From an uncultured Chloroflexia bacterium (lineage in GTDB: Bacteria > Chloroflexota > Limnocylindria > Limnocylindrales > CSP1-4): a stretch of 64,000 nucleotides of DNA. The notes beneath the pieces were generated by a model. That model made no database searches. It worked only from the letters and a program-made list of their open reading frames with translations, and was not told the DNA's origin. Both the position numbers and the translations under genes were made by a program. The stretch is from NCBI GenBank assembly GCA_963713795.1, contig CAVQNC010000010.1, positions 103,966-167,965 on the forward strand, given 5' to 3'. Positions 1 through 64,000 of the stretch are shown here, piece by piece; position 1 is the first letter of the stretch; every line of letters begins with the position of its first letter.

Positions 1-1
1 G

Positions 2-193
2 CACGCCCTCGGGGCCGGTGAAGAGGCCACTGCCGTGGCCTACGTCGAGGTTCGCTCCCACGGCGAGGTCCGCTGGGGCGTGGGCATGGATCCGAACATC
101 ACCACGGCCTCGATGAAGGCGGTCCTGAGCGCGCTGGAACGCCTGGGCGTCGAACTGGGCGCTCCTGCCGGGCTCGGAGCGGTCGGCGGCTGA
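2..193 (+). CDS. 3' end of an upstream gene entering the window; C-terminal segment resembling the allosteric/dimerisation tail of LeuA/CimA-type synthases
   Basis: The frame is open from base 2 to TGA 191-193. Translated tail: ...AYVEVRSHGEVRWGVGMDPNITTASMKAVLSALERLGVELG. Family guess from memory of LeuA-type C-termini only. Confidence 0.35.
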   Translation, partial: HALGAGEEATAVAYVEVRSHGEVRWGVGMDPNITTASMKAVLSALERLGVELGAPAGLGAVGG

Positions 194-200
194 TCGAATG

Positions 201-236
201 GAGAACGCCCGCCGGTGACGGCCGGCGGGCGTTCTC
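201..236. terminator. Perfect 15-bp inverted repeat (GAGAACGCCCGCCGG ... CCGGCGGGCGTTCTC); probable bidirectional terminator between convergent genes
   Basis: Read directly from the sequence. Lies between the stop of the + strand partial gene (193) and the stop of the - strand GH130 gene (274). Confidence 0.55.
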
Positions 237-273
237 GGTCGTTGGCTCAGGCGGCCCCGCGGGCCCTCGAGAC

Positions 274-1287
274 CTAGCTTCTGGCTTTGACGAAGTCGAT
301 GACCTCGTTGAGATATCCATGGGCGAGGCAGGTGACCGTGTCGGCGGCGCCGTAGTAGATGGTGAGGCGGCCGGTCGGCTCGTCGAGAAGCGCGGCGCAG
401 GGGAAGGTCACGTTCTGAACGTCGCCGATCTGCTCGTACGGCATCTGCGGCGAGATCAAGTAGTCACGGCTTCGGGCGATCACCTTCCAGGGCTCGTCCA
501 GGTCGAGCAGGGCGGCCCCCATCGAATAGACGAAGCCGTTGCAGGACGTGAGAACGCCGTGGTAGATGAGCAGCCAGCCTTCCGGGGTCTCGATCGGTGT
601 CGGGCCGGCGCCAACCTTGGTCGACTCCCAGGTGTACGGCCGGGTGGTCATGACCCGGCGGTGGCGGCCCCAGTGCACCAGGTCGGGACTCTCCGACAGG
701 TAGATGTCGCCGAAGGGCGTGTGGCCGTTGTCGCTCGGTCGCGACAGCATCTGGTACATGCCGTCGACCCGGCGCGGAAAAAGGACGCCGTTGCGGTTGA
801 AGGGCAGGAAGGCGTTGTCGAGCTGGTGGAAGGTCTTGAAATCGTAGGTGTATCCGACTCCGATGGTCGGGCCGTAGTAGCCGTTGCACCAGGTTACGCA
901 GTAGCGATCCTCGAGCCAGGTCACCCGCGGGTCGTAGGCGTGCGTGAAGAACTCCTGGATCTCCGGCACGCGCTCATCTGCGGCCGCCCAATCGATCGTC
1001 GGCTCCTCGATCTTCCAGTCGATGCCGTCCCGGCTGAAGCCGGCGTGCACGTTCATGACGCGCGTCGTGTCGTCCACCCGGAAGACGCCCGCGAAGCCGC
1101 TGCCGAAGGGAACGACGGCGGAGTTGAAGATGCTGTTGGATCGCGCGATCAGGTCCCGGGGGATGATCGGATTGCGGCCGGATCGCCACAGCGCCGCGGC
1201 TGAACCCGAGGGGCGGTCCTCCCAGGGGATGTTCGGGAGGGCGCGCGCAGGCGCGGTTGGCGTTGCCTTTCCTTCTTCGAAGTCCAT
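274..1287 (-). CDS. Glycoside hydrolase family 130 (beta-mannoside phosphorylase-type, DUF377 fold) protein
   Basis: 337-aa ORF. Five-bladed beta-propeller-type GH130 sequence features ([35 protein letters not shown]). 13-nt gap to the upstream LacI gene on the same strand. Confidence 0.7.
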
Positions 1288-1300
1288 CGAGCCCCTTTCG

Positions 1301-2410
1301 CTACGCGGGTTGCAGGTCGGTCTGTTGCAGGTCCGTCTGAAGTGCCGACGCTGGCCCGTCCGTTCGCGTCGCCGTTCCGAGGACCTTGGTCGATCCGCGC
1401 AGCACGAGCGTCGGCCTCACGAGCGTCTGTGTTACGCACTCCTTGCCGAGCTCGAGGCGGTGGGCCAGCAGGGTCACGGCCAGCCGGCCCATTCCGACCT
1501 TGTCCACGGCCATGGTCGTGAGCCCCGGCGAGACGAACCCGGCCAGGTCGATGTCGTCGAAGCCGACGACGGACAGCCGGCCCGGCACGGCGATGCCGGC
1601 CTGCCTGGCGGCCTGGAGGAGGGCGACGGCGACCGCGTCGTTGGCGCAGAAGACGGCGGTGACATCGGGATGGGCCTGGAGATACGAGACCCCAACCGTC
1701 GCGGCCGCCTCCGGCGGCCAGTAGGGGGTGTCGATATAGATCGGGGCCAGCCCGGCTTCGGCCATGACTTGCTCGTAGCCCCGACGCCGCTGCTGGATGC
1801 TCGGGAAGGATCCGGGCTCGGTTCCCAGGATGGCGACGTCGCGATGGCCCCTGTTGAGAAGATGCTCGACCGCCGTTCGGGCCCCGCCCAGGTTGTCCGT
1901 CGCGACCGAATCGAAGCAGTCGTCTTCTGCATAGGCGTCGACCAGGATGGCCGGCGGGGCGTTCCGGAGTATCTCCGCGGTTGTCCTCGAGAGGTGCGCC
2001 CCGACGACGATCAGGCCGTCGCAGGCCCGGTTGGTGACGAGTCGCGGAACCTCGATGGGATAGTAGTGCTGGTCCACCGGCATGGTCGCCAGCATCAGGT
2101 CGAGACGGTGGATCCGGCAGCTCTCCTCGATACCGGCCATCACCGGGGCATAGAAGCGGTTGGCCTCCGGCGAATCGCCGTGGACGGCCTTGATCACCAG
2201 CCCGATAGTGAGCGGTTGGCGGCGCTGCCGGACCGAACCTGCCGCCGGCCGATACCCGATGGTTTCGGCGGCCTCGACGACGCGAGCCCGGGTCGCCTCG
2301 GAGACGCCAATCCTGCCGCGCAGCGCGAGCGAAACCGCGGCCGGAGAGAGTCCCACGGCCGCGGCGACATCCGCTAGCGTCGCCGGCTTTGGCCCGAACC
2401 GCTTGGCCAC
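1301..2410 (-). CDS. LacI-family transcriptional regulator
   Basis: N-terminal [26 protein letters not shown] followed by a periplasmic-binding-fold sugar-binding domain; 369 aa. Confidence 0.85.
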
Positions 2411-2429
2411 AGAGCGCCTCGCACTACTG

Positions 2430-2441
2430 AAAGTTTAGTGA
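2430..2441. promoter_or_regulatory. Candidate LacI operator half-site copy 1 (AAAGTTTAGTGA) in a low-GC patch of the divergent intergenic region
   Basis: The motif AAAG(A)TTT(T)AGTGA occurs twice in the 2411-2764 intergenic region (here and at 2557-2570). The second copy is embedded in an inverted repeat ACTAAAgatTTTAGT. Confidence 0.35.
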
Positions 2442-2553
2442 ATGATATCAGCGGCTGTTTTGCCGGGCAACTCGCCCCGGGGCGCTCGAATTTGGATTGC
2501 GGGTCGTACATTCGTCGTGGTGGTGCCAGATCGCCGCCTGACTATGGTCAGGG

Positions 2554-2570
2554 CCTCCGATGGACTAAAG
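2554..2570. promoter_or_regulatory. Candidate LacI operator copy 2 (ACTAAAGATTTTAGTGA; inverted repeat ACTAAA/TTTAGT) abutting the -35 box
   Basis: Inverted repeat read directly from the sequence. It sits immediately upstream of the TTGACA -35 hexamer for the transporter operon. Confidence 0.4.
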
Positions 2571-2579
2571 ATTTTAGTG

Positions 2580-2608
2580 ACTCGTTCGATTGACACGCCA
2601 CTTTGCGT
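2580..2608 (+). promoter_or_regulatory. Sigma-70-like promoter TTGACA-17nt-TACTGT for the ABC importer operon
   Basis: Perfect -35 TTGACA (2580-2585), 17-nt spacer, -10 TACTGT (2603-2608). It lies about 155 nt upstream of the substrate-binding-protein start at 2765, which has a strong RBS GGAAGGAGGAAAGGG. Confidence 0.5.
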
Positions 2609-2764
2609 GATCTACTGTCCATCTGCCAATGTCCGGCCCCCCGTCACTGGGGCAAGCCCACGGAGTTGACGCTCTGGCTTAGCCATGCGGAGCGCACAGC
2701 GTGCCCTGAGTTGTGATCAGGCCCAACGCGCTGAGCCGTGCTCCTCATGGGAAGGAGGAAAGGG

Positions 2765-4567
2765 ATGCAAATAGGCAGATCCAGGGTTCTAGCTCTGCTC
2801 GCCGTAGTGGCCATCGTCGGCGCTGCGTGCTCAAGCACGTCGGCGACACCGACCGTAGCCCCCGGGACCCAGGCGCCTGCGACCCAGGCACCGGCCTCCT
2901 CGGCTCCGTCGCCGACGGCCGCGCCGGTCACGTCCTACCCGCGCGCACAGACCCTCTACACCCAGGGAACCGCCTGGGGAGCCCCCTCCACCTGGAACCC
3001 GTTCGACCCCAACCACGCGATGGGCGTCGTCGGCCTTCAGTACGAGACGCTGTTCCTGTACGACCCGCTAAAGGACACCTACACCAACTGGCTGGCCACG
3101 GGTGGTTCGTGGGACTCCACGAACACCACGTACACGATCAACGTTCGCCAGGGGGTCAAGTGGAGCGACGGCACGGCCCTTACGGCCTCTGACGTGGCCT
3201 TCACAATCGGCCTGTACAAGCTCCAGGCTCTGGGCTCCGACCTGTGGACCTACGTTACCGGCGTGACCGCGCCCGACGCTTCGACCGTCGTGGTCACGTT
3301 CAAGAACCCGGCCTACCAGGAGTGGCAGAACTTCCTGTACAACACGCCGATCGTGCCGCAGGCAATCTGGCAGCAGTACGACAACGAGAACATCCTCAAG
3401 TTCACCAACGACAACGGCGTCGGCTCCGGCCCCTACACGAACCTGACCCACGCCGCCGACCGCCAGGTCTGGCAGAAGAACCCGAACTGGTGGGCCACCT
3501 CCGCGCTCAGCCTCAACGTTGCGCCGACGTACATCGTCGACCTCGTCAACACCTCGAACAGCGCTGCCCTGGGCAACCTGCTCGCCGGTAACGTCGACCT
3601 GAGCAACAACTACCTGCCGGGCGTCGCCACGCTCGTCAACGGCGGGTACAGCGTCACCACCTACTACCCGAATCCGCCGTACATGCTCCCGGGCAACACC
3701 GCCGTTCTGATCCCGAACGACCAGAAGGCGCCGATGAGCGACCCGGCCTTCCGCAAGGCCCTCGCGACGGCAATTAACGTCAACGACATCGTGACCACTG
3801 ACTACGGCCAGATCGTCGCCGCGTCCGACCCGACCGGCCTTCTGCCGTACTTCAGCAAGTACATCGACAAGACGGTCACCGCCAAGCTCGGCTTCTCCTT
3901 CAGCACGGCGAAGGCCAAGGCCATGCTCGCCGCCGCCGGGTACAAGACCGACAGCAGCGGCAATGTCCTGAACAAGGACGGCTCCGCGATGAAGCTCGTC
4001 CTCGAGGTTCCGGACGGCTGGTCCGACTGGATGGAAGCTGAGAACCTGATCGCCGCCAGCGCCAAGCTCGCCGGCATCAACATCGATCCGCAGCATCCCG
4101 CTCAGGCCACGACCATCACCGACCGCAACCGGCCTGACGCCACCACGGTTCCGAAGTTCGACCTGGAGATCAACAACGACGTCCAGGTTTCGAACACGCC
4201 GTTCCAGTGGTTCGACTATGTCTTCCGCGAGCCTCTTCCGTTCGGTGCGGGCGAGACTCGAAACTACGAAGGCTACAAGAACGACGCGGCCTGGGCCCTC
4301 GTCCAGAAGCTCGACACCACGCCGGTTTCTGACACGGCCACGATGCAGTCGATCTGCTCTCAGCTGGAGACGATCCAGCTGACCGACATGCCGGTTATCC
4401 CGCTCTGGTATAACGGCGTGTGGTCGCAGGCCAACAACACCGTCTGGACCAACTGGCCGTCCAGCACGGGTTCCAACAACGAAATGGCGGTCGCCTGGGG
4501 CGGCTACTGGCAGATGGGAGCAATCTTCATGCTCACCAATCTGAAGCCCGTCCCGCCGGCCAGCTAA
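2765..4567 (+). CDS. ABC transporter substrate-binding lipoprotein, family 5 (oligopeptide/oligosaccharide Opp/Dpp type)
   Basis: ATG at 2765 preceded by GGAAGGAGG. Signal peptide plus lipobox-like AIVGAAC, then a T/P/A-rich linker. About 600 aa, typical of cluster C family 5 SBPs. Confidence 0.8.
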   Translation: MQIGRSRVLALLAVVAIVGAACSSTSATPTVAPGTQAPATQAPASSAPSPTAAPVTSYPRAQTLYTQGTAWGAPSTWNPFDPNHAMGVVGLQYETLFLYDPLKDTYTNWLATGGSWDSTNTTYTINVRQGVKWSDGTALTASDVAFTIGLYKLQALGSDLWTYVTGVTAPDASTVVVTFKNPAYQEWQNFLYNTPIVPQAIWQQYDNENILKFTNDNGVGSGPYTNLTHAADRQVWQKNPNWWATSALSLNVAPTYIVDLVNTSNSAALGNLLAGNVDLSNNYLPGVATLVNGGYSVTTYYPNPPYMLPGNTAVLIPNDQKAPMSDPAFRKALATAINVNDIVTTDYGQIVAASDPTGLLPYFSKYIDKTVTAKLGFSFSTAKAKAMLAAAGYKTDSSGNVLNKDGSAMKLVLEVPDGWSDWMEAENLIAASAKLAGINIDPQHPAQATTITDRNRPDATTVPKFDLEINNDVQVSNTPFQWFDYVFREPLPFGAGETRNYEGYKNDAAWALVQKLDTTPVSDTATMQSICSQLETIQLTDMPVIPLWYNGVWSQANNTVWTNWPSSTGSNNEMAVAWGGYWQMGAIFMLTNLKPVPPAS

Positions 4568-4688
4568 CCTGGACTCTGGTAGCCCCTCCCTCCGCGCAAC
4601 TCCGGGGGGAGGGGCTATTCTCCTTATGCCGTAGGGCACGTCCAGCTGCAGGGCACGCCGACAAAAGGCACGCCGACCGGGAGATCGT

Positions 4689-5687
4689 GTGCGACGCTAC
4701 TTCGGTAGAAAGCTCTTCACGTACGCCATCACCTTCGTTCTTGCGGCGACGATCGACTGGCTGATCCCTCGCTTCATGCCGGGCGATCCGATCGTCATGC
4801 TCATGACGACGCATGAAAGCAACCTGTCTCCCGCAAATTCGACGGCGCTGTACAACTACTACACCGGGCTCTTTGGACTGAACATGCCGCTGTGGCAGCA
4901 GTACCTCAACTTCTGGGGGTCCCTGCTGCACGGAAACCTCGGCCTGAGCATCATCGGCAACGGTCAGCCCGTGACTCAGGTGATCATGGCCGCCGTGCCG
5001 TACACGCTGGCCCTGCTCATTCCGGCCATCCTGCTCAGCTGGTGGGCCGGCAACTCCTTCGGCGCCCTGGCCGCTCGCCGGAAGTGGCTGGACAACTCCA
5101 TCCTCCCGATCGGATACATCCTGACCGCCACTCCGTACATGTGGCTCGGTCTGCTGCTGTCCTTCGTCCTGTCCTACACGTTCAGGATCTTCCCGCTCTC
5201 AGGCGGCTACGGCTACAACCTCGTGCCGACCCTGTCCCTGACGTTCGCGACCGACCTGATCGCCCACTGGATGCTGCCCTTCCTGTCCCTGTTCATGGTG
5301 ATGTTCGGCGGCTGGGCGATCGGCATGCGCAACATGATCATCTATGAACTGGAGTCGGACTACAGCCGCTACCTGGAGGCCCTCGGTGCTCCCCAGGGGC
5401 TGATCCGCAAGTACGCCTTCCGGAACGCGATGCTGCCCCAGATCACGGGCCTGGCTCTTCAGCTGGGCGTGATCGTCGCCGGAGCGCTCGTTACGGAGAT
5501 CGTCTTCGCCTATCCGGGCGTGGGATCGCTGGTCTTCAACTCCATCAAGAACGAGGATTACTTCCTGATGCAGGGGATCTTCCTGTTCATCATCCTGGGA
5601 GTGCTGATCGCCAACTTCCTCGTCGACATCGTCTACGTGATAGTCGATCCGAGGACTCGTGTAGCCATGCGAGGAGGCACCGCATGA
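4689..5687 (+). CDS. ABC transporter permease (DppB/OppB-like)
   Basis: 332-aa polytopic membrane protein. Its stop overlaps the start of the next permease gene. Confidence 0.8.
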   Translation: MRRYFGRKLFTYAITFVLAATIDWLIPRFMPGDPIVMLMTTHESNLSPANSTALYNYYTGLFGLNMPLWQQYLNFWGSLLHGNLGLSIIGNGQPVTQVIMAAVPYTLALLIPAILLSWWAGNSFGALAARRKWLDNSILPIGYILTATPYMWLGLLLSFVLSYTFRIFPLSGGYGYNLVPTLSLTFATDLIAHWMLPFLSLFMVMFGGWAIGMRNMIIYELESDYSRYLEALGAPQGLIRKYAFRNAMLPQITGLALQLGVIVAGALVTEIVFAYPGVGSLVFNSIKNEDYFLMQGIFLFIILGVLIANFLVDIVYVIVDPRTRVAMRGGTA

Positions 5688-6595
5688 CCGCGATCGGCCA
5701 GGTCGACGCGAAGGTCCCCGCCGAGGTGGCCCCGCCGGCCAAGAAGCAGCGGGAGACGCTCTTCTTCGCTCTTCGCTCGAAGAAGTTCCTCGTCTCCGTG
5801 ACCATCCTGCTGGTGCTCCTGGTGATCGCGATCGTCGGGCCGATGCTGGACCCGACCGACCCGCTGATGCAGAACGGGGCCCACGTCATGGCTCCGCCCT
5901 CATTCCAGGATGGAACCTGGTTTGGCACGACCATATTCGGCGAGGACGTCTTCTCCCAGTTCTGCAACGGCCTGAGGGCCTCCTTCTTCATCGGCTTCCT
6001 TGGGGGAGGGTTCGCCGCGCTGCTCGGGATGGCCATAGGCTTCACGGCCGGCTACAGGGGCGGCTGGACCGACGAGATCCTCAACATGCTGACCAACGTC
6101 TTCCTGGTCATCCCGACCCTGGCCGTGCTGCTCGTGATCACGGCGTACCTGCAGGCTCGCGGCGTGCTCTTCGAGGCCGTCTTCATCGGCGCCACTTCCT
6201 GGCCGTGGGCCGCTCGCGCCATCCGGGCTCAGACCTTCTCGCTGCGATCGCGCGACTTCATCGACCTGGCCCGGCTCAGCGGCCGGCGCGGCTGGAAGGT
6301 GATCGTCTTCGAGATCGCGCCGAACATGAGCTCCTACCTCTTCCTGACGTACATCCTGTTGTTCGGCGGCGCCATCCTGATCGCGGCCAGCCTGGACTTC
6401 ATCGGGCTCGGCCCGACGGGTGCCATGTCGCTCGGGCTGATGATGTTCAACGCGGTGACGTCCGCGTCCCTGGTCCTGGGCATGTGGTGGTGGTTCGTTC
6501 CGCCGGGCATCGGGATCATGGCCCTGGTCGGCGCGCTCTACGTGATGAACGTGGGGCTCGACGAAATCTTCAACCCCAAACTCAGGGAACTCTGA
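5684..6595 (+). CDS. ABC transporter permease (DppC/OppC-like)
   Basis: 303-aa membrane protein, translationally coupled (ATGA overlap) with the previous permease. Confidence 0.8.
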   Translation: MTAIGQVDAKVPAEVAPPAKKQRETLFFALRSKKFLVSVTILLVLLVIAIVGPMLDPTDPLMQNGAHVMAPPSFQDGTWFGTTIFGEDVFSQFCNGLRASFFIGFLGGGFAALLGMAIGFTAGYRGGWTDEILNMLTNVFLVIPTLAVLLVITAYLQARGVLFEAVFIGATSWPWAARAIRAQTFSLRSRDFIDLARLSGRRGWKVIVFEIAPNMSSYLFLTYILLFGGAILIAASLDFIGLGPTGAMSLGLMMFNAVTSASLVLGMWWWFVPPGIGIMALVGALYVMNVGLDEIFNPKLREL

Positions 6596-6598
6596 GCC

Positions 6599-7561
6599 GT
6601 GAGCCTCCAGGTATCCGATCTCAAGGTCTACTACAGAACGCTGGCGGGCGACGTCAAGGCCCTCGACGGCGCCACGTTCTCCATCGCGGATGGAGAGATC
6701 ATGGGTCTCGCGGGAGAGTCGGGCTGCGGCAAGTCGACGCTCGGCAACAGCCTGATCCGGCTCGACGGCCGGATGAAGTACGTCGGCGGCAGCGTGACGC
6801 TCGACGGGACCGAAATGCCGATCTGGGACAAGACGGACATGATCCCGTTCCGCTTCCGCGAAGTCTCGGTGGTCCCGCAGTACGCCATGAGCGCCATGAA
6901 TCCGACCCGGAAGATCGGCCTCATGATCTCCGAGCTGGTCCAGTCCCGGGGCATGGCCTACAGCGAGGTCAAGGTCGAGCTCGAGCGGCGCATAGACATC
7001 GTGGGGTTGCAGCTGGACGTTCTCAAGCGCTACCCGATCGAGCTGTCGGGCGGCATGAAGCAGCGCATGGTCATGGTCATCTCGACCCTGCTCAACCCCT
7101 CGCTGCTGATCGCCGACGAGATCACTTCCGCCCTGGATGTATCGACTCAACGGGCGGTGGCCGAGACGCTGGTCAGCTTCCGAGATCACGGGTTCGTGAA
7201 GAGCATGATGGTGATCACGCACGACGTCTCGATCCTGTATCAGATCGCCGACTCGATCCTCATCATGTACGCCGGCAAGCTCGCCGAGAAGGCGGCGACG
7301 AGCACGATCATCCAGCGCCCGCTGCATCCGTACACGCAGATGCTCGTGGCGTCGCTGCCTGAAGTCGGCGTGCGCTACGAGGACAAGAAGCTGAGCGGCA
7401 TTCCAGGCAGTCCTCCGTCCTTGCTCCAGCCCCCGACGGGGTGCCGATTCCGGGCCCGCTGCCCGCTGGCCTACGCCAAGTGCGCGGAGGAGCCGCCGTT
7501 CGTGGAGGTTGAACCCGACCACTCGGTCGCCTGCTGGAAGGTAGCTGGGCTCAATGCTTAG
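6599..7561 (+). CDS. ABC transporter ATP-binding protein (DppD/OppD-like)
   Basis: Walker A GESGCGKST; signature LSGGMKQR; Walker B LIADEITSALD; C-terminal Opp-type extension with Cys residues. Confidence 0.85.
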   Translation: MSLQVSDLKVYYRTLAGDVKALDGATFSIADGEIMGLAGESGCGKSTLGNSLIRLDGRMKYVGGSVTLDGTEMPIWDKTDMIPFRFREVSVVPQYAMSAMNPTRKIGLMISELVQSRGMAYSEVKVELERRIDIVGLQLDVLKRYPIELSGGMKQRMVMVISTLLNPSLLIADEITSALDVSTQRAVAETLVSFRDHGFVKSMMVITHDVSILYQIADSILIMYAGKLAEKAATSTIIQRPLHPYTQMLVASLPEVGVRYEDKKLSGIPGSPPSLLQPPTGCRFRARCPLAYAKCAEEPPFVEVEPDHSVACWKVAGLNA

Positions 7562-8519
7562 CCTCAACAGGGTTTCCAAGGTCTACAAGGTCGGCACTTT
7601 CGGCGGCAAGGACCTGGTTGCTGTTCGCGACGTCAGCTTCGACCTCAACGAGGGAGAGGTCGTCTCCCTCATCGGCGAGAGCGGCAGCGGAAAGACGACC
7701 GTCGGCAAGATGGTGCTGAAGCTGATCGAGATCACACGTGGATCAATCGTCCTCGACGGCGTGGACGTCGCGGGCGTGAAGGGCGGTGACCTCAAGCAGT
7801 ACTACAGGCACGTCCAGGGCGTCTTCCAGGATCCGTTCAGCTCCTACAACCCGATATTCAAGGCCGATCGCGTCTTCAGCCTGATCCGGAGCGAGTACTT
7901 CTCGGATATGCCCCGGACGGAATGGGGCGACAAGGTGGAAGCCGCGCTGCGCGCCGTGACCCTCGAGCCGGACCAGGTTCTCAACAAGTACCCGCACCAG
8001 CTCAGCGGCGGCCAGCTCCAGCGCCTGCTGGTGGCACGGGCGCTGCTGCTGGAGCTGAAGGTCCTCGTGGCCGACGAGATCATCAGCATGCTCGACGCGT
8101 CGACTCGAATCGACGTCCTGAACCTCCTGGCCGACCTCAAAAGCCGCGGCATGGGGATCTTGTTCATCACCCACGACCTCTCGCTCGGCAACTACATCAG
8201 CGAGAAGACGGTCATCCTTCGCCGCGGCGTCGTCGTCGAGATGGGCGCGACGCAGAAGGTGTTCGGCAATCCGACCCACCCGTACACGCGGATGCTGATC
8301 TCGTCTGTGCCGCAGCTGCACAAGAAGTGGGCCCAGATCGAGTCCGAGCTGGCCGCGCCGATCGCCGGTCGGGGCGGCTGTCTCTTCCACGAGGCGTATC
8401 CGCTGGCAGGACGAGCCGAGTCCCGGACGGCCGACGAACCGACTCTGGCCAAGATCGAGGACGACCATTACGTGGGCTGCTTCGAGCTCGAGAGTGAAAA
8501 GGCCAGCCGGGTAGCCTGA
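7554..8519 (+). CDS. ABC transporter ATP-binding protein (DppF/OppF-like)
   Basis: Walker A GESGSGKTT; signature LSGGQLQR; overlaps the previous ATPase gene by 8 nt. Confidence 0.85.
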   Translation: MLSLNRVSKVYKVGTFGGKDLVAVRDVSFDLNEGEVVSLIGESGSGKTTVGKMVLKLIEITRGSIVLDGVDVAGVKGGDLKQYYRHVQGVFQDPFSSYNPIFKADRVFSLIRSEYFSDMPRTEWGDKVEAALRAVTLEPDQVLNKYPHQLSGGQLQRLLVARALLLELKVLVADEIISMLDASTRIDVLNLLADLKSRGMGILFITHDLSLGNYISEKTVILRRGVVVEMGATQKVFGNPTHPYTRMLISSVPQLHKKWAQIESELAAPIAGRGGCLFHEAYPLAGRAESRTADEPTLAKIEDDHYVGCFELESEKASRVA

Positions 8520-8589
8520 AGCCGCCGCCCGCGCCGCCCCGAACCGTCCGGAAGTGCCTTCAAGGCGTACATACTCGTGTCCTGACCAC

Positions 8590-8615
8590 ATCAGTCCGTC
8601 CCCGGGCGGACTGAT
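8590..8615 (+). terminator. Hairpin (ATCAGTCCG-tccccggg-CGGACTGAT) downstream of the ABC importer operon; candidate terminator lacking a U-tract
   Basis: 9-bp perfect stem read from the sequence, 70 nt after the last ATPase stop. Confidence 0.3.
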
Positions 8616-8766
8616 GGTCGCCCTGGGTGCAGCCTCGACTCCGGTGCCCGCGGCCGACGATGCGTCCGTGTGGCAGGCTGTACGGCGGAGTCTCGGGGGC
8701 CGGACGAACCGTCCTGAGTGAGACTTGGCCCTCCGGATAGGGGACTGACTCGGTTATGGTTCGCGC

Positions 8767-10032
8767 ATGACTTCGATCGGCGGCCTGCGCTCCCTCGGCG
8801 CGACACTGCGCCGCCCTGCCCTCGGCCGCTGGCTTCGCGTGGTGGGCCCGGCCTGGGTGGTGATGCTGGCGGACGTGGACGCACCCAGCGTCATCACGGC
8901 GGCCAAGGGCGGAACCGAGTCCGGCTACGCCCTGCTCCTGCCTTGCTTCGCCGTGGTGCCGGTGCTGTTCGTCGTGCAGGAGATGACGGCGCGCCTGGCG
9001 CTGGCAACCGGGATGGGCCACGCCGAGCTCGTGCGGGCGCGCTACGGGCGCCGCTGGGCCGCGGTCTCCGTCCTGGGCATGGCCGTCATCAACTTCGTGG
9101 CCTACGTGGCCGAGTTCGCCGGCATCGCTCTCGGGGCCTCGATCGTCGGCATCCCGCCGGCCCTCGCGATCGTCGGGGCGCTCGCCGTCCATGCTTCGAT
9201 GGTTCTCTCCGGCAGCTACTCCCGCTTCGAGCGGCTGGCGCTGGTGCTGTCGCTGGCCCTGTTCAGCTTCGTAGTCCTCGCCGTAGCCGGCCGTCCCGAT
9301 CTGGGGCATCTGGCGTCGGACCTGAGCCCTCTGCCGGGCGACGTTCCACACGACTACTTCGCCCTCGTCGTGGCGATAATCGGCGCCTCGATCATGCCGT
9401 GGATGCTCTTCTACCAGCAGTCGGCCAGTGTCGATAAGAAGCTCACGCGCGAGGACCTGCGCGGGTCTCGGGTCGAGACGCTGCTGGGGGCGCTGGCCAG
9501 CCAGGCGTTGATGGCCGCGATCGTGATTGCCGCCGCCGCCGCAATGCAGTCCGCGGCGCCTGTAGCGGCCACGACCCGTAACCTGGCCGACCTGCCCGAG
9601 GGCCTGGCCCGCCTCGCCGCCGGCGGGGCCGGCTGGCTCATCGCCGTCGGGCTCGTCGGCTCCGGCCTGCTGGCGCTGGTCGTGATCTCGCTTTCGGCCG
9701 CCTGGGGCATCGGAGAGCTCATGGGCTGGCCCCGCAGTCTCAACCTCAAGGTCGGCCAGGCCCGGCGCTTCTACGGCGTCTACTTCGTCGAAGTCATCCC
9801 GGCCGCCGCGGTGGCGCTCGCCTCGGCCGACCTCGTGCGCGTCTGTGTCGGGGCGATGGTCTTCAACGTGGTCATTCTGGCCCTGCCTCTGGCGTTCCTG
9901 GTCAGGCTTACGAGCGACCGCGCCCTCCTCGGCGACCTTGCCAACTCCCGCCCGCAGGCGACCGTGCTGTGGCTCGTCGTTGCCGGGCTGCTGGCCGCGG
10001 GCGTCTTCGGGATGATCCAGTACCTCGCTTAG
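8767..10032 (+). CDS. mntH: NRAMP-family divalent metal (Mn2+/Fe2+) transporter
   Basis: 421-aa polytopic protein. N-terminal segment GPAWVVMLADVDAPSVITAAKGGTESGYALL matches the NRAMP DPGN-type region. Confidence 0.7.
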   Translation: MTSIGGLRSLGATLRRPALGRWLRVVGPAWVVMLADVDAPSVITAAKGGTESGYALLLPCFAVVPVLFVVQEMTARLALATGMGHAELVRARYGRRWAAVSVLGMAVINFVAYVAEFAGIALGASIVGIPPALAIVGALAVHASMVLSGSYSRFERLALVLSLALFSFVVLAVAGRPDLGHLASDLSPLPGDVPHDYFALVVAIIGASIMPWMLFYQQSASVDKKLTREDLRGSRVETLLGALASQALMAAIVIAAAAAMQSAAPVAATTRNLADLPEGLARLAAGGAGWLIAVGLVGSGLLALVVISLSAAWGIGELMGWPRSLNLKVGQARRFYGVYFVEVIPAAAVALASADLVRVCVGAMVFNVVILALPLAFLVRLTSDRALLGDLANSRPQATVLWLVVAGLLAAGVFGMIQYLA

Positions 10033-10303
10033 AGCCCGGTCCGGCCGCCGGAAGAGCCCGGCCCGTCGCGGGAAGAGCCGGGCCGATTCTCGGGATGGCG
10101 CCCTGTGGGCCGACCACGGGTTTCCGTCCGGGCCCCGCGCCCGTCGCCAGGGGATGAGAACCACTTGCGCGACGAGGCCGATCTGGGCGACACTAGCCCG
10201 TGCTCCACGACCGCTGGACCGGAGGCGGGTACCGGCTCGGGAGCCCAAGGTTCGCTGCCGGGGGTCGCCCCTACGGCGCGACTGCGGAAGGCCGGGATCG
10301 CCA

Positions 10304-11676
10304 TGGTTCGCACCCGCGTTGTGATCATGGGAGCCGCTGGGCGCGACTTCCACAACTTCAACGTCGTCTATCGGGACGACCAGGCCGTGGAGGTCGTTGC
10401 TTTCACGGCCGCCACGCAGATCCCAGGCATCGCGGGGCGCCGATACCCGGCCGAGCTGGCCGGGCCGCTCTACCCCGACGGCATCCAGATCGTGGCCGAA
10501 TCCGACCTCGAGCGCCTGCTGGTCGCCGAACGGGTCGACCTCGTGGTGTTCGCCTACAGCGACGTGGCTCACGAGCACGTGATGCACACGGCCAGCAGGG
10601 CGCTGGCGGGCGGCGCCGACTTCGAGCTGCTTGGGCCGGCCCACACGATGCTGCCCAGCACCAAGCCGGTGGTCGCCACCGGCGCCACGCGAACCGGCGC
10701 CGGCAAGAGCCAGACCACTCGCTACATCGCGGCGTTGCTCGAGAAGCAGGGCCTGCGGGTCGTCGTGGTCCGCCATCCCATGCCGTACGGCGACCTCGTG
10801 GCCCAGCGGGTGCAGCGGTATGCCACGTACGCGGACCTGGATCGCTACGACACCACGATCGAGGAGCGCGAGGAATACGAGCCGCATCTCGACGCCGGCC
10901 GAGTCCTCTACGCCGGGGTCGACTACGCGGCGATCCTGCGCCAGGCCGAAGCCGAAGCCGACGTCGTCCTCTGGGACGGCGGCAACAACGACTTCCCGTT
11001 CTACCGGCCGGATCTCTTCGTCGCGGTTGCCGATCCGCTCAGGGCCGGCCACGAGATGCATTACCACCCCGGCGAGACCAACATCCGCCTGGCCGACGTC
11101 GTCGTGATCAACAAGGTGGACTCGGCCACGCCCGCGCAGGTGGCCGAGGTGCGAGCGAACGTGAACTCGATGAATCCCCGGGCGCGAGTCGTTCTGGCCC
11201 GGTCGACCCTGACCCTGCAGGGCGGTGAGATCGCCGGCAAGCGGGTGGCGGTCGTCGAGGACGGCCCTACGCTCACGCACGGCGGCATGACCTACGGTGC
11301 CGGCGTTGTCGCGGCGCGGCGGTTCGGGGCGGCCGAACTCGTGGACCCGGTGCCTTTCGCGGTCGGCCAGCTGGCCGAGACGCTGGGCCGCTATCCGGCA
11401 CTGGAGCACCTGATCCCGGCCATGGGCTACGGCCAGGGCCAGATGCACGAGCTGGAGACCACGCTCAACGCGATGCCGGTCGACCTGGTGCTCTCGGCCA
11501 CGCCGATCGACCTGACGCGGGTCCTCAAACTGGACAAGCCGGTCGTGCGCGTCCGCTACGAGCTCGAGGAGCTCGCCGGAGACGAGCCCGGACACGGCGA
11601 ATCGAACCTGACCCAACTTCTCGCCCCAATCGTCGAGCGGGCCCGGGCCGGCCTGCGCGCGGAGACAAGCCGCTAG
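10304..11676 (+). CDS. cpgS-like (cyclic 2,3-diphosphoglycerate synthetase homologue) P-loop protein, function unknown in bacteria
   Basis: ATG at 10304 preceded by GGAAGG. 457 aa, matching archaeal cpgS length. Walker A TGATRTGAGKSQTT. The N-terminal 66 residues of the track ORF (from 10105) look non-coding. The stop lies 12 nt before the OTC start. Confidence 0.55.
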
Positions 11677-11687
11677 CCGGAGGGACT

Positions 11688-12632
11688 GTGATGACGCGCC
11701 ACCTTCTGACTTTGGATTCCCTCGGGCGCGAAGGGATCCTGGTCAACCTCGACATGGCCGGCCGACTCAAGAGCGCCAGGGGGATGGCGCGGGAGGCGCT
11801 CCCGGGCGGGCGGCTGGGCCTCATCTTCGACAAGCCGTCGACGCGGACGCGGGTCAGTTTCGAGGCCGCGGCCTGGGGCCTCGGCATGCTGCCGATCACG
11901 CTCCGACCCGATGAACTGCAGCTGGGGCGGGGCGAGACGATCGCCGACACGGCGCGGGTCCTGTCCCGCTACCTGACGGCGCTCGCGATTCGGACGTTCG
12001 ACCAGGCGAGGGTCGAGGAGCTGGCTCGCTACGCCACGATCCCGATCATCAACGCCCTGACCGACGACCATCATCCGTGCCAGGCCCTGGCGGACGTCAT
12101 GACCCTGCGGGAGGAGTTCGGCGAGCTGAAGGGGCTCCGGGTGGCCTTTATCGGCGACGGCAACAACGTCTGCAACTCTCTGATCCAGGCGGCCGGCTAC
12201 CTGGGTTTCACCATGGCCATATCAACGCCTGAGGGCTACGAGTCGAACGCCGCCGTCGTCGAGGCGGCCACGGCGAATTGCCGCGTCAACGGCGGTGCGA
12301 TCGAGCTCGGACATGACGTTCGGGCGGCCGCGCGCGGCGCCGACGCCGTCTACACGGACGTCTGGGCGAGCATGGGGCAGGAGAAGGAACGCGAGGAGCG
12401 AGCCCGGGTCTTTGCCGGGTACTGCGTGACTCCCGAGCTGATGGGTCTGGCGGCGCCGCGGGCGATATTCCTGCACTGCCTGCCGGCCCATCGCGGCGAT
12501 GAGGTACTCGACGAGGTGATCGACGGCCCCTGGTCACGGGTCTGGAACGAGGCCGAGAACCGCTGGTACACCGAGCAGGCGCTGCTCTACAAGCTCATCA
12601 CCGGCGAGGAACACCCGGAGCGCGTGGGATGA
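11688..12632 (+). CDS. arcB: Ornithine carbamoyltransferase
   Basis: STRTR carbamoyl-phosphate motif, HCLP motif, DxxxSMG (DVWASMGQE). 314 aa. Confidence 0.85.
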   Translation: MMTRHLLTLDSLGREGILVNLDMAGRLKSARGMAREALPGGRLGLIFDKPSTRTRVSFEAAAWGLGMLPITLRPDELQLGRGETIADTARVLSRYLTALAIRTFDQARVEELARYATIPIINALTDDHHPCQALADVMTLREEFGELKGLRVAFIGDGNNVCNSLIQAAGYLGFTMAISTPEGYESNAAVVEAATANCRVNGGAIELGHDVRAAARGADAVYTDVWASMGQEKEREERARVFAGYCVTPELMGLAAPRAIFLHCLPAHRGDEVLDEVIDGPWSRVWNEAENRWYTEQALLYKLITGEEHPERVG

Positions 12633-13597
12633 CCCGGCTGGCCATCGCCCTCGGCGGCAACGCGCTGATAAGGCGGGGCGAGCCGGGCTCCACGGAGGTC
12701 CAGCGCCGCAACCTGGTGGCTGCGGCGCGCGGCCTCGTCACGCTGGCCGAGGGCAGCCGGGCCGAGATCGTCGTCACCCACGGAAATGGACCGCAGGTCG
12801 GATTCCTGGCCATCGGAGCGGAGATGGCCGCCTCGGTGGTGCCGGCGCCGCCGCTCGACGTGCTCGGCGCGGAGACGCAGGGTCAGATCGGCTACCTGCT
12901 GGCACAGGCCCTCAACGATGCCTTCCTCGAGCGCGGCCGCAGGCGGGAGATGGCCGTCATCGTGACGCGGACGGTCGTCCCGGCCGACGATCCGGCCTTC
13001 GCCAACCCGTCCAAGCCCGTCGGGCCGGTTTACGACGAAGCCACGGCCCGAGAGCACGCGGCATCGCGCGGTTGGACGGTTGCCCCGGACGGCAAGAACT
13101 GGCGGCGCGTCGTGCCGTCGCCGCCGCCGATCCGGATCGTCGAGGCGGCCGCCATCCGCTCCCTGGTCGACGCCGGGATCCTGGTCGTGGCCTCCGGGGG
13201 TGGGGGAGTGCCCGTGGTCGAGCTGCCCGACGGCCGCCTGGAGGGCGTGGAAGCGGTCATCGACAAGGATCTCGCGGCGGTCGTGCTGGCGAGGTCCGTC
13301 GACGCGGATGGGCTGCTGCTGCTGAGCGACGTCGACGCGGTCTACCGGCGCTGGGGCACGCCGCGGCAGGAGCCGATCCTGCGGCTTTCCGTCGAGGAGG
13401 CGAGGGAGGGGCTTGCCGCCGGCTTCTGGCCTTCGGGCTCGATGGCGCCGAAGGTTCGAGCCTGCGCCGAGTTCGTCGCCGGCGGAGGTAGATTCGCCGC
13501 AATCGGCGCACTGGAGAACGCCGTGGCCATCGTCAAGGGCAGCTCCGGCACCTGGTTCGGCGCCGAGTCGACGGGCCTGCCGCGCCGGGCCGCCTGA
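12629..13597 (+). CDS. arcC: Carbamate kinase
   Basis: N-terminal AIALGGNAL motif of the amino-acid-kinase family. 322 aa. ATGA overlap with the OTC gene. Confidence 0.8.
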   Translation: MTRLAIALGGNALIRRGEPGSTEVQRRNLVAAARGLVTLAEGSRAEIVVTHGNGPQVGFLAIGAEMAASVVPAPPLDVLGAETQGQIGYLLAQALNDAFLERGRRREMAVIVTRTVVPADDPAFANPSKPVGPVYDEATAREHAASRGWTVAPDGKNWRRVVPSPPPIRIVEAAAIRSLVDAGILVVASGGGGVPVVELPDGRLEGVEAVIDKDLAAVVLARSVDADGLLLLSDVDAVYRRWGTPRQEPILRLSVEEAREGLAAGFWPSGSMAPKVRACAEFVAGGGRFAAIGALENAVAIVKGSSGTWFGAESTGLPRRAA

Positions 13598-13634
13598 GGC
13601 CGCCGGCTGCCTTGCATGAGACGGAGGAACTCGG

Positions 13635-14393
13635 ATGGAGCGACCTGATTTCGACCTGTCCGGACAGGTGGCGCTGGTCACCGGCGCCGGGAGAGGGATC
13701 GGCCGCGACCTCGGGCGGGCGCTGGCGGCCTGCGGCGCCCACGTCCTTGCCGGCGTGCGCGACCCGGGCGCTGCCGGCGTCGCCTGGACGGCACCGGCGG
13801 GGGGCAGCGTTGAGCCCGTCGGCATCGACGTGACGGACGTCGCCGGGACGCGCGCCGCCGTGGACGCGGCCGTTCGGGCCCACGACCGGATAGACATCCT
13901 GGTCAACAACGCCGGGCTCGGAGCGAACCACGACGCCCTCGACGTGAGCGAGTCCGACTGGGACGAGATGATGGCCGTCAACCTCAAGGGCCTCTTCTTC
14001 ACGAGCCAGGCCGTCGGCCGGCACATGGTCGAGCGAGGTTACGGCCGCATCGTCAACATCAGCTCCCAGGCCGGGCTCGTCGGCATCCGCCGCCATGCCG
14101 TCTATTCCGCGAGCAAGGGCGGCGTGAACCTGCTGACCAAGGTCCTGGCGCTCGAGTGGGCGCCGTTCGGCGTCACGGTCAACGCCATAGCCCCGACCTG
14201 GATCTACACGCCCGGGACGGCGGAGCGCCTCGACGACCCGGCCTTCCTGGCCGGCGTCCTGGCCAGGATTCCCGTCGGTCGGGTCGGAACCACCGACGAC
14301 GTCGCGGCCGCGGTCGTCTTCCTCTCGTCCCGTGCCGCCGGCCTGGTGACGGGTGCCGTCCTGCCGGTCGACGGCGGCTGGACGGCCCAGTAG
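13635..14393 (+). CDS. SDR-family oxidoreductase (3-oxoacyl-ACP reductase-like)
   Basis: TGAGRGIG Rossmann motif and catalytic YSASK; 252 aa; 38 nt after the carbamate kinase gene. Confidence 0.8.
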   Translation: MERPDFDLSGQVALVTGAGRGIGRDLGRALAACGAHVLAGVRDPGAAGVAWTAPAGGSVEPVGIDVTDVAGTRAAVDAAVRAHDRIDILVNNAGLGANHDALDVSESDWDEMMAVNLKGLFFTSQAVGRHMVERGYGRIVNISSQAGLVGIRRHAVYSASKGGVNLLTKVLALEWAPFGVTVNAIAPTWIYTPGTAERLDDPAFLAGVLARIPVGRVGTTDDVAAAVVFLSSRAAGLVTGAVLPVDGGWTAQ

Positions 14394-14518
14394 GGGACGG
14401 CGTGGACGCGGCCGCGTGATACCACTTCCGGCGGCCGCCGCCACGCCGCCCCATACCACTCGGCCGGCCGCCACGCCGCCCCATGCCACTCGGCCGGGAC
14501 GAGCCCGCCCGCCGGCGT

Positions 14519-16303
14519 TCATTCGTAGGCGCTGGCCTGCAGCTCGTACAGCTCGGAGTAGAGGCCGCGGTTGCGCATCAGCTGGGCGTGAGGGCCCGCC
14601 TCGACCACCTTGCCGTCCGCGACGACCACGATGAGATCGGCCATGCGGACAGTCGAGAACCGGTGTGAGACCAGGACGGTGATCCCGCCCGTGGCCCGGC
14701 CGACTCGCCGCGCCCCCTCGGCGTAGCGTTCGAAGAGGTTGTGCTCCGCCTCCGCGTCGAGGGCGGCGGTGGGCTCGTCGAGGATCAGCACGAGCGGCAT
14801 CTCGCGCATCATCGAGCGGCCGAGGGCGAGCTTCTGCCACTGGCCGCCGGAGAGTTCGGTGCCTTCCGTGTAGGACTTGCCGAGTTGCGTGGACAGGCCC
14901 TGCTCGAGGCGCCCGACGACGTCGCCGGCGTGCGCGCGGTCAAGGGCCGCCTCCACGGCGGGCTGCTCGTCCATTTGCGGCAGGTCGCCCACGCCGACCG
15001 TGCGGCGGGCCACGAACTCGAAGCGCGCGAAGTCCTGGAAGCCCGTGGCGATGCGATGTCGCCATGCATCCAGCGGAAGGCGGGCCAGGTCCGCGCCGTC
15101 GACCGAGATGGCCCCGCTGCTGGGCTCGTAGAAACGGCACAGGAGCTTGACCAGCGTGCTCTTTCCGGCGCCGTTCTCGCCGACGATCGCCACCGTGGAG
15201 CCGGCGGGCACGACCAGGTTCACGCCCTCCAGAACGGCGCGGTCGGTGCCCGGGTAGTGGAAGGACACGTTCTCGAAACGGATGCCGCTCTCCAGGCGCT
15301 CCGGCACGGGCAGATCGCCTTCGGCCGGCTCACGCTCGGCGATGTACGTCTCCAGCCAGGTGAATCGGGTGTACGCCCGGGCGATGCGCTGCAGGTCGTG
15401 CAGGAGCGAGACGGCCGAGGAGACCTGCTGGTTGACCTGGGCGGCGAGGGTGATGGCGAGGACTACGTCGCCGACGCTCCGGCTCCCGGAGATCGCGTCG
15501 GCCACCACGAGCAGGACGCCCGCCACGTACCCGGCCGCGAAGACGAGCTGGCCGGCGGCACGGAGCGCCGTGGCCTCCAGCTGTGCCCGCCACAGGCGCC
15601 GCGTGGTGCGCTCCCACAGATCCCGGTGGCGCCGCCGGATCTCTTCCTGGAGGCGGAATACTCGCAGCTCCTTGGCCGGGCCGGCGCTCGTGGCGAGACG
15701 GAAGAGATGCATGGCCAGGCGCGTGTCTGCGGCGGTCGCGTCGCGAGACCTGTCGATGAGCTCCTGGGCCTTGCGGCCGGCGTACAGCGGCGGAACCGCC
15801 ACCAGGGGAAGCAGCAACAGGATGGGGTTGACCAGGGCCAGGAGGATTCCGGTCAGGGCGATGGCCACGGCCAGGCTCGACAGGGCCAGTACCGCGTAGA
15901 AGCCGTCCTGGATCTGCTGCAGTTCAGTCTCGAGGACGCTGAGCCGGTCGGCGTATTCCGGGCGCTCCTGGTGCTCTATCCCGGCGGAGCCGTTGCTCAG
16001 CGCCACGAGGCGCAGCTCCATGTCGAGGGTGTTGATCTCCGATAGCTCGAAGTAGGCGATGTGGGCGAAGTGGCCGAGCGTGAGCGTGCCGATGACGCAG
16101 GCGCCGACCGCGACTCCGGCGATCGCCGCAGAAGTGCCGTCGCCGGCGATCGCGGCGTTGGTCAGTCCCTTCATCGCCAGGGCCATGAGCGGAGCCGCCA
16201 CCGCATTGCCAAGTACCAGGACGAGGGCGGCGGCCGTCTTCGCAGGGTTCTGCCGCCACGACAGGCGGAGCAGCCAGGCCGCGCTCCGAAGGGCGTCGCT
16301 CAT
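14519..16303 (-). CDS. ABC exporter, fused permease-ATPase half transporter (MsbA/type I exporter fold)
   Basis: Six-TM N-terminal domain plus an NBD with Walker A GENGAGKST, signature LSGGQWQK and Walker B LILDEPTAALD. Confidence 0.85.
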   Translation of the reverse strand: MSDALRSAAWLLRLSWRQNPAKTAAALVLVLGNAVAAPLMALAMKGLTNAAIAGDGTSAAIAGVAVGACVIGTLTLGHFAHIAYFELSEINTLDMELRLVALSNGSAGIEHQERPEYADRLSVLETELQQIQDGFYAVLALSSLAVAIALTGILLALVNPILLLLPLVAVPPLYAGRKAQELIDRSRDATAADTRLAMHLFRLATSAGPAKELRVFRLQEEIRRRHRDLWERTTRRLWRAQLEATALRAAGQLVFAAGYVAGVLLVVADAISGSRSVGDVVLAITLAAQVNQQVSSAVSLLHDLQRIARAYTRFTWLETYIAEREPAEGDLPVPERLESGIRFENVSFHYPGTDRAVLEGVNLVVPAGSTVAIVGENGAGKSTLVKLLCRFYEPSSGAISVDGADLARLPLDAWRHRIATGFQDFARFEFVARRTVGVGDLPQMDEQPAVEAALDRAHAGDVVGRLEQGLSTQLGKSYTEGTELSGGQWQKLALGRSMMREMPLVLILDEPTAALDAEAEHNLFERYAEGARRVGRATGGITVLVSHRFSTVRMADLIVVVADGKVVEAGPHAQLMRNRGLYSELYELQASAYE

Positions 16304-18258
16304 CGAACGACCTCCAGCGCCGGGCCGCTGCCCGAGGTGGCTCCGCTCGTCGTATCTCCATCCCCGACCAGGTCGGCGGCGTCGACCGACTCAGTCTCGG
16401 CCTCATCCTCCGTGAACCGCTGGGCCTGCAGGCGGAAGAGCTCGGCATACCGGCCGTCCGCCGCAAGGAGCTCTTCGTGGGTGCCCTGCTCGATGACCTT
16501 GCCGCCGGCCAGGACCACGATGCCGTCGGCGTGCCGCACGCTCGAGAAACGGTGGGAAATCAGGATGGCGGTCGCCCCGCGGGTGACGTCGACGAACTTG
16601 TCGAAGAACGCGGCCTCGGCCCTGACGTCGAGGGCGGCGGTCGGCTCGTCCAGGACCAGGATCGAAGCGCCGTTCTCCAGGGCGAATAGCGCGCGGGCGA
16701 TGGCCACGCGCTGCCACTGGCCGCCCGAGAGCTCCGCGCCGTTCTCGTACTGGCGCGCCAGCGGCGTGTCCAGGCCGAGCGGCAGCCGCTCGAGCGTGGT
16801 GAGGATCCCGGCGCGCCTGGCCGCCGCGCGGACGCGTTCGCGGTCCTCGCTCAGCTCGATCGCCCCGAAGCCGATGTTCTCGGCCGCCGTGAACTCGTAT
16901 CGATTGAAGTCCTGGAAGATGACCCCGATCTGGCGGCGCCAGTCATCGATGGCGAAGGAGCGGATGTCTGTCCCGTCGACGAGGAGGCGCCCGGACGTTG
17001 GCTCGTACAGACGGGCCAGGAGCTTGACGAGGGTCGTCTTGCCGGCGCCGTTGAGGCCGACGATGGCGGTGCATCTGCCGGCCGGGAGAACCAGGTCCAG
17101 GCCGTCTAGCACGGGCCTGTCCGATCCGGGATAGTGGAAGTGGATCTGCTCCAGCCGGATCTCCCTCGCGGGCAGGCATAGCGGGTCCCGGCGCGGCTCC
17201 AGCTGGACGGCCTTCTCGTCGAAGTCGGCCACGCCGCGTTCGAATGCCTGGACGCCGTCGTAGGCGAACATCCCGAACTGCGTCTGGGTGTCCGACTCGG
17301 GGAAGCTCTCCCCCAGTCGGAGCGCGCCGAGCGCCGCCTGGAGGCTGACGGCCAGCTCGGTCAGCGTCAGGCCGCCGGCGGCCGCGGTCATACCGATCGC
17401 GGCCAGCGTCACAGCCGCGATGGCGAGCCCGAAGGCCGTGTATACGAGATAGGGGCCGAGGTAGATGCGCCGTCTCTCGGACCAGATCTGGCCGAGCAAC
17501 GTCATCTGGAGCTCTCGGTAGGTGGCGGCGAGCCAGCCCGCCAGGCCGAAGACCCGGATCTCCTTGCCGGCCGCGGGTGCCATCGCCGTGGCCCTGTAAT
17601 AGCGGGATTCGCGGCGGATGGCGATGTTTCTGGCGAAGAGCCGGCCGTACGTCCGAAGGCCGCCCCGGTTGCCCTTGCGGAAGGTCATCGTGGCTGCTAC
17701 GAGGGCCGCGGCGGCCGGCCAGGAGAAGATCAGGCCGACGACAAAGGCGAACCCGACGAGCTGTGTGTAGCGAGCTACGAGGGCCAGCAGACCGGCGCAG
17801 GCCAGCCCGGGCGTTCGGAAGGATTGCTCGAGCGTCGTGGCGGCCTGGGTCAGGTCGTCCAGCAGCCGCTGATCCTCCAGCGGGCCTATCCCGGTGCTCT
17901 GCAGCGATGCTCCGATCAGGCGGCCGTAGACGCGGCCGTCGATCCGGCGAGCCATCAGCTCACCCAGCGAAACCTGCAGCGGGGCAAGGATCTGCTGGGC
18001 CACGAAGGCGGCGGCCGCCAGGACGAACGCCCAGACTAGCGATTGCCACTCGGCGGAGCCGAGTCCGCCGGTCACGGCCGCCGGTACGCGGCCGATCATC
18101 ACGCTCGTGGCCAGCACGAACATCACCGGCAGGATGCCGAGCAGGAGATTCACGATCAGCAGTACGCAGGCCAGCCCTGTCCCACCGGAGGGAACGAGCG
18201 CGGCGATGCGCTGATAGCTTCTCGAGACGTCGCCGACGCCTCGAAGGTAGTTCCTCAT
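16300..18258 (-). CDS. ABC exporter, fused permease-ATPase half transporter (partner of the downstream gene)
   Basis: TM domain plus an NBD with Walker A GLNGAGKTT, signature LSGGQWQR and Walker B LVLDEPTAALD; 4-nt overlap with the partner gene. Confidence 0.85.
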   Translation of the reverse strand: MRNYLRGVGDVSRSYQRIAALVPSGGTGLACVLLIVNLLLGILPVMFVLATSVMIGRVPAAVTGGLGSAEWQSLVWAFVLAAAAFVAQQILAPLQVSLGELMARRIDGRVYGRLIGASLQSTGIGPLEDQRLLDDLTQAATTLEQSFRTPGLACAGLLALVARYTQLVGFAFVVGLIFSWPAAAALVAATMTFRKGNRGGLRTYGRLFARNIAIRRESRYYRATAMAPAAGKEIRVFGLAGWLAATYRELQMTLLGQIWSERRRIYLGPYLVYTAFGLAIAAVTLAAIGMTAAAGGLTLTELAVSLQAALGALRLGESFPESDTQTQFGMFAYDGVQAFERGVADFDEKAVQLEPRRDPLCLPAREIRLEQIHFHYPGSDRPVLDGLDLVLPAGRCTAIVGLNGAGKTTLVKLLARLYEPTSGRLLVDGTDIRSFAIDDWRRQIGVIFQDFNRYEFTAAENIGFGAIELSEDRERVRAAARRAGILTTLERLPLGLDTPLARQYENGAELSGGQWQRVAIARALFALENGASILVLDEPTAALDVRAEAAFFDKFVDVTRGATAILISHRFSSVRHADGIVVLAGGKVIEQGTHEELLAADGRYAELFRLQAQRFTEDEAETESVDAADLVGDGDTTSGATSGSGPALEVVR

Positions 18259-18449
18259 CGGAGCGAGGATCCCCGGTCCCAGGTGACGGAGGGCACAGTC
18301 TATCAGCCCTCCGTTCGTCCAAATCCAGACGAATCCCGCGGCCCGACTGTTCGCCGGACACCGGCACGCTCGCCGCGGCGGTTGCCGTGGCCGCCGCTCC
18401 AGCCTGTCTTCGGCTTGCTACGAGGTGCGTTCGGCCGGTCGATCCGGGT

Positions 18450-19004
18450 TCAGGCGGGAGTTCCGAACCCGAACCGCGCCGAGAGCCGGCCCGCGAACTC
18501 GGCTCGAACCGTGGCCGCGTCATCGCGGGACATCTCGAGCTCGCTGGCGATCTCGTCCATCGTGGCACTCTCGGTGCCGCTGATGGCGTCGTCGGCCGCG
18601 CAGACCCGGTAGCAGGCCCGCATGACCGTCATCCGCTGCTCGATGGTGGAGTGCTCGCGAAACTCCCGCGTGACCAGGTAGTCGCTCGTGCCGCCCGAGG
18701 TCTTCTCCTGGAGTTTGGCCATCTCCACGACCAGGACCGCCTGCGACGGGTCGAGCCCCGACTCGGTCAGCTCCTGCTCCATCGCCGCCGTCTCAGCGTC
18801 GCTGATCTCCAGGTCGGCGTAAGCCGCCCGCGCCAGGAGATAGGCGGTGCCGGCGAGAAGCCTGGCCACGTCGGGCGGAAGGGCTTCGAGCCTGGCGACG
18901 ATTCGGCGGACCGCCTCGGTCTCGTCGGACAGGGGCGGCGCGGGCTGGACGGCATTGCCGTGCGACGGCTCGCCGGGACGACTCCCCAGAAAACGCATGA
19001 AGGA
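18450..19004 (-). CDS. TerB-like (tellurite-resistance TerB fold) protein
   Basis: Acidic helical repeats (DLEISDAETAAMEQELT, ISGTESATMDEIASELEMSRDDAA). Start taken as the GTG 3 nt after AAAGGAGAG, not the upstream ATG of the track ORF. Confidence 0.45.
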   Translation of the reverse strand, partial: SFMRFLGSRPGEPSHGNAVQPAPPLSDETEAVRRIVARLEALPPDVARLLAGTAYLLARAAYADLEISDAETAAMEQELTESGLDPSQAVLVVEMAKLQEKTSGGTSDYLVTREFREHSTIEQRMTVMRACYRVCAADDAISGTESATMDEIASELEMSRDDAATVRAEFAGRLSARFGFGTPA

Positions 19005-19058
19005 CACTGGCTCTCCTTTGGTCGCGGCGTGGGCTCGGCGCATTGTCGCCGCAGCCGA

Positions 19059-19820
19059 TCAGGCGTGGGTGAACAGCAGGTGCAGCTCCATGGTGCCCTG
19101 GTCGTCAACGGAGAGCACGGAGAAGCTGTTCGGTTTCTGGATCGAGTAGTCGGCGAATAGTATCGGCAGGGATCCTGTTACCGCGATCAGGCCGCCCTGC
19201 CGAACGGCCTGCAGGGCGATCGTCACCGTCCTGGTGACACCGTGGAGCGTCAGCGCGCCGGTGGCGTCGACGGCGACGGTCGTGCCCTGGGCCGGCAGCG
19301 CTCCGAGGTCGATGGCCTTGGTCGTCTTGAATGTCGCGGTTGGGTACGTGTCCGTCTGCAGCGCCTGGCTCCGCAGCTGGTTGTCGCGCTGAGGGCTGTC
19401 GCTGGTCAGCGCGGTCAGGTCGGCTGTGATCTGGACGTTCTCGACGACGGCTCCCGCTAGCGTAATCGATCCGGTGACCTGCGTCGTCCGGCCCACGGCG
19501 GTGTGGCCGCCGATGCCCACCAGCTGCTCCTGGACGCGATAGCCGACGAACGAGGCGGTCCCATTTCCAATCGACCCGAGGCTGGTGTCAACGTTCCAGG
19601 TTCCGCCGAGCGAGGCCGGGGCGGTCACCGCCGCGCCGCCGGGCAGCGCCGGCGCGGCGGTGACCGCTGCCGGGGCACTCGGACCGACGAGCACGTACCA
19701 GAGGCCGTAACCGCCCGCGGCCACGATTGCGATCGCCAGGACCGCCAGGCCGACCACCAGGCGCCTGCGGTGCGTTCGACTGCCGGCTGAAGGCCGGTCC
19801 CCGGGAGCGGATGTACTCAT
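19059..19820 (-). CDS. YceI-like (lipid/polyisoprenoid-binding) protein with an N-terminal membrane anchor
   Basis: One TM helix (LVVGLAVLAIAIVAAGGYGLWYV), then a YceI-type beta-barrel region. Start chosen at the ATG after GAGGCA. Confidence 0.5.
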   Translation of the reverse strand: MSTSAPGDRPSAGSRTHRRRLVVGLAVLAIAIVAAGGYGLWYVLVGPSAPAAVTAAPALPGGAAVTAPASLGGTWNVDTSLGSIGNGTASFVGYRVQEQLVGIGGHTAVGRTTQVTGSITLAGAVVENVQITADLTALTSDSPQRDNQLRSQALQTDTYPTATFKTTKAIDLGALPAQGTTVAVDATGALTLHGVTRTVTIALQAVRQGGLIAVTGSLPILFADYSIQKPNSFSVLSVDDQGTMELHLLFTHA

Positions 19821-20330
19821 CGATTTGCCTCGGGCGCGGGACATGCCTGGCTGGCCCGCCTGCGGCGGGTGCCAGTCGAACCTATCCGGGACGGCTGAAG
19901 TGCGGTTGAAGATCACGTCGCCCGCGCGCCACGTGGAACCACCCTTGTAGCAGAGGAGCGCCGGTGGTCGTGGCCGCGATGGCCGCCGACCCGTCTTCGG
20001 CGAGGTCCGGACGAGTCAAGGGCGACCTCCCCGCCCGGTCCAGGCTCCCGGGTCGGCCGGATCACCGACCCGTCTTCTGCCCGGAGCGCCGCTCCGCTGA
20101 CCAACGCAGGTGAAGAAGCACTCCAGACCAGGTGTCACTTTCTTCAGCAAACCTGGCCTCTGGAGCCCGGGTTGAATTCAACAAGGACGGGTAGGAGCGA
20201 AATACTGCCCGAATGGGTGGTTGCGGGCTGGTCTAAGACAAAGACCAAAGCATCGGCTCTCTAGTCAGGGCCAGGGCGATCGTCACTTCGTCCCGATATC
20301 ACCAGCCTCTTCCCGTCCGGAGGACAAACC

Positions 20331-21455
20331 GTGCGTTTCCCGACTCGAGCGCGAATCATCGCTGTGCCCACGGCGATGGTGCTCGCCCTATCGCTCTTCA
20401 CCTTCTCGCTCACGTGGCAGGTTCCGGCGGTCCACGCCGCGTCAGGTCCCGCCGACGCTCAGGCAACCGAACTGGTCCGACTCATGAACGGCGCACGAGC
20501 CGCCCAGGGTAAAGCGCCGCTGAAGATAGATGTCTACCTGGCGTCCGAAGCGCGTAACGGCGCGATTCCTTGCCCCGACGACTCTTCGCGGACAATCGCC
20601 GGTCGCGCTCAGGATTTCGCCGCCTACGGGTCGATGTCCCACTACCTGCGCCTGTGCGACGCTTCGACGTACACGCTCTCGACCAAGCTCTTTGTCTCGG
20701 TCATGCAGGGCTGGGGCTATGGAAGCGTGGGTGAGATCGACGACTCGAACACCGGCTATGGCAGCGGCGCGTTCCTGTACACGTTCTCCGGCTCGAAGAC
20801 GTGGCGGACGTGGACGTACTCCACTGCGGGCAACGCCCTGATCGAGTGGAAGGCGTCTCCGACGCACTGGAACATCATCATGGGCTCCTACGACCGCGTC
20901 GGCTGCGGTGGCTGGATCGGTGGATCGAGCTACTACTACGACTGCGCCTTCGCCGAGGGCGGCCCTTCGCCGAGCGGCCTGCGAGCCGCGCCAACGGCCT
21001 CGCCGTTCAGCAACCCGCTGCCGACAACCGCGCCGGTTCGGACGGCCGCGCCGGCCCCGGTCAGCACGCCCGGCATCACTGAGGCTCCCGTCGCCGGCAG
21101 CGGCGGTGGCAGCGGGGCTTCGAACGGCGGCTCCTCCAACTCGGTCGCCGGGCCGGCGCTGAGCCAGATCGCCAACCCGACGGCGGACCCGTGGGCCTCG
21201 CGTGGGGCCCCCGAGCCTACCTCGGTCGTCCAGGGCCAGGTCCAGGCCATTCCGACGGCGGGGCCCACGGGCGGCATCGCGGCGGCCGTGCAGGAGGGCA
21301 GTCACAACATGATGCCCCCATCGGGCTCGTCCGGGCCGACGACCGCGAACGCGTTCCTTGTCGCCCTCGTTGCCGCCGGCTGTGGGCTTCTGTGCCTCGC
21401 CTCCGCTGCTTTCCTGTCGCTCAGGCGCCGGAGGCGCCGCGAAGCGGCCCTCTAG
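20331..21455 (+). CDS. CAP/SCP-domain surface protein with signal peptide, Pro/Ala/Thr-rich linker and a C-terminal TM helix plus poly-Arg tail
   Basis: GTG start 6 nt after GGAGG. Signal peptide ends AVHA. The C-terminus is FLVALVAAGCGLLCLASAAFLSLRRRRRRE. Confidence 0.55.
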   Translation: MRFPTRARIIAVPTAMVLALSLFTFSLTWQVPAVHAASGPADAQATELVRLMNGARAAQGKAPLKIDVYLASEARNGAIPCPDDSSRTIAGRAQDFAAYGSMSHYLRLCDASTYTLSTKLFVSVMQGWGYGSVGEIDDSNTGYGSGAFLYTFSGSKTWRTWTYSTAGNALIEWKASPTHWNIIMGSYDRVGCGGWIGGSSYYYDCAFAEGGPSPSGLRAAPTASPFSNPLPTTAPVRTAAPAPVSTPGITEAPVAGSGGGSGASNGGSSNSVAGPALSQIANPTADPWASRGAPEPTSVVQGQVQAIPTAGPTGGIAAAVQEGSHNMMPPSGSSGPTTANAFLVALVAAGCGLLCLASAAFLSLRRRRRREAAL

Positions 21456-22135
21456 CGATCGCGGATACGGAGCGACGAAACGACGAGGATCGCCCCGAAC
21501 GCGATTATCACGACCGGCCAGGTCAGGTTGAGGTCGAAGCTCGGGTCGACCTGATGCCAGGCCAGCATGCCGCCGACCAGGATGAGCAGCAGTCCGAAGA
21601 CCAGTCCGGGGCCGGTGTGGCTGCGGTACTCACGCCGTTCGGCCCTCTGCTGCCAGCGGTCGGCCCTCTGCTGCCAGCGTTCCTGGCGCCACTGGGAGCG
21701 CCAGTCGTTGCTCCACGATCCGCCGGGAGCGGTGGTGGGAGGCATTCCGGAGGCCGCGTCGGGGCCGGCGGCCGGGCCGGCCTGTCCGGCTTCCGTGGGT
21801 GATCCCGTCGGGGCTCCCGGCTGGGTCGCCGGGGCGGCTCCCTCCGCCGCGTCCGGAGACGCGGGGGCCGTCGGAGGCGCGTATCCGGCCCCGTATCCGG
21901 ATGGACCTCCACCCGGAGCCCACGGCGACTGGGGCGGCCATTCGCTCGGCTCGAGCGGGACGACGATGATCATGATCAGGTAGGCCCAGAAGGTCAGCGA
22001 CCCGGTGAAGAAGACCGACAGGAACCAGATGATCCGGACAATGACCGGGTCGACGTCGAAGTAGGCGGCAACGCCGCCCGCGACGCCGGCCAGGATGCGG
22101 TCGTCGGCCGAACGATAAAGACGTCGAGGGTTCAC
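21452..22135 (-). CDS. PspC-domain membrane protein
   Basis: N-terminal YRSADDRILAGVAGGVAAYFDVDPVIVRIIWF PspC motif, a low-complexity P/G/A linker and a second TM segment; 227 aa. Confidence 0.8.
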   Translation of the reverse strand: MNPRRLYRSADDRILAGVAGGVAAYFDVDPVIVRIIWFLSVFFTGSLTFWAYLIMIIVVPLEPSEWPPQSPWAPGGGPSGYGAGYAPPTAPASPDAAEGAAPATQPGAPTGSPTEAGQAGPAAGPDAASGMPPTTAPGGSWSNDWRSQWRQERWQQRADRWQQRAERREYRSHTGPGLVFGLLLILVGGMLAWHQVDPSFDLNLTWPVVIIAFGAILVVSSLRIRDR

Positions 22136-23091
22136 TTGCAGCCTCCTGCGGGGCGGAGCTTCAGGCTCCCGAGACTAGTTTCGATGGTCAGGTTGGCCTT
22201 GTGGGTGGCGAGGTCATAGCCGGGCGTCTGCCACAGCCCGCCGACCTGGACGAGGCCGGCGCCGCTGAAGTCACTCGACGAGAGGCTGTCGCTGGCGGTC
22301 ACCTGGACGCCCAGGCCTGCCGGCACACAGACCGACAGCGAGCCCAGGTTGGTCTTCAGGTCGGCCGTCAGGTCCGACGAACCGTCGAGCGTGACGTAGG
22401 CCGCTCCCAGGTTCGTCGAGACGCTCAGAGTGCCGACCCTGGCGCCGGACAGGTCGACGTGGAGCGAGCCGAGGTTGAGCGAGAACCGGGCAGTCGCCAG
22501 GTTGACCGAGGCCAGCGAGAAGCTGGCGTCGCCCATGTCGAGACTCGACGTGAGGTCTATCTGCGCTCCGTTGGGCAGTGCTACCCGCCAGTCGTCCGTG
22601 CCGCGGTCGAACTGCCAGCCGTCCGTCGTGGCGGACGTGACTCGAAGCCAGCCGGCGTTCGAGCTGACCTGCGCGGCCTCGCCGGCGGAATTGGCGGCGG
22701 CGACGTGCCACTGGCCGTCGCCCGACGCCGTGACGGTCGCGGAGCCGCACTGCAGGTCGAGCTCCACCGACGGCGCTCCCTCGAATGAGCCGGACCGCGA
22801 GATCGTCGTCGAGTTGCTGTCGCCCCCGCCGCAGCCGATGTTCGGGCCGACGGCGAGCACGCTCCCGAAGACCAGGCCGAGGCAGATCGCCACGATCGTG
22901 CCGCCCACGAAGAAGGCGGGCGTGCGCGCGAGGACGAGGGCCAGGCCTATGCCCACGATGATCAGCGGCCACAGACGCCAGGCGTCGCCCAGGACGGAAG
23001 AACTGACGGCGCCCTGATGGTAAGCCACGGGAACGGCGCCGAGAACGATGAAGAAGATTCCCCAGTTGAGTCGGCCGCGGTCAACTCTCAT
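22132..23091 (-). CDS. Membrane protein with a DUF4097/toastrack-type beta-helical extracytoplasmic domain
   Basis: ATG at 23091 (M21 of the track ORF). Two N-terminal TM helices, then repetitive beta-strand segments (SVSTNLGAAYVTLDGSSDLTADLKTNLGSLSV). 4-nt overlap with the PspC gene. Confidence 0.6.
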   Translation of the reverse strand: MRVDRGRLNWGIFFIVLGAVPVAYHQGAVSSSVLGDAWRLWPLIIVGIGLALVLARTPAFFVGGTIVAICLGLVFGSVLAVGPNIGCGGGDSNSTTISRSGSFEGAPSVELDLQCGSATVTASGDGQWHVAAANSAGEAAQVSSNAGWLRVTSATTDGWQFDRGTDDWRVALPNGAQIDLTSSLDMGDASFSLASVNLATARFSLNLGSLHVDLSGARVGTLSVSTNLGAAYVTLDGSSDLTADLKTNLGSLSVCVPAGLGVQVTASDSLSSSDFSGAGLVQVGGLWQTPGYDLATHKANLTIETSLGSLKLRPAGGCK

Positions 23092-23438
23092 TCGCACCAC
23101 CTCATGCAGTTCGCGCGGCGCTCCAAGCGAAGCTCGAGCCGGGCCGTCCATGTGAGTCCGGCGACGCCACCCGGCGTCCCGCCGGTGTCAGGATACGCGC
23201 GCGGATTCGGGCGGCGCGTCATTCCTTCGGTGGGCCGACCCATCCTTCGCTAGATCGAACCGGCCTCGTCCGCGGGCCGTGTCGGGGCAACCCCGGCACA
23301 CTCGGGCCGGGTGGTCGGAAACGCGGCGCCGACCTGGAGAACTCACCGGCCTTACCATTCGAGTCGCGATATCGTGCGGGGCGCCCGACCACCGGTGAGA
23401 GTGGCGCCGAAGCCGGCGACCAAGCAGAGAGGCTGGCA

Positions 23439-25838
23439 GTGACTGACTCTGGCCGGATGCCGCCGGAAGTTGGGGCCAATCGCGCGCTCCCCGCCGGCCG
23501 GGGCCGACGTGATACCGCGGTGGACAGCCGCCCGGCGACGCCGGACCGCCTCGCTCTCGCCCTTGCCGGCGCGGTGGCCGTCGAGGGACTCTCCGTCCTC
23601 CTCGGCTGGGCCCTGGCGTTGCCCTTGCTGACGAGCTGGCTACCCGGGCTGGTCCAGACCAAGCTCAACGCCGGCGTTTGCCTGGTCAGCCTGGGGCTGG
23701 CGTTGGGATTGCGCGTCCACTCCGAACGGAGAGCTTATCGGTGGCTGTCGGCGGTCCTTGCTCTGATCGTGGTCGCCATTGCCGCGGCAACCCTGTATGA
23801 GTACCTGGCCGGCACGAGTCTCGGCATCGACCAGGCTCTTGAAGCCGACAAGGCGAGCGCGGCATCGCCGTACCCGGGGCGGTTCGCGGTCCAGACGGGG
23901 ATGGCGTTTCTGGCCGGCGCGCTCGCGATCATCGCGATGGGCCGTCGGTGGCGAGGGGTTGCCGTGACGGAGGTCCTGGGCCTGGCCTGCGCGACCGTCG
24001 GGGGGATCGAGGTGCTTGGCTACCTGTACGGCGCCCAGGGCCTGCTCTCACTGGTTTCACCGTCGCAGGTATCCCTGCCCACGTCATGCGCCCTCCTCGG
24101 CCTTGGCGGTGGCGTCGTGGCCGCAGACGCCGACCACGTGCTGGTCCGCCTCGTACGGGACAAGGGCATGGCCGGCCAGGTCATCCGGCGCATCGTTCCG
24201 GCCGCGTTGATCGTCCTGCCGCTGGGCGCCTGGCTGCGCCTCTGGGGCGAACGGGCCGGCCTGTACGACGAGACCGTCGGACTGTCGATCACGGTGGTCT
24301 TCGAGGCCCTGGTGCTGGTGGCGATCGGTGCCTGGACTACCGTGCGCGTCCAGCGCCTCGAGGAAGAACGTCTCGAGGCCCTCTCGGACCTCGTCCGGCT
24401 CGGCGCGGCCGCGTCGACGCCGCTGATCGAGACGGCGCCCGTGGGCCTGGCCGTACTCGACGCTGACCTTCGCTACCTGTACGTCAACCCGGCCCTCGCG
24501 GCGATCGGCGGGCTGTCCGCCGTCGAGAGCCTGGGCCTGCCCATCGATCGCGTGATGCCTGCGTTTGGTCCCGAAGCCAGGGCCGCCCTGGCTCGAGTGC
24601 TGGCCGACGGCGTACCCATCCGCGACCTGGAGGTCAGCGGGCAGACCCGATCGGGCGGGCAACGGCGGACGTGGCTGATGAATGCTGAAGGGCTGAAGGA
24701 CGCGCTGGGAGACATGGCCGGCGTGACGGTAAGCGTCGTGGAGATCACGGAACGCAAGAACCGTGAAGTAGCCCTGGCCGCCGTCGCGGAAATGCGGCGC
24801 CAGGCCCAGGCGATCGGCGAGTCGATCCCATTCGGCATCTGGCTCGCCACTGAGGACGGCAGCATGACCTACCTGAGCGACTCGTTCCTCGAGATGTCCG
24901 GGCAGACGATGGAGCAGGCTCGCGGTCTCGGCTGGATTTCGACCCTGGCGCCGGAAACGGCCGAGCAGACGAGGCGCGACTGGATGGAAGCGGTGGCCAC
25001 CCGGACCCCCTGGAACCATGAGCTGGTCGTCCTGGGCGCGGACGAACGCAGCCGCACTGTCCTCTCGCGCGGGTTCCCGATCTCCGACGAGACGGGCAGA
25101 GTCTCCAGCTGGGCCGGCATTAATCTCGACATCACCGACCGAAGGGACGCGGAGGCATTCCGAGAGGCATTCATGGGGATCCTGTCGCACGAGCTCAGGA
25201 CGCCGATCACGTCGATCTACGCGGCCAGCACTCTGCTCGCCCGGCCCGGCCAGATCGAGGGCCGCCGCGACGAGCTCGTCGCCGACATCGGCCACGAGGC
25301 CGAGCGGCTTCGCCGTTTGGTCGACGATCTCGTGATCCTCGCCCGGACCGAGCGCGGGACGATCCAGGTCCACGCCGAACCGGTCCTGCTCCAGCATGTC
25401 TTGCGGAGGGTCTGCGACCAGGAAAGGCACCGCCATCCGAACAACCGCCTGGAGTTGAGCGTCGCGCCATCGCTGCCGGTCGCCCGGGCGGACGAGGCTT
25501 TCGTCGAGCAGATCGTCCGGAACCTGCTCGAGAACGCGGTCAAGTACGGACCTCCGGGCGGCCAGATCGAGTTGGTTGTGGATGCGCCGGACGGTTGGCC
25601 GCGGGTTCGAGTGCTGGACCACGGGCCCGGCGTCGATCCGGCCGAAGCCGAGCGGCTCTTCGAGGTCTTCTATCGCTCCAGGCGCACGTCACGGGTGGCC
25701 GGCTCCGGGATCGGGCTTTTCGTGGCGCACCGGCTGGTGGAGTCGATCGGCGGCACGATCTGGGCCAGGCCCAGGGACGACGGCCCCGGCGCCGAATTCG
25801 GGTTCCGGCTCCAGCCCTTCACCGAGGACGCCATCTGA
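23439..25838 (+). CDS. Sensor histidine kinase: polytopic N-terminal membrane domain, two PAS domains, HisKA and HATPase_c; no receiver domain and no adjacent response regulator
   Basis: H-box ILSHELRTPITSI; N-box LVRNLLENAVKYG; G-boxes DHGPGV and GSGIGL. 799 aa. Confidence 0.85.
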   Translation: MTDSGRMPPEVGANRALPAGRGRRDTAVDSRPATPDRLALALAGAVAVEGLSVLLGWALALPLLTSWLPGLVQTKLNAGVCLVSLGLALGLRVHSERRAYRWLSAVLALIVVAIAAATLYEYLAGTSLGIDQALEADKASAASPYPGRFAVQTGMAFLAGALAIIAMGRRWRGVAVTEVLGLACATVGGIEVLGYLYGAQGLLSLVSPSQVSLPTSCALLGLGGGVVAADADHVLVRLVRDKGMAGQVIRRIVPAALIVLPLGAWLRLWGERAGLYDETVGLSITVVFEALVLVAIGAWTTVRVQRLEEERLEALSDLVRLGAAASTPLIETAPVGLAVLDADLRYLYVNPALAAIGGLSAVESLGLPIDRVMPAFGPEARAALARVLADGVPIRDLEVSGQTRSGGQRRTWLMNAEGLKDALGDMAGVTVSVVEITERKNREVALAAVAEMRRQAQAIGESIPFGIWLATEDGSMTYLSDSFLEMSGQTMEQARGLGWISTLAPETAEQTRRDWMEAVATRTPWNHELVVLGADERSRTVLSRGFPISDETGRVSSWAGINLDITDRRDAEAFREAFMGILSHELRTPITSIYAASTLLARPGQIEGRRDELVADIGHEAERLRRLVDDLVILARTERGTIQVHAEPVLLQHVLRRVCDQERHRHPNNRLELSVAPSLPVARADEAFVEQIVRNLLENAVKYGPPGGQIELVVDAPDGWPRVRVLDHGPGVDPAEAERLFEVFYRSRRTSRVAGSGIGLFVAHRLVESIGGTIWARPRDDGPGAEFGFRLQPFTEDAI

Positions 25839-25972
25839 GGGAGGACCCACGGCAAGGCACGTCGTGGCAGCCGGACGGCGTCTCGCCGGACCGATGCCGG
25901 GCGGGGAGGAACGCAAGACGCAGCCCCCGCCGGGAGGCGGAGGCTGCGCTGAAAGAGGGTGCCGGTCGGTCG

Positions 25973-26737
25973 CTAGAGGGCGTTCAGGGCCGCGCGACAG
26001 GCCTCGGCGTCGGCGATCGCCGACTTGAGCAGGTTGCGCGCCTGGCCCAGGGCCGTCCGGGCGTTGATCAGGATCGGGCCCGCGGTACCGCCGTTGTACT
26101 CGGCCGGGGTGAGCGGCAGCAGCGCGGCGGGCAGCGGCGTCGCCAGTCCGGCTGCCTGGGTCACGGCCGCGTTCATGGCATCGAGGTCGGCCTGGGCCGC
26201 CGCGGTGTTCTTGCCGGCCGCGTTCGCGGCGGCGATTCGAGCGGCCAGCCTGGTGTTGACGTCGGCGAACCTGGCCTGAGCGGCCAGGACGCCGTCGGCC
26301 GCGTTCACGAGATTGGCCTGGGGGACGACGAGAAGGTAGACGCGGAATTCGGTCGCGATTTTGACTATGTCGGCCCTGAGCGCCAGCAGCCCGGTCTCAC
26401 TGTCGATCGTGGCCTTCAGGCTGGTCAGGCCCGACCGGGTCGAGCTTATCTCGCCCTGGAGGGCCGCGGCGTCGGAGGATGTCATCACCTTCGAGGCGGT
26501 GATCCTGGCCGAGAGGTTGGTCAACGTGACGAAGCGCCGGTTGATCTCGCAATCGCCCCATGCCTGAAGTGACGCCACGCCCGGGTCCGCCAGTGCCGCG
26601 GTGGCTTCAACGGCGCAGACGCCCTTGCCCGAGGGACCCGCGGCCGGCGTTGCGGCGGTGACCATGCCGGCCGAGGCGAAGAGCACGGAGCCGCCGAGGG
26701 CGAGACCGGCGACGAGGGCTGTCAGTCGAGACTTCAC
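25973..26737 (-). CDS. Secreted Ala-rich hypothetical protein
   Basis: GTG start 8 nt after AGGAG; signal peptide KSRLTALVAGLALGGSVLFASA; helical Ala-rich body. Confidence 0.5.
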   Translation of the reverse strand: MKSRLTALVAGLALGGSVLFASAGMVTAATPAAGPSGKGVCAVEATAALADPGVASLQAWGDCEINRRFVTLTNLSARITASKVMTSSDAAALQGEISSTRSGLTSLKATIDSETGLLALRADIVKIATEFRVYLLVVPQANLVNAADGVLAAQARFADVNTRLAARIAAANAAGKNTAAAQADLDAMNAAVTQAAGLATPLPAALLPLTPAEYNGGTAGPILINARTALGQARNLLKSAIADAEACRAALNAL

Positions 26738-26766
26738 GGGATTACTCCTTCTGTGAATAGCGGCGG

Positions 26767-27156
26767 TCACTCGCCGCCGGAGGTGCCGGCATCGCTGCCC
26801 GACAGCGAGCTGTTGATGCCGTTGAGGATGTCTTTGAGGTTCGAGATCTGGCCGGCCAGCGGGTCGGGTGTGGCTGCGGCAGGCCCCGAAGTCGCGGCCC
26901 CGCCGGAGGTCGCGGCGGGGCTCGACTGGACCGGACTACCCGAGTCGGCCGGGGTCGCGGAACCGGCCGCCGCGTCGGTCGGCGTCGGGGCGCTCGTCGC
27001 CTCCGCTTGATCGACCTGGCTGGCCTGCCCGGCCGGAGCCGGCGACGAGCCCGCGGTGGCCGTGGCCCCGCCGCGCCCCGCGCAGGCAGTGGCGGCCATG
27101 CCGACGATGAGCGCGGCCGCCGCAAGTCTGGCTACGGAACTGACTTGACGATCCAC
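26767..27156 (-). CDS. Small secreted low-complexity lipoprotein
   Basis: GTG start after AAGGAG; lipobox-like MAATAC; Ser/Ala/Thr/Gly-rich body; overlaps the downstream gene by 4 nt. Confidence 0.4.
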   Translation of the reverse strand: MDRQVSSVARLAAAALIVGMAATACAGRGGATATAGSSPAPAGQASQVDQAEATSAPTPTDAAAGSATPADSGSPVQSSPAATSGGAATSGPAAATPDPLAGQISNLKDILNGINSSLSGSDAGTSGGE

Positions 27157-27445
27157 CTTGTTGGTCTCCTTGTCCCGCTCTTCTGGAACTGATGTTGGAG
27201 ATCCTGGTGGACCGGCCTTCGGAGACTTCGCGGCGCAAGTAAGACGACTGTAAGGTCGATGGCCGGCGGTGCCTCGGCGCACACGCCGAAATCCGGGCAC
27301 CTCGGCATTACCTGCGCCCGCTTGGGGCCTGGAGTGTTGCCTCCGGGCGACGCGTTGATGCATTTGGCGACGTCCGAGGGCGCGCTTGATATGGCCCTGT
27401 TATTGTCGAACGCATCCCGTGCCCGGAGAATAGCAGCGGGGTTCG

Positions 27446-27886
27446 GTGTCTCTTCACGGGGTTGGAAACTTGATCGTCCGGATCCTCAAAGGCCGCGTCG
27501 ATCCCGGACACGTGGCCATCTTTCGCGAGCAAGCCCGCCGAGTCGTTCGCGATGCTCGAAACCGCGATGGGCTCGTCTACGCCCACGTTGGACGTCAGGC
27601 GGACGCGGACGACGGCGAGGAGATGGTCTTCGTAAGCGTGTGGCGAGATCTCGAGTCCATCTACAGCTGGCTCGGGGTGACGGACCTTCTCCAGACACCG
27701 AGACTCGATGACGGTCAACGCGAGGCTTTCGAGCAACTCGAACTCCAGCACTACGAAGTCCTGGAGCCCGACGGCGCGGCCACGATACTGATCGAGGGGC
27801 TGGGTGTCGGACCGATTCCGGGGCAGGAGTTCGAGGCCACGGCGGATGCCCCTTTGCCTGCCGCCGCCGTCGATCTCGCCGTTTGA
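27446..27886 (+). CDS. Hypothetical protein, possibly ABM/Dabb-like alpha-beta barrel
   Basis: 146-aa ORF. An LIVRILKG...VSVWRDLESI pattern is compatible with an ABM fold. Weak RBS; start uncertain (GTG 27446 or TTG 27470). Confidence 0.3.
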   Translation: MSLHGVGNLIVRILKGRVDPGHVAIFREQARRVVRDARNRDGLVYAHVGRQADADDGEEMVFVSVWRDLESIYSWLGVTDLLQTPRLDDGQREAFEQLELQHYEVLEPDGAATILIEGLGVGPIPGQEFEATADAPLPAAAVDLAV

Positions 27887-28306
27887 CCGCACAGCAAAGC
27901 AGCCGGCCGCGGAGGGGGTAGAGCGACCGGCTGCTTCGAGTCTGTGGCCGGTCGCGTCGCGAGACGCGCGGGCCGGCTACGCGAGCCATTTGATCGCGGG
28001 ATCCTGATGAACTCCTGAATCTGGCTGAGGTTAGGGTAAACCCGCGGTGGATCGCGGCCCGCAACGGCCGGCTGAAGACTGCGGGGCCGGCCCGGGAGGG
28101 CGCTCGGACACGTGGACTGGTGAGTCGCGCCCACCCCGCGGGGGCAGCCCTCCCGCTCGCTCCGGCGGGTCGACCGGGTGGGCTGTTTCGCCCGCGCGGC
28201 CGTCGATGCGGCCTCCGAGGCGAACCGGCCTCGACGGGACCGACCTGGGCGCGGGCCTTCGCGGCGACGCGTTGTCGTCTGCCGCCGGACCGGCGACACT
28301 ATCGGC

Positions 28307-29605
28307 ATGAGCGCAAGCACGAACCCGACCCCAGGGCCGCCTCGATCGGGAGAGGAACCCTCTGAGGCCGCGCCGCAGACGGTTCCTCCGACCGCCGCCG
28401 GTCCTACGCCCCCTCGCTCGCGCGGAGCGCCCAGCAACTCGCCGGCCGGGGTCGCGCCGACAGCCCCGCCGCCAGCCTCGCCCACCAGCGCGGACATCGC
28501 CCGCTATCGCGAGAACCTTCAGGGTGAGATCGACGCCATCGCCCTCTATTCATTGCTGCGGGAGAAGGAAGAGAGCCGGCCGGTCAAGGACTTCTATGCC
28601 CGCATGGTCCAGGTGGAGTCGATGCACGCGGCGGTCTGGCGGGACCGCCTCACTGCAGTGGGCGTCGACACGGCCCGGTTGAGCCCGGCCTGGCGGACCC
28701 GGGTCCTGATGTTCATCGCCCGCCACTTCGGGCCGTCCCTCGTGGTTCCGACGATCGCGGAGCACGAGGCCTCCGACGAGGCGATGTACGACGACCAGCC
28801 CGAGGCCCTGGCTAGGATGCCCGGCGACGAGCGATCCCACGCCCGGCTTTTCCGCGAACTGGCCGCCGGCCGGGGCGTTGAGGGCGGCGCCATCGCCCGC
28901 ATCGAGGGACGCCATCGCGGCAGCGGCGGGAACCAGCTCCGGGCGGCGGTTCTGGGCGCTAACGACGGCCTGGTGTCGAACCTGAGCATCACCATGGGCG
29001 TCGCCGGTGCCTCGAGCGGCGGCGGCGGTCATGCGGTTCTGATAGCCGGCCTGGCCGGCATGCTCGCCGGCGCCCTGTCGATGGCCATCGGGGAGTGGCT
29101 GTCGGTCCAGAGCGCCCGCGAGCTCTACGCCCATCAGGTCAAGGTCGAGCGTGAGGAGTTGCTCAGCGTCCCCGACGAGGAGGAAGAGGAGTTGACGCTC
29201 ATCTACCAGTCGAAGGGCCTCACGGCCGAACAGGCCCGCCTCATGGCGCAGTCGCTGATCGGCGGCGAGCTCGGGCGGGCGGTCGACACGCTCGCTCGAG
29301 AGGAACTCGGCATCGACCCCGACGAGCTCGGCGGGTCGGCCTGGGTCGCCGCGACAACCTCGTTCTGCCTCTTCGCCCTCGGGGCCGTCGTGCCGCTCTC
29401 GCCATTCTTCTTCGCCGCGGGGATGCCCGCGGTCGCGGCTTCGATCATCGTCAGCGCCGCGGCCCTGATGGTCGTCGGGGCGGCCATCACGGTTGTGACC
29501 GGATCCAGCGTGATCAAGACCGGGGGCCGGCAGGTCCTGCTCGGGCTCTTCGCGGCCGCGATCACCTTCGGCCTCGGGACCCTCGTCGGCCGGGCCGTCG
29601 GGTAA
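28307..29605 (+). CDS. mbfA: Erythrin-VIT1 fusion protein (MbfA-type membrane-bound ferritin-like iron exporter)
   Basis: N-terminal rubrerythrin-like domain with two ExxH motifs (VESMHAA, DERSHAR). C-terminal VIT1/CCC1 domain with GANDGLVSNLS and TM helices. Confidence 0.75.
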   Translation: MSASTNPTPGPPRSGEEPSEAAPQTVPPTAAGPTPPRSRGAPSNSPAGVAPTAPPPASPTSADIARYRENLQGEIDAIALYSLLREKEESRPVKDFYARMVQVESMHAAVWRDRLTAVGVDTARLSPAWRTRVLMFIARHFGPSLVVPTIAEHEASDEAMYDDQPEALARMPGDERSHARLFRELAAGRGVEGGAIARIEGRHRGSGGNQLRAAVLGANDGLVSNLSITMGVAGASSGGGGHAVLIAGLAGMLAGALSMAIGEWLSVQSARELYAHQVKVEREELLSVPDEEEEELTLIYQSKGLTAEQARLMAQSLIGGELGRAVDTLAREELGIDPDELGGSAWVAATTSFCLFALGAVVPLSPFFFAAGMPAVAASIIVSAAALMVVGAAITVVTGSSVIKTGGRQVLLGLFAAAITFGLGTLVGRAVG

Positions 29606-29659
29606 GGGCGTCGAGACTTCGGCTCGATCCGGCAGGCCCGCTGGCCGGCCAGTCAGGAC

Positions 29660-30127
29660 TCAGTCGCGGCGGGCGGACACGGCGGCATGCGGCGGGGAGG
29701 GCGAGGCCGGCTCGGGCGGGCCGGCCATGCGGTAGCCGGTGCCGTAGACACTCTCGATCAACGAGTACTCGCGGACCGGGGCGACTCGAGCGCGCAGGCT
29801 GCGGATCGTCACCTGGAGCAGGTGGATGTCGTCGCCGTACCCCGGACCCCAGACGGACAACAGCAGCTCGCGATGACCCACGACCCTGTCCGAGTGCTCG
29901 ACGAGGTAGCAGAGCAGCCGGAACTCGGTCGGCGTGAGGTGAACCTCCTCGCCCAGCACGCGGACGGATCTGCGGCCGGTGTCGATGTCCAGCGGGCCGA
30001 ACGAGAGGTGAGGCACCGGATCGACCCAAGGATCGGGACTCGGCGAGGAGAGTGAGGAGACGGAGACGGCGTAGTCGAGGGAGGAGCCGGGCCCGGGCGC
30101 CGGGCTCACGTAGCTGACCGCCCTCAT
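29660..30127 (-). CDS. Orphan OmpR/PhoB-type winged-helix DNA-binding protein (trans_reg_C domain only, no receiver)
   Basis: LTPTEFRLLCYLVEHSDRVVGHRELLLSVWG...VYGTGYRM is a complete wHTH effector domain. Start taken at the ATG following GAGAGAGGTG (M36 of the track ORF). N-terminal P/S-rich tail. Confidence 0.65.
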   Translation of the reverse strand: MRAVSYVSPAPGPGSSLDYAVSVSSLSSPSPDPWVDPVPHLSFGPLDIDTGRRSVRVLGEEVHLTPTEFRLLCYLVEHSDRVVGHRELLLSVWGPGYGDDIHLLQVTIRSLRARVAPVREYSLIESVYGTGYRMAGPPEPASPSPPHAAVSARRD

Positions 30128-30836
30128 AACACCTCTCTCGGGCGAGCGAGTCGTGCCTGCCGGCGCGGGCGCGGCATCTGCCGGCGGTACCGCAGGCACG
30201 TCCGGGCGGTTGTCGCTGCCCATAGGGATCATCTCGAGGCCGCGCCTGGCGAGCCACGAACTGATGAACTCAGCCAGGGCCCGGTCGTCGTTGGCCAGAA
30301 CGGTGCGTGCCCTGTGTCGTGGGCGGCGAAGCCGCTCGTCCGTGCGACCACCTCACCTTTCAGCCGAGGAGCCGGCTCGTTGACCTGCCTTGAATGGTGC
30401 TTGCCCCACCCCATTACGTCAACCCCGGAGTCGGCCGGCGGACCGCGCAGCCGAGACGTGGCTCTCCCTAGTCGAGCGGGAGTCACATCCGGCCGCGAGG
30501 CCGGCAGGGGCGCGCTTTCGCGGGGCGGCTGTGCCCCAAGTGTTTTGAGAATGATTTGAGATTTGCGGCGGGTTGTCGGGAATAGAGTTCGGTCACAAGC
30601 GCCCGGGCCCACGCACTGGTAGGAGAAGTGGGTCACCCCAGGAGAGGAGGTATGGTCGCGGTACCTGGTAGCGGCGTGCGCCTGGCAGGCCGCACTCGGG
30701 TACTCGCACGGGGACCGGCTTCGGCATAGCTGGGTTCGCGACGCCGAGATTTACCAAACCATCGAATTCCGAATCCCATCTGGCGGATCCGCTACCCCGG
30801 TGGATTTCGCCGATGGGGCGCCAGGGAGATTTGAGA

Positions 30837-31601
30837 ATGGTCGAGAAAATGGTTGCCGAGATCTTCGGCACGGCGATTCTGGTCCTTCTGGGCGACGGCG
30901 TTGTAGCGGGTGTCCTGCTCTCGAAGTCGAAGGCCCAGAACTCGGGCTGGATCGTCATAACCATGGCATGGGCATTCGCCGTCTTCATGGGCGTGTGCGT
31001 GGCCGGACCGCTCAGCGGCGCCCACCTTAACCCGGCCGTGACGATCGGCCTTGCCACCTACGGGTCGCTCCAGTCGGGCGCCGGCATCACCTGGGACCAG
31101 GTCCCGCCGTACATTGCCGGTGAGATGATCGGTGCCATGATCGGCGCGATCCTTGTGGTCATCCACTACTGGGATCACTTCAAGGCCACCGAGGACAAGG
31201 GCCTCAAGCTGGCGGTCTTCAGCACGGCCCCGAACATCCGCAACCTGCCGCTCAACCTGGTCTCGGAGATCATCGGCACCTTCGTGCTCGTCTTCGTGAT
31301 CCTCTGCTTCGGCCAGCCCGGTTCCAAGGCCCCGGCGACCATGGGCGCGCTGCCCGTCGCCCTGCTGGTCCTGGTCATCGGCCTCTCGCTCGGCGGTACG
31401 ACCGGATATGCGATCAACCCCGCCCGCGACCTCGGCCCGCGCATCATCCACGCCATCCTGCCAATTCCTGGCAAGGGCGGTTCGGACTGGGAGTACTCGT
31501 GGGTTCCCGTCGTCGGTCCGCTGATCGGCGGCGCAATCGCGGCCATCGTCTACTACGCGGCCTTCACCCAGTTCATCGTCCTCAAGATTCCGGTTTCGTA
31601 A
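30837..31601 (+). CDS. glpF: Glycerol uptake facilitator (MIP/aquaporin family)
   Basis: Two NPA boxes (HLNPAVTIG and AINPARDLGPR); six TM helices; ATG 8 nt after AGGGAG. Confidence 0.9.
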   Translation: MVEKMVAEIFGTAILVLLGDGVVAGVLLSKSKAQNSGWIVITMAWAFAVFMGVCVAGPLSGAHLNPAVTIGLATYGSLQSGAGITWDQVPPYIAGEMIGAMIGAILVVIHYWDHFKATEDKGLKLAVFSTAPNIRNLPLNLVSEIIGTFVLVFVILCFGQPGSKAPATMGALPVALLVLVIGLSLGGTTGYAINPARDLGPRIIHAILPIPGKGGSDWEYSWVPVVGPLIGGAIAAIVYYAAFTQFIVLKIPVS

Positions 31602-31716
31602 GCGGTCGTTTCAAGTTGAGCCGCCGGTTCGAGGCAACTCGGGCCGGCGGCTCGCCCTGCCGAACCGACCTGAACCGACCTGAACTGTCGGATCCAGGAG
31701 TCGCGGAGGAAGTCGA

Positions 31717-32715
31717 ATGAAGAAGCTCATCAACGCGCCGGACCGCGTCGTGGACGAGGCGCTGGCCGGCATGGCAGCGGCTCACCCGGATCTGATCCGG
31801 GTCGAGGAGCCAAACATCATCGTCCGAAAGGATGCCCCCAAGCGCGGCAAGGTCGGCATCATCTCCGGCGGCGGGTCGGGCCACGAACCCATGCACGGCG
31901 GCTTTGTCGGCATGGGCATGCTCGATGCCGCCTGCCCGGGCGCTGTGTTCACGTCACCGGTTCCGGATCAGATGCAGGCCGCCACCAGGGCGGTCAACGG
32001 CGGCGCCGGTGTGCTGCACATCGTCAAGAACTACACGGGCGATATCATGAACTTCGACCTCGCGGCTCAACTGACCGAGGCCGAAGGGATCCCGGTGAAG
32101 GCGGTCGTCATCGCCGACGACGTAGCCGTAAAGGACTCGCTCTACACCGCTGGCCGGCGCGGTGTCGGCGGGACGGTGCTCGCCGAGAAGATCGTCGGCG
32201 GCGCGGCCGAGGCCGGCGCCGATCTGGACAAGGTGACGGCCTTGTGCCAGAGGGTCCAGGACAATGTCCGTTCCATGGGCATGGCCCTGACCAGTTGCAC
32301 CGTCCCGGCGGCGGGCAAGCCCACCTTCGAGCTCGCCGACGACGAGATGGAGATCGGCATCGGCATTCACGGCGAGCCTGGCCGGACCAGGATGAAGCTC
32401 GCCCCAGCGGACGACATCGTCGAAATGCTGATGGTGCCGATCCTCGAAGACCTTCCGTTCAAGTCGGGTGACAAGGTGCTCGCCTTCGTCAACGGCATGG
32501 GCGGAACGCCGCTTATCGAGTTGTACGTCGTGTACAACGCGGTCAACAAGATCCTCAAGGGCCGTGGGATCACGATCGCACGGAACCTCGTCGGGAGTTA
32601 CATCACGTCCCTGGAGATGGCCGGCTGCTCTATCAGCTTGCTCAGGCTCGACGACGAGATGACCCGCTTCTGGGATGCCCCGGTCCATACGCCGGGTCTT
32701 CGCTGGGGCGTGTGA
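31717..32715 (+). CDS. dhaK: Dihydroxyacetone kinase subunit DhaK (copy 1)
   Basis: GGGSGHEP motif and DhaK fold; ATG after GGAGGAAG. Confidence 0.9.
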
Positions 32716-33365
32716 CGTCGATGGACCAAACCGGCCGGTTGTCGTTCGATGATGTCCGTGGCTGGATCCGGCGCTTCGCGGCGCAGATCGTCGCCAACAA
32801 GAAGTACCTGACCGAGCTCGACTCGGCCATCGGCGACGCCGACCACGGCATCAACATGGATCGCGGCTTCCAGGCTGCGATTCCGAAGCTAGATGCCCTT
32901 ACGGGCGAGGATCCCGGCGCAGCCTGCAAGCTCGTCGGGTCGACGCTCATCTCCACGGTCGGCGGAGCCGGCGGGCCCCTCTACGGCTCGCTCTTCCTCC
33001 AGTTCGGCATCGCCTTGTCCGGCCACGACACGATCAGCCTGAACGAATGGCTGACCGGATTCGACCTGGGCATCGCTGCGATCCAGCGGCTTGGAAAGGC
33101 CGAGGCCGGCGACAAAACGATGCTCGATGCCCTCATGCCCGCCCGCGACGCCCTCAAACAGGCTCTCGCCGATGGAAAGAGTCCCAGAGAGGCTCTCCTC
33201 GGCGCGGCCTCGGCGGCCGAGGCGGGGATGATAGGCACCATCCCGATCGTGGCCCGCAGGGGCCGGGCGAGCTACCTGGGAGAGCGCAGCGCGGGCCATC
33301 AGGACCCGGGCGCGACCTCCTCGTACATGCTCGTCAAAGCCGCAGCGGACGAATGGGCGGCCTAG
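32712..33365 (+). CDS. dhaL: Dihydroxyacetone kinase subunit DhaL (copy 1)
   Basis: DGDHGINM ADP-binding motif; 4-nt overlap with dhaK. Confidence 0.85.
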
Positions 33366-33375
33366 ATCCGCGGTA

Positions 33376-34905
33376 GTGGATTCCGGTTTATCGAAAGAGG
33401 TGACTAGATTGGCTCAGTATGTAGGCGCCCTGGACCAGGGGACTACAAGCACCCGCTTCATGATCTTCGATCACTCCGGCGGCGTCGTCGGGATCGATCA
33501 GAAGGAGCATGAGCAGATCTACCCGAAGCCGGGTTGGGTCGAGCACGATCCGCTGGAGATCTGGACGCGCAGCGTCGAGGTCATCCGCGGCGCCCTGGCC
33601 AAGGCCGGCATCAAGGCCTCCGACCTGGCGGCGGTCGGCATCACCAACCAGCGCGAGACCACGGTGGTCTGGGATCGCAAGACGGGCAAGCCCGTCTACA
33701 ACGCGATCGTCTGGCAGGACACCCGGACCGACGTGATCATCAACGAGTTCGCCAAGGACGGCGGCCAGGATCGGCTCCGCGCCAAGGTCGGCCTGCCTCT
33801 GGCGACCTACTTCTCCGGCCCGAAGATCAAGTGGATCCTCGACAACGTCGCGGGTGCCCGTGCCAAGGCCGACGCCGGAGACCTCCTCTTCGGCAACATC
33901 GACACCTGGTGCATCTGGAACCTGACCGGCGGCGTCAGCGGCGGCGTGCACGTCACGGACGTGAGCAACGCCAGCCGCACGATGCTGATGAACCTCGAGA
34001 CCCTGGACTGGGATCCCGAGATTCTCAAGCTCATGGGCATCCCGCGGTCCATGCTGCCGGCCATCAAGGCCTCCAGCGAGGTCTACGGCAAGGGCGTCGG
34101 CGACCTCGCCGGCGTTCCGGTGGCCGGTGACCTGGGTGACCAGCAGGCGGCCCTCTTCGGCCAGACGTGCTTCTCCGCCGGCGAGGCGAAGAACACCTAC
34201 GGCACGGGCTGCTTCATGCTCCTGAACACGGGCACCAAGGCGGTCCCGTCCAAGAGCGGCCTGCTGACCACGCTCGGATACAAGATCGGCGACCAGCCCG
34301 CGGTCTACGCCCTTGAAGGCTCGATCGCGATCACCGGCGCCCTGGTCCAGTGGCTGCGCGACAACCTTGGCATGATCAAGACCTCGCCCGAGATCGAAGA
34401 GCTTGCCAAGACGGTCGACGACAATGGCGGCGTGTACTTCGTGCCGGCCTTCTCCGGCCTGTTCGCGCCGTACTGGAAGAGCGATGCGCGCGGCGTCATC
34501 GCCGGATTGACTCGCTACGTCAACAAGGGCCACATCGCCCGAGCAGTGCTCGAGGCGACGGCCTGGCAGACCCGCGAAGTGCTCGACGCGATGAACTCCG
34601 ACTCCGGCGTTCCGCTAACCGCACTCAAGGTCGACGGCGGCATGGTCTTCAACGACCTGCTCATGCAGTTCCAGGCCGACGTCCTGGGCGTGCCGGTCAT
34701 CCGGCCGAAGGTCGCAGAGACGACCGCCCTGGGCGCCGCCTACGCTGCCGGCCTCGCGGTCGGCTTCTGGAAGGCCGTCGAGGACCTGCGGGCGAACTGG
34801 CAGAAGGATCACGAGTGGAAGCCCAAGATGGATGCCACCACTCGTGAGAAGGACCTCAAGCTCTGGAAGAAGGCCGTGACCCGGACCTTCGACTGGGTCG
34901 AGTAG
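33376..34905 (+). CDS. glpK: Glycerol kinase
   Basis: [17 protein letters not shown]-terminal motif, FGGY-family length. The true start may be the TTG at about 33409 (LAQYVGAL). Confidence 0.9.
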
Positions 34906-34917
34906 GGTCTCCACCAA

Positions 34918-34946
34918 TCCGGCGGCCGGCTTGCCCGGCCGCCGGA
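34918..34946 (+). terminator. Perfect 12-bp stem hairpin (TCCGGCGGCCGG-cttgc-CCGGCCGCCGGA) between glpK and the glpA-like gene
   Basis: Read directly from the sequence. No U-tract; may act as a terminator/attenuator or RNA processing site. Confidence 0.4.
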
Positions 34947-34979
34947 TAACAATGTTCGAACATCGCATCTGGCAGAACA

Positions 34980-36167
34980 ATGGATAGACAGTCAGGCGCA
35001 CCAAGGGTCGTCATCATCGGCGGCGGTGGCACGGGGGGAGCCCTCGCCCACGATCTGACTCTGCGCGGGGTCCGCGTGACCCTCGTCGAGCGCGGCGAAA
35101 TCACTTCGGGGACGACGGGCCGGCACCACGGCCTGCTCCACTGCGGCGCCCGGTACGCGGTCAAGGACCGCGAGTCCGCCGTTGAGTGCATTGAAGAGAA
35201 CACCATCCTGCGGAGGATCGCGCCGGGCTCGTTCGAGCTCAACGACGGGCTCTTCGTCGCGGTCACCGATGCCGAGGCGGATTACGAGAAGGTCTTCTTC
35301 GAGTCGTGCCAGGCCGCCGAGATTCCCGTCAGGAGAGTGGACCGGGCCGGGGCGCTGCGCCTCGAGCCCAGGCTGAACCCGGAGCTCCGGTGCGCCGTCC
35401 AGGTCCCCGACGGCACCATGGACGCGATGCGCATGCCGCTCCGGTTCTTCGCCACCGCCAAGCGCAACGGCGCCGATATCCGGCCGTTCAGCGAGGTCGT
35501 CGGGCTGACCATGACGGACGCGGCGTCGCCGCGCGCGGTCACCGGGGTGGCCGTGAAGGACCTCACGTCCGGCCGCACGTACGAGATCGGCGCGGACCTG
35601 GTGGTCAACGCGGGCGGGCCGTGGGCGGGCAAGGTGGCCGGAATGGCCGGTGTGGACGTGCCGATCCAGCCCTCGCCGGGGATCCTGGTCGCGGTCCGCG
35701 GCCGCTACTGCAACATGGTCGTCAACCGGCTCCACGCCTCCGGCGACGGCGACATCGTGGTGCCCCAGCGCGAGCTCTCAGTGATCGGAACGAGCTCGTG
35801 GGTCACCGACGATCCGGACCACCTGACCGTCCCATCCGACCACGTGGAGATGATGTTCCGCGAGGGATCGATGATGATCCCGTCGATCCGCACGGCCGAG
35901 ATTCGGGCGACCTGGTCCGCCGCCCGGCCGCTCATCGGCGAGCGCGGCGCCTCCACCGGCCGCGAGCTTTCGCGCACTTTCAAATGCTTCGACCACGCGG
36001 CCGACGACGGCGTCGAGGGCTTCGTGACCATCTCGGGAGGCAAGGCGACGACGCTGCGGGCGATGGCGGAGGCGACGGCCAACGTCGTGTGCCGCAAGCT
36101 CGGCGTCGACCGGCCGTGCATGACCCGCGAGGTCGTGCTGCTGCCCCACACGGAGTACTACGCATGA
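34980..36167 (+). CDS. glpA: Glycerol-3-phosphate dehydrogenase flavoprotein, GlpA-type but truncated (about 395 aa, lacks the C-terminal BFD-like domain)
   Basis: N-terminus VVIIGGGGTGGALAHDLTLRGVRVTLVERGEITSGTTGRHHGLLHCGARYAVKDRESAVECIEEN is collinear with the E. coli GlpA N-terminus as recalled. Confidence 0.8.
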   Translation: MDRQSGAPRVVIIGGGGTGGALAHDLTLRGVRVTLVERGEITSGTTGRHHGLLHCGARYAVKDRESAVECIEENTILRRIAPGSFELNDGLFVAVTDAEADYEKVFFESCQAAEIPVRRVDRAGALRLEPRLNPELRCAVQVPDGTMDAMRMPLRFFATAKRNGADIRPFSEVVGLTMTDAASPRAVTGVAVKDLTSGRTYEIGADLVVNAGGPWAGKVAGMAGVDVPIQPSPGILVAVRGRYCNMVVNRLHASGDGDIVVPQRELSVIGTSSWVTDDPDHLTVPSDHVEMMFREGSMMIPSIRTAEIRATWSAARPLIGERGASTGRELSRTFKCFDHAADDGVEGFVTISGGKATTLRAMAEATANVVCRKLGVDRPCMTREVVLLPHTEYYA

Positions 36168-36955
36168 GCGCCCAGGAGTCTCCGGTGACCGAAGGGGCTC
36201 AGGCCCCCGTCGATACCCACGCCACCTCGGGAACCGGCCGCCACGTCCGCTTCCGCGTCTCCCGTTTCAAGCAGGGCGACCAGCAGCCGCACCTCCAGGA
36301 CTACGACGTGGAGATTGCGCCGGCGACCACGGTCCTGGACGCCCTGACGGCGATCCGCCGCGACCAGGACCCGACGCTGCTCCTGCGCCATTCCTGCTTC
36401 CACGCGTCCTGCGGCACCTGCGGCATGCGCGTCAACGACAAGGAAGAGCTGGCCTGCGTCACGGCCGTCAGCGACCTCGACTGCGACACGGTCAAGGTGG
36501 AGCCGATCGCGAACCAGCGACTCGTTTCGGACCTGGTCACGGACATGGTCGACTTCTACGATCGGTTCCGGGCGATCGGCCGGCCGCTCATCCGCCAGAG
36601 TGAGGTCTACCCGGACTCGGAGGTCGCGCCGGGAGTCGAGGAGCACCGCCGCTACGAGAGCTGCATCGAATGCGGGCTCTGCCTGTCGGCCTGCCCGATC
36701 GTAGCCAGCGACGGCCGCTACCTCGGCCCGGCGGCGCTCGCGGCGGCCCAGCGTACCGTCGCCGAGCCGCGCGGTGGCGACAGCTTCTCCGTCCTGCGCC
36801 TGACCGACGACGCCCAGGCGGCCTGGCGCTGCCACCTGTCGTTCGAGTGCTCGGAGGCCTGCCCGTCCAACGTGGATCCGGCCGGCGCCATCATGTTCAT
36901 CCGCCGCAAGCTGGCAGGCCAGCGCGTCAACTCGATCTTCGGGAGGCGGTCATGA
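36164..36955 (+). CDS. Succinate dehydrogenase/fumarate reductase-type iron-sulfur subunit (SdhB-like: 2Fe-2S plus two 4Fe-4S-type motifs)
   Basis: ATGA overlap with the glpA stop. CFHASCGTCGMRVN...C plant-ferredoxin motif; CIECGLCLSACP; CHLSFECSEACP. The 5' 286 codons of track ORF 35306..36955 are a frame artefact. Confidence 0.75.
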   Translation: MSAQESPVTEGAQAPVDTHATSGTGRHVRFRVSRFKQGDQQPHLQDYDVEIAPATTVLDALTAIRRDQDPTLLLRHSCFHASCGTCGMRVNDKEELACVTAVSDLDCDTVKVEPIANQRLVSDLVTDMVDFYDRFRAIGRPLIRQSEVYPDSEVAPGVEEHRRYESCIECGLCLSACPIVASDGRYLGPAALAAAQRTVAEPRGGDSFSVLRLTDDAQAAWRCHLSFECSEACPSNVDPAGAIMFIRRKLAGQRVNSIFGRRS

Positions 36956-37353
36956 CCGTAAGGGAAGATAGGGCAAGCCCCCGGCGCCGCGGCGTCTACG
37001 GCTGGGTCGACCCGCGGGGTCGCCGGCTGGGTCACTGGGCCTTCATCCTCAACCGCCTGACCGGTCTGGGCATCCTTCTGTACCTGGGCCTGCATCTGGT
37101 CGTGCTGTCGATGCTGGCCACCGGCCCGAATGCCTGGGACAACTTCGTCTCCCTCGCCCTGACGCCCGTCTTCCTGTCCCTGGACGTGATCCTGATCTTC
37201 GGCCTGCTGCTCCACGGGCTCAACGGCATCCGCGTGACGCTTGTCGGCTTCGGCCTGGTGGTCGATCGCCAGAAGGCCCTCTTCGTGTCGCTGATGGTGA
37301 TAGGAGCCATCATCCTGGTCGTGGCGTCGCTCCACATTTTCGAGGTGGGGTAA
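36952..37353 (+). CDS. SdhC-like membrane anchor/cytochrome b subunit
   Basis: ATGA overlap with the FeS gene; 133 aa, three TM helices with His residues (HWAF, LHLV, LLHGLNG). Confidence 0.65.
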   Translation: MTVREDRASPRRRGVYGWVDPRGRRLGHWAFILNRLTGLGILLYLGLHLVVLSMLATGPNAWDNFVSLALTPVFLSLDVILIFGLLLHGLNGIRVTLVGFGLVVDRQKALFVSLMVIGAIILVVASLHIFEVG

Positions 37354-37356
37354 GCG

Positions 37357-37791
37357 ATGTCTGAGCCAATCTCCGGCCACTCCAAAGCGACCGATCAGCC
37401 GGTCGATCACGATGTCGAGCGCTCGACCTGGACGCCTTCGAACGAGTCCGGGAAGCCGGCCTGGGGCTGGATCCTGCAGGCGGTCACCGGCGTGCTGGTG
37501 CTGTTCCTTCTGACCTTCCACATGATCGCCAACCATTTCATGGTGACCAAGGGCCTGCGCGACGCCGCCTCCGTGGCCCAGTGGTTCTCGAACCCGCTCG
37601 TCGTCGTCCTGGAGGTAACCTTTCTGGTGATGGTGACGTGGCACGGGCTGCTCGGCCTGCGCGCGATCATCTTCGACTTCGGCTTCAGCCCGAAGACGGA
37701 GCGCCGGATTACCTGGACCCTGACAGTGGTTGGCACAGTGGCGGTCGTCTATGGAATCTGGCTTACGTCGGTGATCGTCTCCCGGGGTTGA
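37357..37791 (+). CDS. SdhD-like hydrophobic membrane anchor subunit
   Basis: 144 aa, three TM helices (FHMIANHFMV, WHGLLGLRAI); follows the SdhC-like gene after 3 nt. Confidence 0.6.
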   Translation: MSEPISGHSKATDQPVDHDVERSTWTPSNESGKPAWGWILQAVTGVLVLFLLTFHMIANHFMVTKGLRDAASVAQWFSNPLVVVLEVTFLVMVTWHGLLGLRAIIFDFGFSPKTERRITWTLTVVGTVAVVYGIWLTSVIVSRG

Positions 37792-37812
37792 TCCTGCGAC
37801 TGGAGGCGTGGC

Positions 37813-40425
37813 GTGGCGGATGCGACCGGGCCGCTGGTAGGGATAGTCGTCGTCTCACACTCGGCGCGGATCGCCGAGGGTGTCGTCGAGCTGGCCCGGC
37901 AGATGGCCGGCCCGGACGTGCCTCTCGTTGCCGCCGGAGGCATGGCCGACGGCGCCATCGGAACCGATGCGGTTCTCATAGCGGAGGCGATCGCCCGGGC
38001 CGACGTTGGTGGCGGCGTGCTCGTTCTGGCCGACCTCGGCAGCGCGGTCCTGAGCACGAAACTGGCCCTGGACATGGCCGATCCGGAACTGGCCGCCCGG
38101 ACTCGCCTGAGCAACGGGCCGATCGTCGAAGGCGCGGTCGTGGCCGCGGTCCGAGCCAGGGGCGGCGCGACGGTCGACGAGGTTCTGCGCGAGGCGGAGG
38201 CCGCTGCCTCGGTGGTCAAGGACTCTGGTGACGAGGCTGCCGACGTCTTCGGTGCGGCCGGCCCCGGGCCGAGCCTGGCGGCCGGAGCGGCCGGGACGAG
38301 CGGCGGCGTGGCCGGTGCGGCCGGCGGGCCCAGCACGTTCACCCTCGAGGTCTCGAACCCGTCCGGCCTGCATGCCCGGCCGGCGGCGGAGTTCGTCGCC
38401 ACCGCCGCACGGTTCCGATCCGCGATCCGGCTCGAGAACCTGACTCGGGGCACGTCACCGGCCGACGCCAGGAGCCCGACGGCGATCATGTCGAGCGGAG
38501 TGGCCCAGGGCCACGCGATCCGCGTGTCGGCTGAGGGAGAGGACCAGGACGCGGCGCTTGCGGCGCTCCTGTCGCTCGCCGCTGGCGGCTTCGGCGAGGG
38601 CAAGGCGGCCGCCACCCGACCCGGGCCGGCCGCGGCTCGGCCGGCGGCCGAATTGCCGCTCCTGGCGCCCCGCCCGCGCCTGGCCGGGGCCATCGCCGGG
38701 ACGCCGGGCGCAGCCGGCGTGGCCGTCGGGCCGGTGTGGGTCTACGCCTCGCGGCCGCCGTCCGATGCCGCCGCTCACGGGGCCGGGGCGACTTACGATC
38801 CCGGCGCGGCAGTCCGTTCGGCGGCCGCCGAAGCCACCGCCCAGCTCAACGCGCTGGCGGCACGGGTGCGGCGGCATGGTCGAGACGAGGACGCCGGCAT
38901 CTTCCGAGCCCAGGCCATGATTGCCTCCGACCCGCAGCTCCTGGACGATGCCGTGGCGCGGGCGGCCGCGGGCGAGGACCCGGGCAGGGCCGTGGAGTCG
39001 GCCGCGGCGATGGCCGCGGAACGCATGGAGGCCCTGCCGGACGCGCTCCTGGCGGCCCGTGGGGCCGACTTCCGCGACGTGGGGGCCAGGATCGCCCGGA
39101 TCGTTCGAGGTGAGTCGCTGACCCTGCCGGCCGTGCCTTCCATCGCGGTCGCCGAGGACCTGCCGCCCTCCGTCGCGGAGGAGCTGCCGGAAGATCTCCT
39201 GCTCGGAGTGGCGATCCAGGGCGGCTCGGCCACGGCGCACGTCGTAATCCTGTCCCGCGGCCGGGGGATCCCGGCCGTAGTGGCGGTGCCCGGACTCCTC
39301 GAAGCGGCGGCGAAGGCGTCGGCCATCGCCATCGACGGCGAGTCGGGCGAAGTGGTCCTCGATCCGGACGCGGCCGCGCTGGCCGAGCTGGCGGCTCGCG
39401 CCGAGGCCTTGGCCGAGCGCCGCCGCGCCGCGGCCGCGCTTCGCGGCGACAAGGGAGCCACTGCCGACGGGCAGCCCGTTGCGCTGCTGGCGAACATCGG
39501 CGGCCCTGATGATGCCGGCCGCGCCATCGAAGCCGGAGCCGAGGGCGTGGGCCTGTTTCGAACCGAGTTCCTGTTCATGAAGCGCCGGACGGCTCCGACC
39601 GAGGACGACCAGGTCGAGCCGTATCGGCGCGTCTTCGAAGCCTTCGGGCGCGATCGCCCGGTCGTCGTCCGCCTGGCGGACATCGGCGGCGACAAGGACC
39701 TGCCTTACCTGGGCTTGCCGCACGAGGAGAACCCGTTCCTCGGAGTCCGGGCGATCCGCCTGGCCGAGGGTTCGCGCGAGCTGCTCGCCGCCCAGCTGCG
39801 GGCGATCTGGCGGGCCGCCGGGCTGGCCGGCGTGGTGCCGCACGTCATGGCGCCGATGGTCTCCACGCTGGAGGACGCCCGTCTCCTGGTCGAGCTGCGC
39901 GACGAAGCCCGGGCGGTGGTGGCGGCCGGGGGCGCGCCCCTGCCCGAGCGCATGGTCACCGGAATCATGGTCGAGGTCCCGTCCGCGGCGATCCTGGCTC
40001 CGGAGCTCGCGCGGCTGGTCGATTTCTTCTCGATCGGCACGAACGACCTGACCCAGTACACGCTGGCGGCGGATCGCTCGAACCCGGCTCTGGCCCACTT
40101 CCAGGATGCCCTCCATCCCGCTGTTCTACGCCTCATCGCCGGCGTGGTCGCCGGGGCCGACGAGGCCGGCATCCCGGTCGCGGTCTGCGGGGAACTGGCC
40201 GGCGATCCGATCGGGGCCCTCGTGCTGGTCGGCCTGGGTGTCGACGAACTCTCCGCGGACGCCGGCTCGCTCGATGACGTGCGGGCGGCGCTCGCGGGCG
40301 TGACGCGCGCTCAGCTGGCCGATCTTGCGCAGGACGCCCTCAAGGCGGCCGATGCCGCGGCGGTCAGGGCCATGGCCCGCGAGCTCCTGCGGCCGCTCGC
40401 AGCGGGGCCCGGGCGCACGCCGTGA
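37813..40425 (+). CDS. dhaM: Multiphosphoryl transfer protein: DhaM-type EIIA(Man)-like domain, HPr domain and full Enzyme I (PEP-protein phosphotransferase)
   Basis: N-terminus VGIVVVSHSARIAEGVVELARQM matches the DhaM N-terminus. HPr GLHARPAAEFV. EI phospho-His region GGSATAHVVILSRGRGIPAVV and PEP-utilizing signature FFSIGTNDLTQYTLA. 870 aa. Confidence 0.85.
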   Translation: MADATGPLVGIVVVSHSARIAEGVVELARQMAGPDVPLVAAGGMADGAIGTDAVLIAEAIARADVGGGVLVLADLGSAVLSTKLALDMADPELAARTRLSNGPIVEGAVVAAVRARGGATVDEVLREAEAAASVVKDSGDEAADVFGAAGPGPSLAAGAAGTSGGVAGAAGGPSTFTLEVSNPSGLHARPAAEFVATAARFRSAIRLENLTRGTSPADARSPTAIMSSGVAQGHAIRVSAEGEDQDAALAALLSLAAGGFGEGKAAATRPGPAAARPAAELPLLAPRPRLAGAIAGTPGAAGVAVGPVWVYASRPPSDAAAHGAGATYDPGAAVRSAAAEATAQLNALAARVRRHGRDEDAGIFRAQAMIASDPQLLDDAVARAAAGEDPGRAVESAAAMAAERMEALPDALLAARGADFRDVGARIARIVRGESLTLPAVPSIAVAEDLPPSVAEELPEDLLLGVAIQGGSATAHVVILSRGRGIPAVVAVPGLLEAAAKASAIAIDGESGEVVLDPDAAALAELAARAEALAERRRAAAALRGDKGATADGQPVALLANIGGPDDAGRAIEAGAEGVGLFRTEFLFMKRRTAPTEDDQVEPYRRVFEAFGRDRPVVVRLADIGGDKDLPYLGLPHEENPFLGVRAIRLAEGSRELLAAQLRAIWRAAGLAGVVPHVMAPMVSTLEDARLLVELRDEARAVVAAGGAPLPERMVTGIMVEVPSAAILAPELARLVDFFSIGTNDLTQYTLAADRSNPALAHFQDALHPAVLRLIAGVVAGADEAGIPVAVCGELAGDPIGALVLVGLGVDELSADAGSLDDVRAALAGVTRAQLADLAQDALKAADAAAVRAMARELLRPLAAGPGRTP

Positions 40426-41432
40426 GAATGGCGAGCCTGGGCAGGTCCGGCCTCCCCGTCAGCGAGATCGGGCTGGGCCTGGCCGCGATCGGCCGGCCGG
40501 GCTATATCAACCTCGGACGCGACCGCGACCTCGGCGCCGATCGCAGCGTCGAGGTCATGCGGAGCAGAGCCCACCACGTGCTCGACGCCGCCTACGCCGG
40601 CGGCGTGCGTTACTTCGACGCCGCGCGCTCGTACGGCCTGGCCGAGGACTTCCTGGCCTCGTGGCTGGACGCACGCGCCCTCGGGCCCGCCGACGTGACC
40701 GTGGGCTCCAAGTGGGGCTACCGCTACACGGCCGACTGGCAGGTCGGGGCGAGCGTCAACGAGATCAAGGACCACTCCGTCGCGAACCTGCGGCGCCAGG
40801 CGGCCGAGAGCCGCGGGCTGCTGGGAGACCGGCTGCGCCTCTACCAGATCCACTCCGCCACTCTCGAGAGCGGCGTGCTCGACGACGCCGAGGTGCTGGC
40901 CGAGCTGAGCTCGCTGGCCGGGGCCGGCCTGGCGGTCGGGCTGTCGGTGAGCGGTCCGCGGCAGTCGGACGTGATCCGTCGCGCGCTCGAGGTCCGGGTC
41001 GACGGCCGCCCGCTCTTTGCCTCCGTCCAGGCGACCTGGAACCTGCTCGAGCCGTCGGCCGGACCCGCGCTGGCCGAGGCCAGGGAGGCGGGCTGGGGAG
41101 TGATCGTCAAGGAAGCGCTGGCGAACGGCCGCCTGGCCACGCCGGCGGCGCCGGCGGCCCTCGCGGCGCCGGGTTCGCCGGGCCGGCCCGCTCCGCTCGA
41201 GAACGTGGCCGGGCGCCTCCGCTGCGCCGCCGACGCCGTGTCCATCGCCGCCGCGCTGGCTCAGCCGTGGTCCGACGTAGTCCTGTCGGGAGCGGTCAGC
41301 CCTGAACAGCTCACCAGCAACCTTGCCGCGGTCGACGTGCGGATCTCGCCCGACGACCTGGCCGAACTCGGGTCCATGGCCGAGCCGCCGGCATCGTACT
41401 GGGCGACGCGAGCCTCGCTGGCCTGGGCCTGA
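40422..41432 (+). CDS. Aldo/keto reductase
   Basis: 336 aa; AKR (alpha/beta)8 barrel features; ATGA overlap with the dhaM fusion gene. Confidence 0.7.
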   Translation: MRMASLGRSGLPVSEIGLGLAAIGRPGYINLGRDRDLGADRSVEVMRSRAHHVLDAAYAGGVRYFDAARSYGLAEDFLASWLDARALGPADVTVGSKWGYRYTADWQVGASVNEIKDHSVANLRRQAAESRGLLGDRLRLYQIHSATLESGVLDDAEVLAELSSLAGAGLAVGLSVSGPRQSDVIRRALEVRVDGRPLFASVQATWNLLEPSAGPALAEAREAGWGVIVKEALANGRLATPAAPAALAAPGSPGRPAPLENVAGRLRCAADAVSIAAALAQPWSDVVLSGAVSPEQLTSNLAAVDVRISPDDLAELGSMAEPPASYWATRASLAWA

Positions 41433-41459
41433 CTGCCCAGGGACTCCCGGCACGGAGAG

Positions 41460-41710
41460 GGTGAGGGCGGCCGCGCCGCCCGCCCGCGCGGCCCCGCGCC
41501 GCCCGCCCGCGCGGCCCCGCGCCGCCCGCGCGCCGAGTCGGCCGCCTGCGTCCTTCGCCGCCTGCCTGCACCCCGCGTCGCCCACCGCGAGCTGTGCAGC
41601 CGCCCGCGACCTGTGCCGCCCGCGCGCCGCCCAGCGTGTCGCGCCCGCCCCGAGCTGTCCCGCCCCGAGCTGTCCCGCTCGCGCCCGAGCTGTCCCGCCC
41701 GCCCTGAGCC
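41460..41710. repeat. GC-rich degenerate tandem repeats in an intergenic region (23-nt unit GCCGCCCGCCCGCGCGGCCCCGC x2 plus partial copy; 14-15-nt unit CCCGAGCTGTCCCGC x3)
   Basis: Read directly from the sequence between the AKR stop and the SorC-family regulator start. Confidence 0.6.
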
Positions 41711-41841
41711 GATTCCTCTTGGGGATCGACGACAACTCATGACCCGCACCGTGAATCAGCCGGCTCCGGCGGGACCCGCTCTGGTAACATTGGGCACACG
41801 CTCACCACTGAGCAAATGATCGGGCCGCCTGGGGTTGGCAG

Positions 41842-42906
41842 TTGGAAGAGAACGCCGGCCAGAGCCTGTACGAATTCCTGGCGCGCATCGCCCATCGTTA
41901 CTACGTCGACGATCGGACGCAGGAGGAGATCGCGCGCGAATTCGCTCTGTCGCGGGCGAAGGTCCAGCGGCTCCTCGTCCAGGCGCGCGAGGCGGGCGTG
42001 GTCGAGATCAGGATCCAGGCCCCGCCGTGGCTCCACCTGGAGCTCGAGGACGAGTTCGCCGCCGAGTTCCGTCTGACCGACGTGATCGTCAGCACGTCGC
42101 GGCCGGACCCGCAATCGCAGCGCGAGGCGGTGGCCCGGAGCGCGGCCCAGTACCTTGAGCGGCGCCTCGGCAAAGGAGCGATCGTGGCGGTGGGCCACGG
42201 GCGCGACACCGGCGAGGTGCCGCGTTTCTTCCGGCCGGGCCGCCGGCTCGATTGCACGTTCGTCAGCGCCATGGGCGGGTCGCCGCGGGTCGATGCCCCA
42301 ACCAACCCCAACGAGATCTGCCGCGCCCTGGCGCAACAGTGCGGCGGCCGGGCCGAGAGTCTCTACGCCCCGGCCTACGTCGAGAGCGAGGAGATGCGCG
42401 ATGGGCTGCTCCAGCAGGAGGCGATCTCGCACACCCTGCGGCTTGCCGCACAGGCGAGCGTCGCCCTCGTCGGCATTGGCGGCACGAACGAGAACTGCAC
42501 GATGGTCCGCAGCGGCTGTCTCTCCACCGACGAGATAGGCCGGCTCGTGGGCCAGGGGGCCGTCGGCGACGTGCTCGGGAACTACATGGATGTCGATGGT
42601 CGGTTGATCGCGGCGCCCCACCGGGACCGGCTGGTGGCCCTGTCCGTAGACGAGCTGCGCCGTATCGAGACCGTCGTCGCGGTCGTGAGCGAGGCCGAGA
42701 AGCCGCTCGCGATCCTCGGCGTCCTGCGAGCGGGAGTCATCGATGTCCTGATCGTCGACGAAGCCAACGCCAGGGCCGTGCTGGACCTGGTGCGCCGCGG
42801 CCGTGATTCGGGCGACCCGGCCGGCAGCGAAGAGGTTCCGGCGGGCAAGAAGGCGACAGCCCGGGCTGCCCGGGACAAAGGAGTGATCGGCTCGACGAAG
42901 GATTGA
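41842..42906 (+). CDS. SorC/DeoR-family sugar-binding transcriptional regulator
   Basis: TTG start. N-terminal HTH LYEFLARIAHRYYVDDRTQEEIAREFALSRAKVQRLL, then a sugar-phosphate-binding CggR/SorC-type domain. Confidence 0.75.
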   Translation: MEENAGQSLYEFLARIAHRYYVDDRTQEEIAREFALSRAKVQRLLVQAREAGVVEIRIQAPPWLHLELEDEFAAEFRLTDVIVSTSRPDPQSQREAVARSAAQYLERRLGKGAIVAVGHGRDTGEVPRFFRPGRRLDCTFVSAMGGSPRVDAPTNPNEICRALAQQCGGRAESLYAPAYVESEEMRDGLLQQEAISHTLRLAAQASVALVGIGGTNENCTMVRSGCLSTDEIGRLVGQGAVGDVLGNYMDVDGRLIAAPHRDRLVALSVDELRRIETVVAVVSEAEKPLAILGVLRAGVIDVLIVDEANARAVLDLVRRGRDSGDPAGSEEVPAGKKATARAARDKGVIGSTKD

Positions 42907-43016
42907 ACAGCCGCGGAGCGGTGGCGTAACCAGTTCGGCCGCGAGCCCGGAGGGCTCTGGCCGATGGCCGGAGTAGGCGTAAGCCGGACAGCGAAGCGTC
43001 CCAAGGAGGTGCTGGA

Positions 43017-43871
43017 GTGCCGATCGTATCGACAAAAGAGATCCTCAACAGGGCATTTGCCGAACGCTACGGGGTCGCGGCGATCAACGTCATCAACGAC
43101 CTGACGATGGAGGCCGTCCTGGCCGCGGCGGAGGAACTGAAAGCCCCCGTCATCCTCCAGACCTCGGTCAAGCACGTGAAGATGACCGGGCTGGACGCCA
43201 TGTACGCGATGTGGGTGGAGTACACCAAGCACGTCTCCGTCCCGGTCGCCCTCCACCTGGACCATTGCCCGGAGCGCGACGTCATCAGCGCCTGCCTCGC
43301 GAAGGGCTGGAACTCGGTCCTCTTCGACGCCAGCAAGCTTTCGGTCGAGGAGAACAAGCGCCAGTGCGCCGAGGTCGTCGCCGAGGCCCGCCGCTACGGC
43401 GCCGACGTCGAGGGCGAGATCGAGGGCTTCAAGCGGACCGAGGAGATGACCGGCGACGAGGCCGAGCACGTCCAGAGCCTCGAGACCGTCATCGACTTCG
43501 TCCACGCCACCGGCGTCGACGTCTTCGCGCCGGCGATCGGCAACGCCCACGGCATGTACAAGACGACGCCGCACCTCGACAGCCAGCGGGTAACCGACAT
43601 CGTCGAGGCAACCGGGATTCCGGTGGCGCTCCACGGCGGCACCGGCATGACCCCGGAGCAGTTCAGCGACCTGATCTCCCGCGGTTGCGCCAAAGTCAAC
43701 ATCTCCACCGCGCTCAAGATCGCCTTCATGAAGTCGGGCTACGACTTCATGACCGAACACCCGGGCGACTACGACCCGCCCAAGATCTTCACCGCCCAGC
43801 GCGCCGCGGTGATGGAAATGGCCAAGTACCACATCCGGCTGTTCGGCAGCGAAGGCAAGGCCTGGAAATGA
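43017..43871 (+). CDS. Class II ketose-bisphosphate aldolase (FbaA/GatY/KbaY family)
   Basis: GTG after AAGGAGG. Collinear with E. coli GatY as recalled ([30 protein letters not shown]). Confidence 0.85.
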
Positions 43872-44641
43872 ACGCGCTGGTCTTCGACTGCGACGGCGTC
43901 CTGGCCGACACCGAGCGGTACGGACACCTGCCGTCGTTCAACCAGACGTTCCGCGAGTTCGGACTCCCTCTCGAGTGGTCGGAGGAGGAGTACGGGCGAA
44001 AGCTGCTCATCGGCGGCGGCAAGGAGCGCATGTCGAGCGAACTGACGCCCGACTTCGTTCGGGCCAACCGCCTGCCCTCCGACCCCGAAGCTCTGGCGGC
44101 AGAGGTCGCCAAGTGGCACAAGCGCAAGACTGCCCTCTATACGGAGATGGTCGCCGCCGGCAAGCTGCCGCCGCGGCCGGGCATCCGGCGGGTGATCTCC
44201 GACGCGCAGGACGCGGGCTGGAAGCTGGCGGTGGCGTCCACGTCAGCCGAGGCGTCGGTCCACGCCATCCTCGAGTTCGCGGTCGGCAAGGAGCGCGCCG
44301 ACCTCTTCGACGTCTTCCTGGCCGGCGACTGCGTTCCCAAGAAGAAGCCGGCTCCGGACATCTATCTCCTCGCGCTCGAGAAGCTCGGCGTCGACCCCGC
44401 CGAGGTGCTCGTCGTGGAGGACTCTCGCAACGGGCTCGAGGCGGCCTACGCCGCGGGCCTGCGCTGCCTGGTAACGGTCAACGGCTACACCGAGAAGGAG
44501 GACTTCAGCGAGGCAATCCTCGTGGTTTCGTCCCTTGGTGATCCGGATGGGGAGCAGACGACAGTCATCGCCAACCGCTCGGCCGCGCGGCCGGGTGCGT
44601 ACGTGACCCTCGCCGACCTGGAGGCCTGCCTCGCCCCGTAA
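43868..44641 (+). CDS. HAD-IA family hydrolase (phosphatase/phosphomutase-like)
   Basis: DxD motif FDCDGVLAD at the N-terminus; ATGA overlap with the aldolase gene. The 5' part of track ORF 43211..44641 is a frame artefact. Confidence 0.75.
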
Positions 44642-44683
44642 CTCCGCCCGGCAACCCACCGAAGCAAGGAGAAGGAGGTCCAT

Positions 44684-45355
44684 ATGGCTAAGGCGTCGTT
44701 CGACGACGTCGACCTCGTGCTCAAGACGATGGCCACCACGATCGTCGACAACGCGGAGTACTTCGCCCAACTCGACTCGATCGTCGGGGACGGCGACTTC
44801 GGCTTCTCGTTGCGCAACGGATTCGAGGTCGTGGTCGCCGACTACGACACGTTCGACAAGTCGAGCGTGGGAGCCGTGCTCAAGAAGATCGGCCTCACCC
44901 TCGCCGGCAAGGTCGGCGGAGTTTCCGGCCCCATCTGGGGTACGGCTTTCCTCCGGGCCGGCGTTGCGGCCGGCGATCGGACCGAACTGGCGCCCGAAGA
45001 CCTGATCGCGATGTTGCGTGCCGCGATCACGGGAATCATGGCCCGCGGCGGCGCATCGCTGGGCGAGAAGACCCTGCTCGACGCCCTTGTTCCGGCAACC
45101 AATTCCATGGAGGCGGCGATCGGCGACCCGGCGATGCAAGGCGACCACGGCGTCAAGGCGATCCAGAGTGCCGCTGACGTGGCGGTCAAGGCGGCGGAAG
45201 ACACCAAGTCCATGCTGGCGATGCGCGGTCGGGCCGCGTACACCGGCGAGCGGAGCATCGGCTCCGTCGATGCCGGCGCGACGGCGATCGGCGTAATCCT
45301 CCAGGCCATCGCGTCGGCGTGGCGCGAAAAGTACGGAAAGGAAGCACAGGCGTGA
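44684..45355 (+). CDS. dhaL: Dihydroxyacetone kinase subunit DhaL (copy 2, divergent)
   Basis: DhaL fold with variant nucleotide motif DGDFGFSL; 223 aa. Confidence 0.75.
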   Translation: MAKASFDDVDLVLKTMATTIVDNAEYFAQLDSIVGDGDFGFSLRNGFEVVVADYDTFDKSSVGAVLKKIGLTLAGKVGGVSGPIWGTAFLRAGVAAGDRTELAPEDLIAMLRAAITGIMARGGASLGEKTLLDALVPATNSMEAAIGDPAMQGDHGVKAIQSAADVAVKAAEDTKSMLAMRGRAAYTGERSIGSVDAGATAIGVILQAIASAWREKYGKEAQA

Positions 45356-46347
45356 GGAAGTTCCTGAACGACCCGAAGAAGTTCGTGCCCGAGTTCCTCG
45401 AGGGCATCGCGCTCGCGAGCGGCGGCACGCTCAAGTACGAGCCGAAGTACAACCTGATCTACCGGGCCGACATGCCCAAGAAGGATCGGGTCTCGATCAT
45501 CCAGGGTTCCGGGTCCGGCCACGAGCCGGCGCACACCATGATCGTCGGCCCCGGCATGCTCGACGCGGCATGCCCGGGCGACGTCTTCGCCGGCCCGCCC
45601 GTTGAGTTCGTCACCGAGACGTCCAAGCTGATGGACACCCCGGCCGGCGTGCTCTACATCGTCAACAACTACACGGGCGACCGCACCGCCTGGGAGATGG
45701 CCAAGGAGCTCTGCGAGGCCGAGGGCCAGAAGATCGGCTATCTGCTCGTCAACGACGACGTGGCGGTCAAGGACTCCACCTGGACGATCGGCCGGCGCGG
45801 CGTGGCCGGCAACTTCTTCGTGATCAAGGCCGTCGGCGCCAAGGCCGACAAGGGCGGCTCGCTCGAGGAGTGCGTCAAGGTCGGCGAGAAGGTCATCAGC
45901 CGCGTCCGGACGATGGGTATCGCCCTGTCGTCCTGCACGCCGCCGGTCCGCGGCACGCCGCTCTTCGAGATCGCCGACGGCGAGATGGAAGTCGGCATCG
46001 GCATCCACGGCGAGCCGGGTCGCGAGCGGCGCAAGATGGGCACGGCCGACGAGATCGTCGACGTGCTCCTCGGCGCCATCGTCCCCGACCTGCCGTTCAA
46101 GGCAGGCGACGAGGTCGCGCTGATGGTCAACGGCCTCGGCGGGACCCCGATCAGCGAGCTCTACCTGCTCTACGGCATTGCCCACAAGAAGCTGGCCGCG
46201 CAGGGCATCAAGGTCTTCCGCAGCTACGTCGGCGAGTACTGCACCTCGCTCGAGATGGCGGGCGCGCACATCTCGATGCTCAAGGTGGACGACGAGCTCA
46301 AGGAACTGCTCCTCGCCCCGGCGGAGGTCGCCGTCCGGGTCTTCTAG
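45352..46347 (+). CDS. dhaK: Dihydroxyacetone/ketose kinase subunit DhaK (copy 2)
   Basis: GTG 45352 overlapping the dhaL2 stop (GTGA), preceded by GGAAAGGAAG; GSGSGHEP motif. Confidence 0.8.
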   Translation: MRKFLNDPKKFVPEFLEGIALASGGTLKYEPKYNLIYRADMPKKDRVSIIQGSGSGHEPAHTMIVGPGMLDAACPGDVFAGPPVEFVTETSKLMDTPAGVLYIVNNYTGDRTAWEMAKELCEAEGQKIGYLLVNDDVAVKDSTWTIGRRGVAGNFFVIKAVGAKADKGGSLEECVKVGEKVISRVRTMGIALSSCTPPVRGTPLFEIADGEMEVGIGIHGEPGRERRKMGTADEIVDVLLGAIVPDLPFKAGDEVALMVNGLGGTPISELYLLYGIAHKKLAAQGIKVFRSYVGEYCTSLEMAGAHISMLKVDDELKELLLAPAEVAVRVF

Positions 46348-46368
46348 ATCTGTCCGATCCGCAGCGGG

Positions 46369-46409
46369 TGGCGGCCCGGCCCAGGTGGGCAGGGCCGCCA
46401 CTCTTTGTG
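46369..46409 (+). terminator. Rho-independent-like terminator: 10-bp perfect stem GTGGCGGCCC / GGGCCGCCAC followed by TCTTTGTG
   Basis: Read directly, 20 nt downstream of the dhaK2 stop. Confidence 0.55.
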
Positions 46410-46584
46410 CCCGGCCGCTTCGTGGCCGCGCCCGGGCCGGCCGCGGCGGCGCTTCGGCCCCGGCGTCCTGGCGTTTCGGGCCGGCCGCGCCGGCGCTTCG
46501 GCCGGGCCGTGAGCGCCCGCCACGGAGGTGGGCGCGAAATCGGGTACAGTCATGGTCTAGATCGGAGTCGGGAGCCGCGCCAAG

Positions 46585-48306
<1,722 letters not shown>

Positions 48307-48584
48307 GGGAGGGCGCGAGGGGTCGCCGGGGCGCGGCAGCGGGGGCGCCAACAGCCAGGTCCCCCAGGATCGCCCGGGCCGGCGGCCTCGGGTCGCGGGT
48401 CGCGGTCGGCCGCCACAGGGGCCCGGATCGCCAGGCGGCCCGGCGACCCCGTGGCCCGGATATCGTCCGATCAATCTCGGCGGATGATTTCGCGGTCAAC
48501 TCGGTAGACTGGCCGACAACATGCGGGCGATGATCCCGCCCGGCGGCGCACGGCCGCGCCACCGCCATCTTTCGTTCGCCTGCC

Positions 48585-49655
48585 GTGGAGGTGCGGAGCA
48601 GCGTGCTTTCGGATGCCACCGGCACTTCGGTCGATCTCGCCGGATCGGATGCCGGCCCGATCGAGTTGATCGGCCGCCTGCCCAAGGTCGAACTGCACGT
48701 TCACCTGGAGGGGACGCTCGAACCCGAGCTGGCCATCCGGCTGGCCGCGCGCAACGGCGTTGCTCTCCCGGTCCGCTCGGTGGAGGAGATGCGGGCCGCC
48801 TACGACTTTGCCGATCTGCAGTCCTTCCTCGACATCTACTACGCCGCCTGCTCGGTTCTCGTCAAGCGCGAGGACTTCCGTGAGCTGACCCTGGCGTACA
48901 TGACCCGCGCCCACGCCGACCGCGTCCGGCACGTCGAGCCTTTCTTCGACCCTCAGACGCACACCGACCGCGGCATCCCGATCGGAGAGGTGATCGGCGG
49001 GATCCTCGACGGCCTGGCCGACGGCGAGCGCGAATACGGCATCACCAGCGGGCTGATCCTGTCGTTCCTCCGGCATCTGCCCGCTGAGGCGGCCGAGGCG
49101 ACCCTCGCTGCCGCCGAACCGTGGCTGGACCGGATCGTGGCGGTGGGCCTCGACTCGAGCGAGGTCGGCTTCCCGCCCGAACCGTTCGCGGACGTGTTTG
49201 CCCGGGCTCGCGCTCGGGGGCTGCGCGCGGTCGCCCACGCCGGCGAGGAGGGCGAGGCGGCCCTGGTCGTGCGCACGCTGGACTCGCTGGGCGTCTCGCG
49301 AATCGACCACGGCGTCCGGGCGTCGGACGACCCGGCGGTGATGCGCCGGCTGGCCGATTCCGGCGTCACCCTGACGACCTGCCCGATGTCGAACGTCCGG
49401 CTCCGGGTTATCCCGGCGATGGAGAGGTCGTCGATCCGGGCGCTCCTCGAGGCCGGCGTGGCCGTGACGATCAACTCGGACGACCCGGCCTACTTCGGCG
49501 GCCACATCGGCGACAACTACCGCAGGATCGCGGCAGCGCTCAGGTTGACCGCCGGCGATCTCGAGCGGCTGGCGGCGAACGCGATCAACGGGTCGTTTGC
49601 CACGGCCGAGCGCAAGCGAGAGCTCCTGGCCGAGCTGGCGGAGGCGACGGAGTAG
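48585..49655 (+). CDS. add: Adenosine deaminase
   Basis: LPKVELHVHLEGTL metal-binding motif, HAGE, SDDPAYFG; 356 aa. Confidence 0.85.
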   Translation: MEVRSSVLSDATGTSVDLAGSDAGPIELIGRLPKVELHVHLEGTLEPELAIRLAARNGVALPVRSVEEMRAAYDFADLQSFLDIYYAACSVLVKREDFRELTLAYMTRAHADRVRHVEPFFDPQTHTDRGIPIGEVIGGILDGLADGEREYGITSGLILSFLRHLPAEAAEATLAAAEPWLDRIVAVGLDSSEVGFPPEPFADVFARARARGLRAVAHAGEEGEAALVVRTLDSLGVSRIDHGVRASDDPAVMRRLADSGVTLTTCPMSNVRLRVIPAMERSSIRALLEAGVAVTINSDDPAYFGGHIGDNYRRIAAALRLTAGDLERLAANAINGSFATAERKRELLAELAEATE

Positions 49656-49770
49656 GGGAGCCGTCGGGTCGCGCTGGCGGCCTGGGCTCGGGCGAGGCGC
49701 GGCTCGGCGCCGGCCGCGGTTTCCCGGGGCGGCCAAGCGCGCCCGGGGCGTGTCCCGCCCGGAGAATCGA

Positions 49771-49799
49771 AAAGGAGCCCGAGTGACCGGGCTCCTTCT
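49771..49799. terminator. Bidirectional intrinsic terminator AAAAGGAGCCCG-agtgac-CGGGCTCCTTCT between the convergent add and zinc-ribbon genes
   Basis: 8-bp GC stem flanked by AAAA on one side and TTCT on the other; on the minus strand it is followed by TTTT. Confidence 0.65.
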
Positions 49800-49814
49800 A
49801 CGTGGCTTAGCGAG

Positions 49815-50198
49815 TTAGTACGAGCGGGAGCTCGAGCTTCGCTGGCTGGTGAAGCAGTCGCTGCAGTAGACCGGCTTCGCGCCGCTGGGGCGGAAGGGGA
49901 CCTGGGCCTCGCGGCCGCAGCTGGAGCAGGTGGCGCTGAACATCTCGCGCGGGCCGCTGGAATAGCCGCCCGAACCGCTCGAGTAGCCGCCGCCGGAGCG
50001 GCCGCCGCCTGAGTAGCCACCGCTCGAGTACCCGCCGCCACCGGCGTCACCGCGCGATGCCTTGCGGGCTGCGCGGCACGAGGGGCAGCGCCGTGGCTCG
50101 GTGAACTGCCGGTCCGCGTAGAACTGCTGCTCGCTCGCGGTGAACGAGAACTCCTGGTTGCAGTCGGCGCAGGTGAGCGTCTTGTCTTGTCCGTACAA
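49815..50198 (-). CDS. FmdB-like double zinc-ribbon protein with a central Gly/Tyr/Ser/Arg-rich low-complexity linker
   Basis: TTG start 6 nt after GAAGGAG. N-terminal ribbon CADC...CPSC with the FmdB-like pattern TCADCNQEFSF...RCPSCR. Linker GGGGYSSGGYSGGGRSGGGYSSGSGGYSS. C-terminal ribbon CSSC...CSDC. Confidence 0.6.
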   Translation of the reverse strand: MYGQDKTLTCADCNQEFSFTASEQQFYADRQFTEPRRCPSCRAARKASRGDAGGGGYSSGGYSGGGRSGGGYSSGSGGYSSGPREMFSATCSSCGREAQVPFRPSGAKPVYCSDCFTSQRSSSSRSY

Positions 50199-50297
50199 AG
50201 AAAAACTCCTTCTCTTGCGGCCTCAGCGAACCTTTCTCGCCGAGTACCGATGAGAGGGAGTGGTCGTAGTGCCGCTATTGAATTAGCACCAATCCGG

Positions 50298-50337
50298 TGG
50301 TCGAAAGACTATACCACAGGCCGCCGCGTCTGTCGAA
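50298..50337 (-). promoter_or_regulatory. Near-consensus sigma-70-type promoter on the minus strand (-35 TCGACA, 17-nt spacer, extended -10 TGGTATAGT) with an adjacent perfect 10-bp palindrome CGAACGTTCG
   Basis: Plus-strand coordinates: -10 at 50298-50303, TGG at 50304-50306, -35 at 50321-50326, palindrome at 50328-50337. Lies about 100 nt upstream of the zinc-ribbon gene start. Confidence 0.5.
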
Positions 50338-50537
50338 CGAACGTTCGTGGATGGGTGGGCGGTCTTCCGCTGGCCGATCGTCGCCTTGACCCCCGGCCTT
50401 GCCTTCTGGACGGGTGTCCATTCCTGGGCGGCTCAGAGGGAAACGCCTCGTGTCATGACACGCGTTCCATCGCCGACACCCCCGGCGCGCATACCTCCCG
50501 CCGACCGAGCATTTCCTGCTAGGATTCGGCCCTGCCC

Positions 50538-50613
50538 GCTGGCGAGTGGCCTAACGGTAAGGCACCTGACTCTGGATCAGGGGATTGAAGGTTCGAATCC
50601 TTCCTCGCCAGCC
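50538..50613 (+). tRNA. tRNA-Gln: tRNA-Gln (anticodon CTG)
   Basis: Cloverleaf read by eye: acceptor stem GCTGGCG/CGCCAGC, D-arm TGGCCTAACGGTAAGGCA, anticodon stem CCTGA/TCAGG with loop CTCTGGA, T-arm GGTTCGAATCC. Confidence 0.8.
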
Positions 50614-50723
50614 AACTTGTGAGCGAGAGACAGGCCCCCGGAGGCAACTCCGAGGGCTTTTCTTGTTGCCCAGTGGCGAACGTAAGGCGCGCCGTCTATC
50701 CTGGGTCGACAGGTGGATGTCCC

Positions 50724-50981
50724 ATGGTCGATCCGAGGCAGACGGTGCCCGGCGTCGCAGCTCAAATGAGCGCCGTGACTTTCGAATGGCGCAATCTCCG
50801 TCTCCACGTGATCACCCGCGAGCCGCTGTCCGAAGACCAGGTGCGTGCCCTCAAGCGGGCGTTGCCGAAGCTTTCCAGCGTGGGCCTTTTCGCCGACCTG
50901 CTGGCGATGCTTCTGGGGCGGCCCGTCAGGATCAGGACCGAGCGGCCCTCGCCGGACATCCGGCTCGAGGTCGGGCTGTAG
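50724..50981 (+). CDS. Small hypothetical protein (86 aa)
   Basis: ORF MVDPRQTVPGV... immediately downstream of the tRNA; no recognisable motif; could be non-coding. Confidence 0.2.
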   Translation: MVDPRQTVPGVAAQMSAVTFEWRNLRLHVITREPLSEDQVRALKRALPKLSSVGLFADLLAMLLGRPVRIRTERPSPDIRLEVGL

Positions 50982-51136
50982 GCCGCCGCCCTCCATCTCC
51001 CCGCCGTCCAGTGGGAGACCCGGCCGATCGCGGATGGCGGTTTCGCGGGCTCAGACACCGACGCGGTCGCCGAGTGATTGCGCTCGCCCGGTCGAGCGCA
51101 ATCACCTGGTCTGGCCTGAGAGGTGGGATCCGCCGG

Positions 51137-52183
51137 TCAGGCGCTGAGTCGTTCCGCGAGGTAGCGGATGGCGACCGGGTAGCGGTACTCGATCGCCCCG
51201 TGTGCGGCGGGGAAGATCTCGAAGAAGGGCTCCGGCGACCCGGCCGCCACGCAGGCGCGGCGAAACGCCTCGGCCCCCAGGTCGAGGAAGTACTCGTCCC
51301 GATCGCCCGCGTCGATGTAGATCGCCCGCATCGAGCGCAGCGCCGCCGCGCCCTCGGGCGTACGCGCCATCCGGACGGGATCGCGGCTCAGCCAGCGTGC
51401 CCAGATCTCCGGGATGAGCTCGCCGGTCGTTGGGTCGAATGGGTGGCGGATCGTGCCGTCCGGGTCGGCCGAGTAGCAGGCCGAATACCCGTGGGCCTCG
51501 ACGAGTGCCTCGTCCGCCTTCCTGGTGAAGGCCGGCCGCGACCGAAAGTCCGCCAGCCATCGCTCGATCGAGCCCTCGTAGGCGTCCCGCAGGGCCCGGG
51601 CGGCCGCGGCGAACATCGGCCCGTAGCAGACCTCGAAGAGGGCATCTCCGGAGTGGGTGGCCAGCCCGCCGAACAGGTCCGGACGGAGCATTGGCGTGAC
51701 CATCGCGCCGTACCCGCCGCTCGACTTGCCGGTGATCCCGCGGTGATCGCGGTGGGCCAGCGTGCGGTACCGGGCGTCGACGAACGGCACGACCTCGTCG
51801 CACAGGTAGGTGTGGTAGGCCCCGGTCGCCGCTGAGTCGAGGAACTGGCTGCCGCCGTAAGAAGTCCAGCAGTCGACGAAGACCACGATCGCCGGCGGCG
51901 GGGCGCCCTCGCCCGGGCCCTCGCCCGCGAACAGGGCATCGATGTTCTCGGGGGTCGTGGGTCGGAAGGCGGAGCGGTTCCTCCACATGTCGATCTGGCC
52001 CGTCATGCCCTGGATGAGGTAGATCGAGGCGTAGCGACGGCCGGACTCCGCGTCGTAGCCGGGAGGCAGGTAAACCCAGATCGGGCGGTCGCTGGGATCG
52101 CCCGGCAGGTTGCCAGCCAGGGTGCGACTCGCGATCGTCAGCTCATCGATACGACCGCGCAGCGGCCTCGACCAGGGGCGCAC
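51137..52183 (-). CDS. Esterase-D/enterochelin-esterase-like alpha/beta hydrolase
   Basis: GxSxG nucleophile elbow ITGKSSGGYGA. GTG start 4 nt after GGAGGA (residue 114 of the track ORF); the upstream extension looks non-coding. Confidence 0.6.
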   Translation of the reverse strand: MRPWSRPLRGRIDELTIASRTLAGNLPGDPSDRPIWVYLPPGYDAESGRRYASIYLIQGMTGQIDMWRNRSAFRPTTPENIDALFAGEGPGEGAPPPAIVVFVDCWTSYGGSQFLDSAATGAYHTYLCDEVVPFVDARYRTLAHRDHRGITGKSSGGYGAMVTPMLRPDLFGGLATHSGDALFEVCYGPMFAAAARALRDAYEGSIERWLADFRSRPAFTRKADEALVEAHGYSACYSADPDGTIRHPFDPTTGELIPEIWARWLSRDPVRMARTPEGAAALRSMRAIYIDAGDRDEYFLDLGAEAFRRACVAAGSPEPFFEIFPAAHGAIEYRYPVAIRYLAERLSA

Positions 52184-52353
52184 CTCGTCCTCCTCACCGT
52201 CGTCTGGACACGCCGACCCGGAAGGCCGGCCGGCCGGCCACGGTGAACATCGTAGCGGGCTCCCGGAGTTGGCGGCGGCGTGCCTCGTCCGAGCAAGGCC
52301 GGCCGGTTCGCCGCGCCACTCCCCGGGGGCGTCGCGACCCGGGCGGATGGCTT

Positions 52354-53577
52354 GTGACCCGTCGGTGCGGGACCTCCGTTGCGTCCGGTTGCGATCGCGG
52401 GGAACCCCGGCGGTCGGGTGGCCGTCTTGACCACGAACCGGCAGTTGACCGGCGGGACAATCGCTGGAGCGTACCGATAAATCGCCTGATCCCCGCTGCC
52501 GCTCTTCTTCTGGCCCTGGCAATGCCCGCCGCAGTCAGCGCCGCCGATACCACGAACTCGACAACGGCGGTCACGGCCGCGCCCGGCCTCGGCGGTGCCT
52601 GGGAGATAGGCGCCATCGAGACGTCGGGCGTCACGATCCAGGTCGACGGCAAGCTCGCCATCGGCACGGACCTGAGCGCGAGCGTCGGCTGCAACACACT
52701 CAGCGCTCCGGTTACCAGCTTCGACGGCACGCACCTGGTGATCGGCTCGATCGCCACGACCCTGATGGGCTGCCCGACCGGGCAGGCCCGCGCCGAGCAG
52801 ATGCTCGCCTCGGTCCTGGGGGCCGGGGCCCTCACCTTCGACGGGCGCTCGCTCACCTCGAACGCGGGGCGGATCGACTTCGTCGGCAACCAGCCGGCCC
52901 AGCCCATCGCGACGCCGCAGCCGGTGCCGAGCGGTCCGGTGGTCGACCCTGTCACCTGCGCCAGATTGCTCGGCCCGGCGTGGAACCTCTCGAGCGCGCC
53001 TGCCCCGGCCGTTGGGGCTGGCGCGATGGCGGGCTCCGCCGCCGGCGGCTTTTCCGGATCAGGGAGCGGCCCGGCGGCGATCTCCACGTCTGCGGCCGTG
53101 CTCCCGCCCGACCAGGTACCGAGGCCGATCGCGGCCGGGAGCCCGGTGGCCGTCGAGCCGCCGAGCCCGGGCCCGACAGAGCCGGCCGGCACCGTTCCGG
53201 TCGAAAGCCCAAAGCCGATCAGCCCGGTCCCGCCCGTCCCGCTGCCGGTCGAGGTGACGAGCCCGGCTCCGATCGCTTCGACCAACGTCGAACCTGTGCC
53301 GGCCGGATCACCCTCGCTGGTGGAGCTGTGCGATGACCTGCTCGCCCAGCTCCGGGGCGGGACGCTCGCATTCCCGCCCGCAGGCGCTGCCGGCGGGGCA
53401 GTCCCCGGGGTGGCGACGACGGACAAGCAAGCGTTCGGCGCGAACGCCCCTGGGGGCGGCAACGTCGTGCTCGCCGTGCTCGCCGTCTTGCTTGTCGCGC
53501 TGGTAGCCGGCGCCGTCGCCGGCCGGCGGATGTGGTCGCGGCGTCGCCGCACGCCACCCCCTGCGGCATCGGCGTAG
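52354..53577 (+). CDS. Secreted META-domain (DUF306-like) protein with Pro-rich linker and C-terminal TM plus poly-Arg tail
   Basis: Signal peptide ...LIPAAALLLALAMPAAVSA/ADTT. The start is uncertain (GTG 52354, CTG 52486 or ATG 52522). C-terminus APGGGNVVLAVLAVLLVALVAGAVAGRRMWSRRRR. Confidence 0.45.
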   Translation: MTRRCGTSVASGCDRGEPRRSGGRLDHEPAVDRRDNRWSVPINRLIPAAALLLALAMPAAVSAADTTNSTTAVTAAPGLGGAWEIGAIETSGVTIQVDGKLAIGTDLSASVGCNTLSAPVTSFDGTHLVIGSIATTLMGCPTGQARAEQMLASVLGAGALTFDGRSLTSNAGRIDFVGNQPAQPIATPQPVPSGPVVDPVTCARLLGPAWNLSSAPAPAVGAGAMAGSAAGGFSGSGSGPAAISTSAAVLPPDQVPRPIAAGSPVAVEPPSPGPTEPAGTVPVESPKPISPVPPVPLPVEVTSPAPIASTNVEPVPAGSPSLVELCDDLLAQLRGGTLAFPPAGAAGGAVPGVATTDKQAFGANAPGGGNVVLAVLAVLLVALVAGAVAGRRMWSRRRRTPPPAASA

Positions 53578-53933
53578 GCCCCGCGACGGAGTTCTCGGGC
53601 GGGAACAGGGTGGCGCGCAGGATCTCCGCTGTCAGGCCGGCGCCGATGGGGAAGACCTCACTGACGCCGGCGCCGATGGCGGTTGCCCGGATCGTTTCGA
53701 GCCGGTCGGCGACGACTCGTCCGGCCAGGCCGTAGGGCGCCAGCGCCTGTGCCCACCATGCCTGTGGGACGGCCCCCCGCAGAGGCATCGGTCGGCCTTC
53801 GACGTCGTCGGCGACTAAGATGCGGGTGTCGTGCGGCACGTCGGCGGGTCGGCGGCCGGGCCGGGAGGCCAGGAAGCTGCGCTGTCGCAGCCGATCGCCG
53901 ACGGCTCCCTGAACTGGGCAGCTGGAGGAAACC

Positions 53934-54341
53934 ATGAGCGCCTTCGTCAAGCAGGCCGATATCCGGATCGAACAGTTCGATTGGGGCGTCATCGGGTGGC
54001 GGCTGACTCCCGAGCGGGGAGGAAAGCACCTCGTGGTGATGGACGTCACTATCGAGCCCGGAAAGGAGCACGACTTCCATCGCCACCCCGGGCAGGAGGA
54101 GATGATCGTCGTCAAGCAGGGGCGCGTGATCCAGTTCATCGAGGAGGCATCGACGATCCTCGATCCGGGCGACTCCGTTCTGGTGAGCGAAGACGTCGTG
54201 CACGCCTCCTTCAACCGGGGGGCCGAGACGGCGCACCTCCAGGTCATCATCGGCCCGTCACTGGGCGAAGGATCTGGCTACGGCCTCGTCGACGTGTCCG
54301 GCGAAGAGCACTGGGCGGCACTCGGACCCAAGCGAGGGTAG
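53934..54341 (+). CDS. Cupin-domain protein
   Basis: HDFHRHPGQEE ... H metal-binding motifs of the cupin barrel; 135 aa. Confidence 0.7.
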   Translation: MSAFVKQADIRIEQFDWGVIGWRLTPERGGKHLVVMDVTIEPGKEHDFHRHPGQEEMIVVKQGRVIQFIEEASTILDPGDSVLVSEDVVHASFNRGAETAHLQVIIGPSLGEGSGYGLVDVSGEEHWAALGPKRG

Positions 54342-54546
54342 GAGCCGGGCTCGACCCGGGTGCGGGCGCCGGCGACGCCGGTCGGCCGAGCCGGAGGCCC
54401 TTCATCGTAGAGTTCGGCTGAGCCGCGGGCCCGATGCGGGGCCACCACCGGGCGGCTTCCCATCGGCTCCGGGCAGTGCCATGCTTGCGCGACGAACGGG
54501 AGCGGGTGGGCGGCGCGAGGCAGCGGCCTACCCAGGGGGAGCGACT

Positions 54547-54942
54547 ATGCGCTATCGAGTCGAGCCGGGGGATGCCGGGGCGCTGGTTGAAGGCGGCACA
54601 GACCGGCTCGCCGCGGACGCGTCGCGCACTTCAGAGGCCATCGCCGCATGGATGAACGAGCTCGGGGTGAGTGAGGCCGAGTCGGGCCGGGCCGAGCCGG
54701 GAGTCGACTGCCTCTTCTACGTCGTCTCAGGGCTGGCTCGGGCCGTCGTCGAGGGCAGGGAGTGCGACGCGGCGGCAGGAGACAGCTTCCTCGTACCGGC
54801 GAACCAGGCGTACATCCTGTCGAACGCGGGCATGTCGGAGCTGCTCGCCCTCGAGATGCAGCTGCCCTGCCGCCCCGAGCGACTCGACGGCTACGCCGAC
54901 ACCTGCAGCGAGACGGGGCCGGCCCGGAGGGGCGAGGAGTAA
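54547..54942 (+). CDS. Cupin-domain protein (second copy)
   Basis: ATG at 54547 (M23 of the track ORF); small beta-barrel, GDSFLVPANQAYILSN motif 2-like. Confidence 0.45.
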   Translation: MRYRVEPGDAGALVEGGTDRLAADASRTSEAIAAWMNELGVSEAESGRAEPGVDCLFYVVSGLARAVVEGRECDAAAGDSFLVPANQAYILSNAGMSELLALEMQLPCRPERLDGYADTCSETGPARRGEE

Positions 54943-55063
54943 CTGCCGCAGGGAAGCCAGGCTCAAGGGGATTAGCCGGACGCCCGCGATGGGGGCGCGC
55001 CGGCGGCCCCGTTCGGCCGCGCCCGCGGGCCAGGTCCGCCGCGCCGCCGGCCTCCGTCGCCGC

Positions 55064-56206
55064 CTATTCGAGCACGAAGATGTTCTTCTTCGCGCAGATC
55101 TCCTTCAGGATCTTCGGCCAGACGGTGACCGTGACCTCGCCCAGATGGGCCTTGTGGAGCAGGAGCATCTGGGTCCGGCCCTGGCCGATCCCGCCGCCGA
55201 TGCTGAGCGGCGTCTCGCCGCTGACGATGCCGCGGTGATACGGCAGCGTTAGCCAGTCGAGCTGGCCGGTGATCTCCAGCTGCTGCTTCAGGGTCTCGGC
55301 ATTGACCCGGATGCCCATCGAGGTCAGCTCGTGGCGACGCTGCGTGACGTGGTTCCATACGAGGATGTCGCCGTTGAGGCCGTGCATGGGCTGCCCGTAC
55401 TCGGAGACGGTCGGTGTGACCCAGTCGTCGTAGTCCGCGGCCCGCATCTCGTGTGGGTAGCCGTCGGCGAGGGTCCAGCCGATCCCGATGATGAAGATTG
55501 CCGGGACTTCCTGGAGGATGGCCGTTTCGCGCTGCTTGCGCGGCAGGTTCGGGTAGCGGGCGAGCAGCTCCTCGGCGTGCATGAATGTGATCTCTTCGGG
55601 CAGTTCCGGGTACTTGTCGGCGCGGAGCCTGGGGAACCTGTCGAGCGCCTCCTGCTCGGCCCCCTTCAGAACCTTCCAGATCTTCCGCACGATCATCTCG
55701 AGGAAGTCGAGGTTTCTGTCCTCGGCGGTGATGACCCTCTCCCAGTCCCACTGGTCCACGTAGCAGCTGTGGTCGTGATCCAGGAAGTAGTCCTTGCGGA
55801 CGGCCCGCATGTCCGTGAGCAGACCCTCGCCGACCCCGTAGCCGATCTCCTTGAGGGCGGGACGCTTCCATTTCGTGGCGGCCTGGACGACCTGGGCGTC
55901 GATCGGGTGCTGGTCGTAGTCGTTCGAGATGTGGAACCCGACCGGCCCGCGCTTGCCGTCTCGGTCGAGCATGTCGTTGATGCCCGACTCGACGTCGACG
56001 ATCAGCGGCACCTGCACCATGTGCAGGTTCAGCTCCCGGCAGAGACCCTTCTCGATGAAGTCCTTGACTACGTAGATGGCCTCCTGCGTCTCCCTGCGGC
56101 TGAGCGCCGATTCGTAGTCGTCCGGCAGGACCTTCTCGAGGTCCTCGTAGTTGCCGATGCCCGGGCCGGCAAGGTCGGCCTTCTTGTCACCCGTCGGAAC
56201 CGTCAT
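55064..56206 (-). CDS. asnA: Aspartate--ammonia ligase (asparagine synthetase A)
   Basis: ATG at 56206 after AAGGGA. HSCYVDQWDWERVI, SMGIRVNAETLKQQLEITG and GGGIGQGRTQMLLL are collinear with E. coli AsnA as recalled. The upstream 370 codons of track ORF 55064..57316 are an artefact. Confidence 0.85.
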   Translation of the reverse strand: MTVPTGDKKADLAGPGIGNYEDLEKVLPDDYESALSRRETQEAIYVVKDFIEKGLCRELNLHMVQVPLIVDVESGINDMLDRDGKRGPVGFHISNDYDQHPIDAQVVQAATKWKRPALKEIGYGVGEGLLTDMRAVRKDYFLDHDHSCYVDQWDWERVITAEDRNLDFLEMIVRKIWKVLKGAEQEALDRFPRLRADKYPELPEEITFMHAEELLARYPNLPRKQRETAILQEVPAIFIIGIGWTLADGYPHEMRAADYDDWVTPTVSEYGQPMHGLNGDILVWNHVTQRRHELTSMGIRVNAETLKQQLEITGQLDWLTLPYHRGIVSGETPLSIGGGIGQGRTQMLLLHKAHLGEVTVTVWPKILKEICAKKNIFVLE

Positions 56207-56359
56207 TCGTCCGTTCCCTTTCCATGACTGGACCTGGTACCGCACGAAACAGTCGGTTGCCGCCGCTCCGCGTGAGTCGATGGCAATCGGCTCAACTCCG
56301 CCCCGCCAGATCATATCCAGGCTTGACCGCACGCGAACGCTCGGCCATCGTGAGACCCC

Positions 56360-57685
56360 GTGACCGATCGAACCACGTCCGACCCGCTCTATTCGGCGAC
56401 CGCCCTGCCCGAACCGCGCCGCACGCTCGGGCAACCCGACGCGCCTTCGCCGGCCGATCCGTCCCCGCCGCTCGACCTGGATGAACGCCTGACTCTCTCC
56501 GCGACCCAGATCGCTGCCGCGGTGAACCGCCGCGAGCTTTCGGCTATCGAGATCGTCGCGGCGACGCTGGCTCGCATCGAGGCGGGCCGCGGCGGCCACG
56601 CCTACGTCACCGTCTGCCCCGAGGCGGCGCTGAAGCGGGCCCGTGAGGGCCCGACCGGACCGCTCGCCGGAGTCCCGCTCGCCGTGAAGGACATCTTCGA
56701 CACGGCCGGCGTGCGGACCACCTACGGTTCCTCGATCTTCGCCGGCCACGTCCCGCGGCGGACGGCCACGGCGGTGGTCAGGCTGGAGGCCGCCGGGGCG
56801 ATCGTCGTCGGCAAGACGAACCTGCACGAGTTCGCCTGGGGCGTGACGAGCCAGAACCCGCACTGGGGCACGGTCGCGAACCCGGCCCGGCCCGGCCGCG
56901 TGGCCGGCGGCTCCAGCGGCGGGAGCGCGGCGGCACTGGCCGATTACCAGGCCACGATCGGCCTGGGCACGGACACAGGGGGATCGATCCGGATCCCGGC
57001 GGCCTGCTGCGGGGTGGTGGGTTTCAAGCCGGCCTACGGCGCGGTCCCAACGCACGGCGTCTTTCCGCTCGCGCCGTCGTTCGACACCGTCGGGTCCATG
57101 GCTCGGACCGTGGCCGACGTCGCGCTCGTCGACGCGGTCCTGACCGGACGGCCTCAGCCTGTGCCCCGGCTCGCCGGACTGCGTATCGGCGTGCTGGCCG
57201 TCACCGGCCTCGAGGACGAGCTGGCCAGGCTGGGCGCTCGCCTCGAGGAGGCTGAACTTCCCGAGCTCGACCCGGATCTTCTGGCGGCCTTCGCCGCCGA
57301 AGGCGCGATCACGCACATGACGTGGTTTCCGCGCGAACGCGAGCGCTACGGGCCCGACCTTCGGGTCAAGCTGGACGAAGCCCAGGAGATCGGGGCGGTG
57401 CGATGGCAGAGGGGCCTGGCGGCCGCCCGGGAATTGCGGAAGCGGGCGCGCTCGATTCCCGACTGCGACCTCCTGGTCGGCCCGGTGATGGCGATCGATC
57501 CTCCTCCGGTCGAGTGCTGGGAACCTGACGTTCGGGCGGCCATGACCCGCTGGACGCGCCCGTACAACTTCCTGGGCTGGCCGGCGATTGCCGTGGGCGG
57601 CCTGCAGATCGCCGGTCGCGACCGGGACGCCGTGCTGGGCGCCGCCCTGGAACTGGAGGCGAGCGGCCTGGAGGTGTTGCGCTGA
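56360..57685 (+). CDS. Amidase-signature family amidase (GatA-like)
   Basis: GGSSGGSAAALA amidase signature with the Ser-cisSer-Lys triad context; 441 aa. Confidence 0.8.
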   Translation: MTDRTTSDPLYSATALPEPRRTLGQPDAPSPADPSPPLDLDERLTLSATQIAAAVNRRELSAIEIVAATLARIEAGRGGHAYVTVCPEAALKRAREGPTGPLAGVPLAVKDIFDTAGVRTTYGSSIFAGHVPRRTATAVVRLEAAGAIVVGKTNLHEFAWGVTSQNPHWGTVANPARPGRVAGGSSGGSAAALADYQATIGLGTDTGGSIRIPAACCGVVGFKPAYGAVPTHGVFPLAPSFDTVGSMARTVADVALVDAVLTGRPQPVPRLAGLRIGVLAVTGLEDELARLGARLEEAELPELDPDLLAAFAAEGAITHMTWFPRERERYGPDLRVKLDEAQEIGAVRWQRGLAAARELRKRARSIPDCDLLVGPVMAIDPPPVECWEPDVRAAMTRWTRPYNFLGWPAIAVGGLQIAGRDRDAVLGAALELEASGLEVLR

Positions 57686-57834
57686 TCACCGCAACCGGCC
57701 GTCGTCCAATGCCGGTGAGGTGACTCTGGGCCGCCTGCGAGCGCCCGATTTGGGGGCTCGGGGAACCTTATGCTGCCGGCCCCAGGTACCTTCGTCCTGC
57801 TCCGGCTTCATGCGTTTGATCGTATGGTCCGCAC

Positions 57835-59367
57835 ATGTCCAGGTGGGGGATCCCTCTTGCAGTTTCGGCCGCGATGCTCGCGGCAGCTGGGGAGGCAGTG
57901 GTCCGATTTGGGACCAGAGCCCCCCTCACCGACGTCCTCGTCGGGGCTTCGGTCACGGCGGCGATCTGTGTGGTCGGCGCCACGCTGGTTCTGCGGCACC
58001 TGGTCAACGCCCTGGCGGACGCCACGGCCCAGATCGGCGACGGCGCCCCGGCCAGCCTCGACCCGAACCGGTTCGGCCCGCTGGCCCCGGTTGCCCGGCG
58101 CCTCGAGGAGGTCGAAGCCGCGCTCGAGGCGGCGACCGAGGCTGCCGCGACGGACCGGCTCACCCACGTTGCCAATCGGCCGACCCTGCTGGCCTACCTG
58201 TTCGGCGAGGTCGAGCGTGTGGCGCGATACAACAGGCGATTGTCGATCGCGTTCATCGACATAGACCACTTCAAGGCCGTGAACGACGCCTTTGGCCACG
58301 AAGTCGGCGACCTGGTCCTGCGGGGCGTGGCGGAGATCCTGCGCGCCAACACCCGCCAGACGGACCTCGTCGGTCGTTACGGGGGCGAGGAATTCGTGAT
58401 CGTGATGCCCGAGACGTCGGTCGAGGACGCGGCCGGCCTGGCGGAGAAGCTACGCCGGCTCGTGGTCAAGCACCGGTTCCAGGCCGGTTTGGGCGCGGAG
58501 GTCGCCGTCTCGGTGTCGATCGGCATCGCCGGTGGGCAGGCCCAGCAGATCCGCGTCGACCAGCTCATCCGGGACGCCGACGCCGCGATGTACTCGGCCA
58601 AGTCGCTTGGGCGGAACCAGACCTACGTCTTCGCCGAGATGGACGACGACAGCGCGCGGATTCCGCGAGCCGCCATCTCGAGCGAGGGCCGCGCGCGGGC
58701 GGCCGTGGTCGGGCATCTCGCCTGTGAAGCCGCCAATGCCGCTCTCTCGTCGATAGTGAGCCCTCTGCCGCATTATCGGGGGAGGCCTTCGCCGCTGATC
58801 GCCGAGATCGCCGTCAGCCTCGCGCGCGAGCTGCAGCTGCCGGATGCCGAGGTCGACCGGATCCGCGTAGCCTCGCTGCTCCACGACATCGGCAAAGTGG
58901 GCGTGCCTGAGGAGATTCTCGAGAAGCCGGGACCTTTGACCATAGAGGAATGGCAGTCGGTCGTGCAGCACTCCCGCATCGGTCAGTTGATCATCGAGCA
59001 GATAGCCTCCGTCCAGGAGACCGGCGCGATCATCCTCCATCATCACGAGCGGTACTCCGGCCGCGGCTACCCCTACGGACTTCGAGGCTCGGAGATACCG
59101 CTCGGGGCCCGAATCGTAGCCATCGCCGACGCGTACGACGCCATGACTCACGACCGGCCTTACAGCCGTGCGATCGGGCACGCGGCCGCCGTCGAGGAGC
59201 TGCGTCGCTGCGCGGACATGCAGTTCGACCCGGAACTCGTTGATGTGTTCTGCCGGCTTTATGCCTCCAACCCACCACAAGCGAACATCTCCCTCCTGCT
59301 CGTCCCGCCCGATCTGAGCGCAGTCCACTCATCCGGCCGGAGATCCAGCCACGCGGTTTCAGCATGA
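57835..59367 (+). CDS. Membrane-anchored bifunctional c-di-GMP protein: GGDEF diguanylate cyclase plus HD-GYP phosphodiesterase
   Basis: Two N-terminal TM helices; GGDEF motif RYGGEEF; HD-GYP motifs HDIGK and HHERYSGRGYPYGL. Confidence 0.8.
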   Translation: MSRWGIPLAVSAAMLAAAGEAVVRFGTRAPLTDVLVGASVTAAICVVGATLVLRHLVNALADATAQIGDGAPASLDPNRFGPLAPVARRLEEVEAALEAATEAAATDRLTHVANRPTLLAYLFGEVERVARYNRRLSIAFIDIDHFKAVNDAFGHEVGDLVLRGVAEILRANTRQTDLVGRYGGEEFVIVMPETSVEDAAGLAEKLRRLVVKHRFQAGLGAEVAVSVSIGIAGGQAQQIRVDQLIRDADAAMYSAKSLGRNQTYVFAEMDDDSARIPRAAISSEGRARAAVVGHLACEAANAALSSIVSPLPHYRGRPSPLIAEIAVSLARELQLPDAEVDRIRVASLLHDIGKVGVPEEILEKPGPLTIEEWQSVVQHSRIGQLIIEQIASVQETGAIILHHHERYSGRGYPYGLRGSEIPLGARIVAIADAYDAMTHDRPYSRAIGHAAAVEELRRCADMQFDPELVDVFCRLYASNPPQANISLLLVPPDLSAVHSSGRRSSHAVSA

Positions 59368-59397
59368 AGAGGACGCGGTGCCGTTGAGTCGTCGAAC

Positions 59398-60054
59398 ATG
59401 ATCGGCAACATTCGCCGCCGCCTCGGAGTCTCGGGCCAACCCGGCCTGGGCTCGCCGATCGCGCCCAGCCCGATGGTCTTCACCCGTGAGTCGATCGAGA
59501 TCGAGCTGGCCGCCTACGCCGAGGACTGCCTGGTATTCGGCTTCGTGCTCGTCGACACGGACCGTCTGACCGACTATCTGAACGAACGAGAGCGGTACGA
59601 GCTGCGGGACGTGCTCGTGGTGGCGCTCGATGACGGCTGTGCGACCGAGGCGAAGACGCTGACCGTCGAGCGGGGCGAGCTGCTGGCCGTTCGCGCATCC
59701 GGGCCGCGTGGGAACGCCGACCGGCGAGGGCGTACTCGTCCGTACCCGGTGACGCTCGGGACGGGGCCGTACACGATCCGCGGTCATCTTCACGCCCTGC
59801 CCGGCAGCGACCCGTTGCGGCACCTTCGCATGCGCCGGCCGATGGTTGCCCTGACCGAGTCGTGGATCGAGTACCTGTCCGAGGGCGAGACCCACCGCGG
59901 ACGGGTGGGGACGATCATCTTCAACCGCGAGGTGGCCGACTGGATCCACCTCTCCGGGGACGACGAGGTTCGGCTGCCGGATCTCCCGGCCGAAGCCGGG
60001 CCGGATCCTCTGGCCAAGGATCTCACCGGCTTGATCTGGGCGACCCGACGCTGA
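59398..60054 (+). CDS. Hypothetical protein (218 aa), probably co-transcribed with the GGDEF/HD-GYP gene
   Basis: ORF starts 31 nt after the upstream stop; no recognisable motif. Confidence 0.4.
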   Translation: MIGNIRRRLGVSGQPGLGSPIAPSPMVFTRESIEIELAAYAEDCLVFGFVLVDTDRLTDYLNERERYELRDVLVVALDDGCATEAKTLTVERGELLAVRASGPRGNADRRGRTRPYPVTLGTGPYTIRGHLHALPGSDPLRHLRMRRPMVALTESWIEYLSEGETHRGRVGTIIFNREVADWIHLSGDDEVRLPDLPAEAGPDPLAKDLTGLIWATRR

Positions 60055-60212
60055 CAAGGTCGAACCGTTCGAACCGAAGCAGGCCCGCCGCTCCGTGACA
60101 GCCAAGGTGGCACGGCCTGTGTGCGACACTGCGGCCGCGATGACCAAACAGTGCGCTCCTTGACGCGGCTCCCGATCTCGCCCCGATGTTCGGGGCTCCA
60201 CGGGAGCACCAG

Positions 60213-60542
60213 ATGCCTGTACATCTCACCTACGACGCGACCACCGACGTCGCCTATCTCCAGCTTCGCCCGACGGGCCCGGCCGACGTAATCGGCCCGG
60301 CCCTCATCCTCGAGCACGACCGTGACTTCCCGGGCGTCGTCATCGCCGACTTCACCCTCATCGACGGCTGCCTGGTCGGCTTCGAGTTTCAGTTCGCGAG
60401 CGCCTGTCTCCCGGCCGAACTGCTCGCAACGGCCGAGCGCATCGACGGCCAGCACGCGGCGCGCCGTTTCGGCGAGCGTATCGGGCGTCTGCTGGCTCAG
60501 GGCCTCCCCTCGAAGAAAGGACCGGGCAGACGTGGGCACTGA
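60213..60542 (+). CDS. DUF2283-family small protein
   Basis: N-terminal HLTYDATTDVAYLQL matches the characteristic Y-D-x-x-x-D-x-x-Y-I/L-x-L motif of DUF2283; start taken at the second ATG. Confidence 0.5.
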   Translation: MPVHLTYDATTDVAYLQLRPTGPADVIGPALILEHDRDFPGVVIADFTLIDGCLVGFEFQFASACLPAELLATAERIDGQHAARRFGERIGRLLAQGLPSKKGPGRRGH

Positions 60543-60558
60543 ACCAGAGAGGGACGCA

Positions 60559-60843
60559 ATGAGCGGCGGTCTCCGAGGGCGGTTCGGACGAGGAAAGAGG
60601 CCGGCGGCGGCCTCGAAACCGGGGCAGCCGGGAAACGTCGGGCCGGCCCTGAATGCTGCCGATCCGGCCGCCGGCGCTCCCGGACCGGGAGGCGACCCGG
60701 TCGACCTTCACTTCTGCTGCATCTGCGGCGCCATGCTGGGCTTCGACTTCGAAGACGAGATAGACGGCGAGGGCGCCGGCCGGGACATCTGCGGCGCCTG
60801 CAACCGGACGAAGAACGACGACTCGATAGAGTTCGGGTGGTAG
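60559..60843 (+). CDS. Small Cys-rich hypothetical protein (94 aa) with CCxC...CxxC putative zinc-binding motif
   Basis: ATG after GAGAGGGA; HFCCICGAMLGF...DICGACNR. Confidence 0.35.
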   Translation: MSGGLRGRFGRGKRPAAASKPGQPGNVGPALNAADPAAGAPGPGGDPVDLHFCCICGAMLGFDFEDEIDGEGAGRDICGACNRTKNDDSIEFGW

Positions 60844-60949
60844 AGATGCCGAACGACGGACTCCAGCCCGGCCGCGACGAGCCGGTCGAGGCGCCCCTGG
60901 AACCGTCGATCGCCGCGAGTTCGACGCCAGTATCCGGCTCACGTCGCAG

Positions 60950-62941
60950 ATGAGCGCCGCCGAGGATCCCGCGCGCCTGCTCGGAGACCTCAATCCCTCG
61001 CAACGCGAGGCAGTGACGACGACATCCGGCCCGCTCGCGATCGTCGCCGGGGCCGGATCCGGCAAGACGCGCGTCATCAGCCGGCGTGCCGCCTACGCCG
61101 TCGAGACTGGCGCGACACCTGCCGACCAGGTCCTGCTCGTCACTTTCACCGACAAAGCTGCGGGCGAGATGGTCGAGCGGATGACCGCGCTGGGACATCG
61201 GGGCGTCATGGCCCGAACCTTCCACGCCGCAGCCCTGGCCCAGTTGCGCCACTTCTGGCCGGGCAGGCACGATGGGGACCAGCTGCCCGCGATCCTGGAC
61301 TCGAAGCTGCGGCTCCTGGTGCCGCTGATCAGCCGCCTGCCGGGCGGATACCGCTTCACGCCGGCCAGGGACATGGCGGACACGATCGAATGGGCGAAGG
61401 TTCGCCGCATCCGGCCAGAACGCTGGGTCGGCCAGGGCGGTGACCGGGCGCCGATCCCAGCCGACCTCTTCGCCCGGGCCTATCGCGACTACGAACGTGC
61501 GAAGGCGAAGGCAGGCCTGCTGGACTTCGAGGACATGCTCGTCGAGACCGTACAGCTCCTCGAAGACGATTCCGACGCCGCCGCCCTCGTCCGGTCCCGC
61601 AAGTCCTGGTTCAGCGTCGACGAGTACCAGGACACCAACCCGCTCTCGGAGCGGCTGCTCGAGCTCTGGCAGGGCGAATCACGAGACCTGGCGGTCGTCG
61701 GCGACCCGGACCAGACGATCTACACGTTTACCGGCGCTACGCCGGAGTTCCTGCTCGGCTTCGCCGAGCGCCACCAGAGCGCGCGCGTCGTCACGCTGAC
61801 CGACAACTACCGTTCCAGCCCGCAGATCCTGGAGCTCGCGAATCGTGTCTCGGCGGGAGGCCCCCGCGGCCCGCTGCGGGCGACCAGGCCGGACGGACCC
61901 CCGCCGACCGTCAGGCGTTTCCCCGATGCCGAGGCCGAGCGGGCGGCCATGGTCGAGTGGCTCAGAACGGTGGCGGCGGCCGGCGTGGCCCCGACCGAGA
62001 CGGCCGTGCTGGTACGGATGAACGCCCAGCTGCCGGAGATAGAAGCCGCGCTGACGCGGGCGGGCGTAGGGTTCACCGTCCGCGGTCAGCAATTCTTCGA
62101 TCGTCGGGAGATACGCGAGGCATGTCAGCTGATTCGGCGGGAGCGGCCGGCCGAAACCGGGGCCGGGCTCGTCGCCGCGGTCGAACGGCTGTTCGTCGAG
62201 CGCCTGGGGCTGGACGACGTGGCCGCCGATGCGGGCCCCGAAGGACGCGATCGAGCGGCCTCGCTCGAGCTTCTCCTCGGCATCGTCGACGACCTCGCCT
62301 CGGCCGACACCGGGCTGACCATCGACGCCGCGCTCGCCGAGGTGGATCGCCGCCGGGCGGCGGAGGCGGACGCATCCGCCGGCGGCGTGAACCTGCTGAC
62401 TTACCACCGGGCCAAGGGCCTCGAATGGGAGGCCGTCTACCTGCCGGCTCTCGACGAGGGCGTCCTGCCAATTCGCCAGGCGAAGGAGGACGAGGAAGTC
62501 GCCGAAGAGCGCCGGCTGCTGTACGTTGGGATAACCCGCGCGCGGCGGTTTCTGGCGCTTTCGTCGTCGTCGCGCCGGCCGTCGCGGTTTCTGGCGTCGG
62601 TCCAGCCGGCGCGGCCGGCGGCGCGACCAGCGGCGCGGCCCGGGGAGCGGCCGGAGCGACCCGCCTCGAGCCGCGTACGAGTACTGCCCGGCCCGCCGGA
62701 CGCCACGGCCGCCGTCGCCGACGACTCGCTGGTCGAGGCGCTCCGCCGCTGGCGACGCGAGCGCGCGGCGGCCGACGGCGTGCCCGCTTACGTCGTCGCC
62801 CACGATGCGACGCTCCTCGAGATCGCCGATGCGCGCCCGCGAACGCTGCCCGCGCTCCGCCGGGTGCGAGGCATGGGCCCGGCCAAGCTCGAGCGATACG
62901 GCCCGGAGATCCTCGCCCTGATCGATGGATCCGAGCGGTAG
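60950..62941 (+). CDS. UvrD/PcrA-family DNA helicase with C-terminal HRDC domain (UvrD2-like)
   Basis: Walker A GAGSGKTRV; UvrD motifs (TFHAAAL, VDEYQDTN, GDPDQTIY, YHRAKGLEWEAVY); C-terminal HRDC-like segment DDSLVEALRRWRRERAAADGVPAYVVAHDATLLEIA. Confidence 0.8.
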   Translation: MSAAEDPARLLGDLNPSQREAVTTTSGPLAIVAGAGSGKTRVISRRAAYAVETGATPADQVLLVTFTDKAAGEMVERMTALGHRGVMARTFHAAALAQLRHFWPGRHDGDQLPAILDSKLRLLVPLISRLPGGYRFTPARDMADTIEWAKVRRIRPERWVGQGGDRAPIPADLFARAYRDYERAKAKAGLLDFEDMLVETVQLLEDDSDAAALVRSRKSWFSVDEYQDTNPLSERLLELWQGESRDLAVVGDPDQTIYTFTGATPEFLLGFAERHQSARVVTLTDNYRSSPQILELANRVSAGGPRGPLRATRPDGPPPTVRRFPDAEAERAAMVEWLRTVAAAGVAPTETAVLVRMNAQLPEIEAALTRAGVGFTVRGQQFFDRREIREACQLIRRERPAETGAGLVAAVERLFVERLGLDDVAADAGPEGRDRAASLELLLGIVDDLASADTGLTIDAALAEVDRRRAAEADASAGGVNLLTYHRAKGLEWEAVYLPALDEGVLPIRQAKEDEEVAEERRLLYVGITRARRFLALSSSSRRPSRFLASVQPARPAARPAARPGERPERPASSRVRVLPGPPDATAAVADDSLVEALRRWRRERAAADGVPAYVVAHDATLLEIADARPRTLPALRRVRGMGPAKLERYGPEILALIDGSER

Positions 62942-63000
62942 TGAGTACCAGCGCCGATTGACGAAATACCCATACGCGGCCCCCCGACCCGGGTCATACG

Positions 63001-64000
63001 CTGCAGGTCGTCGGCTCCGCGCGCAGCTCGAGGTACACGTCGATCAACCATCCGTCCGATCGCCGGCGCGTCGCGCGGCCGGCTCTGCTGATCCTCGTGC
63101 TTGCCGCCTTCCTCGTGATCATCGGGGCGACGGCGAGCGGTCAGGCCGCGCTCGTCACCGCCGACTCGTCGACGACCCTGCTTAACGCCACGGTCAGCGC
63201 GGACGCGGCAGCGGTGCGCAGCTTCGTGGGCCTCAACCTGGGCCAGACCGACCTCCAGCCGGGCGGTCTGAGCGCCGCGCGTGAAGCTGCGCTGCAGCAC
63301 GGCCTGTTCCTGATGACGGACCGGGGCGGGATCCTGCACGCGGCCCTGTTGACTCCCGAGGGCACTGTGCTGGCAAGTGACGACGGCCTGAGCGTCGGCC
63401 ATCTCGCCCCCGGTACACCGGGCCTGACGAGCGCGGTCAAGGACGCCCAGGCGGACGCGGCAATCGTGCAGCCCGACGAGGCCGGCGCGCTGTCGGCGCT
63501 CGACACGGACGCGGTGCTGCGCGAGTACCTTCCGATCATCGACGCCGGTCACGTGTACGCCGTTGTCGCCCTGTGGCGCGACGCCGCCCCGATCCTGTCG
63601 CAGCTGGCCGAAGGCCGGATCAGGGTCGTGGCCATCACCCTCACGGCCGGCCTCATCAGCGCGTTGCTGCTCTTCTTTATCTTCCGCGGGGCCCAGCAAC
63701 GTCTCACCCGCCAGACGCTCCAGCTGCTCGATGCCGCAAAGCGCGACCCGCTGACGGGCTCCCCGAACCACGGGGCGCTCGTGGAGACACTGGCCGCGCA
63801 GATCGAGGCGGCCAGAGAAGGTGGGGGAACGCTGGGCGTGGCCCTTCTCGACCTCGACAGCTTCGGCCTCCTCGACAGCACGTACGGCCACCAGGCCGGC
63901 GACCACGTGATCGTCGAGGTCGTACGGCTACTGGCCGGATGCATGCCATCCGGGGCGACCTGGGGCCGTTACGGCCCGGACGAGTTCCTGGTGGTCACTG
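63001..64000 (+). CDS. Membrane protein with a periplasmic sensor-like region and a C-terminal degenerate GGDEF domain (RYGPDEF); partial, runs off the window
   Basis: Open frame with no stop to base 64000, so absent from the ORF track. TM helix PALLILVLAAFLVIIGA, second TM GLISALLLFFIF, then RDPLTGSPNHGAL...GVALLDLDSFGLLDSTYGHQAGD...WGRYGPDEF. Start unresolved (no canonical in-frame start before the first TM). Confidence 0.55.
   Translation, partial: MQVVGSARSSRYTSINHPSDRRRVARPALLILVLAAFLVIIGATASGQAALVTADSSTTLLNATVSADAAAVRSFVGLNLGQTDLQPGGLSAAREAALQHGLFLMTDRGGILHAALLTPEGTVLASDDGLSVGHLAPGTPGLTSAVKDAQADAAIVQPDEAGALSALDTDAVLREYLPIIDAGHVYAVVALWRDAAPILSQLAEGRIRVVAITLTAGLISALLLFFIFRGAQQRLTRQTLQLLDAAKRDPLTGSPNHGALVETLAAQIEAAREGGGTLGVALLDLDSFGLLDSTYGHQAGDHVIVEVVRLLAGCMPSGATWGRYGPDEFLVVT

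Follow-up and report, generated by a model that had tools for sequence, protein, structure and literature searches.

A probable bacterial ArcE orthologue coupled to arcB and arcC in a Limnocylindrales-like Chloroflexota bacterium, with a candidate leader upstream of the operon

The occurrence of an ornithine carbamoyltransferase (OTC), a carbamate kinase (CK) and a P-loop protein without an arginine deiminase was an open puzzle until 2024, when it was answered by the discovery of arginine synthetase. This enzyme, ArcE, also named ATP-forming arginine deiminase, was described in that year (PMC11032458; follow-up PMC13260591) and catalyses the reaction Arg + ADP + Pi <-> Cit + NH3 + ATP, as shown for TK2200 of Thermococcus kodakarensis (Michimori, Yokooji and Atomi, PNAS 2024, PMC11032458). 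The reaction is reversible, with a Keq of about 10 at 80 °C (PMC11032458; PMC13260591). TK2200, from a hyperthermophilic archaeon, is the only characterised member; it prefers ADP, GDP being used at 8 %, and a test of six guanidino compounds showed it to be specific for L-arginine. The family had carried the annotation "predicted GTPase", and Hyperthermus and Pyrodictium are named among the genera that hold it (PMC11032458).

In this work, we analyzed a stretch of 64,000 nucleotides (64 kb, hereafter the window) in which a 457-aa P-loop protein is encoded directly ahead of OTC and CK genes. The results point towards this protein being a bacterial orthologue of ArcE (TK2200) that forms an arginine synthetase pathway together with the coupled arcB and arcC, a reading to which we assign a probability of about 0.82; judging from sequence, this Limnocylindrales-like Chloroflexota bacterium would have an enzyme with the same arginine synthetase activity. 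The arcE-arcB-arcC operon would represent an already-known pathway, and the new lead is the leader that precedes it.

Genes of the locus and orthology of the P-loop protein to TK2200

The ORF read-out of the sequence places all five genes of the locus on the + strand. A gene for an Nramp-family transporter (421 aa, 8767..10032) is followed after 270 nt by arcE (457 aa, 10303..11676, stop TAG at 11674-11676), arcB (313 aa, 11691..12632 from ATG 11691, which has a GGAGGG box 6 nt ahead; alternative start GTG 11688), arcC (322 aa, 12629..13597) and an SDR oxidoreductase gene (252 aa, 13635..14393, ATG 13635); two convergent ABC exporter genes lie downstream of the SDR. The first-pass annotation had placed these genes correctly, with exact coordinates that were off by 1-3 nt: the P-loop ORF begins at ATG 10303 and not at 10304, the gap between its stop and the OTC reads as 14 nt (ATG 11691) or 11 nt (GTG 11688) instead of 12, and that between CK and SDR as 37 nt instead of 38. 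The length of 457 aa, the Walker A string TGATRTGAGKS and the ATGA overlap of OTC and CK were read as it had given them; the string lies at residues 126-136 and the overlap at 12629-12632. By virtue of this overlap arcC is, as judged from the reading frames, translationally coupled to arcB.

The arcB product scored above the cut-offs of both OTC models (TIGR00658, 375 bits vs 281; NF001986, 395 vs 306), and the motifs STRTR, HPCQ, SMG and HCLP are seen in its translation. It failed the models of the variant enzymes, that is, putrescine carbamoyltransferase (PTC, 279 vs 500), AOTC (167 vs 288) and YgeW (69-72 vs 453-500), and by these profiles is a true ornithine carbamoyltransferase and not a putrescine one. 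The CK assignment is given by NF009008 (366 bits vs a cut-off of 361) and TIGR00746 (359.3 vs 358.25). Pfam, run on about 58 ORFs (called ones and those in gaps) that cover the whole 64-kb window, found no arginine deiminase/amidinotransferase, ArcD-type antiporter or ArgR, as had been noted earlier for the deiminase, an arginine/ornithine antiporter and ArgR, and also no argG, argH or carAB. No arginine deiminase was found in four syntenic relatives (L081, L087, L088 and L089) either, and the earlier view that this is not a classical arc operon stands.

For the comparison with TK2200, its sequence was recovered from a C-free, bisulfite-like Logan contig (L083, 2842 nt, zero C), on which the published TK2200 primers, once C->T converted, match exactly at positions 17 and 1335 and delimit an ORF of 448 codons. 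In blastp, the window protein aligned with the raw translation over residues 3-425 with 39 % identity (E 3.5e-120). The amino acid can still be read at 184 codons despite the C->T conversion, and at these the two proteins are 57 % identical, 61 % being the upper bound; identity is given as a range, 57-61 %, because the TK2200 sequence was reconstructed from a converted contig. Membership of the ArcE family was assessed by full-length orthology to TK2200, by an LpxK-like P-loop NTPase fold with merely low similarity to cyclic-2,3-diphosphoglycerate synthetase (cDPGS), and by the presence of arcB and arcC with arcA absent; all of these were found, the last within the 64-kb window, and the family alignment shows all nearly invariant ArcE residues in the window protein.

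The protein consists of an N-terminal Rossmann-like domain and an LpxK/cDPGS-like P-loop domain. Family alignments locate the Walker A motif GATRTGAGKS at residues 127-136 (10681..10710, + strand), with R130, T131, G132, G134 and K135 invariant or nearly so, and a Walker-B-like strand and loop, VVLWDGGNND, at residues 221-230 (10963..10992, + strand), the most conserved motif of the family. Members were also found in Hyperthermus and Pyrodictium. The P-loop NTPase, left with an unassigned role in the first-pass annotation, thus belongs to the ArcE/arginine synthetase family characterised in 2024. There is no exact match to the protein on record, the literature search returned nothing for COG2403, and no Thermococcus names appeared in cluster look-ups or in two homology searches with archaeal queries. 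In T. kodakarensis the superfamily includes a further protein, TK1039 (annotated as cDPGS), which we counted against the ArcE assignment. The "arcE" of Nanosynbacter TM7x is an unrelated transporter and a collision of names.

Conserved gene context and the leader of arcE

Relatives of the window protein were retrieved with a 9-sequence alignment and two peptide patterns, one of them [LIV]WDGGNN[DE], which gave 587 sequences; neighbourhoods were clustered with a homology-weighted choice of ORFs, as high-GC DNA gives shadow ORFs. CK and/or OTC genes were located no more than 3.5 kb from the arcE relative, in the same orientation, in 20 of the 80 genome loci, with both present in 11. These 20 loci belong to Chloroflexota, Acidobacteriota, Aminicenantes, Actinomycetota, Myxococcota, Fidelibacterota and others, and a CK-ArcE fusion protein exists. 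The remaining three quarters of the genome loci have neither gene adjoining, which was counted against the assignment. The linkage of CK and OTC to arcE relatives in a quarter of the genomes, across many phyla, argues for an arcE-arcB-arcC operon of the arginine synthetase pathway. Its gene order is constant in all four close relatives and in 25 metagenome loci. The neighbourhood check proposed in the first-pass annotation thus shows the linkage of these three genes to be kept, both in the syntenic relatives and across phyla, and that of the SDR not to be.

The region ahead of arcE (10164..10302, + strand) is conserved in alignments of related loci. It comprises two promoter-like hexamers, CTTGCG (10164-10169) and ACACTA (10190-10195), and a leader of about 100 nt (10207-10302), the core of which starts with ACGACCGCTGG at 10207 and which extends to the RBS GGAAGG. 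Identity is 87-95 % in the leader blocks, compared with 63 % for third positions of codons and 35 % in the sequence that lies further upstream; in 47 loci the core precedes arcE by about 95 nt. A hairpin loop within it varies freely, and the structure obtained with RNAalifold has weak covariation support (2 pairs with double changes, most pairs invariant). Rfam gave no match to the leader, at gathering or at E <= 10, nor did a scan for sigma-70 promoters and terminators, and a covariance model of the leader found no copy in 80 other loci. Six of the 22-mer matches in metagenomes lie inside unrelated genes and were set aside as chance.

We regard the leader as a candidate cis-regulatory element for arcEBC. 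That it is an undescribed cis-regulatory RNA controlling the arginine synthetase operon in a Limnocylindrales clade is a tentative idea, which we judge to be possible and rather improbable; such an RNA might sense arginine, a pathway product or the adenylate state in the manner of a riboswitch, or offer a site to an RNA-binding regulator.

Direction, substrate and other readings of the locus

In the proposed pathway, ArcE would convert L-arginine, ADP and Pi into L-citrulline, NH3 and ATP, ArcB would cleave citrulline with Pi into ornithine and carbamoyl phosphate, and ArcC would use carbamoyl phosphate and ADP to form ATP and carbamate (-> CO2 + NH3). These steps would degrade arginine with a yield of 2 ATP, as against 1 in the classical arginine deiminase (ADI) pathway, so arcA would not be needed. 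By analogy with the fold relatives CTP synthase, dethiobiotin synthetase and cDPGS, the P-loop domain of ArcE may shuttle a phosphate group between ATP/ADP and citrulline, at the ureido oxygen of the latter, with an O-phospho-isourea intermediate in which phosphate would be exchanged for ammonia. Membership of the ArcE family makes arginine itself the most likely substrate of the pathway, in place of the "citrulline or another ureido compound" considered earlier.

Since the ArcE step is near equilibrium, sequence gives no reaction direction; we infer that the operon probably runs catabolically because CK is co-translated. In the opposite direction, CK would supply carbamoyl phosphate, OTC would form citrulline and ArcE would fix free ammonia with ATP to yield arginine, bypassing CPS, ArgG and ArgH. 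ArcE does work in both directions and, with citrulline supplied, sustains arginine synthesis in vivo, and its authors propose such a role for bacteria without ArgG/ArgH. Moreover, arcE directly follows the arginyl-tRNA synthetase gene in 10 loci of Anaerolineae, where it stands among housekeeping genes with no CK or OTC gene, and argG, argH and carAB were not found in the window, although the absence of argG and argH covers 64 kb and says nothing of the whole genome. Against this, translational coupling of the CK gene to OTC is a mark of the catabolic arc arrangement, the T. kodakarensis pathway is catabolic with arcC dispensable for carbamoyl-phosphate supply, and ArcE has a millimolar Ks for NH3 (ArcE literature). 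We therefore regard a biosynthetic run as unlikely and, as a novel possibility, rank it below the leader RNA.

The arginine-degrading reading was also weighed against an ArcE-family enzyme whose substrate would be some other guanidino or ureido compound and whose product the SDR would use. The sole characterised member is archaeal, and the SDR gene is co-directional and only 37 nt downstream of arcC, so some room for this exists; it is nevertheless very unlikely, given the 57-61 % identity to an enzyme specific for L-arginine, the partner being an ornithine and not a putrescine carbamoyltransferase, and the distribution of the SDR. The latter (Pfam adh_short; GolD/DthD-like and KduD-like, both below cut-offs) is absent after CK from the four syntenic relatives and from 19 of the 20 leader-bearing related metagenome loci, being present in one. 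Its earlier inclusion in the module is on these grounds abandoned: the SDR is probably co-transcribed with arcEBC here and is a recent lineage-specific addition outside the conserved module.

A G3E-type metallochaperone GTPase (CobW/HypB/UreG-like) serving the upstream transporter would be more improbable still. The profile search proposed in the first-pass annotation for the 457-aa protein (Pfam/NCBIfam) did give matches to CobW, ZigA and HypB, merely partial ones, and no cDPGS assignment; the Pfam cobW match spans only profile positions 113-179 of 180, and the NCBIfam scores were 16-20 against cut-offs of 121-600. The protein has no CxCC metal site, as its translation contains zero cysteine, TK2200 prefers ADP over GDP, and the orthology to ArcE contradicts this function. 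The transporter itself, earlier called an NRAMP metal importer, is a same-strand Nramp-family gene (Pfam Nramp, 218 bits) without the canonical metal site: MntH scored 95 against a cut-off of 430, and DAPS and MPW stand in place of DPGN (TM1) and MPH (TM6). In PDB its top hit is EleNRMT (7qia, E 1e-44), a Mg2+ transporter in which these motifs read DAGG/APW. Neither L088 nor any of the 79 genome loci from outside the Limnocylindrales has the gene ahead of arcE, and this NRMT-like transporter is probably a neighbour outside the pathway.

The cpgS likeness proposed at first survives as a distant fold relation, and the substrate-binding K-R pair of cDPGS is not conserved. In cDPGS of Methanothermus fervidus the P-loop is GxGKRxGKT, with K145/R146 contacting 2,3-DPG. 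A genuine cyclic 2,3-diphosphoglycerate synthetase is effectively refuted: although cDPGS is the best structural match, with a weak 27-bit local phmmer match in PDB (9sxb, E 2e-5), and NCBI labels relatives "cyclic 2,3-diphosphoglycerate synthase" besides "GTPase" and "predicted GTPase", identity in the structural alignments is 15-16 %, phmmer with the window protein did not reach 8ORK/8ORU (M. fervidus cDPGS) in PDB at E <= 1, the K145/R146 pair is replaced by T131/G132 of GATRTGAGKS in an alignment anchored on GK[ST], cDPG is reported only from hyperthermophilic methanogens, and the protein is instead 57-61 % identical to ArcE and linked to CK and OTC.

Comparison with known systems

The ArcE reading makes this locus a clean bacterial case of tightly coupled arcE-arcB-arcC, in an abundant uncultured freshwater/soil lineage. 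The public annotation of the family is wrong or empty, so that metabolic reconstructions of many phyla miss the fermentation of arginine with its yield of 2 ATP. The leader candidate, in turn, could reveal how the near-equilibrium, energy-conserving ArcE step is controlled.

Among SIMIBI-class P-loop enzymes, the amidoligase domain of CTP synthase, dethiobiotin synthetase and cobyrinic acid a,c-diamide synthase phosphorylate a carbonyl or carboxyl oxygen; they have no detectable sequence family relationship with the window protein, and we infer the analogy at the level of mechanism. cDPGS/cpgS (Methanothermus fervidus, PDB 8ORK/8ORU) occurs in other taxa, performs a phosphoanhydride cyclisation and, unlike the window protein, has no link to OTC or CK. 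The classical ADI pathway (arcA-arcB-arcC, arcD, ArgR/ArcR) has the same catabolic OTC and CK downstream and likewise ends in ornithine, CO2, 2 NH3 and ATP. In the arginine synthetase pathway, by contrast, the first step is non-hydrolytic and the P-loop enzyme would save the energy of deimination as a second ATP, and the arcA, arcD and ArgR genes of the ADI operon are absent from the 64-kb window. Closest is ArcE/TK2200, of the same length class (457 vs 448 aa) and homologous over the full length at 57-61 % identity, with the same LpxK and cDPGS fold relatives and the same history of "predicted GTPase" annotation; the T. kodakarensis system likewise has OTC and CK as partners and no arcA. The two differ in host, a mesophilic high-GC Chloroflexota bacterium versus a hyperthermophilic archaeon, and in arrangement: TK2200, TK0871 and TK2158 are dispersed in T. 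kodakarensis, whereas in the window the three genes form one tight operon preceded by a conserved 5' leader.

Organisation of the cluster

The five ORFs of the cluster, all running in the same direction, were confirmed as real and their junctions were read directly from the sequence. The window has a GC content of about 69 % and its nearest proteins belong to MAGs of 'Candidatus Limnocylindrales' (Chloroflexota). The P-loop ORF, here arcE, extends on the forward strand from an ATG at 10303 to a TAG at 11676 and encodes 457 aa with the motif TGATRTGAGKS, as described in the first-pass annotation, the motif lying at residues 126-136; the annotated start at 10304 was one position off. It is followed by the ornithine carbamoyltransferase gene (OTC, arcB), which starts at ATG 11691, 6 nt past a GGAGGG box, or at GTG 11688, and ends at 12632 (+); by the carbamate kinase gene (CK, arcC; 12629-13597, +), whose start shares an ATGA (12629-12632) with the OTC stop, as had been noted; and by an SDR gene (13635-14393, +), correctly placed after CK, although the gap is of 37 nt instead of 38. 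Upstream of arcE, at a distance of 270 nt, is an Nramp-family gene (8767-10032, +), and two convergent ABC exporter genes form the downstream end. A 30-nt tandem repeat (14432-14497; 2.2 copies, 94 % matches) is located between the SDR gene and the convergent ABC exporter.

The OTC exceeded the TIGR00658 equivalog cut-off (375 bits, cut-off 281) and failed the putrescine, N-acetylornithine and YgeW variant models. The CK passed NF009008 (366 vs 361) and, by a narrow margin, TIGR00746 (359.3 vs 358.25), while the SDR was similar to GolD/DthD and KduD and reached none of their cut-offs. A Pfam scan of the ~58 ORFs in the whole 64 kb detected no arginine deiminase, ArcD, ArgR, argG, argH or carAB, so that the earlier statement that deiminase, antiporter and ArgR are missing holds within the window.

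Elsewhere in the window, a 750-aa ORF (55064-57316, -) carries an aspartate-ammonia ligase (AsnA) domain at residues 411-659 only, and its N-terminal 400 residues had no Pfam match. A large glycerol/dihydroxyacetone cluster (30813-46347) comprises a MIP channel, two DhaK/DhaL pairs, glycerol kinase, an aldo-keto reductase, a fused EIIA-HPr-EI protein (870 aa), a SorC-type regulator, a class II aldolase and an FAD-dependent oxidoreductase (Pfam DAO), possibly a glycerol-3-phosphate dehydrogenase.

The P-loop protein and its relation to TK2200

The proposed resemblance of the P-loop protein to cyclic 2,3-diphosphoglycerate synthetase (cDPGS, cpgS) stood at the level of the fold but not beyond it. 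The only Pfam match was a partial one (cobW, 25 bits, profile positions 113-179 of 180), no NCBIfam model came near its cut-off, and phmmer against the PDB returned one weak local match, to cDPGS 9sxb (E 2e-5, residues 215-322), without reaching the Methanothermus fervidus cDPGS structure 8ORK. Besides, the K145/R146 pair of the cDPGS P-loop, which binds 2,3-DPG, aligns with T131/G132 of the window protein, and its identity as a cDPGS was rejected on these grounds. A G3E-type CxCC metal site is also ruled out, as the protein contains no cysteine. Its AlphaFold model, obtained with 44 homologues, was confident (pLDDT 92.3, pTM 0.91).

Judged from its sequence, the protein is an orthologue of ArcE, characterised as TK2200 in Thermococcus kodakarensis. 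Since this archaeon also possesses a second, separate gene annotated as cDPGS, TK1039, a direct orthology test with TK2200 was needed. The primers printed in a 2026 follow-up paper anneal at both ends of TK2200 (PMC13260591) and yield the termini MAEKKKKRVLI... and ...KNCEKLKK; a fragmentary database protein (P0259) ends in KNCEKFKK. The contigs of P0259 are cytosine-free (in L083: A 693, C 0, G 771, T 1378), consistent with a library that underwent C->T conversion of the bisulfite type. The primers, once C->T converted, have perfect matches in L083 at positions 17 and 1335, with a 448-codon ORF between them. Residues 3-425 of the window protein aligned with the raw translation of this converted ORF at 39 % identity (E 3.5e-120), the identity being 57 % over the 184 codons with a conversion-proof amino acid and at most 61 % when every T was allowed as a former C. 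It is this full-length alignment, with 57-61 % identity to a primer-anchored ORF, that argues for orthology. Cytosine is absent or nearly so in L083-L086 (Logan SRR252062xx/SRR252063xx), which fits bisulfite-converted T. kodakarensis libraries, and gene calling on these contigs introduced corrupted pseudo-proteins into the collection (A->V, H->Y, P->L/F, Q->stop).

The ArcE family is extensive, with 3556 clusters at the 50 % identity level (E <= 1e-3), and strongly conserved (57-82 % identity across phyla and domains), with the motifs GAAGRDFHNFN, RTGxGKS, RHPMPYG, EEREEYEP, WDGGNND, INKxD and EDGPTLTHGG. NCBIfam 20.0 holds no model for it, and the public annotations of the window protein's relatives, 'predicted GTPase' at JGI and 'GTPase' or 'cyclic 2,3-diphosphoglycerate synthase' at NCBI, are misleading. 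In Nanosynbacter TM7x an arginine transporter unrelated to this family bears the name arcE as well (PMC12815258). One homologue (P0263, 806 aa) is split by an intein that contains a LAGLIDADG homing-endonuclease domain.

The conserved unit, its neighbours and its leader

The unit that is conserved comprises arcE, arcB and arcC. Of 80 genome loci, drawn from Chloroflexota, Acidobacteriota, Aminicenantes, Actinomycetota, Myxococcota, WOR-3, Bathyarchaeia, Heimdallarchaeota and others, 20 encode CK and/or OTC in the same orientation as the arcE homologue and no more than 3.5 kb from it, and 11 encode both. A CK-ArcE fusion (P0125, 766 aa; CK 1-313, ArcE 328-731) was seen once, on a metagenomic, high-GC contig of one Logan assembly (L082, 134-2434).

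The SDR, previously taken as a member of the module, lies outside this unit: four close relatives (L081, L087-L089; 87-91 % ArcE identity) share the synteny, none of which has an SDR after CK, and of 20 related metagenome loci that extend far enough downstream only one does, L125, the nearest relative of the window (94-99 % identity). The SDR is a recent insertion confined to the window and L125. The Nramp-family gene, missing upstream of arcE in L088, is likewise outside the unit. It does stand upstream on the same strand, as reported, but the canonical NRAMP metal site implied by the label of metal importer is not there: its product best matches EleNRMT, a Mg2+ transporter (7qia, E 1e-44), shows DAPS/MPW where the canonical DPGN/MPH is expected, and is unlikely to import Mn2+/Fe2+.

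The stretch upstream of arcE at 10164-10302 combines promoter-like hexamers with a 5' leader of ~100 nt, both of which recur in L004, L081, L087-L089 and L091-L140. These ~140 nt are almost invariant in relatives, even where the upstream gene differs, and also in a relative of 82 % identity; single-nucleotide indels exclude that they are coding. When metagenomes were scanned with a 22-mer taken from the leader core, 53 loci were retrieved, and 47 of 59 matches, counting loci already known, lay ~95 nt upstream of arcE, the others being contigs cut off early or chance matches within other genes. In six loci chosen by protein similarity, and hence free of motif-search bias, identity was 87-95 % in the leader blocks, compared with 63 % at third codon positions and 35 % further upstream, whereas one hairpin loop varied freely (57 %). 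RNAalifold predicted two hairpins; as almost all their pairs are invariant, the weak covariation falls short of proving an RNA structure. Given this conservation pattern, the lack of a match in Rfam and of a covariance-model copy in 80 loci of other lineages, we consider the leader a lineage-restricted, strongly constrained element and a candidate for cis-regulation.

Proposed pathway and its direction

The gene content identifies the window operon as a predicted arcEBC arginine synthetase operon. ArcE would convert arginine into citrulline, keeping the energy of deimination as ATP; ArcB would phosphorolyse citrulline to ornithine and carbamoyl phosphate, and ArcC would form a second ATP. For the ArcE reaction and its reversibility we rely on the characterisation of TK2200 (PMC11032458), and orthology, operon context and the conservation of all nearly invariant residues suggest that the window ArcE would have the same activity. 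The P-loop domain may transfer a phosphoryl group reversibly to the ureido oxygen of citrulline, the phosphate then being swapped for ammonia, a mechanism that we infer purely by analogy with CTP synthase, dethiobiotin synthetase and cDPGS, which are related to it in fold.

The translational coupling of CK points to a catabolic direction, and biosynthetic operation of the window operon seems improbable. A biosynthetic or arginine-supply role is hinted at for arcE in ten Anaerolineae loci (L026, L031, L034, L035, L038, L041, L064, L066, L067, L078), in which it lies immediately behind a co-oriented arginyl-tRNA synthetase gene (~55 nt), with no OTC or CK nearby and amid housekeeping genes (NusB, Asp23, FabD/FabG, S20, Obg); these loci represent one lineage and may count as a single event. 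Altogether, the puzzle posed by the first-pass annotation was real and well posed, its answer is already in print, and what is new here, alongside the characterised archaeal TK2200, is one more bacterial operon, putatively of the known arcEBC type, together with its conserved leader.

Follow-up and report, generated by a model that had tools for sequence, protein, structure and literature searches.

The DNA analyzed here (the window) is a 64-kb stretch from an uncultured soil member of Candidatus Limnocylindria (Chloroflexota), and it contains the divergent region that controls a 10-gene operon for glycerol/dihydroxyacetone catabolism (Table 1). Based on Pfam matches, the operon begins with glpF, dhaK, dhaL, and glpK, continues with a G3P-dehydrogenase-like flavoprotein, an Fe-S subunit, and two Sdh_cyt membrane subunits, and ends with a fused EIIA-HPr-EI (DhaM-like) protein and an aldo/keto reductase; this gene order recurs in two related loci (L004 and L117). 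The gene divergent from glpF encodes an OmpR/PhoB-type winged-helix (wHTH) protein; apart from this regulator, Pfam identifies no transcription-factor gene within the glycerol operon. The region was compared with ~30 related Limnocylindria loci, that is, 29 non-identical loci for the operator and 27 for the leader; these loci come from metagenome-assembled genomes of a single class and are related by descent, so that the 29 sequences do not amount to 29 independent observations. Six loci were fetched using GlpF alone, and a metagenome scan provided one further close locus and nothing else.

Table 1. Features of the glpF control region and of the flanking genes (window coordinates).
Feature	Position	Strand	Evidence
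wHTH regulator gene, family-length model (227 codons + stop)	29660..30343	-	homologue starts
OmpR/PhoB-type winged-helix DNA-binding domain	29714..30016	-	Pfam PF00486, AlphaFold2, Foldseek
Receiver vestige beta1-alpha1-beta2, residues 11-45	30209..30313	-	hhalign
Putative wHTH promoter: TTGACG (30422-30417), 17-nt spacer, CACCAT (30399-30394)	30394..30422	-	alignment
Predicted operator, two 7-bp direct repeats TTTGAGA	30543..30561	+	conservation in 29 loci
Putative -10 box TAGAGT of the glp operon promoter	30583..30588	+	2.15 bits/position, 29 loci
SD-like element GAGAGGAGG in the untranslated leader	30642..30650	+	conservation
25-codon uORF, judged incidental	30652..30729	+	ORF of the original prediction
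glpF RBS GGGAGA, spacer and ATG (30837), including the second TTTGAGAATG copy	30824..30839	+	sequence, alignments
Glycerol/dihydroxyacetone operon	30837..41432	+	Pfam matches

The original prediction described the product of the divergent gene as a 155-aa, free-standing OmpR/PhoB effector domain with neither a receiver nor a BTAD domain. The domain assignment agrees with our results, that is, the full PF00486 (Trans_reg_C) profile (positions 1-77) matches with 66.8 bits (gathering score, 26.2; E 1.8e-18) and Pfam finds no receiver; however, the protein is not free-standing, because it retains a receiver vestige, and the length of 155 residues is probably too short, because the homologues start 72 codons upstream (vide infra). 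AlphaFold2 predicts the complete wHTH fold with pLDDT above 90: an N-terminal four-stranded sheet (residues 112-134), three helices (138-149, 157-164, and 173-187), and a C-terminal hairpin, the wing (196-206); the recognition helix is presumed to include DDIHLLQVTIRSLR. The best Foldseek matches are the DNA-binding domains of KdpE, PhoB, and VicR (target-normalised TM-scores of 0.8-0.9), with KdpE-DNA complexes at the top. By sequence profile, the closest solved relatives are KdpE, OmpR, PrrA, MtrA, and RegX3, aligned over their full length (the A1 family profile likewise aligns full length with PrrA, MtrA, and KdpE), and GlnR structures are among the matches in both the profile and the structure searches. 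With respect to the SARP/BTAD class, no BTAD or other further Pfam domain follows the wHTH domain; with respect to the ToxR/CadC class, the protein ends ~20 residues past the wHTH domain and is free of hydrophobic stretches.

The 35-residue vestige, in which W30, L31, and P40 are invariant, aligns in hhalign with the receiver domains of the canonical response regulators that are linked to glp in other loci (probability 97%, E 1.2e-10, template columns 13-47). Pfam does not find Response_reg in isolated 45-aa N-terminal fragments because the fragments are too short; the profile-profile comparison settled the question. A receiver with a phospho-acceptor Asp was not found, that is, there is no PF00072 match and only beta1-alpha1-beta2 is retained, the remainder being disordered in the AlphaFold2 model, in which helix 20-33 alone is ordered in the N-terminal part. 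The protein thus differs from canonical OmpR-family regulators in having neither the phospho-acceptor nor the alpha4-beta5-alpha5 dimerisation face. Several OmpR-type proteins, among them GlnR of actinobacteria, HP1043/HsrA, and ChxR, are known to work with neither a cognate kinase nor phosphorylation; these, however, retain a complete folded pseudo-receiver through which they dimerise, whereas in the window protein a low-complexity disordered linker stands in for most of the receiver. Because the phospho-acceptor is missing, the regulator is probably independent of phosphorylation and may act constitutively or via a partner protein; it is not obvious how a signal would reach an OmpR domain that lacks a receiver, so induction by glycerol is left without an explanation.

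The other loci indicate where this protein came from. A wHTH or response-regulator gene of its family adjoins glpF in every locus examined. In many of these, the orthologous regulator is canonical, carries a Response_reg domain, and is paired with a histidine kinase next to the same operator (L013-16, L019, L029-30, L042, L050, L066, L071, and L078, and also L116, L120, and L121); of the six loci retrieved with GlpF, four encode a kinase and an intact response regulator and two encode the receiver-less form together with VIT1. The histidine kinase is present in the group C and D loci. In the window and in the group A and B loci, VIT1 is located downstream and an orthologous histidine kinase was not found, the sole kinase match being a 30-37% identical paralogue ~5 kb away. 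The loci form a decay series, from an intact kinase and regulator, to a long degenerate receiver, to the 35-residue vestige, with the same operator throughout. At the level of sequence, this comparison shows the regulator to be a descendant of the response regulator in a two-component system linked to glp, of which, in this lineage, the kinase is gone and the receiver has decayed; the loci would thereby provide a natural series for the dismantling of a two-component pathway with its operator unchanged. A search of literature text found neither an OmpR-type two-component system dedicated to glpF nor an OmpR-type regulator of glpF. The known regulators of glycerol and dihydroxyacetone metabolism are GlpR (DeoR family), GylR (IclR family), the GlpP antiterminator, DhaR, and DhaS/DhaQ; these share their target genes with the window regulator (glpF, glpK, glpD-like, and dhaKLM) but differ from it in protein family and type of site.

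The annotated 155-aa model starts at the ATG at 30127, the second of the first two in-frame ATGs (the other is at 30232). Given the upstream starts of the homologues, whose conserved ~40-aa N-terminal motif is in frame in the window, this model is probably truncated; measured from the homologue-based start, the intergenic gap to glpF is 493 nt, not the 700 nt reported originally. At the family start position, where the homologues have ATG or GTG, the window has ACG (30343-30341), with the SD sequence GAGGTG 5 nt upstream. The same ACG is found in L085/L115, where the protein shares 76% identity with that in the window. One explanation is that the gene is becoming a pseudogene, that is, its start was lost (ATG to ACG) and its product is truncated from the ATG at 30232 or 30127: no canonical start precedes codon 38, the kinase and the receiver have already been lost, and the NCBI annotators chose the 155-aa model. 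However, comparison of the two ACG-bearing lineages reveals strong purifying selection on the DNA-binding domain (pN/pS 0.09), and the 36 codons that separate the ACG from the first ATG (codons 2-37) also evolve as coding sequence, with a pN/pS of 0.21, a third-position bias (2/2/7 differences at codon positions 1/2/3; 11 nucleotide differences in all), and a pS (0.24) that is similar to that of the DNA-binding domain (0.28). The promoter and SD sequence upstream of the ACG are conserved; also, the ACG is common to two lineages, so it is old and not a recent lesion. We regard decay to a pseudogene as quite improbable. Translation of the regulator appears to begin at this conserved non-AUG codon behind a good SD sequence, which would keep the level of the regulator low. 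The case for the ACG is built on those 11 nucleotide differences, and in L085, the GTG at codon 16 is a possible alternative start. The promoter is tentatively assigned to the wHTH gene: its TTGAC and CAC.AT elements are invariant in a seven-locus alignment (A3), whereas the flanking sequence is variable.

In the intergenic region, the original prediction had identified the repeat GTTTTGAGAATGATTTGAGATTTG; the sequence is as described, although it occupies 30542-30565 and not 30541-30564. It includes two copies of TTTGAGA (30544-30550 and 30555-30561) that are separated by ATGA and spaced 11 bp from center to center, and the tandem TTTGAGA-N4-TTTGAGA occurs once in the 64-kb window. The significance of this site derives from its conservation and not from statistics within the window: in the 29 non-identical loci, the operator (consensus aTTTyGAGAATGATTTGAGRTT) contains 1.65 bits/position compared with 0.12 in the upstream flank, and its distance from the TAGAGT hexamer is 21 nt with zero indels. 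In 1.16 Mb of loci, a degenerate operator pattern matches once per matching locus, at the position of the operator, with two matches elsewhere; further copies that might indicate autoregulation or a regulon were found neither in the window nor, specifically, between the wHTH gene and the operator. Absence of the repeat from orthologous loci had been named at the outset as a result that would count against the prediction; the repeat is conserved. Together with the family gene adjoining glpF in each locus examined, this agrees with the original suggestion that the region is a platform for binding the regulator. The evidence supports the assignment of the repeats as a deeply conserved, rigidly placed direct-repeat site of the kind bound by OmpR/PhoB proteins, with binding by the wHTH protein as a prediction.

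The putative glp promoter has a good -10 box but no -35-like hexamer 16-18 nt upstream of TAGAGT, and no complete sigma-70 promoter for the operon emerged from a consensus scan; transcription would start near 30595. Because this promoter has no -35 box, whereas that of the wHTH gene has TTGACG-17-CACCAT, we read the regulator as an activator. It would bind the two repeats head-to-tail as a dimer, at approximately -52 to -34 relative to the predicted start, and activate the -35-less promoter from there; promoter-proximal OmpR sites have a similar placement. The closest analogy is to PhoB of Escherichia coli and its Pho box: the DNA-binding fold is the same (the PhoB effector domain is among the best Foldseek matches), and the Pho box likewise consists of two 7-bp repeats with a 4-bp gap and an 11-bp periodicity upstream of the -10 box in a promoter that lacks a -35 box. 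The Pho box, however, is located ~10 nt from the -10 box, where it replaces the -35 box; the window operator is 21 nt away (29/29 loci), an additional helical turn upstream, and hence does not simply take the place of the -35 box. The half-site sequences also differ, and the window regulator, in contrast to PhoB, has neither a functional receiver nor a kinase partner.

Two other roles for these components need to be considered: the wHTH protein may be a repressor or roadblock at the repeats, or the repeats may serve an unlinked regulator, with the wHTH gene as a bystander. The operator overlaps the region in which RNA polymerase would contact -35 DNA; a receiver-less DNA-binding domain could also occupy an operator constitutively, and the assignment of the site to the protein is made from sequence. 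On the other hand, the rigid, indel-free spacing to the -10 box and the lack of a -35 box are typical of activator-dependent promoters. Direct repeats with an 11-bp spacing are also a typical arrangement for OmpR/PhoB proteins, whereas the glycerol repressors of the DeoR and IclR families bind DNA differently; no other regulator gene is nearby, and the family gene adjoins glpF also in the loci found with GlpF alone. In addition, recognition helix and half-site change together: HLLQVT pairs with GAG-core half-sites and QLLRVT pairs with TTTCGACGATGTCTTGAGA, although this covariation is essentially one evolutionary event. Taken with this evidence, repression by the wHTH protein or control by an unlinked regulator seems unlikely, and activation by the wHTH protein is the reading that we retain.

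The ~240-nt leader between the promoter and glpF contains the SD-like element GAGAGGAGG, ~190 nt upstream of the glpF start. It is the sole GARAGGAGG in the window; one such 9-mer per window is unsurprising by chance (1.87 expected). Its conservation is the more informative property: GARAGGAGG or a near-match is present 44-79 nt past the -10 box in all 27 leaders and in the six loci found with GlpF, and it is located 134-208 nt upstream of glpF in 26 of the 27 leaders (the remaining leader, L089, has GTAAGGAGG). The SD-like sequence is, therefore, as real as originally described, yet there is no conserved ORF behind it. In the original prediction, the ATG at 30652 opens a 25-codon ORF, possibly a leader peptide or attenuator, ending 108 nt before glpF; the ATG and the 25 codons are there, and the last nucleotide of the ORF is 30729, which leaves 107 nt to the glpF ATG.

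Two observations favor translation of this uORF, with control of glpF by attenuation or translational coupling: the SD-like element is universally conserved, and a perfect SD-like sequence precedes an ATG in the window as well as in L085/L115, L004, L007, L011, and L078. However, the start codon, frame, length, and peptide are not conserved: in 10 of the 27 leaders, none of ATG, GTG, and TTG occurs from -2 to +16 nt relative to the element, and the leader ORFs range from 4 to over 60 codons, up to read-through into glpF, and encode unrelated peptides. The indels in the uORF alignment are not multiples of three, and its GC3 (0.60) is unlike that of the neighboring real genes (0.85-0.90). The GGAGG-to-ATG spacing is 1 nt, compared with 4-5 nt at a true start in the clade, and no terminator-like site or hairpin was found on the plus strand between the uORF and glpF (30652-30837). 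A regulatory leader peptide is, in our judgment, extremely unlikely; the uORF would be a by-product of an ATG that adjoins the SD-like element.

A precedent for an SD sequence with no gene behind it is STAB-SD, a perfect SD sequence that lies within a long 5' UTR at a great distance from the start codon and does not direct initiation (PMC4113751). Like STAB-SD of Bacillus thuringiensis cry3A, the window leader has a perfect SD-complementary sequence in its 5' UTR that is remote from the start codon; for STAB-SD, an RNase J-dependent function is established in Bacillus, with bound 30S subunits shielding the mRNA from 5'-3' decay by that enzyme, whereas in Chloroflexota, a different phylum, the role of the element is read from its conservation. 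The cry3A element is reportedly the same 9-mer, GAAAGGAGG; our literature search did not confirm the exact 9-mer. By this analogy, the element would most likely dock a 30S subunit without productive translation, as an mRNA stabiliser or a standby site; this is the weakest step of the mechanism that we propose. In L023, the GARAGGAGG sequence is the true SD of dhaM.

The leader could alternatively be an undescribed structured cis-regulatory RNA, with GARAGGAGG as a structural or switching strand. Its length is conserved (193-268 nt), some stems have a few compensatory changes within clades, e.g., CCCRTC.GGCG...CGCC.GATGGG just upstream of the glpF SD, and L077 encodes GlpP-type antiterminators beside an operator-like motif. 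Several results argue against this explanation: Rfam 15 gives no match at E <= 10 on either strand of 29000-32000, the folding z-score is -1.62 for the whole leader and averages +0.17 for the 5' segments of 26 leaders, and in RNAalifold the covariation terms are positive, that is, penalties, in each of three clades, with no architecture shared across clades. GlpP was rejected as the partner of the leader, because a homologue of glpP is found in neither the window nor any fetched locus except L077. We consider a structured regulatory RNA very unlikely.

Taken together, we think it reasonably probable that glpF-dhaKL-glpK is under the control of a receiver-decayed OmpR/PhoB-type activator, with a STAB-SD-like element in the leader; the locus would then offer a regulator and its operator as a concrete pair on which glycerol catabolism can be tested in an abundant class of uncultured soil and freshwater Chloroflexota. 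A more far-reaching version, which is possible but which we would advance only tentatively, is that an undescribed OmpR-type two-component system of Limnocylindria, dedicated to the glycerol/dihydroxyacetone operon, has eroded in one branch to a kinase-independent activator that keeps alpha1, starts at ACG, and acts together with STAB-SD-like docking in the leader. If so, the surviving alpha1, which is the kinase-docking helix in intact regulators, would have been retained for a new partner or function, and the leader would contain the first conserved STAB-SD-like 30S docking element outside Firmicutes. The unusual features would be a non-AUG start that is apparently maintained by selection and an SD-like element that is perfectly conserved 190 nt upstream of a gene; they would show principles that are already known at work in a new lineage and on a new target operon and would not overturn current understanding.

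Two other elements in the region were considered and rejected. The terminator-like hairpin at 30522-30537 is upstream of the promoter, its T-run is the start of the operator, and it is not conserved. The TTTGAGAATG decamer of the operator does recur at the glpF start, as originally noted, and it occurs exactly twice in the 64-kb window (0 exact matches in 100 shuffles), at 30544-30553 and at 30830-30839, the latter having been placed at 30828-30837. This exact recurrence is statistically unusual; as a third binding site, however, the copy at glpF fails, because it is not conserved outside near relatives: the nearest relatives keep only TGAGAATG, and the more distant groups lack it. The spacer between the glpF RBS and ATG reads TCTGAGA, TGTGAGA, or TCAAGGA in close relatives and is unrelated in groups C and D.

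In the window (GC content 0.69, i.e., high), glpF is divergent from a Trans_reg_C gene that encodes an OmpR-type winged-helix (wHTH) protein, with an intergenic region between the two, and is followed by dhaK, dhaL, glpK, the genes for a G3P-dehydrogenase-like flavoprotein, an Fe-S subunit and two Sdh_cyt membrane subunits, a fused EIIA-HPr-EI (DhaM-like) protein, and an aldo/keto reductase (coordinates are collected in the table). The nearest relatives are metagenome-assembled genomes labelled Chloroflexia or Candidatus Limnocylindrales/Limnocylindria; ENA and Logan assemblies contain the window's own regulator protein. The flavoprotein, its SdhB-like Fe-S partner and the membrane subunits suggest that G3P is oxidized by a succinate-dehydrogenase-style membrane complex. 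The 870-aa EIIA-man + HPr + Enzyme I fusion is a DhaM-like phosphotransfer protein that carries its own EI; in the related loci L004 and L117, EIIA-man is a separate gene (~139 aa), followed in L004 by a separate HPr gene. A VIT1/CCC1-family iron transporter with a ferritin- or rubrerythrin-like domain at its N-terminus is encoded convergently with the wHTH gene.

Features of the glpF region in the window and in related Limnocylindria loci (L handles)
Locus	Feature	Position	Strand
Window	VIT1 gene	28178-29605	+
Window	wHTH gene	ends 29660	-
Window	ACG, candidate start codon	30343-30341	-
Window	GC hairpin	30522-30537	+
Window	Repeat block with the predicted operator	30542-30565	
Window	Decamer TTTGAGAATG, two copies	30544-30553; 30830-30839	
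Window	Predicted glpF transcription start	near 30595	
Window	SD-like element	30642-30650	
Window	Proposed uORF	30652-30729	
Window	glpF ATG	30837	+
Window	Flavoprotein, Fe-S and Sdh_cyt genes	34980-37791	+
Window	EIIA-HPr-EI fusion	37813-40425	+
Window	Aldo/keto reductase	ends 41432	
L085	ACG	3614-3616	
L115	ACG	930-932	
L120	Dak2 (DhaL-like) paralogue	3728-4435	
L121	Dak2 (DhaL-like) paralogue	3542-4183	
L077	GlpP-type genes; operator-like TTTCGAGGATCATTTGAGG	2402-3566 and 4091	
L014	Operator and kinase start	3780-3830	
L017-L084	Paralogous kinase-regulator pair	roughly 2950-3250	-
L023	Example of the paralogous pair	3040-3120	

The wHTH protein had been described in the original prediction as a free-standing 155-aa effector domain. 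It lacks a phospho-acceptor region, a BTAD domain and a membrane segment, and it is better described as a decayed response regulator with an in-frame vestige of the receiver at its N-terminus. A homologue search with the regulator ORF gave 267 matches (E <= 0.001); among the best 120 of these, matches 1-70 contain Trans_reg_C only (mostly 200-290 aa), and canonical REC+wHTH regulators, annotated as KdpE-like, appear from match 71. The receiver-less homologues share a 'WVD' motif ahead of the wHTH domain and a conserved N-terminal motif, xxERLxxxxRxxRVVVxEDxDALxxLIxxWLARHGLxTVPI, in which W30, L31 and P40 are invariant; the window carries this motif in frame, 5' of both candidate ATGs. Single N-terminal fragments were too short to be scored by Pfam, so the profile-profile comparison carries the weight: the profile of the 45-residue N-terminal motif alone matches columns 13-47 (β1-α1-β2) of the receiver domains of the glp-linked canonical regulators (hhalign probability 97%, E 1.2e-10), and the family profile aligns over its entire length with full-length PrrA, MtrA, RegX3, and KdpE. 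These results show the motif to be a receiver vestige. AlphaFold2 predicts a confident wHTH domain (residues ~110-210, pLDDT > 90), which Foldseek groups with the DNA-binding domains of KdpE, PhoB, and VicR, and one N-terminal helix (residues 20-33), with disorder in the remaining parts.

In every recovered locus, the glpF orthologue (57-95% identity) adjoins a gene of the regulator family, in one of two arrangements. In the first, glpF is divergent from a PAS-HisKA-HATPase histidine kinase that is followed by an intact REC+wHTH regulator (L013-16, L019, L029, L030, L042, L050, L066, L071, L078); in the second, glpF is divergent from the receiver-less wHTH gene, followed by the convergent VIT1 gene (window, L004, L005, L007-L012, L085, L089, L112-115). 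Because these loci had been retrieved with the regulator, we repeated the test from GlpF; all six loci so retrieved have one or the other arrangement, that is, kinase and intact regulator in L116, L117, L120, and L121, and the receiver-less form with VIT1 in L118 and L119. Because L116 and L117, with GlpF proteins 90% identical to that of the window, retain the intact two-component system, the window regulator descends from a glp-linked response regulator by loss of the kinase and erosion of the receiver. In Chloroflexota, a regulator of the OmpR family whose receiver has eroded is predicted to control a glycerol/DHA operon.

Most receiver-less loci retain the VIT1-wHTH pairing (no VIT1 gene was detected in L008, L010, and L012), and none of the kinase-regulator loci has it. 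In L120 and L121, a Dak2 paralogue is located directly upstream of the glp-linked kinase and regulator on the same strand and could be a co-sensor (cf. DhaL-DhaR in E. coli). In L077, two tandem GlpP-type (PF04309, G3P antiterminator) genes downstream of an operator-like sequence adjoin a kinase gene with a frameshift and a regulator gene that is truncated; a C-terminal remnant of glpK is close by.

The ATG or GTG start of the homologues aligns with an ACG in the window that is found in three independent assemblies of its own population and also in L085 and L115, whose protein shares just 76% identity with that of the window; codon 16 of L085, a GTG, is a possible alternative start. Between these two lineages, the 36 codons that precede the first in-frame ATG behave as coding sequence, differing at positions 1/2/3 by 2/2/7 (pN/pS 0.21, pS 0.24, from a small sample of 11 differences; DNA-binding domain, 0.09 and 0.28). 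This coding-like evolution and an SD (GAGGTG) 5 nt upstream of the ACG argue for continued translation of the vestige, for which the ACG would be the simplest start; an ACG in two diverged lineages, with coding-like evolution behind it, suggests non-AUG initiation of the regulator.

The repeat block named in the original prediction is present with a small coordinate offset, and its pairing with the regulator is well supported by comparative evidence. When the whole intergenic regions of seven loci are aligned, TTTTGAGAATGATTTGAGATTTG and TAGAGT are nearly invariant and the flanks are highly diverged. In all 27 leaders (glpF 5' regions) and the GlpF-retrieved loci, aTTTyGAGAATGATTTGAGRTT precedes TAGAGT (or TAGATT, TACAGT), the -10 box, by exactly 21 nt, with no indels between them in any locus. 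Relative entropy, computed over 29 non-identical sequences, reaches 1.65 bits/position within the 19-nt site and 2.15 within the -10 box, compared with 0.55 in the spacer, 0.12 in the upstream flank, and 0.20 downstream of the -10 box. Within the 1.16 Mb of sequence fetched, the degenerate motif is essentially confined to the operator position; it occurs once in the window. The site consists of two 7-bp direct repeats with a 4-bp spacer (11-bp period), the same grammar as OmpR/PhoB-family sites. The presumed recognition helix appears to track the half-site: HLLQVT(I/M/V)R pairs with GAG-core half-sites in receiver-less and intact regulators alike, and QLLRVTMR pairs with TTTCGACGATGTCTTGAGA in group D, a set of kinase-containing loci.

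The wHTH gene has its own conserved putative promoter (TTGACG-17-CACCAT). Because no TTGACA-like hexamer is found 16-18 nt upstream of the glp -10 box and the operator would lie at about -52 to -34 from the predicted start, we infer that the regulator binds as a tandem dimer adjoining the -35 region and activates transcription. The layout departs from a strict pho box in that 21 nt, rather than about 10 nt, separate the site from the -10 box. In L014 and other loci of group C, also kinase-containing, the operator is only ~25-30 nt from the kinase start codon; therefore, the kinase-regulator promoter must overlap the glpF promoter region, and autoregulation is possible. A paralogous kinase-regulator pair, transcribed divergently from a dhaM-...-MIP operon, occurs in about 34 loci of the same class; the dhaM promoter has two to three TCTTG direct repeats with 11-bp spacing, ending in TTGACA, which fits the general picture. 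A terminator-like GC hairpin, GGGGCGGCTGTGCCCC, lies immediately 5' of the window operator, with the first half-site as its T-run; other loci do not conserve this hairpin.

The second decamer copy at the start of glpF, also predicted, exists with a small offset. The two copies are the only exact ones in the window, and none of 100 shuffles reproduced the recurrence, which is statistically unusual within the window; however, the second copy forms the spacer that separates the SD of glpF (GGGAGA) from the ATG and is not conserved beyond near relatives, which have TCTGAGAATG, TGTGAGAATG or TCAAGGAATG there. A third operator site was rejected, the sequence in groups C and D being unrelated, and we treat this copy as a coincidence carried by recent shared ancestry.

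In the leader (about 193-268 nt), GARAGGAGG is the only element that all clades conserve; it lies 44-79 nt past the -10 box, and the window has a single copy, GAGAGGAGG. This SD string had been taken to open a 25-codon uORF, a possible leader peptide or attenuator. That ORF is present, but we rejected this reading: 10 of 27 leaders lack an ATG, GTG or TTG at -2 to +16 nt from the element, and the ORFs found elsewhere range from 4 codons to read-through into glpF and encode unrelated peptides. Its GC3 is 0.60, non-coding-like beside the neighboring genes (0.85-0.90), and GGAGG is only 1 nt from the ATG; where the 9-mer serves a true start in this clade, 4-5 nt separate it from the start codon. 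In the paralogous system (e.g., L023), GAAAGGAGG is the true SD for dhaM, with a TTG or ATG 4-5 nt downstream. RNA structure is also unsupported: the leader has no Rfam match, the folding z-score is -1.62 for the whole leader (mean +0.17 for 5' segments), and the covariation terms given by RNAalifold come out as penalties in three clades. In cry3A mRNA, a perfect SD in the 5' UTR (STAB-SD) starts no ORF, and the bound 30S subunit blocks 5'-3' decay by RNase J (PMC4113751). By analogy, the function of the glpF leader element, although uncertain, is most likely STAB-SD-like; its docking of 30S subunits, like ACG initiation of the regulator, is what we infer from conservation.

Follow-up and report, generated by a model that had tools for sequence, protein, structure and literature searches.

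The window analysed here, 64,000 nucleotides of a contig (CAVQNC010000010.1) from the Limnocylindria-type Chloroflexota genome of an uncultured Chloroflexia bacterium, carries a string of glycerol and dihydroxyacetone (DHA) genes. Pfam and NCBIfam profiles recovered every gene named in an earlier note on this DNA, all on the + strand, and bore out the order glpF-dhaK-dhaL-glpK-hairpin-glpA-sdhB/C/D-dhaM~HPr~EI-AKR, in which AKR is an aldo-keto reductase. The features of this string and its upstream flank are as follows.

29660..30232, - strand: candidate regulator of the OmpR/PhoB winged-helix type (Pfam Trans_reg_C, residues 94-169)
30544..30588, + strand: promoter-like element, direct repeat TTTGAGA-ATGA-TTTGAGA (11-bp period, 30544-30561), 21-nt spacer and -10-like TAGAGT (30583-30588)
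30813..31601, + strand: glpF, aquaglyceroporin of the MIP family (PF00230, 156 bits; TIGR00861, 183 bits against a cut-off of 171)
31618..31653, + strand: glpF/dhaK intercistronic hairpin, 16-nt arms 88% complementary, 17-bp stem when folded
31717..32715, + strand: dhaK, DHA-binding subunit of a PTS-type dihydroxyacetone kinase (PF02733, 453 bits; TIGR02363, 494.5 against 406)
32712..33365, + strand: dhaL, ADP-binding subunit (PF02734, 175 bits; TIGR02365, 224 against 138)
33376..34905, + strand: glpK, glycerol kinase (NF000756, 782 bits against 498; TIGR01311, 747 against 590)
34917..34947, + strand: glpK/glpA intercistronic hairpin, 13-bp perfect stem (34917-34929/34935-34947), loop CTTGC, no U-tract
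34980..36167, + strand: short GlpA, FAD catalytic subunit of glycerol 3-phosphate (G3P) dehydrogenase (TIGR03377, 431 bits)
36164..36955, + strand: SdhB-like iron-sulfur subunit, sdhB' (PF13085 and PF13183; TIGR00384, 191 bits against 88)
36952..37353, + strand: SdhC-like membrane anchor, sdhC', three TM helices (PF01127; hydropathy)
37357..37791, + strand: SdhD-like membrane anchor, sdhD', three TM helices (PF01127; hydropathy)
37813..40425, + strand: fusion of DhaM (EIIA-Man), HPr and full Enzyme I (PF03610, PF00381, PF05524, PF00391, PF02896; TIGR02364, 127.6 bits against 98; TIGR01417, 436 against 342)
40422/40428..41432, + strand: AKR (PF00248, 74.5 bits against 24; in the database the gene is called from ATG 40428)

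The gene boundaries were matched by independent calls on two metagenome contigs encoding an identical protein. The glpF gene is present as claimed, but its start lies at 30813 and not, as previously placed, at 30837. Overlaps of 4 bp join dhaK to dhaL and glpA to sdhB', and the GlpA-SdhBCD genes together span 34980-37791. A Pfam scan of about 57 ORFs confirmed that gldA and GlpR are absent from the window, with no Fe-ADH (PF00465) and no DeoR/GlpR-type match among them.

The earlier note ended the locus at the AKR. That boundary did not hold; a SorC gene follows 410 nt after the AKR, and because a second dhaL/dhaK pair with an aldolase and a HAD phosphatase then runs to 46347, the cluster extends beyond it.

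41842..42906, + strand: SorC-family regulator, HTH and sugar-phosphate-binding domain (PF04198, 213 bits)
43017..43871, + strand: class II ketose-bisphosphate aldolase
43868..44641, + strand: HAD-IA phosphatase
44684..45355, + strand: DhaL2
45319..46347, + strand: DhaK2
46368..46401, + strand: terminator-like hairpin after dhaK2, 16-nt arms 94% complementary, then CTCTTTGTG; also found in the terminator scan

The aldolase-HAD-dhaL2-dhaK2 arrangement is kept in two relatives (L083 and L003), the first of which has the same layout as the window, and a SorC regulator lies within the cluster in a third (L055). The module at 43017..46347 has no DhaM of its own. The downstream module had gone unmentioned before, as had the significance of GlpA beside sdhBCD, the regulators and the direct-repeat promoter box.

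Our comparison set comprised the best 80 related loci, all of them bacterial and labelled L003 and so on. The order glpF-dhaK-dhaL-glpK-glpA(short)-sdhB'-sdhC'-sdhD'-(dhaM~HPr~EI) recurs in Chloroflexota and Actinomycetota, and glpF-dhaK-dhaL-glpK stands directly 5' of the glpA module in 28 of the 50 related loci with enough upstream sequence. Since these 28 loci span two phyla, the combination is not accidental, and the proposal that a GlpK/G3P dehydrogenase route shares one locus with PTS-type DhaKL and DhaM~HPr~EI is upheld by its recurrence. The locus is a real glycerol/DHA utilisation operon, widely conserved in Chloroflexota and Actinomycetota. Of 65 loci, 47 have glpK immediately upstream of the glpA module. 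Every locus with room (75/75) has sdhB' behind the short GlpA; sdhC' comes next in 70 of 70 and sdhD' in 67 of 70. Among Limnocylindrales, the operon of the nearest relatives has the plain form glpF-glpK-glpA-sdhBCD-glpP-glpP. In Micrococcales, GlpA and SdhB' are fused, as a single ORF of 678-709 aa in six assemblies; carriers of this fusion, which is found in at least 30 protein clusters (90% identity), include Pengzhenrongella phosphoraccumulans (complete genome) and two Cellulomonas isolates. The short form of GlpA was also seen in one Bacillota MAG, as a protein alone, gene surroundings aside; a look-up of its protein clusters named Chloroflexota and Bacillota and no other phylum.

The short GlpA clearly belongs to the GlpA lineage by its profile scores, which reach 431 bits for TIGR03377 and 365 bits for PRK11101 against about 93 bits for GlpD models. 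It carries a DAAO-fold FAD domain (PF01266, 154 bits), its best PDB matches are GlpD and GlpO, and the GxGxxG, R316-P-L and GGK355xTTxR motifs are invariant in 76 sequences. Of the 530 positions of TIGR03377, the match takes in 2-380 and leaves 381-530 uncovered; the protein stops at residue 395, and no Fer2_BFD match to the C-terminal BFD-like [2Fe-2S] domain was found in it. Its score falls under the curated cut-off of 552.8 bits because this C-terminal third is missing. Pfam and NCBIfam detected neither glpB nor glpC beside glpA; the downstream genes are SdhB/C/D-like, and GlpC models match weakly, to the ferredoxin part of SdhB' only (E 1e-6).

Those downstream genes keep the Fe-S cysteines and the candidate haem-ligand histidines of complex II. 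SdhB' carries [2Fe-2S], [4Fe-4S] and [3Fe-4S] cluster motifs with 11 cysteines that reach 99-100% conservation across 76 sequences, while H48 (TM1), H88 (TM2) and R35 of SdhC' and H55, H60, H96 and D107 of SdhD' are 100% conserved. All five conserved histidines fall within TM helices predicted by hydropathy, and the anchor is probably di-haem. We take the conserved R35 (SdhC'), H224 (SdhB') and D107 (SdhD') to sit at positions resembling the E. coli quinone site. The best reading of these ligands and of the conserved gene order is that GlpA-SdhB'C'D' would be a membrane G3P:quinone oxidoreductase on a complex-II chassis; from the same evidence we infer that the SdhBCD module replaces GlpB/GlpC as the partner of GlpA, with a quinone as the acceptor of the complex so formed. 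As to how a DAAO-fold flavoprotein would dock on SdhB' and bring its FAD within electron-transfer reach of the 2Fe-2S cluster, an AlphaFold2 model of a natural GlpA-SdhB' fusion gave little guidance, with a pTM of 0.59 and pLDDT below 50 in its C-terminal Fe-S domain. The unusual feature of the locus is GlpA with its SdhBCD partners, not the AKR.

In the DHA kinase, DhaK, DhaL and the DhaM domain all score above their curated cut-offs (TIGR02363, TIGR02365 and TIGR02364), and the DhaM~HPr~EI protein has its phospho-histidine motifs at H16 (VSHS), H187 (GLHARP) and H476 (ATAHV). Fusions of IIA-Man, HPr and EI are reported to be linked invariably to DHA-kinase genes (PMC2405797); in L083 the three functions are encoded by separate genes. 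Because the fusion includes a complete Enzyme I with its PEP-binding domain, the relay should not depend on the general PTS. DhaR genes (643 and 627 bits against a cut-off of 551) lie directly upstream of glpF in the loci of Anaerolineae and Promineifilum (L010 and L028). A profile scan of the window ORFs found no gene for DhaR (GAF-PAS-AAA+-HTH), glpP or IclR, and regulation in the window can therefore only be guessed at.

The glpK/glpA hairpin, previously described as a perfect 12-bp stem at 34918-34946, is indeed perfect, but its stem is 13 bp long and occupies 34917-34947. At -35.6, its minimum free energy lies far below the average of shuffled sequences (-22.8; z = -4.24), and none of 200 shuffles did as well. 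No other hairpin of this kind occurs in the window, and 0 would be expected by chance. Homologous hairpins occur in L003, L083 and L004-L007, with compensatory base changes among Limnocylindrales, and nearly all of the related loci that were folded have a hairpin at this position. Hairpins also occupy the glpF/dhaK position in L013, L021, L027, L010, L015, L028 and L064. Upstream of glpF, the promoter-like element is likewise unique in the window (0.04 matches expected by chance) and recurs with the same motif and spacing upstream of glpF in L004, L005 and L007; it would serve as the glpF promoter, with a leader of about 220 nt. The winged-helix gene diverges from glpF upstream of it; no receiver domain was detected in its product by Pfam, and its NCBIfam matches are C-terminal only (PhoB, MtrA and KdpE). 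L004, L005 and L007 have homologues of it upstream of glpF, 59-63% identical over the DNA-binding domain, and others occur in L013, L021 and L027.

Several of these observations admit another explanation. The sdhB/C/D-like genes might belong to a genuine succinate dehydrogenase or fumarate reductase that happens to adjoin an unrelated FAD oxidoreductase: SdhB' does exceed the cut-off of the general dhsB subfamily model (191 against 88 bits), and SdhC' and SdhD' match Sdh_cyt. SdhB' nonetheless falls below every equivalog-level NCBIfam cut-off, and the profile scan of the window ORFs found no SdhA (FAD_binding_2 with Succ_DH_flav_C) in the operon or elsewhere in the window. The invariant pairing with short GlpA and the joining of the two into one polypeptide in Micrococcales speak against it too, as does L050, which encodes, 6 kb from the fused GlpA-SdhB' module, a separate canonical set of SdhA, SdhB (24% identity) and an anchor subunit; we regard a genuine succinate dehydrogenase as very improbable. 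The glpK/glpA hairpin was proposed earlier as a site that may split the locus or act in processing or attenuation; that proposal is plausible and gains support from the positional conservation and the compensatory changes, and the hairpin is a candidate conditional or partial terminator or mRNA-stabilising element. The tandem glpP antiterminator genes of close relatives suggest a conditional terminator, specifically a G3P-responsive one that would let the respiratory module come on only after GlpK has made G3P, as at B. subtilis glpD, where transcription terminates conditionally at the inverted repeat and GlpP carrying G3P relieves the block (PMC9604022, citing Holmberg & Rutberg 1992). L004-L007 combine the homologous hairpin with two G3P_antiterm (GlpP) genes placed after sdhD within the operon, this pair is also present in L085, and, with only 32 nt between hairpin and glpA ATG and no promoter or clear Shine-Dalgarno visible there, glpA expression would need read-through from upstream. 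Against a GlpP-relieved terminator, the hairpin has no U-tract, and no GlpP homologue was found in the window, L003 or L083, even by profile search. A similar hairpin follows glpF and others occur in lineages with DhaR or IclR-type regulators instead of GlpP, so that a generic intercistronic stabiliser or attenuator fits equally well; we hold GlpP control to be possible but rather unlikely here.

The AKR had been put forward as a candidate glycerol dehydrogenase supplying DHA, which would let both glycerol routes run in parallel. In favour of this, the catalytic tetrad (D64, Y69, K95 and H142) is invariant in 25 homologues, and the AKR start abuts or overlaps the dhaM~EI stop (2 nt after it from ATG 40428, or a 4-bp overlap from 40422). 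The two closest relatives keep the position, namely L003 (76% identity) and the separately found L083 (77% identity, same layout); in L085 a homologue of 67% identity is found 3.5 kb away from a glpK-glpA-sdhBCD cluster, and L027 has a different NAD(P) oxidoreductase, of the ApbA/PanE type, beside dhaM. There is also a eukaryotic precedent in the yeast AKR Gcy1, which oxidises glycerol to DHA upstream of Dak. Yet the position is occupied by the AKR in only 1 of the 80 loci, L003, which is also the only one among the 28 with glpF-dhaKL-glpK directly 5' of the glpA module; other lineages fill the slot with a DJ-1/PfpI protein, an ApbA/PanE-type reductase, a methyltransferase-like gene or a SorC regulator. 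Homologues of 64-70% identity (L084 and L086) sit in unrelated contexts, the best solved relatives match weakly (E 1e-8 or worse), the top one being a protein of unknown function and none a glycerol dehydrogenase or otherwise linked to glycerol, and no NCBIfam equivalog matches. E. coli dhaKLM is also without an adjacent gldA, so a missing dehydrogenase need not be explained by the nearest gene. The glycerol dehydrogenase proposal is not supported, and we consider it improbable. A role in carbonyl handling, which we entertain tentatively, would have the AKR reduce methylglyoxal, DHA or glyceraldehyde, either limiting triose toxicity or returning aldolase-derived glyceraldehyde to glycerol for GlpK, and the gene's function may be tied to the aldolase-HAD-dhaL2K2 module that follows no less than to the operon before it. 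NADPH-dependent carbonyl reduction is the direction that AKRs generally favour; in both the window and L083 the gene stands between the glycerol operon and a class II aldolase module, and L010 has in the equivalent slot a member of the DJ-1/PfpI deglycase/glyoxalase family (TIGR01382, 154 bits against a cut-off of 139). Its match to the methylglyoxal reductase YdjG is C-terminal only and far under the cut-off (33.7 vs 550 bits), however, and the family's many unrelated contexts count against this role as well. Judged from its tetrad and distribution, the AKR is a competent enzyme of a divergent, uncharacterised subfamily and a putative lineage-specific accessory oxidoreductase, not a core step. 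No source of DHA is encoded in the window, and since the AKR is not conserved and its weak solved matches are unlinked to glycerol, the "DHA branch" stands without a demonstrated DHA source.

Taken together, we read the locus, with a probability of about 0.75, as a glycerol/DHA locus that combines respiration through GlpK and GlpA-SdhBCD with DhaKL and an EI~HPr~DhaM relay, is divided into blocks by hairpins, and has the AKR as an accessory. Glycerol, and probably DHA too, would enter via GlpF, and GlpK would convert glycerol and ATP to G3P. A four-subunit membrane complex would then oxidise G3P to DHAP at the truncated GlpA head, with the SdhB-like subunit contributing 2Fe-2S, 4Fe-4S and 3Fe-4S clusters and the SdhC/SdhD-like anchor, probably di-haem, reducing menaquinone. 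DHA would be trapped by DhaK and phosphorylated by DhaL-ATP, and DhaL-ADP would be recharged from PEP via the self-contained relay, here one protein, which probably serves DhaL2/DhaK2 as well. The stable hairpins after glpF and glpK would mark off three blocks within this closely coupled run of genes, most likely setting different expression levels as partial or conditional terminators or 3'-end stabilisers.

A broader joint reading, which we favour with some reserve, is that GlpA-SdhB'C'D' represents a distinct and widespread bacterial class of G3P:menaquinone oxidoreductase, in which a DAAO-fold head replaces SdhA and is fused to SdhB' in Micrococcales, and that DhaKL (with DhaR in some lineages) and the hairpin before glpA (with GlpP in others) gate the module by triose status. 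If true, it would offer a clear example from nature of a dehydrogenase head swap on complex II, and many "succinate dehydrogenase Fe-S" and "cytochrome b" annotations in Chloroflexota and Actinomycetota would denote glycerol respiration and not the TCA cycle.

Among known systems, E. coli GlpABC shares with this one a GlpA-lineage catalytic subunit and the passage of electrons to the quinone pool through Fe-S proteins. It differs in its BFD-like 2Fe-2S domain and its glpB and glpC, neither of which is present here; in place of the peripheral GlpC there is a three-cluster SdhB-type partner joined by two subunits embedded in the membrane. The likeness to complex II with a two-subunit di-haem anchor lies in the cysteine motifs of SdhB' (Cx4Cx2Cx11C, Cx2Cx2Cx3CP and Cx5Cx3CP) and in the two anchors of three TM helices each with invariant histidines in TM1 and TM2, whereas in place of SdhA the head here is a G3P dehydrogenase of DAAO fold, with no Succ_DH_flav_C. 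Menaquinone reduction would be exergonic, since the G3P couple is much more strongly reducing than that of succinate/fumarate.

The kinase branch resembles E. coli DhaKLM with DhaR and the IIA-Man~HPr~EI proteins (PMC2405797) in its passed cut-offs, its histidine motifs and the upstream DhaR of Anaerolineae relatives; it differs in that the donor has a full Enzyme I, dhaKL lies between glpF and glpK and not in a separate dha operon, and the window has no DhaR. Like B. subtilis glpP-glpFK-glpD, the locus has a stable inverted repeat right before the G3P dehydrogenase gene, and the nearest plain-type relatives have GlpP-family genes; here, however, the window has no glpP, the hairpin is intercistronic without a promoter or U-tract, and the enzyme is GlpA-SdhBCD and not GlpD. 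The glycerol and DHA genes of Haloferax volcanii are, we presume, split between separate operons. That archaeon links glycerol kinase, G3P dehydrogenase, DhaKLM and dedicated HPr/EI for triose metabolism, with little other PTS use (PMC3863723), and haloarchaea use canonical GlpABC (PMC11962113).

The nearest precedent for the dehydrogenase itself is archaeal. A GlpA-SdhBCD G3P dehydrogenase has been proposed from synteny only for Thermofilum pendens, and bacterial glpA was said in the same study to co-occur consistently with glpB and glpC (Schmerling et al. 2025, Commun Biol, PMC11962113). The window has the same gene order, glpA followed by sdhB/C/D homologues next to glpK, which is kept in 70-75 loci, and the likeness, drawn by gene order, extends to the proposed role in anchoring and electron transfer. 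In contrast to the archaeal type, the arrangement described here is bacterial and widespread, is set in a DhaKLM/PTS operon and includes a natural GlpA-SdhB fusion in Micrococcales.

The feature of real interest in this locus is a predicted bacterial GlpA-SdhBCD hybrid dehydrogenase. Pfam and NCBIfam searches, with every gene on the plus strand, bear out the order that the earlier note had read from the sequence and, with it, the claim that the kinase-dehydrogenase and DhaKLM routes share one locus:

30813-31601, +, glpF
31717-32715, +, dhaK
32712-33365, +, dhaL
33376-34905, +, glpK
34980-36167, +, short GlpA (395-aa DAO-family protein)
36164-36955, +, SdhB-like (SdhB')
36952-37353, +, SdhC-like (SdhC')
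37357-37791, +, SdhD-like (SdhD')
37813-40425, +, EIIA-Man~HPr~Enzyme I fusion (dhaM~HPr~EI), 870 aa
40422/40428-41432, +, aldo-keto reductase (AKR)

Gene calls on two metagenome contigs with an identical DAO protein give identical boundaries. The window has a G+C content of ~69%, and the stated absence of gldA and GlpR from it was confirmed by Pfam, which found no Fe-ADH and no DeoR-type GlpR among ~57 ORFs.

The short GlpA scores 431 bits against TIGR03377 and 365 bits against PRK11101, compared with ~93 bits for GlpD models, and on these profile scores we place it in the GlpA lineage; among solved structures it comes closest to GlpD and GlpO. Because the TIGR03377 match ends at position 380 of 530, the protein lacks the BFD-like 2Fe-2S domain, while it keeps GxGxxG, R316-P-L, and GGK355xTTxR. 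Neither glpB nor glpC was detected among the window ORFs with Pfam or NCBIfam. SdhB' carries the motifs Cx4Cx2Cx11C, Cx2Cx2Cx3CP, and Cx5Cx3CP, and all 11 cysteines are 99 to 100% conserved across 76 sequences. SdhC' and SdhD' have three transmembrane helices each, and their fully conserved histidines (H48 and H88 in SdhC'; H55, H60, and H96 in SdhD') fall in TM1 and TM2. By analogy with known complex II anchors, these invariant transmembrane histidines, at least four in number, would fit a two-haem anchor.

We argue that GlpA and SdhB'C'D' would form one complex because the genes of the module overlap by 4 bp, because their pairing is invariant across the related loci, and because in Micrococcales GlpA and SdhB' are a single ORF of 678 to 709 aa, with a Pro/Ala-rich linker between the two parts. 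This fusion occurs in six assemblies, one complete genome among them, and in 30 or more protein clusters formed at 90% identity:

9983-12028 of related locus L053 (Pengzhenrongella phosphoraccumulans NZ_CP144210), GlpA~SdhB' fusion
related loci L033, L035, L057, L032, and L050, GlpA~SdhB' fusion

An AlphaFold2 model of the natural fusion (64-row alignment, pTM 0.59) gave confident GlpA and 2Fe-2S domains, left the C-terminal Fe-S domain unmodelled, and is not decisive on the GlpA-SdhB' interface. L050 has a separate canonical SdhA/SdhB/anchor set 6 kb away, which makes the GlpA-linked module a paralogue, distinct from the succinate dehydrogenase of the cell. The G3P/DHAP couple is far more reducing than menaquinone, so electron transfer from G3P to menaquinone would be exergonic.

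To trace relatives, one genome per species was scanned with the DAO protein, and the best 80 loci, all of them bacterial, were taken. The closest (78 to 84% identity) come from Chloroflexota MAGs labelled Candidatus Limnocylindrales or "uncultured Chloroflexia"; the remainder belong to Anaerolineae, Ardenticatenaceae/Promineifilum, and Actinomycetota, including cultured Cellulomonas, Actinotalea, and Pengzhenrongella. Synteny was scored by tblastn with ten window proteins, the denominators being loci with room for the gene in question. The sdhB' gene lies directly 3' of the short GlpA gene in 75/75 loci, sdhC' is present in 70/70, and sdhD' in 67/70. Immediately 5', glpK is found in 47 of 65 loci, the full upstream block glpF-dhaK-dhaL-glpK is kept in 28 of 50, and a gene containing EI lies within 6.5 kb downstream in 28 of 53. 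By these counts, the "supercluster" is an operon type conserved across two phyla and no accident of one genome. In the nearest Limnocylindrales relatives the operon is a plain glpF-glpK-glpA-sdhBCD; dha genes are absent from it, and the GlpA-SdhBCD module thus occupies the classical G3P dehydrogenase position. In some Limnocylindria (L020, L023, L034, L044, L069, and L077, at ~5540-5630), glpK is followed by another homologue of G3P dehydrogenase, which shares ~38% identity with the short GlpA and is probably GlpD-like, and glpA-sdhBCD comes ~4 kb further on.

Two hairpins interrupt the operon:

31618-31653, second hairpin, 3' of glpF, positionally conserved
34917-34929/34935-34947, main hairpin, glpK-glpA gap, perfect 13-bp stem, loop CTTGC

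The main hairpin had been described as a perfect 12-bp stem between glpK and the glpA-like gene; the structure and its place are real, and the stem is 13 bp (z = -4.24; none of 200 shuffled sequences folded as stably). It occurs nowhere else in the window, which rules out a REP-type dispersed repeat. Nearly all loci that we folded (most, not all, of the related loci) have a hairpin in this gap, with differing sequences and in some cases a T-run behind it. Those of Limnocylindrales are homologous, with compensatory changes from A:T to G:C (window versus L003), from G:C to A:T (L004 versus L007), and from G:C to C:G (L004 versus L006), which were read directly from the sequences because a MAFFT alignment misplaced indels. 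With a conserved position and compensatory changes, the proposed role in splitting the transcript, processing, or attenuation holds up as plausible, and since the hairpin lies just 32 nt from the glpA ATG, glpA probably depends on read-through. A consensus promoter and terminator scan of the window returned sites no commoner than in shuffled sequence, and it missed the main hairpin, which has no T-run. Searches of the whole window against Rfam matched a single tRNA and no known riboswitch or leader family.

Five related loci carry two tandem genes of the GlpP family (G3P antiterminator, PF04309) directly after sdhD:

L004, 12914-14057
L005, 12902-14046
L006, 3228-4374
L007, 12950-14078
L085, 9234-10392

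These relatives are Limnocylindrales without dha genes, and the GlpP pair holds the position of dhaM~HPr~EI in the window. In L004 to L007 the combination of hairpin and GlpP genes resembles the conditional terminator before glpD of B. subtilis. No glpP was found by tblastn or profile HMM in the window or in its closest relatives, L003 and L083, and a GlpP-type mechanism for the main hairpin, drawn from this analogy, is offered only as a hypothesis.

Upstream of glpF lie two further candidate regulatory features:

29660-30232, -, OmpR/PhoB-type winged-helix gene, divergent from glpF, no receiver domain detected
30544-30588, promoter-like box, TTTGAGA-ATGA-TTTGAGA, 21-nt spacer, TAGAGT (-10-like), ~225 nt 5' of glpF

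The TTTGAGA-N4-TTTGAGA box is unique in the window and recurs in L004 (7026), L005 (7063), and L007 (7082), where winged-helix homologues lie 2 to 2.5 kb upstream; its 11-bp direct-repeat period suits putative OmpR/PhoB-type binding. Two minus-strand ORFs were set aside here: 29562-30257, which translates to Arg-rich nonsense (29660-30232 is the Pfam-positive frame), and 30229-30636, probably spurious, which overlaps the conserved box and matches no family. RNAalifold on the ~220-nt glpF leader (four sequences) scored weakly (-16 kcal/mol over 278 columns) and showed no convincing conserved fold. Within the putative leader, at 30641-30730, a strong Shine-Dalgarno-like run (AGGAGAGGAGG) precedes an ORF of 25 codons that begins with ATG; in the relatives a purine-rich GGAAAGGAGGAG is kept in much the same position, with no obvious ATG.

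In the DHA branch, DhaK, DhaL, and the DhaM domain all score above curated cut-offs. The dhaM~HPr~EI fusion has phosphorelay histidine motifs at H16, H187, and H476, and its EI part is complete down to the PEP-binding domain. IIA-Man~HPr~EI is a known architecture, reported to be invariably linked to DHA kinase genes (PMC2405797). G+C is ~0.75 over the fusion and AKR (38000-42000), compared with 0.65 to 0.68 for glpF through sdhD; the fusion is just 54% identical to its L003 counterpart, against 64 to 90% for neighbouring genes; and in L083 DhaM, HPr, and EI are three separate genes. Together these suggest a recent replacement or fusion of the segment. A bona fide DhaR (643 and 627 bits; cut-off 551) sits directly 5' of glpF in Anaerolineae and Promineifilum loci; Actinomycetota loci have instead a divergent extra DhaL paralogue and an IclR regulator, and some Chloroflexia encode further DhaL-domain proteins. 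By analogy with the DhaR circuit of E. coli, this suggests that regulation may be part of the reason why dhaKL lie within the glp operon. Two related loci have extra DhaL-domain paralogues beside the operon (L021:3410-5565 and L056:4665-5420). One of these proteins is extended by ~140 aa at the N-terminus, one is paired with a regulator of the IclR family, and they may have a regulatory function.

The window encodes no enzyme that forms DHA, and the earlier note had cast the AKR as a candidate glycerol dehydrogenase supplying DHA. We did not find this upheld, since its position is not conserved beyond the nearest relatives and its solved relatives, themselves weak matches, are unrelated to glycerol. 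The protein (PF00248, 74.5 bits; D64, Y69, K95, and H142 invariant) appears divergent yet catalytically intact and belongs to a very large, uncharacterised family (>8000 matches). It directly follows the EI gene only in L003 and L083; a homologue lies 3.5 kb from the glp cluster in L085 and in unrelated contexts in L084 and L086. In other lineages its place is taken by a member of the DJ-1/PfpI deglycase family, a reductase of the ApbA/PanE type, a small protein resembling methyltransferases, or a SorC regulator. As its position is kept only in the nearest relatives and the slot is filled differently elsewhere, we regard the AKR as a variable accessory gene, for which, judged by sequence, a part in glycerol oxidation is no more likely than one in carbonyl handling. 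Beside GlpA-SdhBCD the question is of minor interest. Between sdhD and the EI gene, other lineages have variable accessory genes, small methyltransferase-like in three loci, DJ-1/PfpI in L010, and an ApbA/PanE-type reductase in L027:

L010, 11263-12472
L028, 13090-13677
L055, 12667-13494
L027, 13243-14316

The cluster extends past the AKR, where the earlier note had it end. A second triose/ketose module (41842-46401, +) continues on the same strand, with a SorC regulator, a class II (cbbA-type) ketose-bisphosphate aldolase, a HAD-IA phosphatase, DhaL2, and DhaK2:

41842-42906, +, SorC-family regulator
43868-44641, +, HAD-IA phosphatase, hidden within the longer listed ORF 43211-44641
46368-46401, terminator-like hairpin closing the module

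L083 shares the layout, and L003 does so at least in part. Since no DhaM is encoded within the module itself, the fused phosphoryl donor presumably serves it too. The 410-nt AKR-SorC gap contains two GC-rich tandem repeats (41471-41533, a 23-nt unit x2.7 with 97% match; 41619-41709, a 20-nt unit x4.8). Farther away, the left window end (274-8519: GH130 phosphorylase, LacI regulator, five-gene SBP_bac_5-type ABC transporter) is an oligosaccharide or peptide uptake cluster unrelated to the glycerol locus. A listed 750-aa ORF (55064-57316, -), with its AsnA (aspartate-ammonia ligase) domain confined to residues 411-659, has either a long unannotated N-terminal part or a mis-set start.

The flavoprotein, short or fused to SdhB', is named merely "FAD-dependent oxidoreductase" by NCBI, and where SdhB' stands alone, the generic iron-sulfur model for succinate dehydrogenase/fumarate reductase is the only one it passes. 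In metabolic reconstructions of the Chloroflexota abundant in soil and sludge, genes of the TCA cycle or of complex II could thus be miscounted and a pathway of glycerol respiration overlooked. Because the fused form occurs in cultured Cellulomonas, Pengzhenrongella, Isoptericola, and Actinotalea, the GlpA-SdhBCD question is directly testable.

A "GlpA-SdhBCD" type has been inferred from synteny in Thermofilum-related archaea by Schmerling et al. 2025 (PMC11962113), where bacterial glpA is said to co-occur consistently with glpB and glpC; the bacterial distribution, fusion, and operon context are not described there. Our search of a literature library found no other paper linking SdhBCD with G3P dehydrogenase, and a representative search with cluster look-up of short GlpA forms returned no archaeal names. 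The bacterial loci correct the published generalisation that glpA always accompanies glpBC and, as read from sequence, would greatly extend a type hitherto predicted for a single lineage of archaea only. The bacterial module is likened to the Thermofilum type by gene order, and the archaeal case is itself a prediction. If the complex works as we infer, complex II would be a modular electron-transfer chassis that accepts a flavoprotein of a different fold, which would bear on the evolution of respiratory dehydrogenases, and GlpA-SdhBCD would be a fourth architecture of bacterial G3P oxidation beside GlpD, GlpO, and GlpABC.
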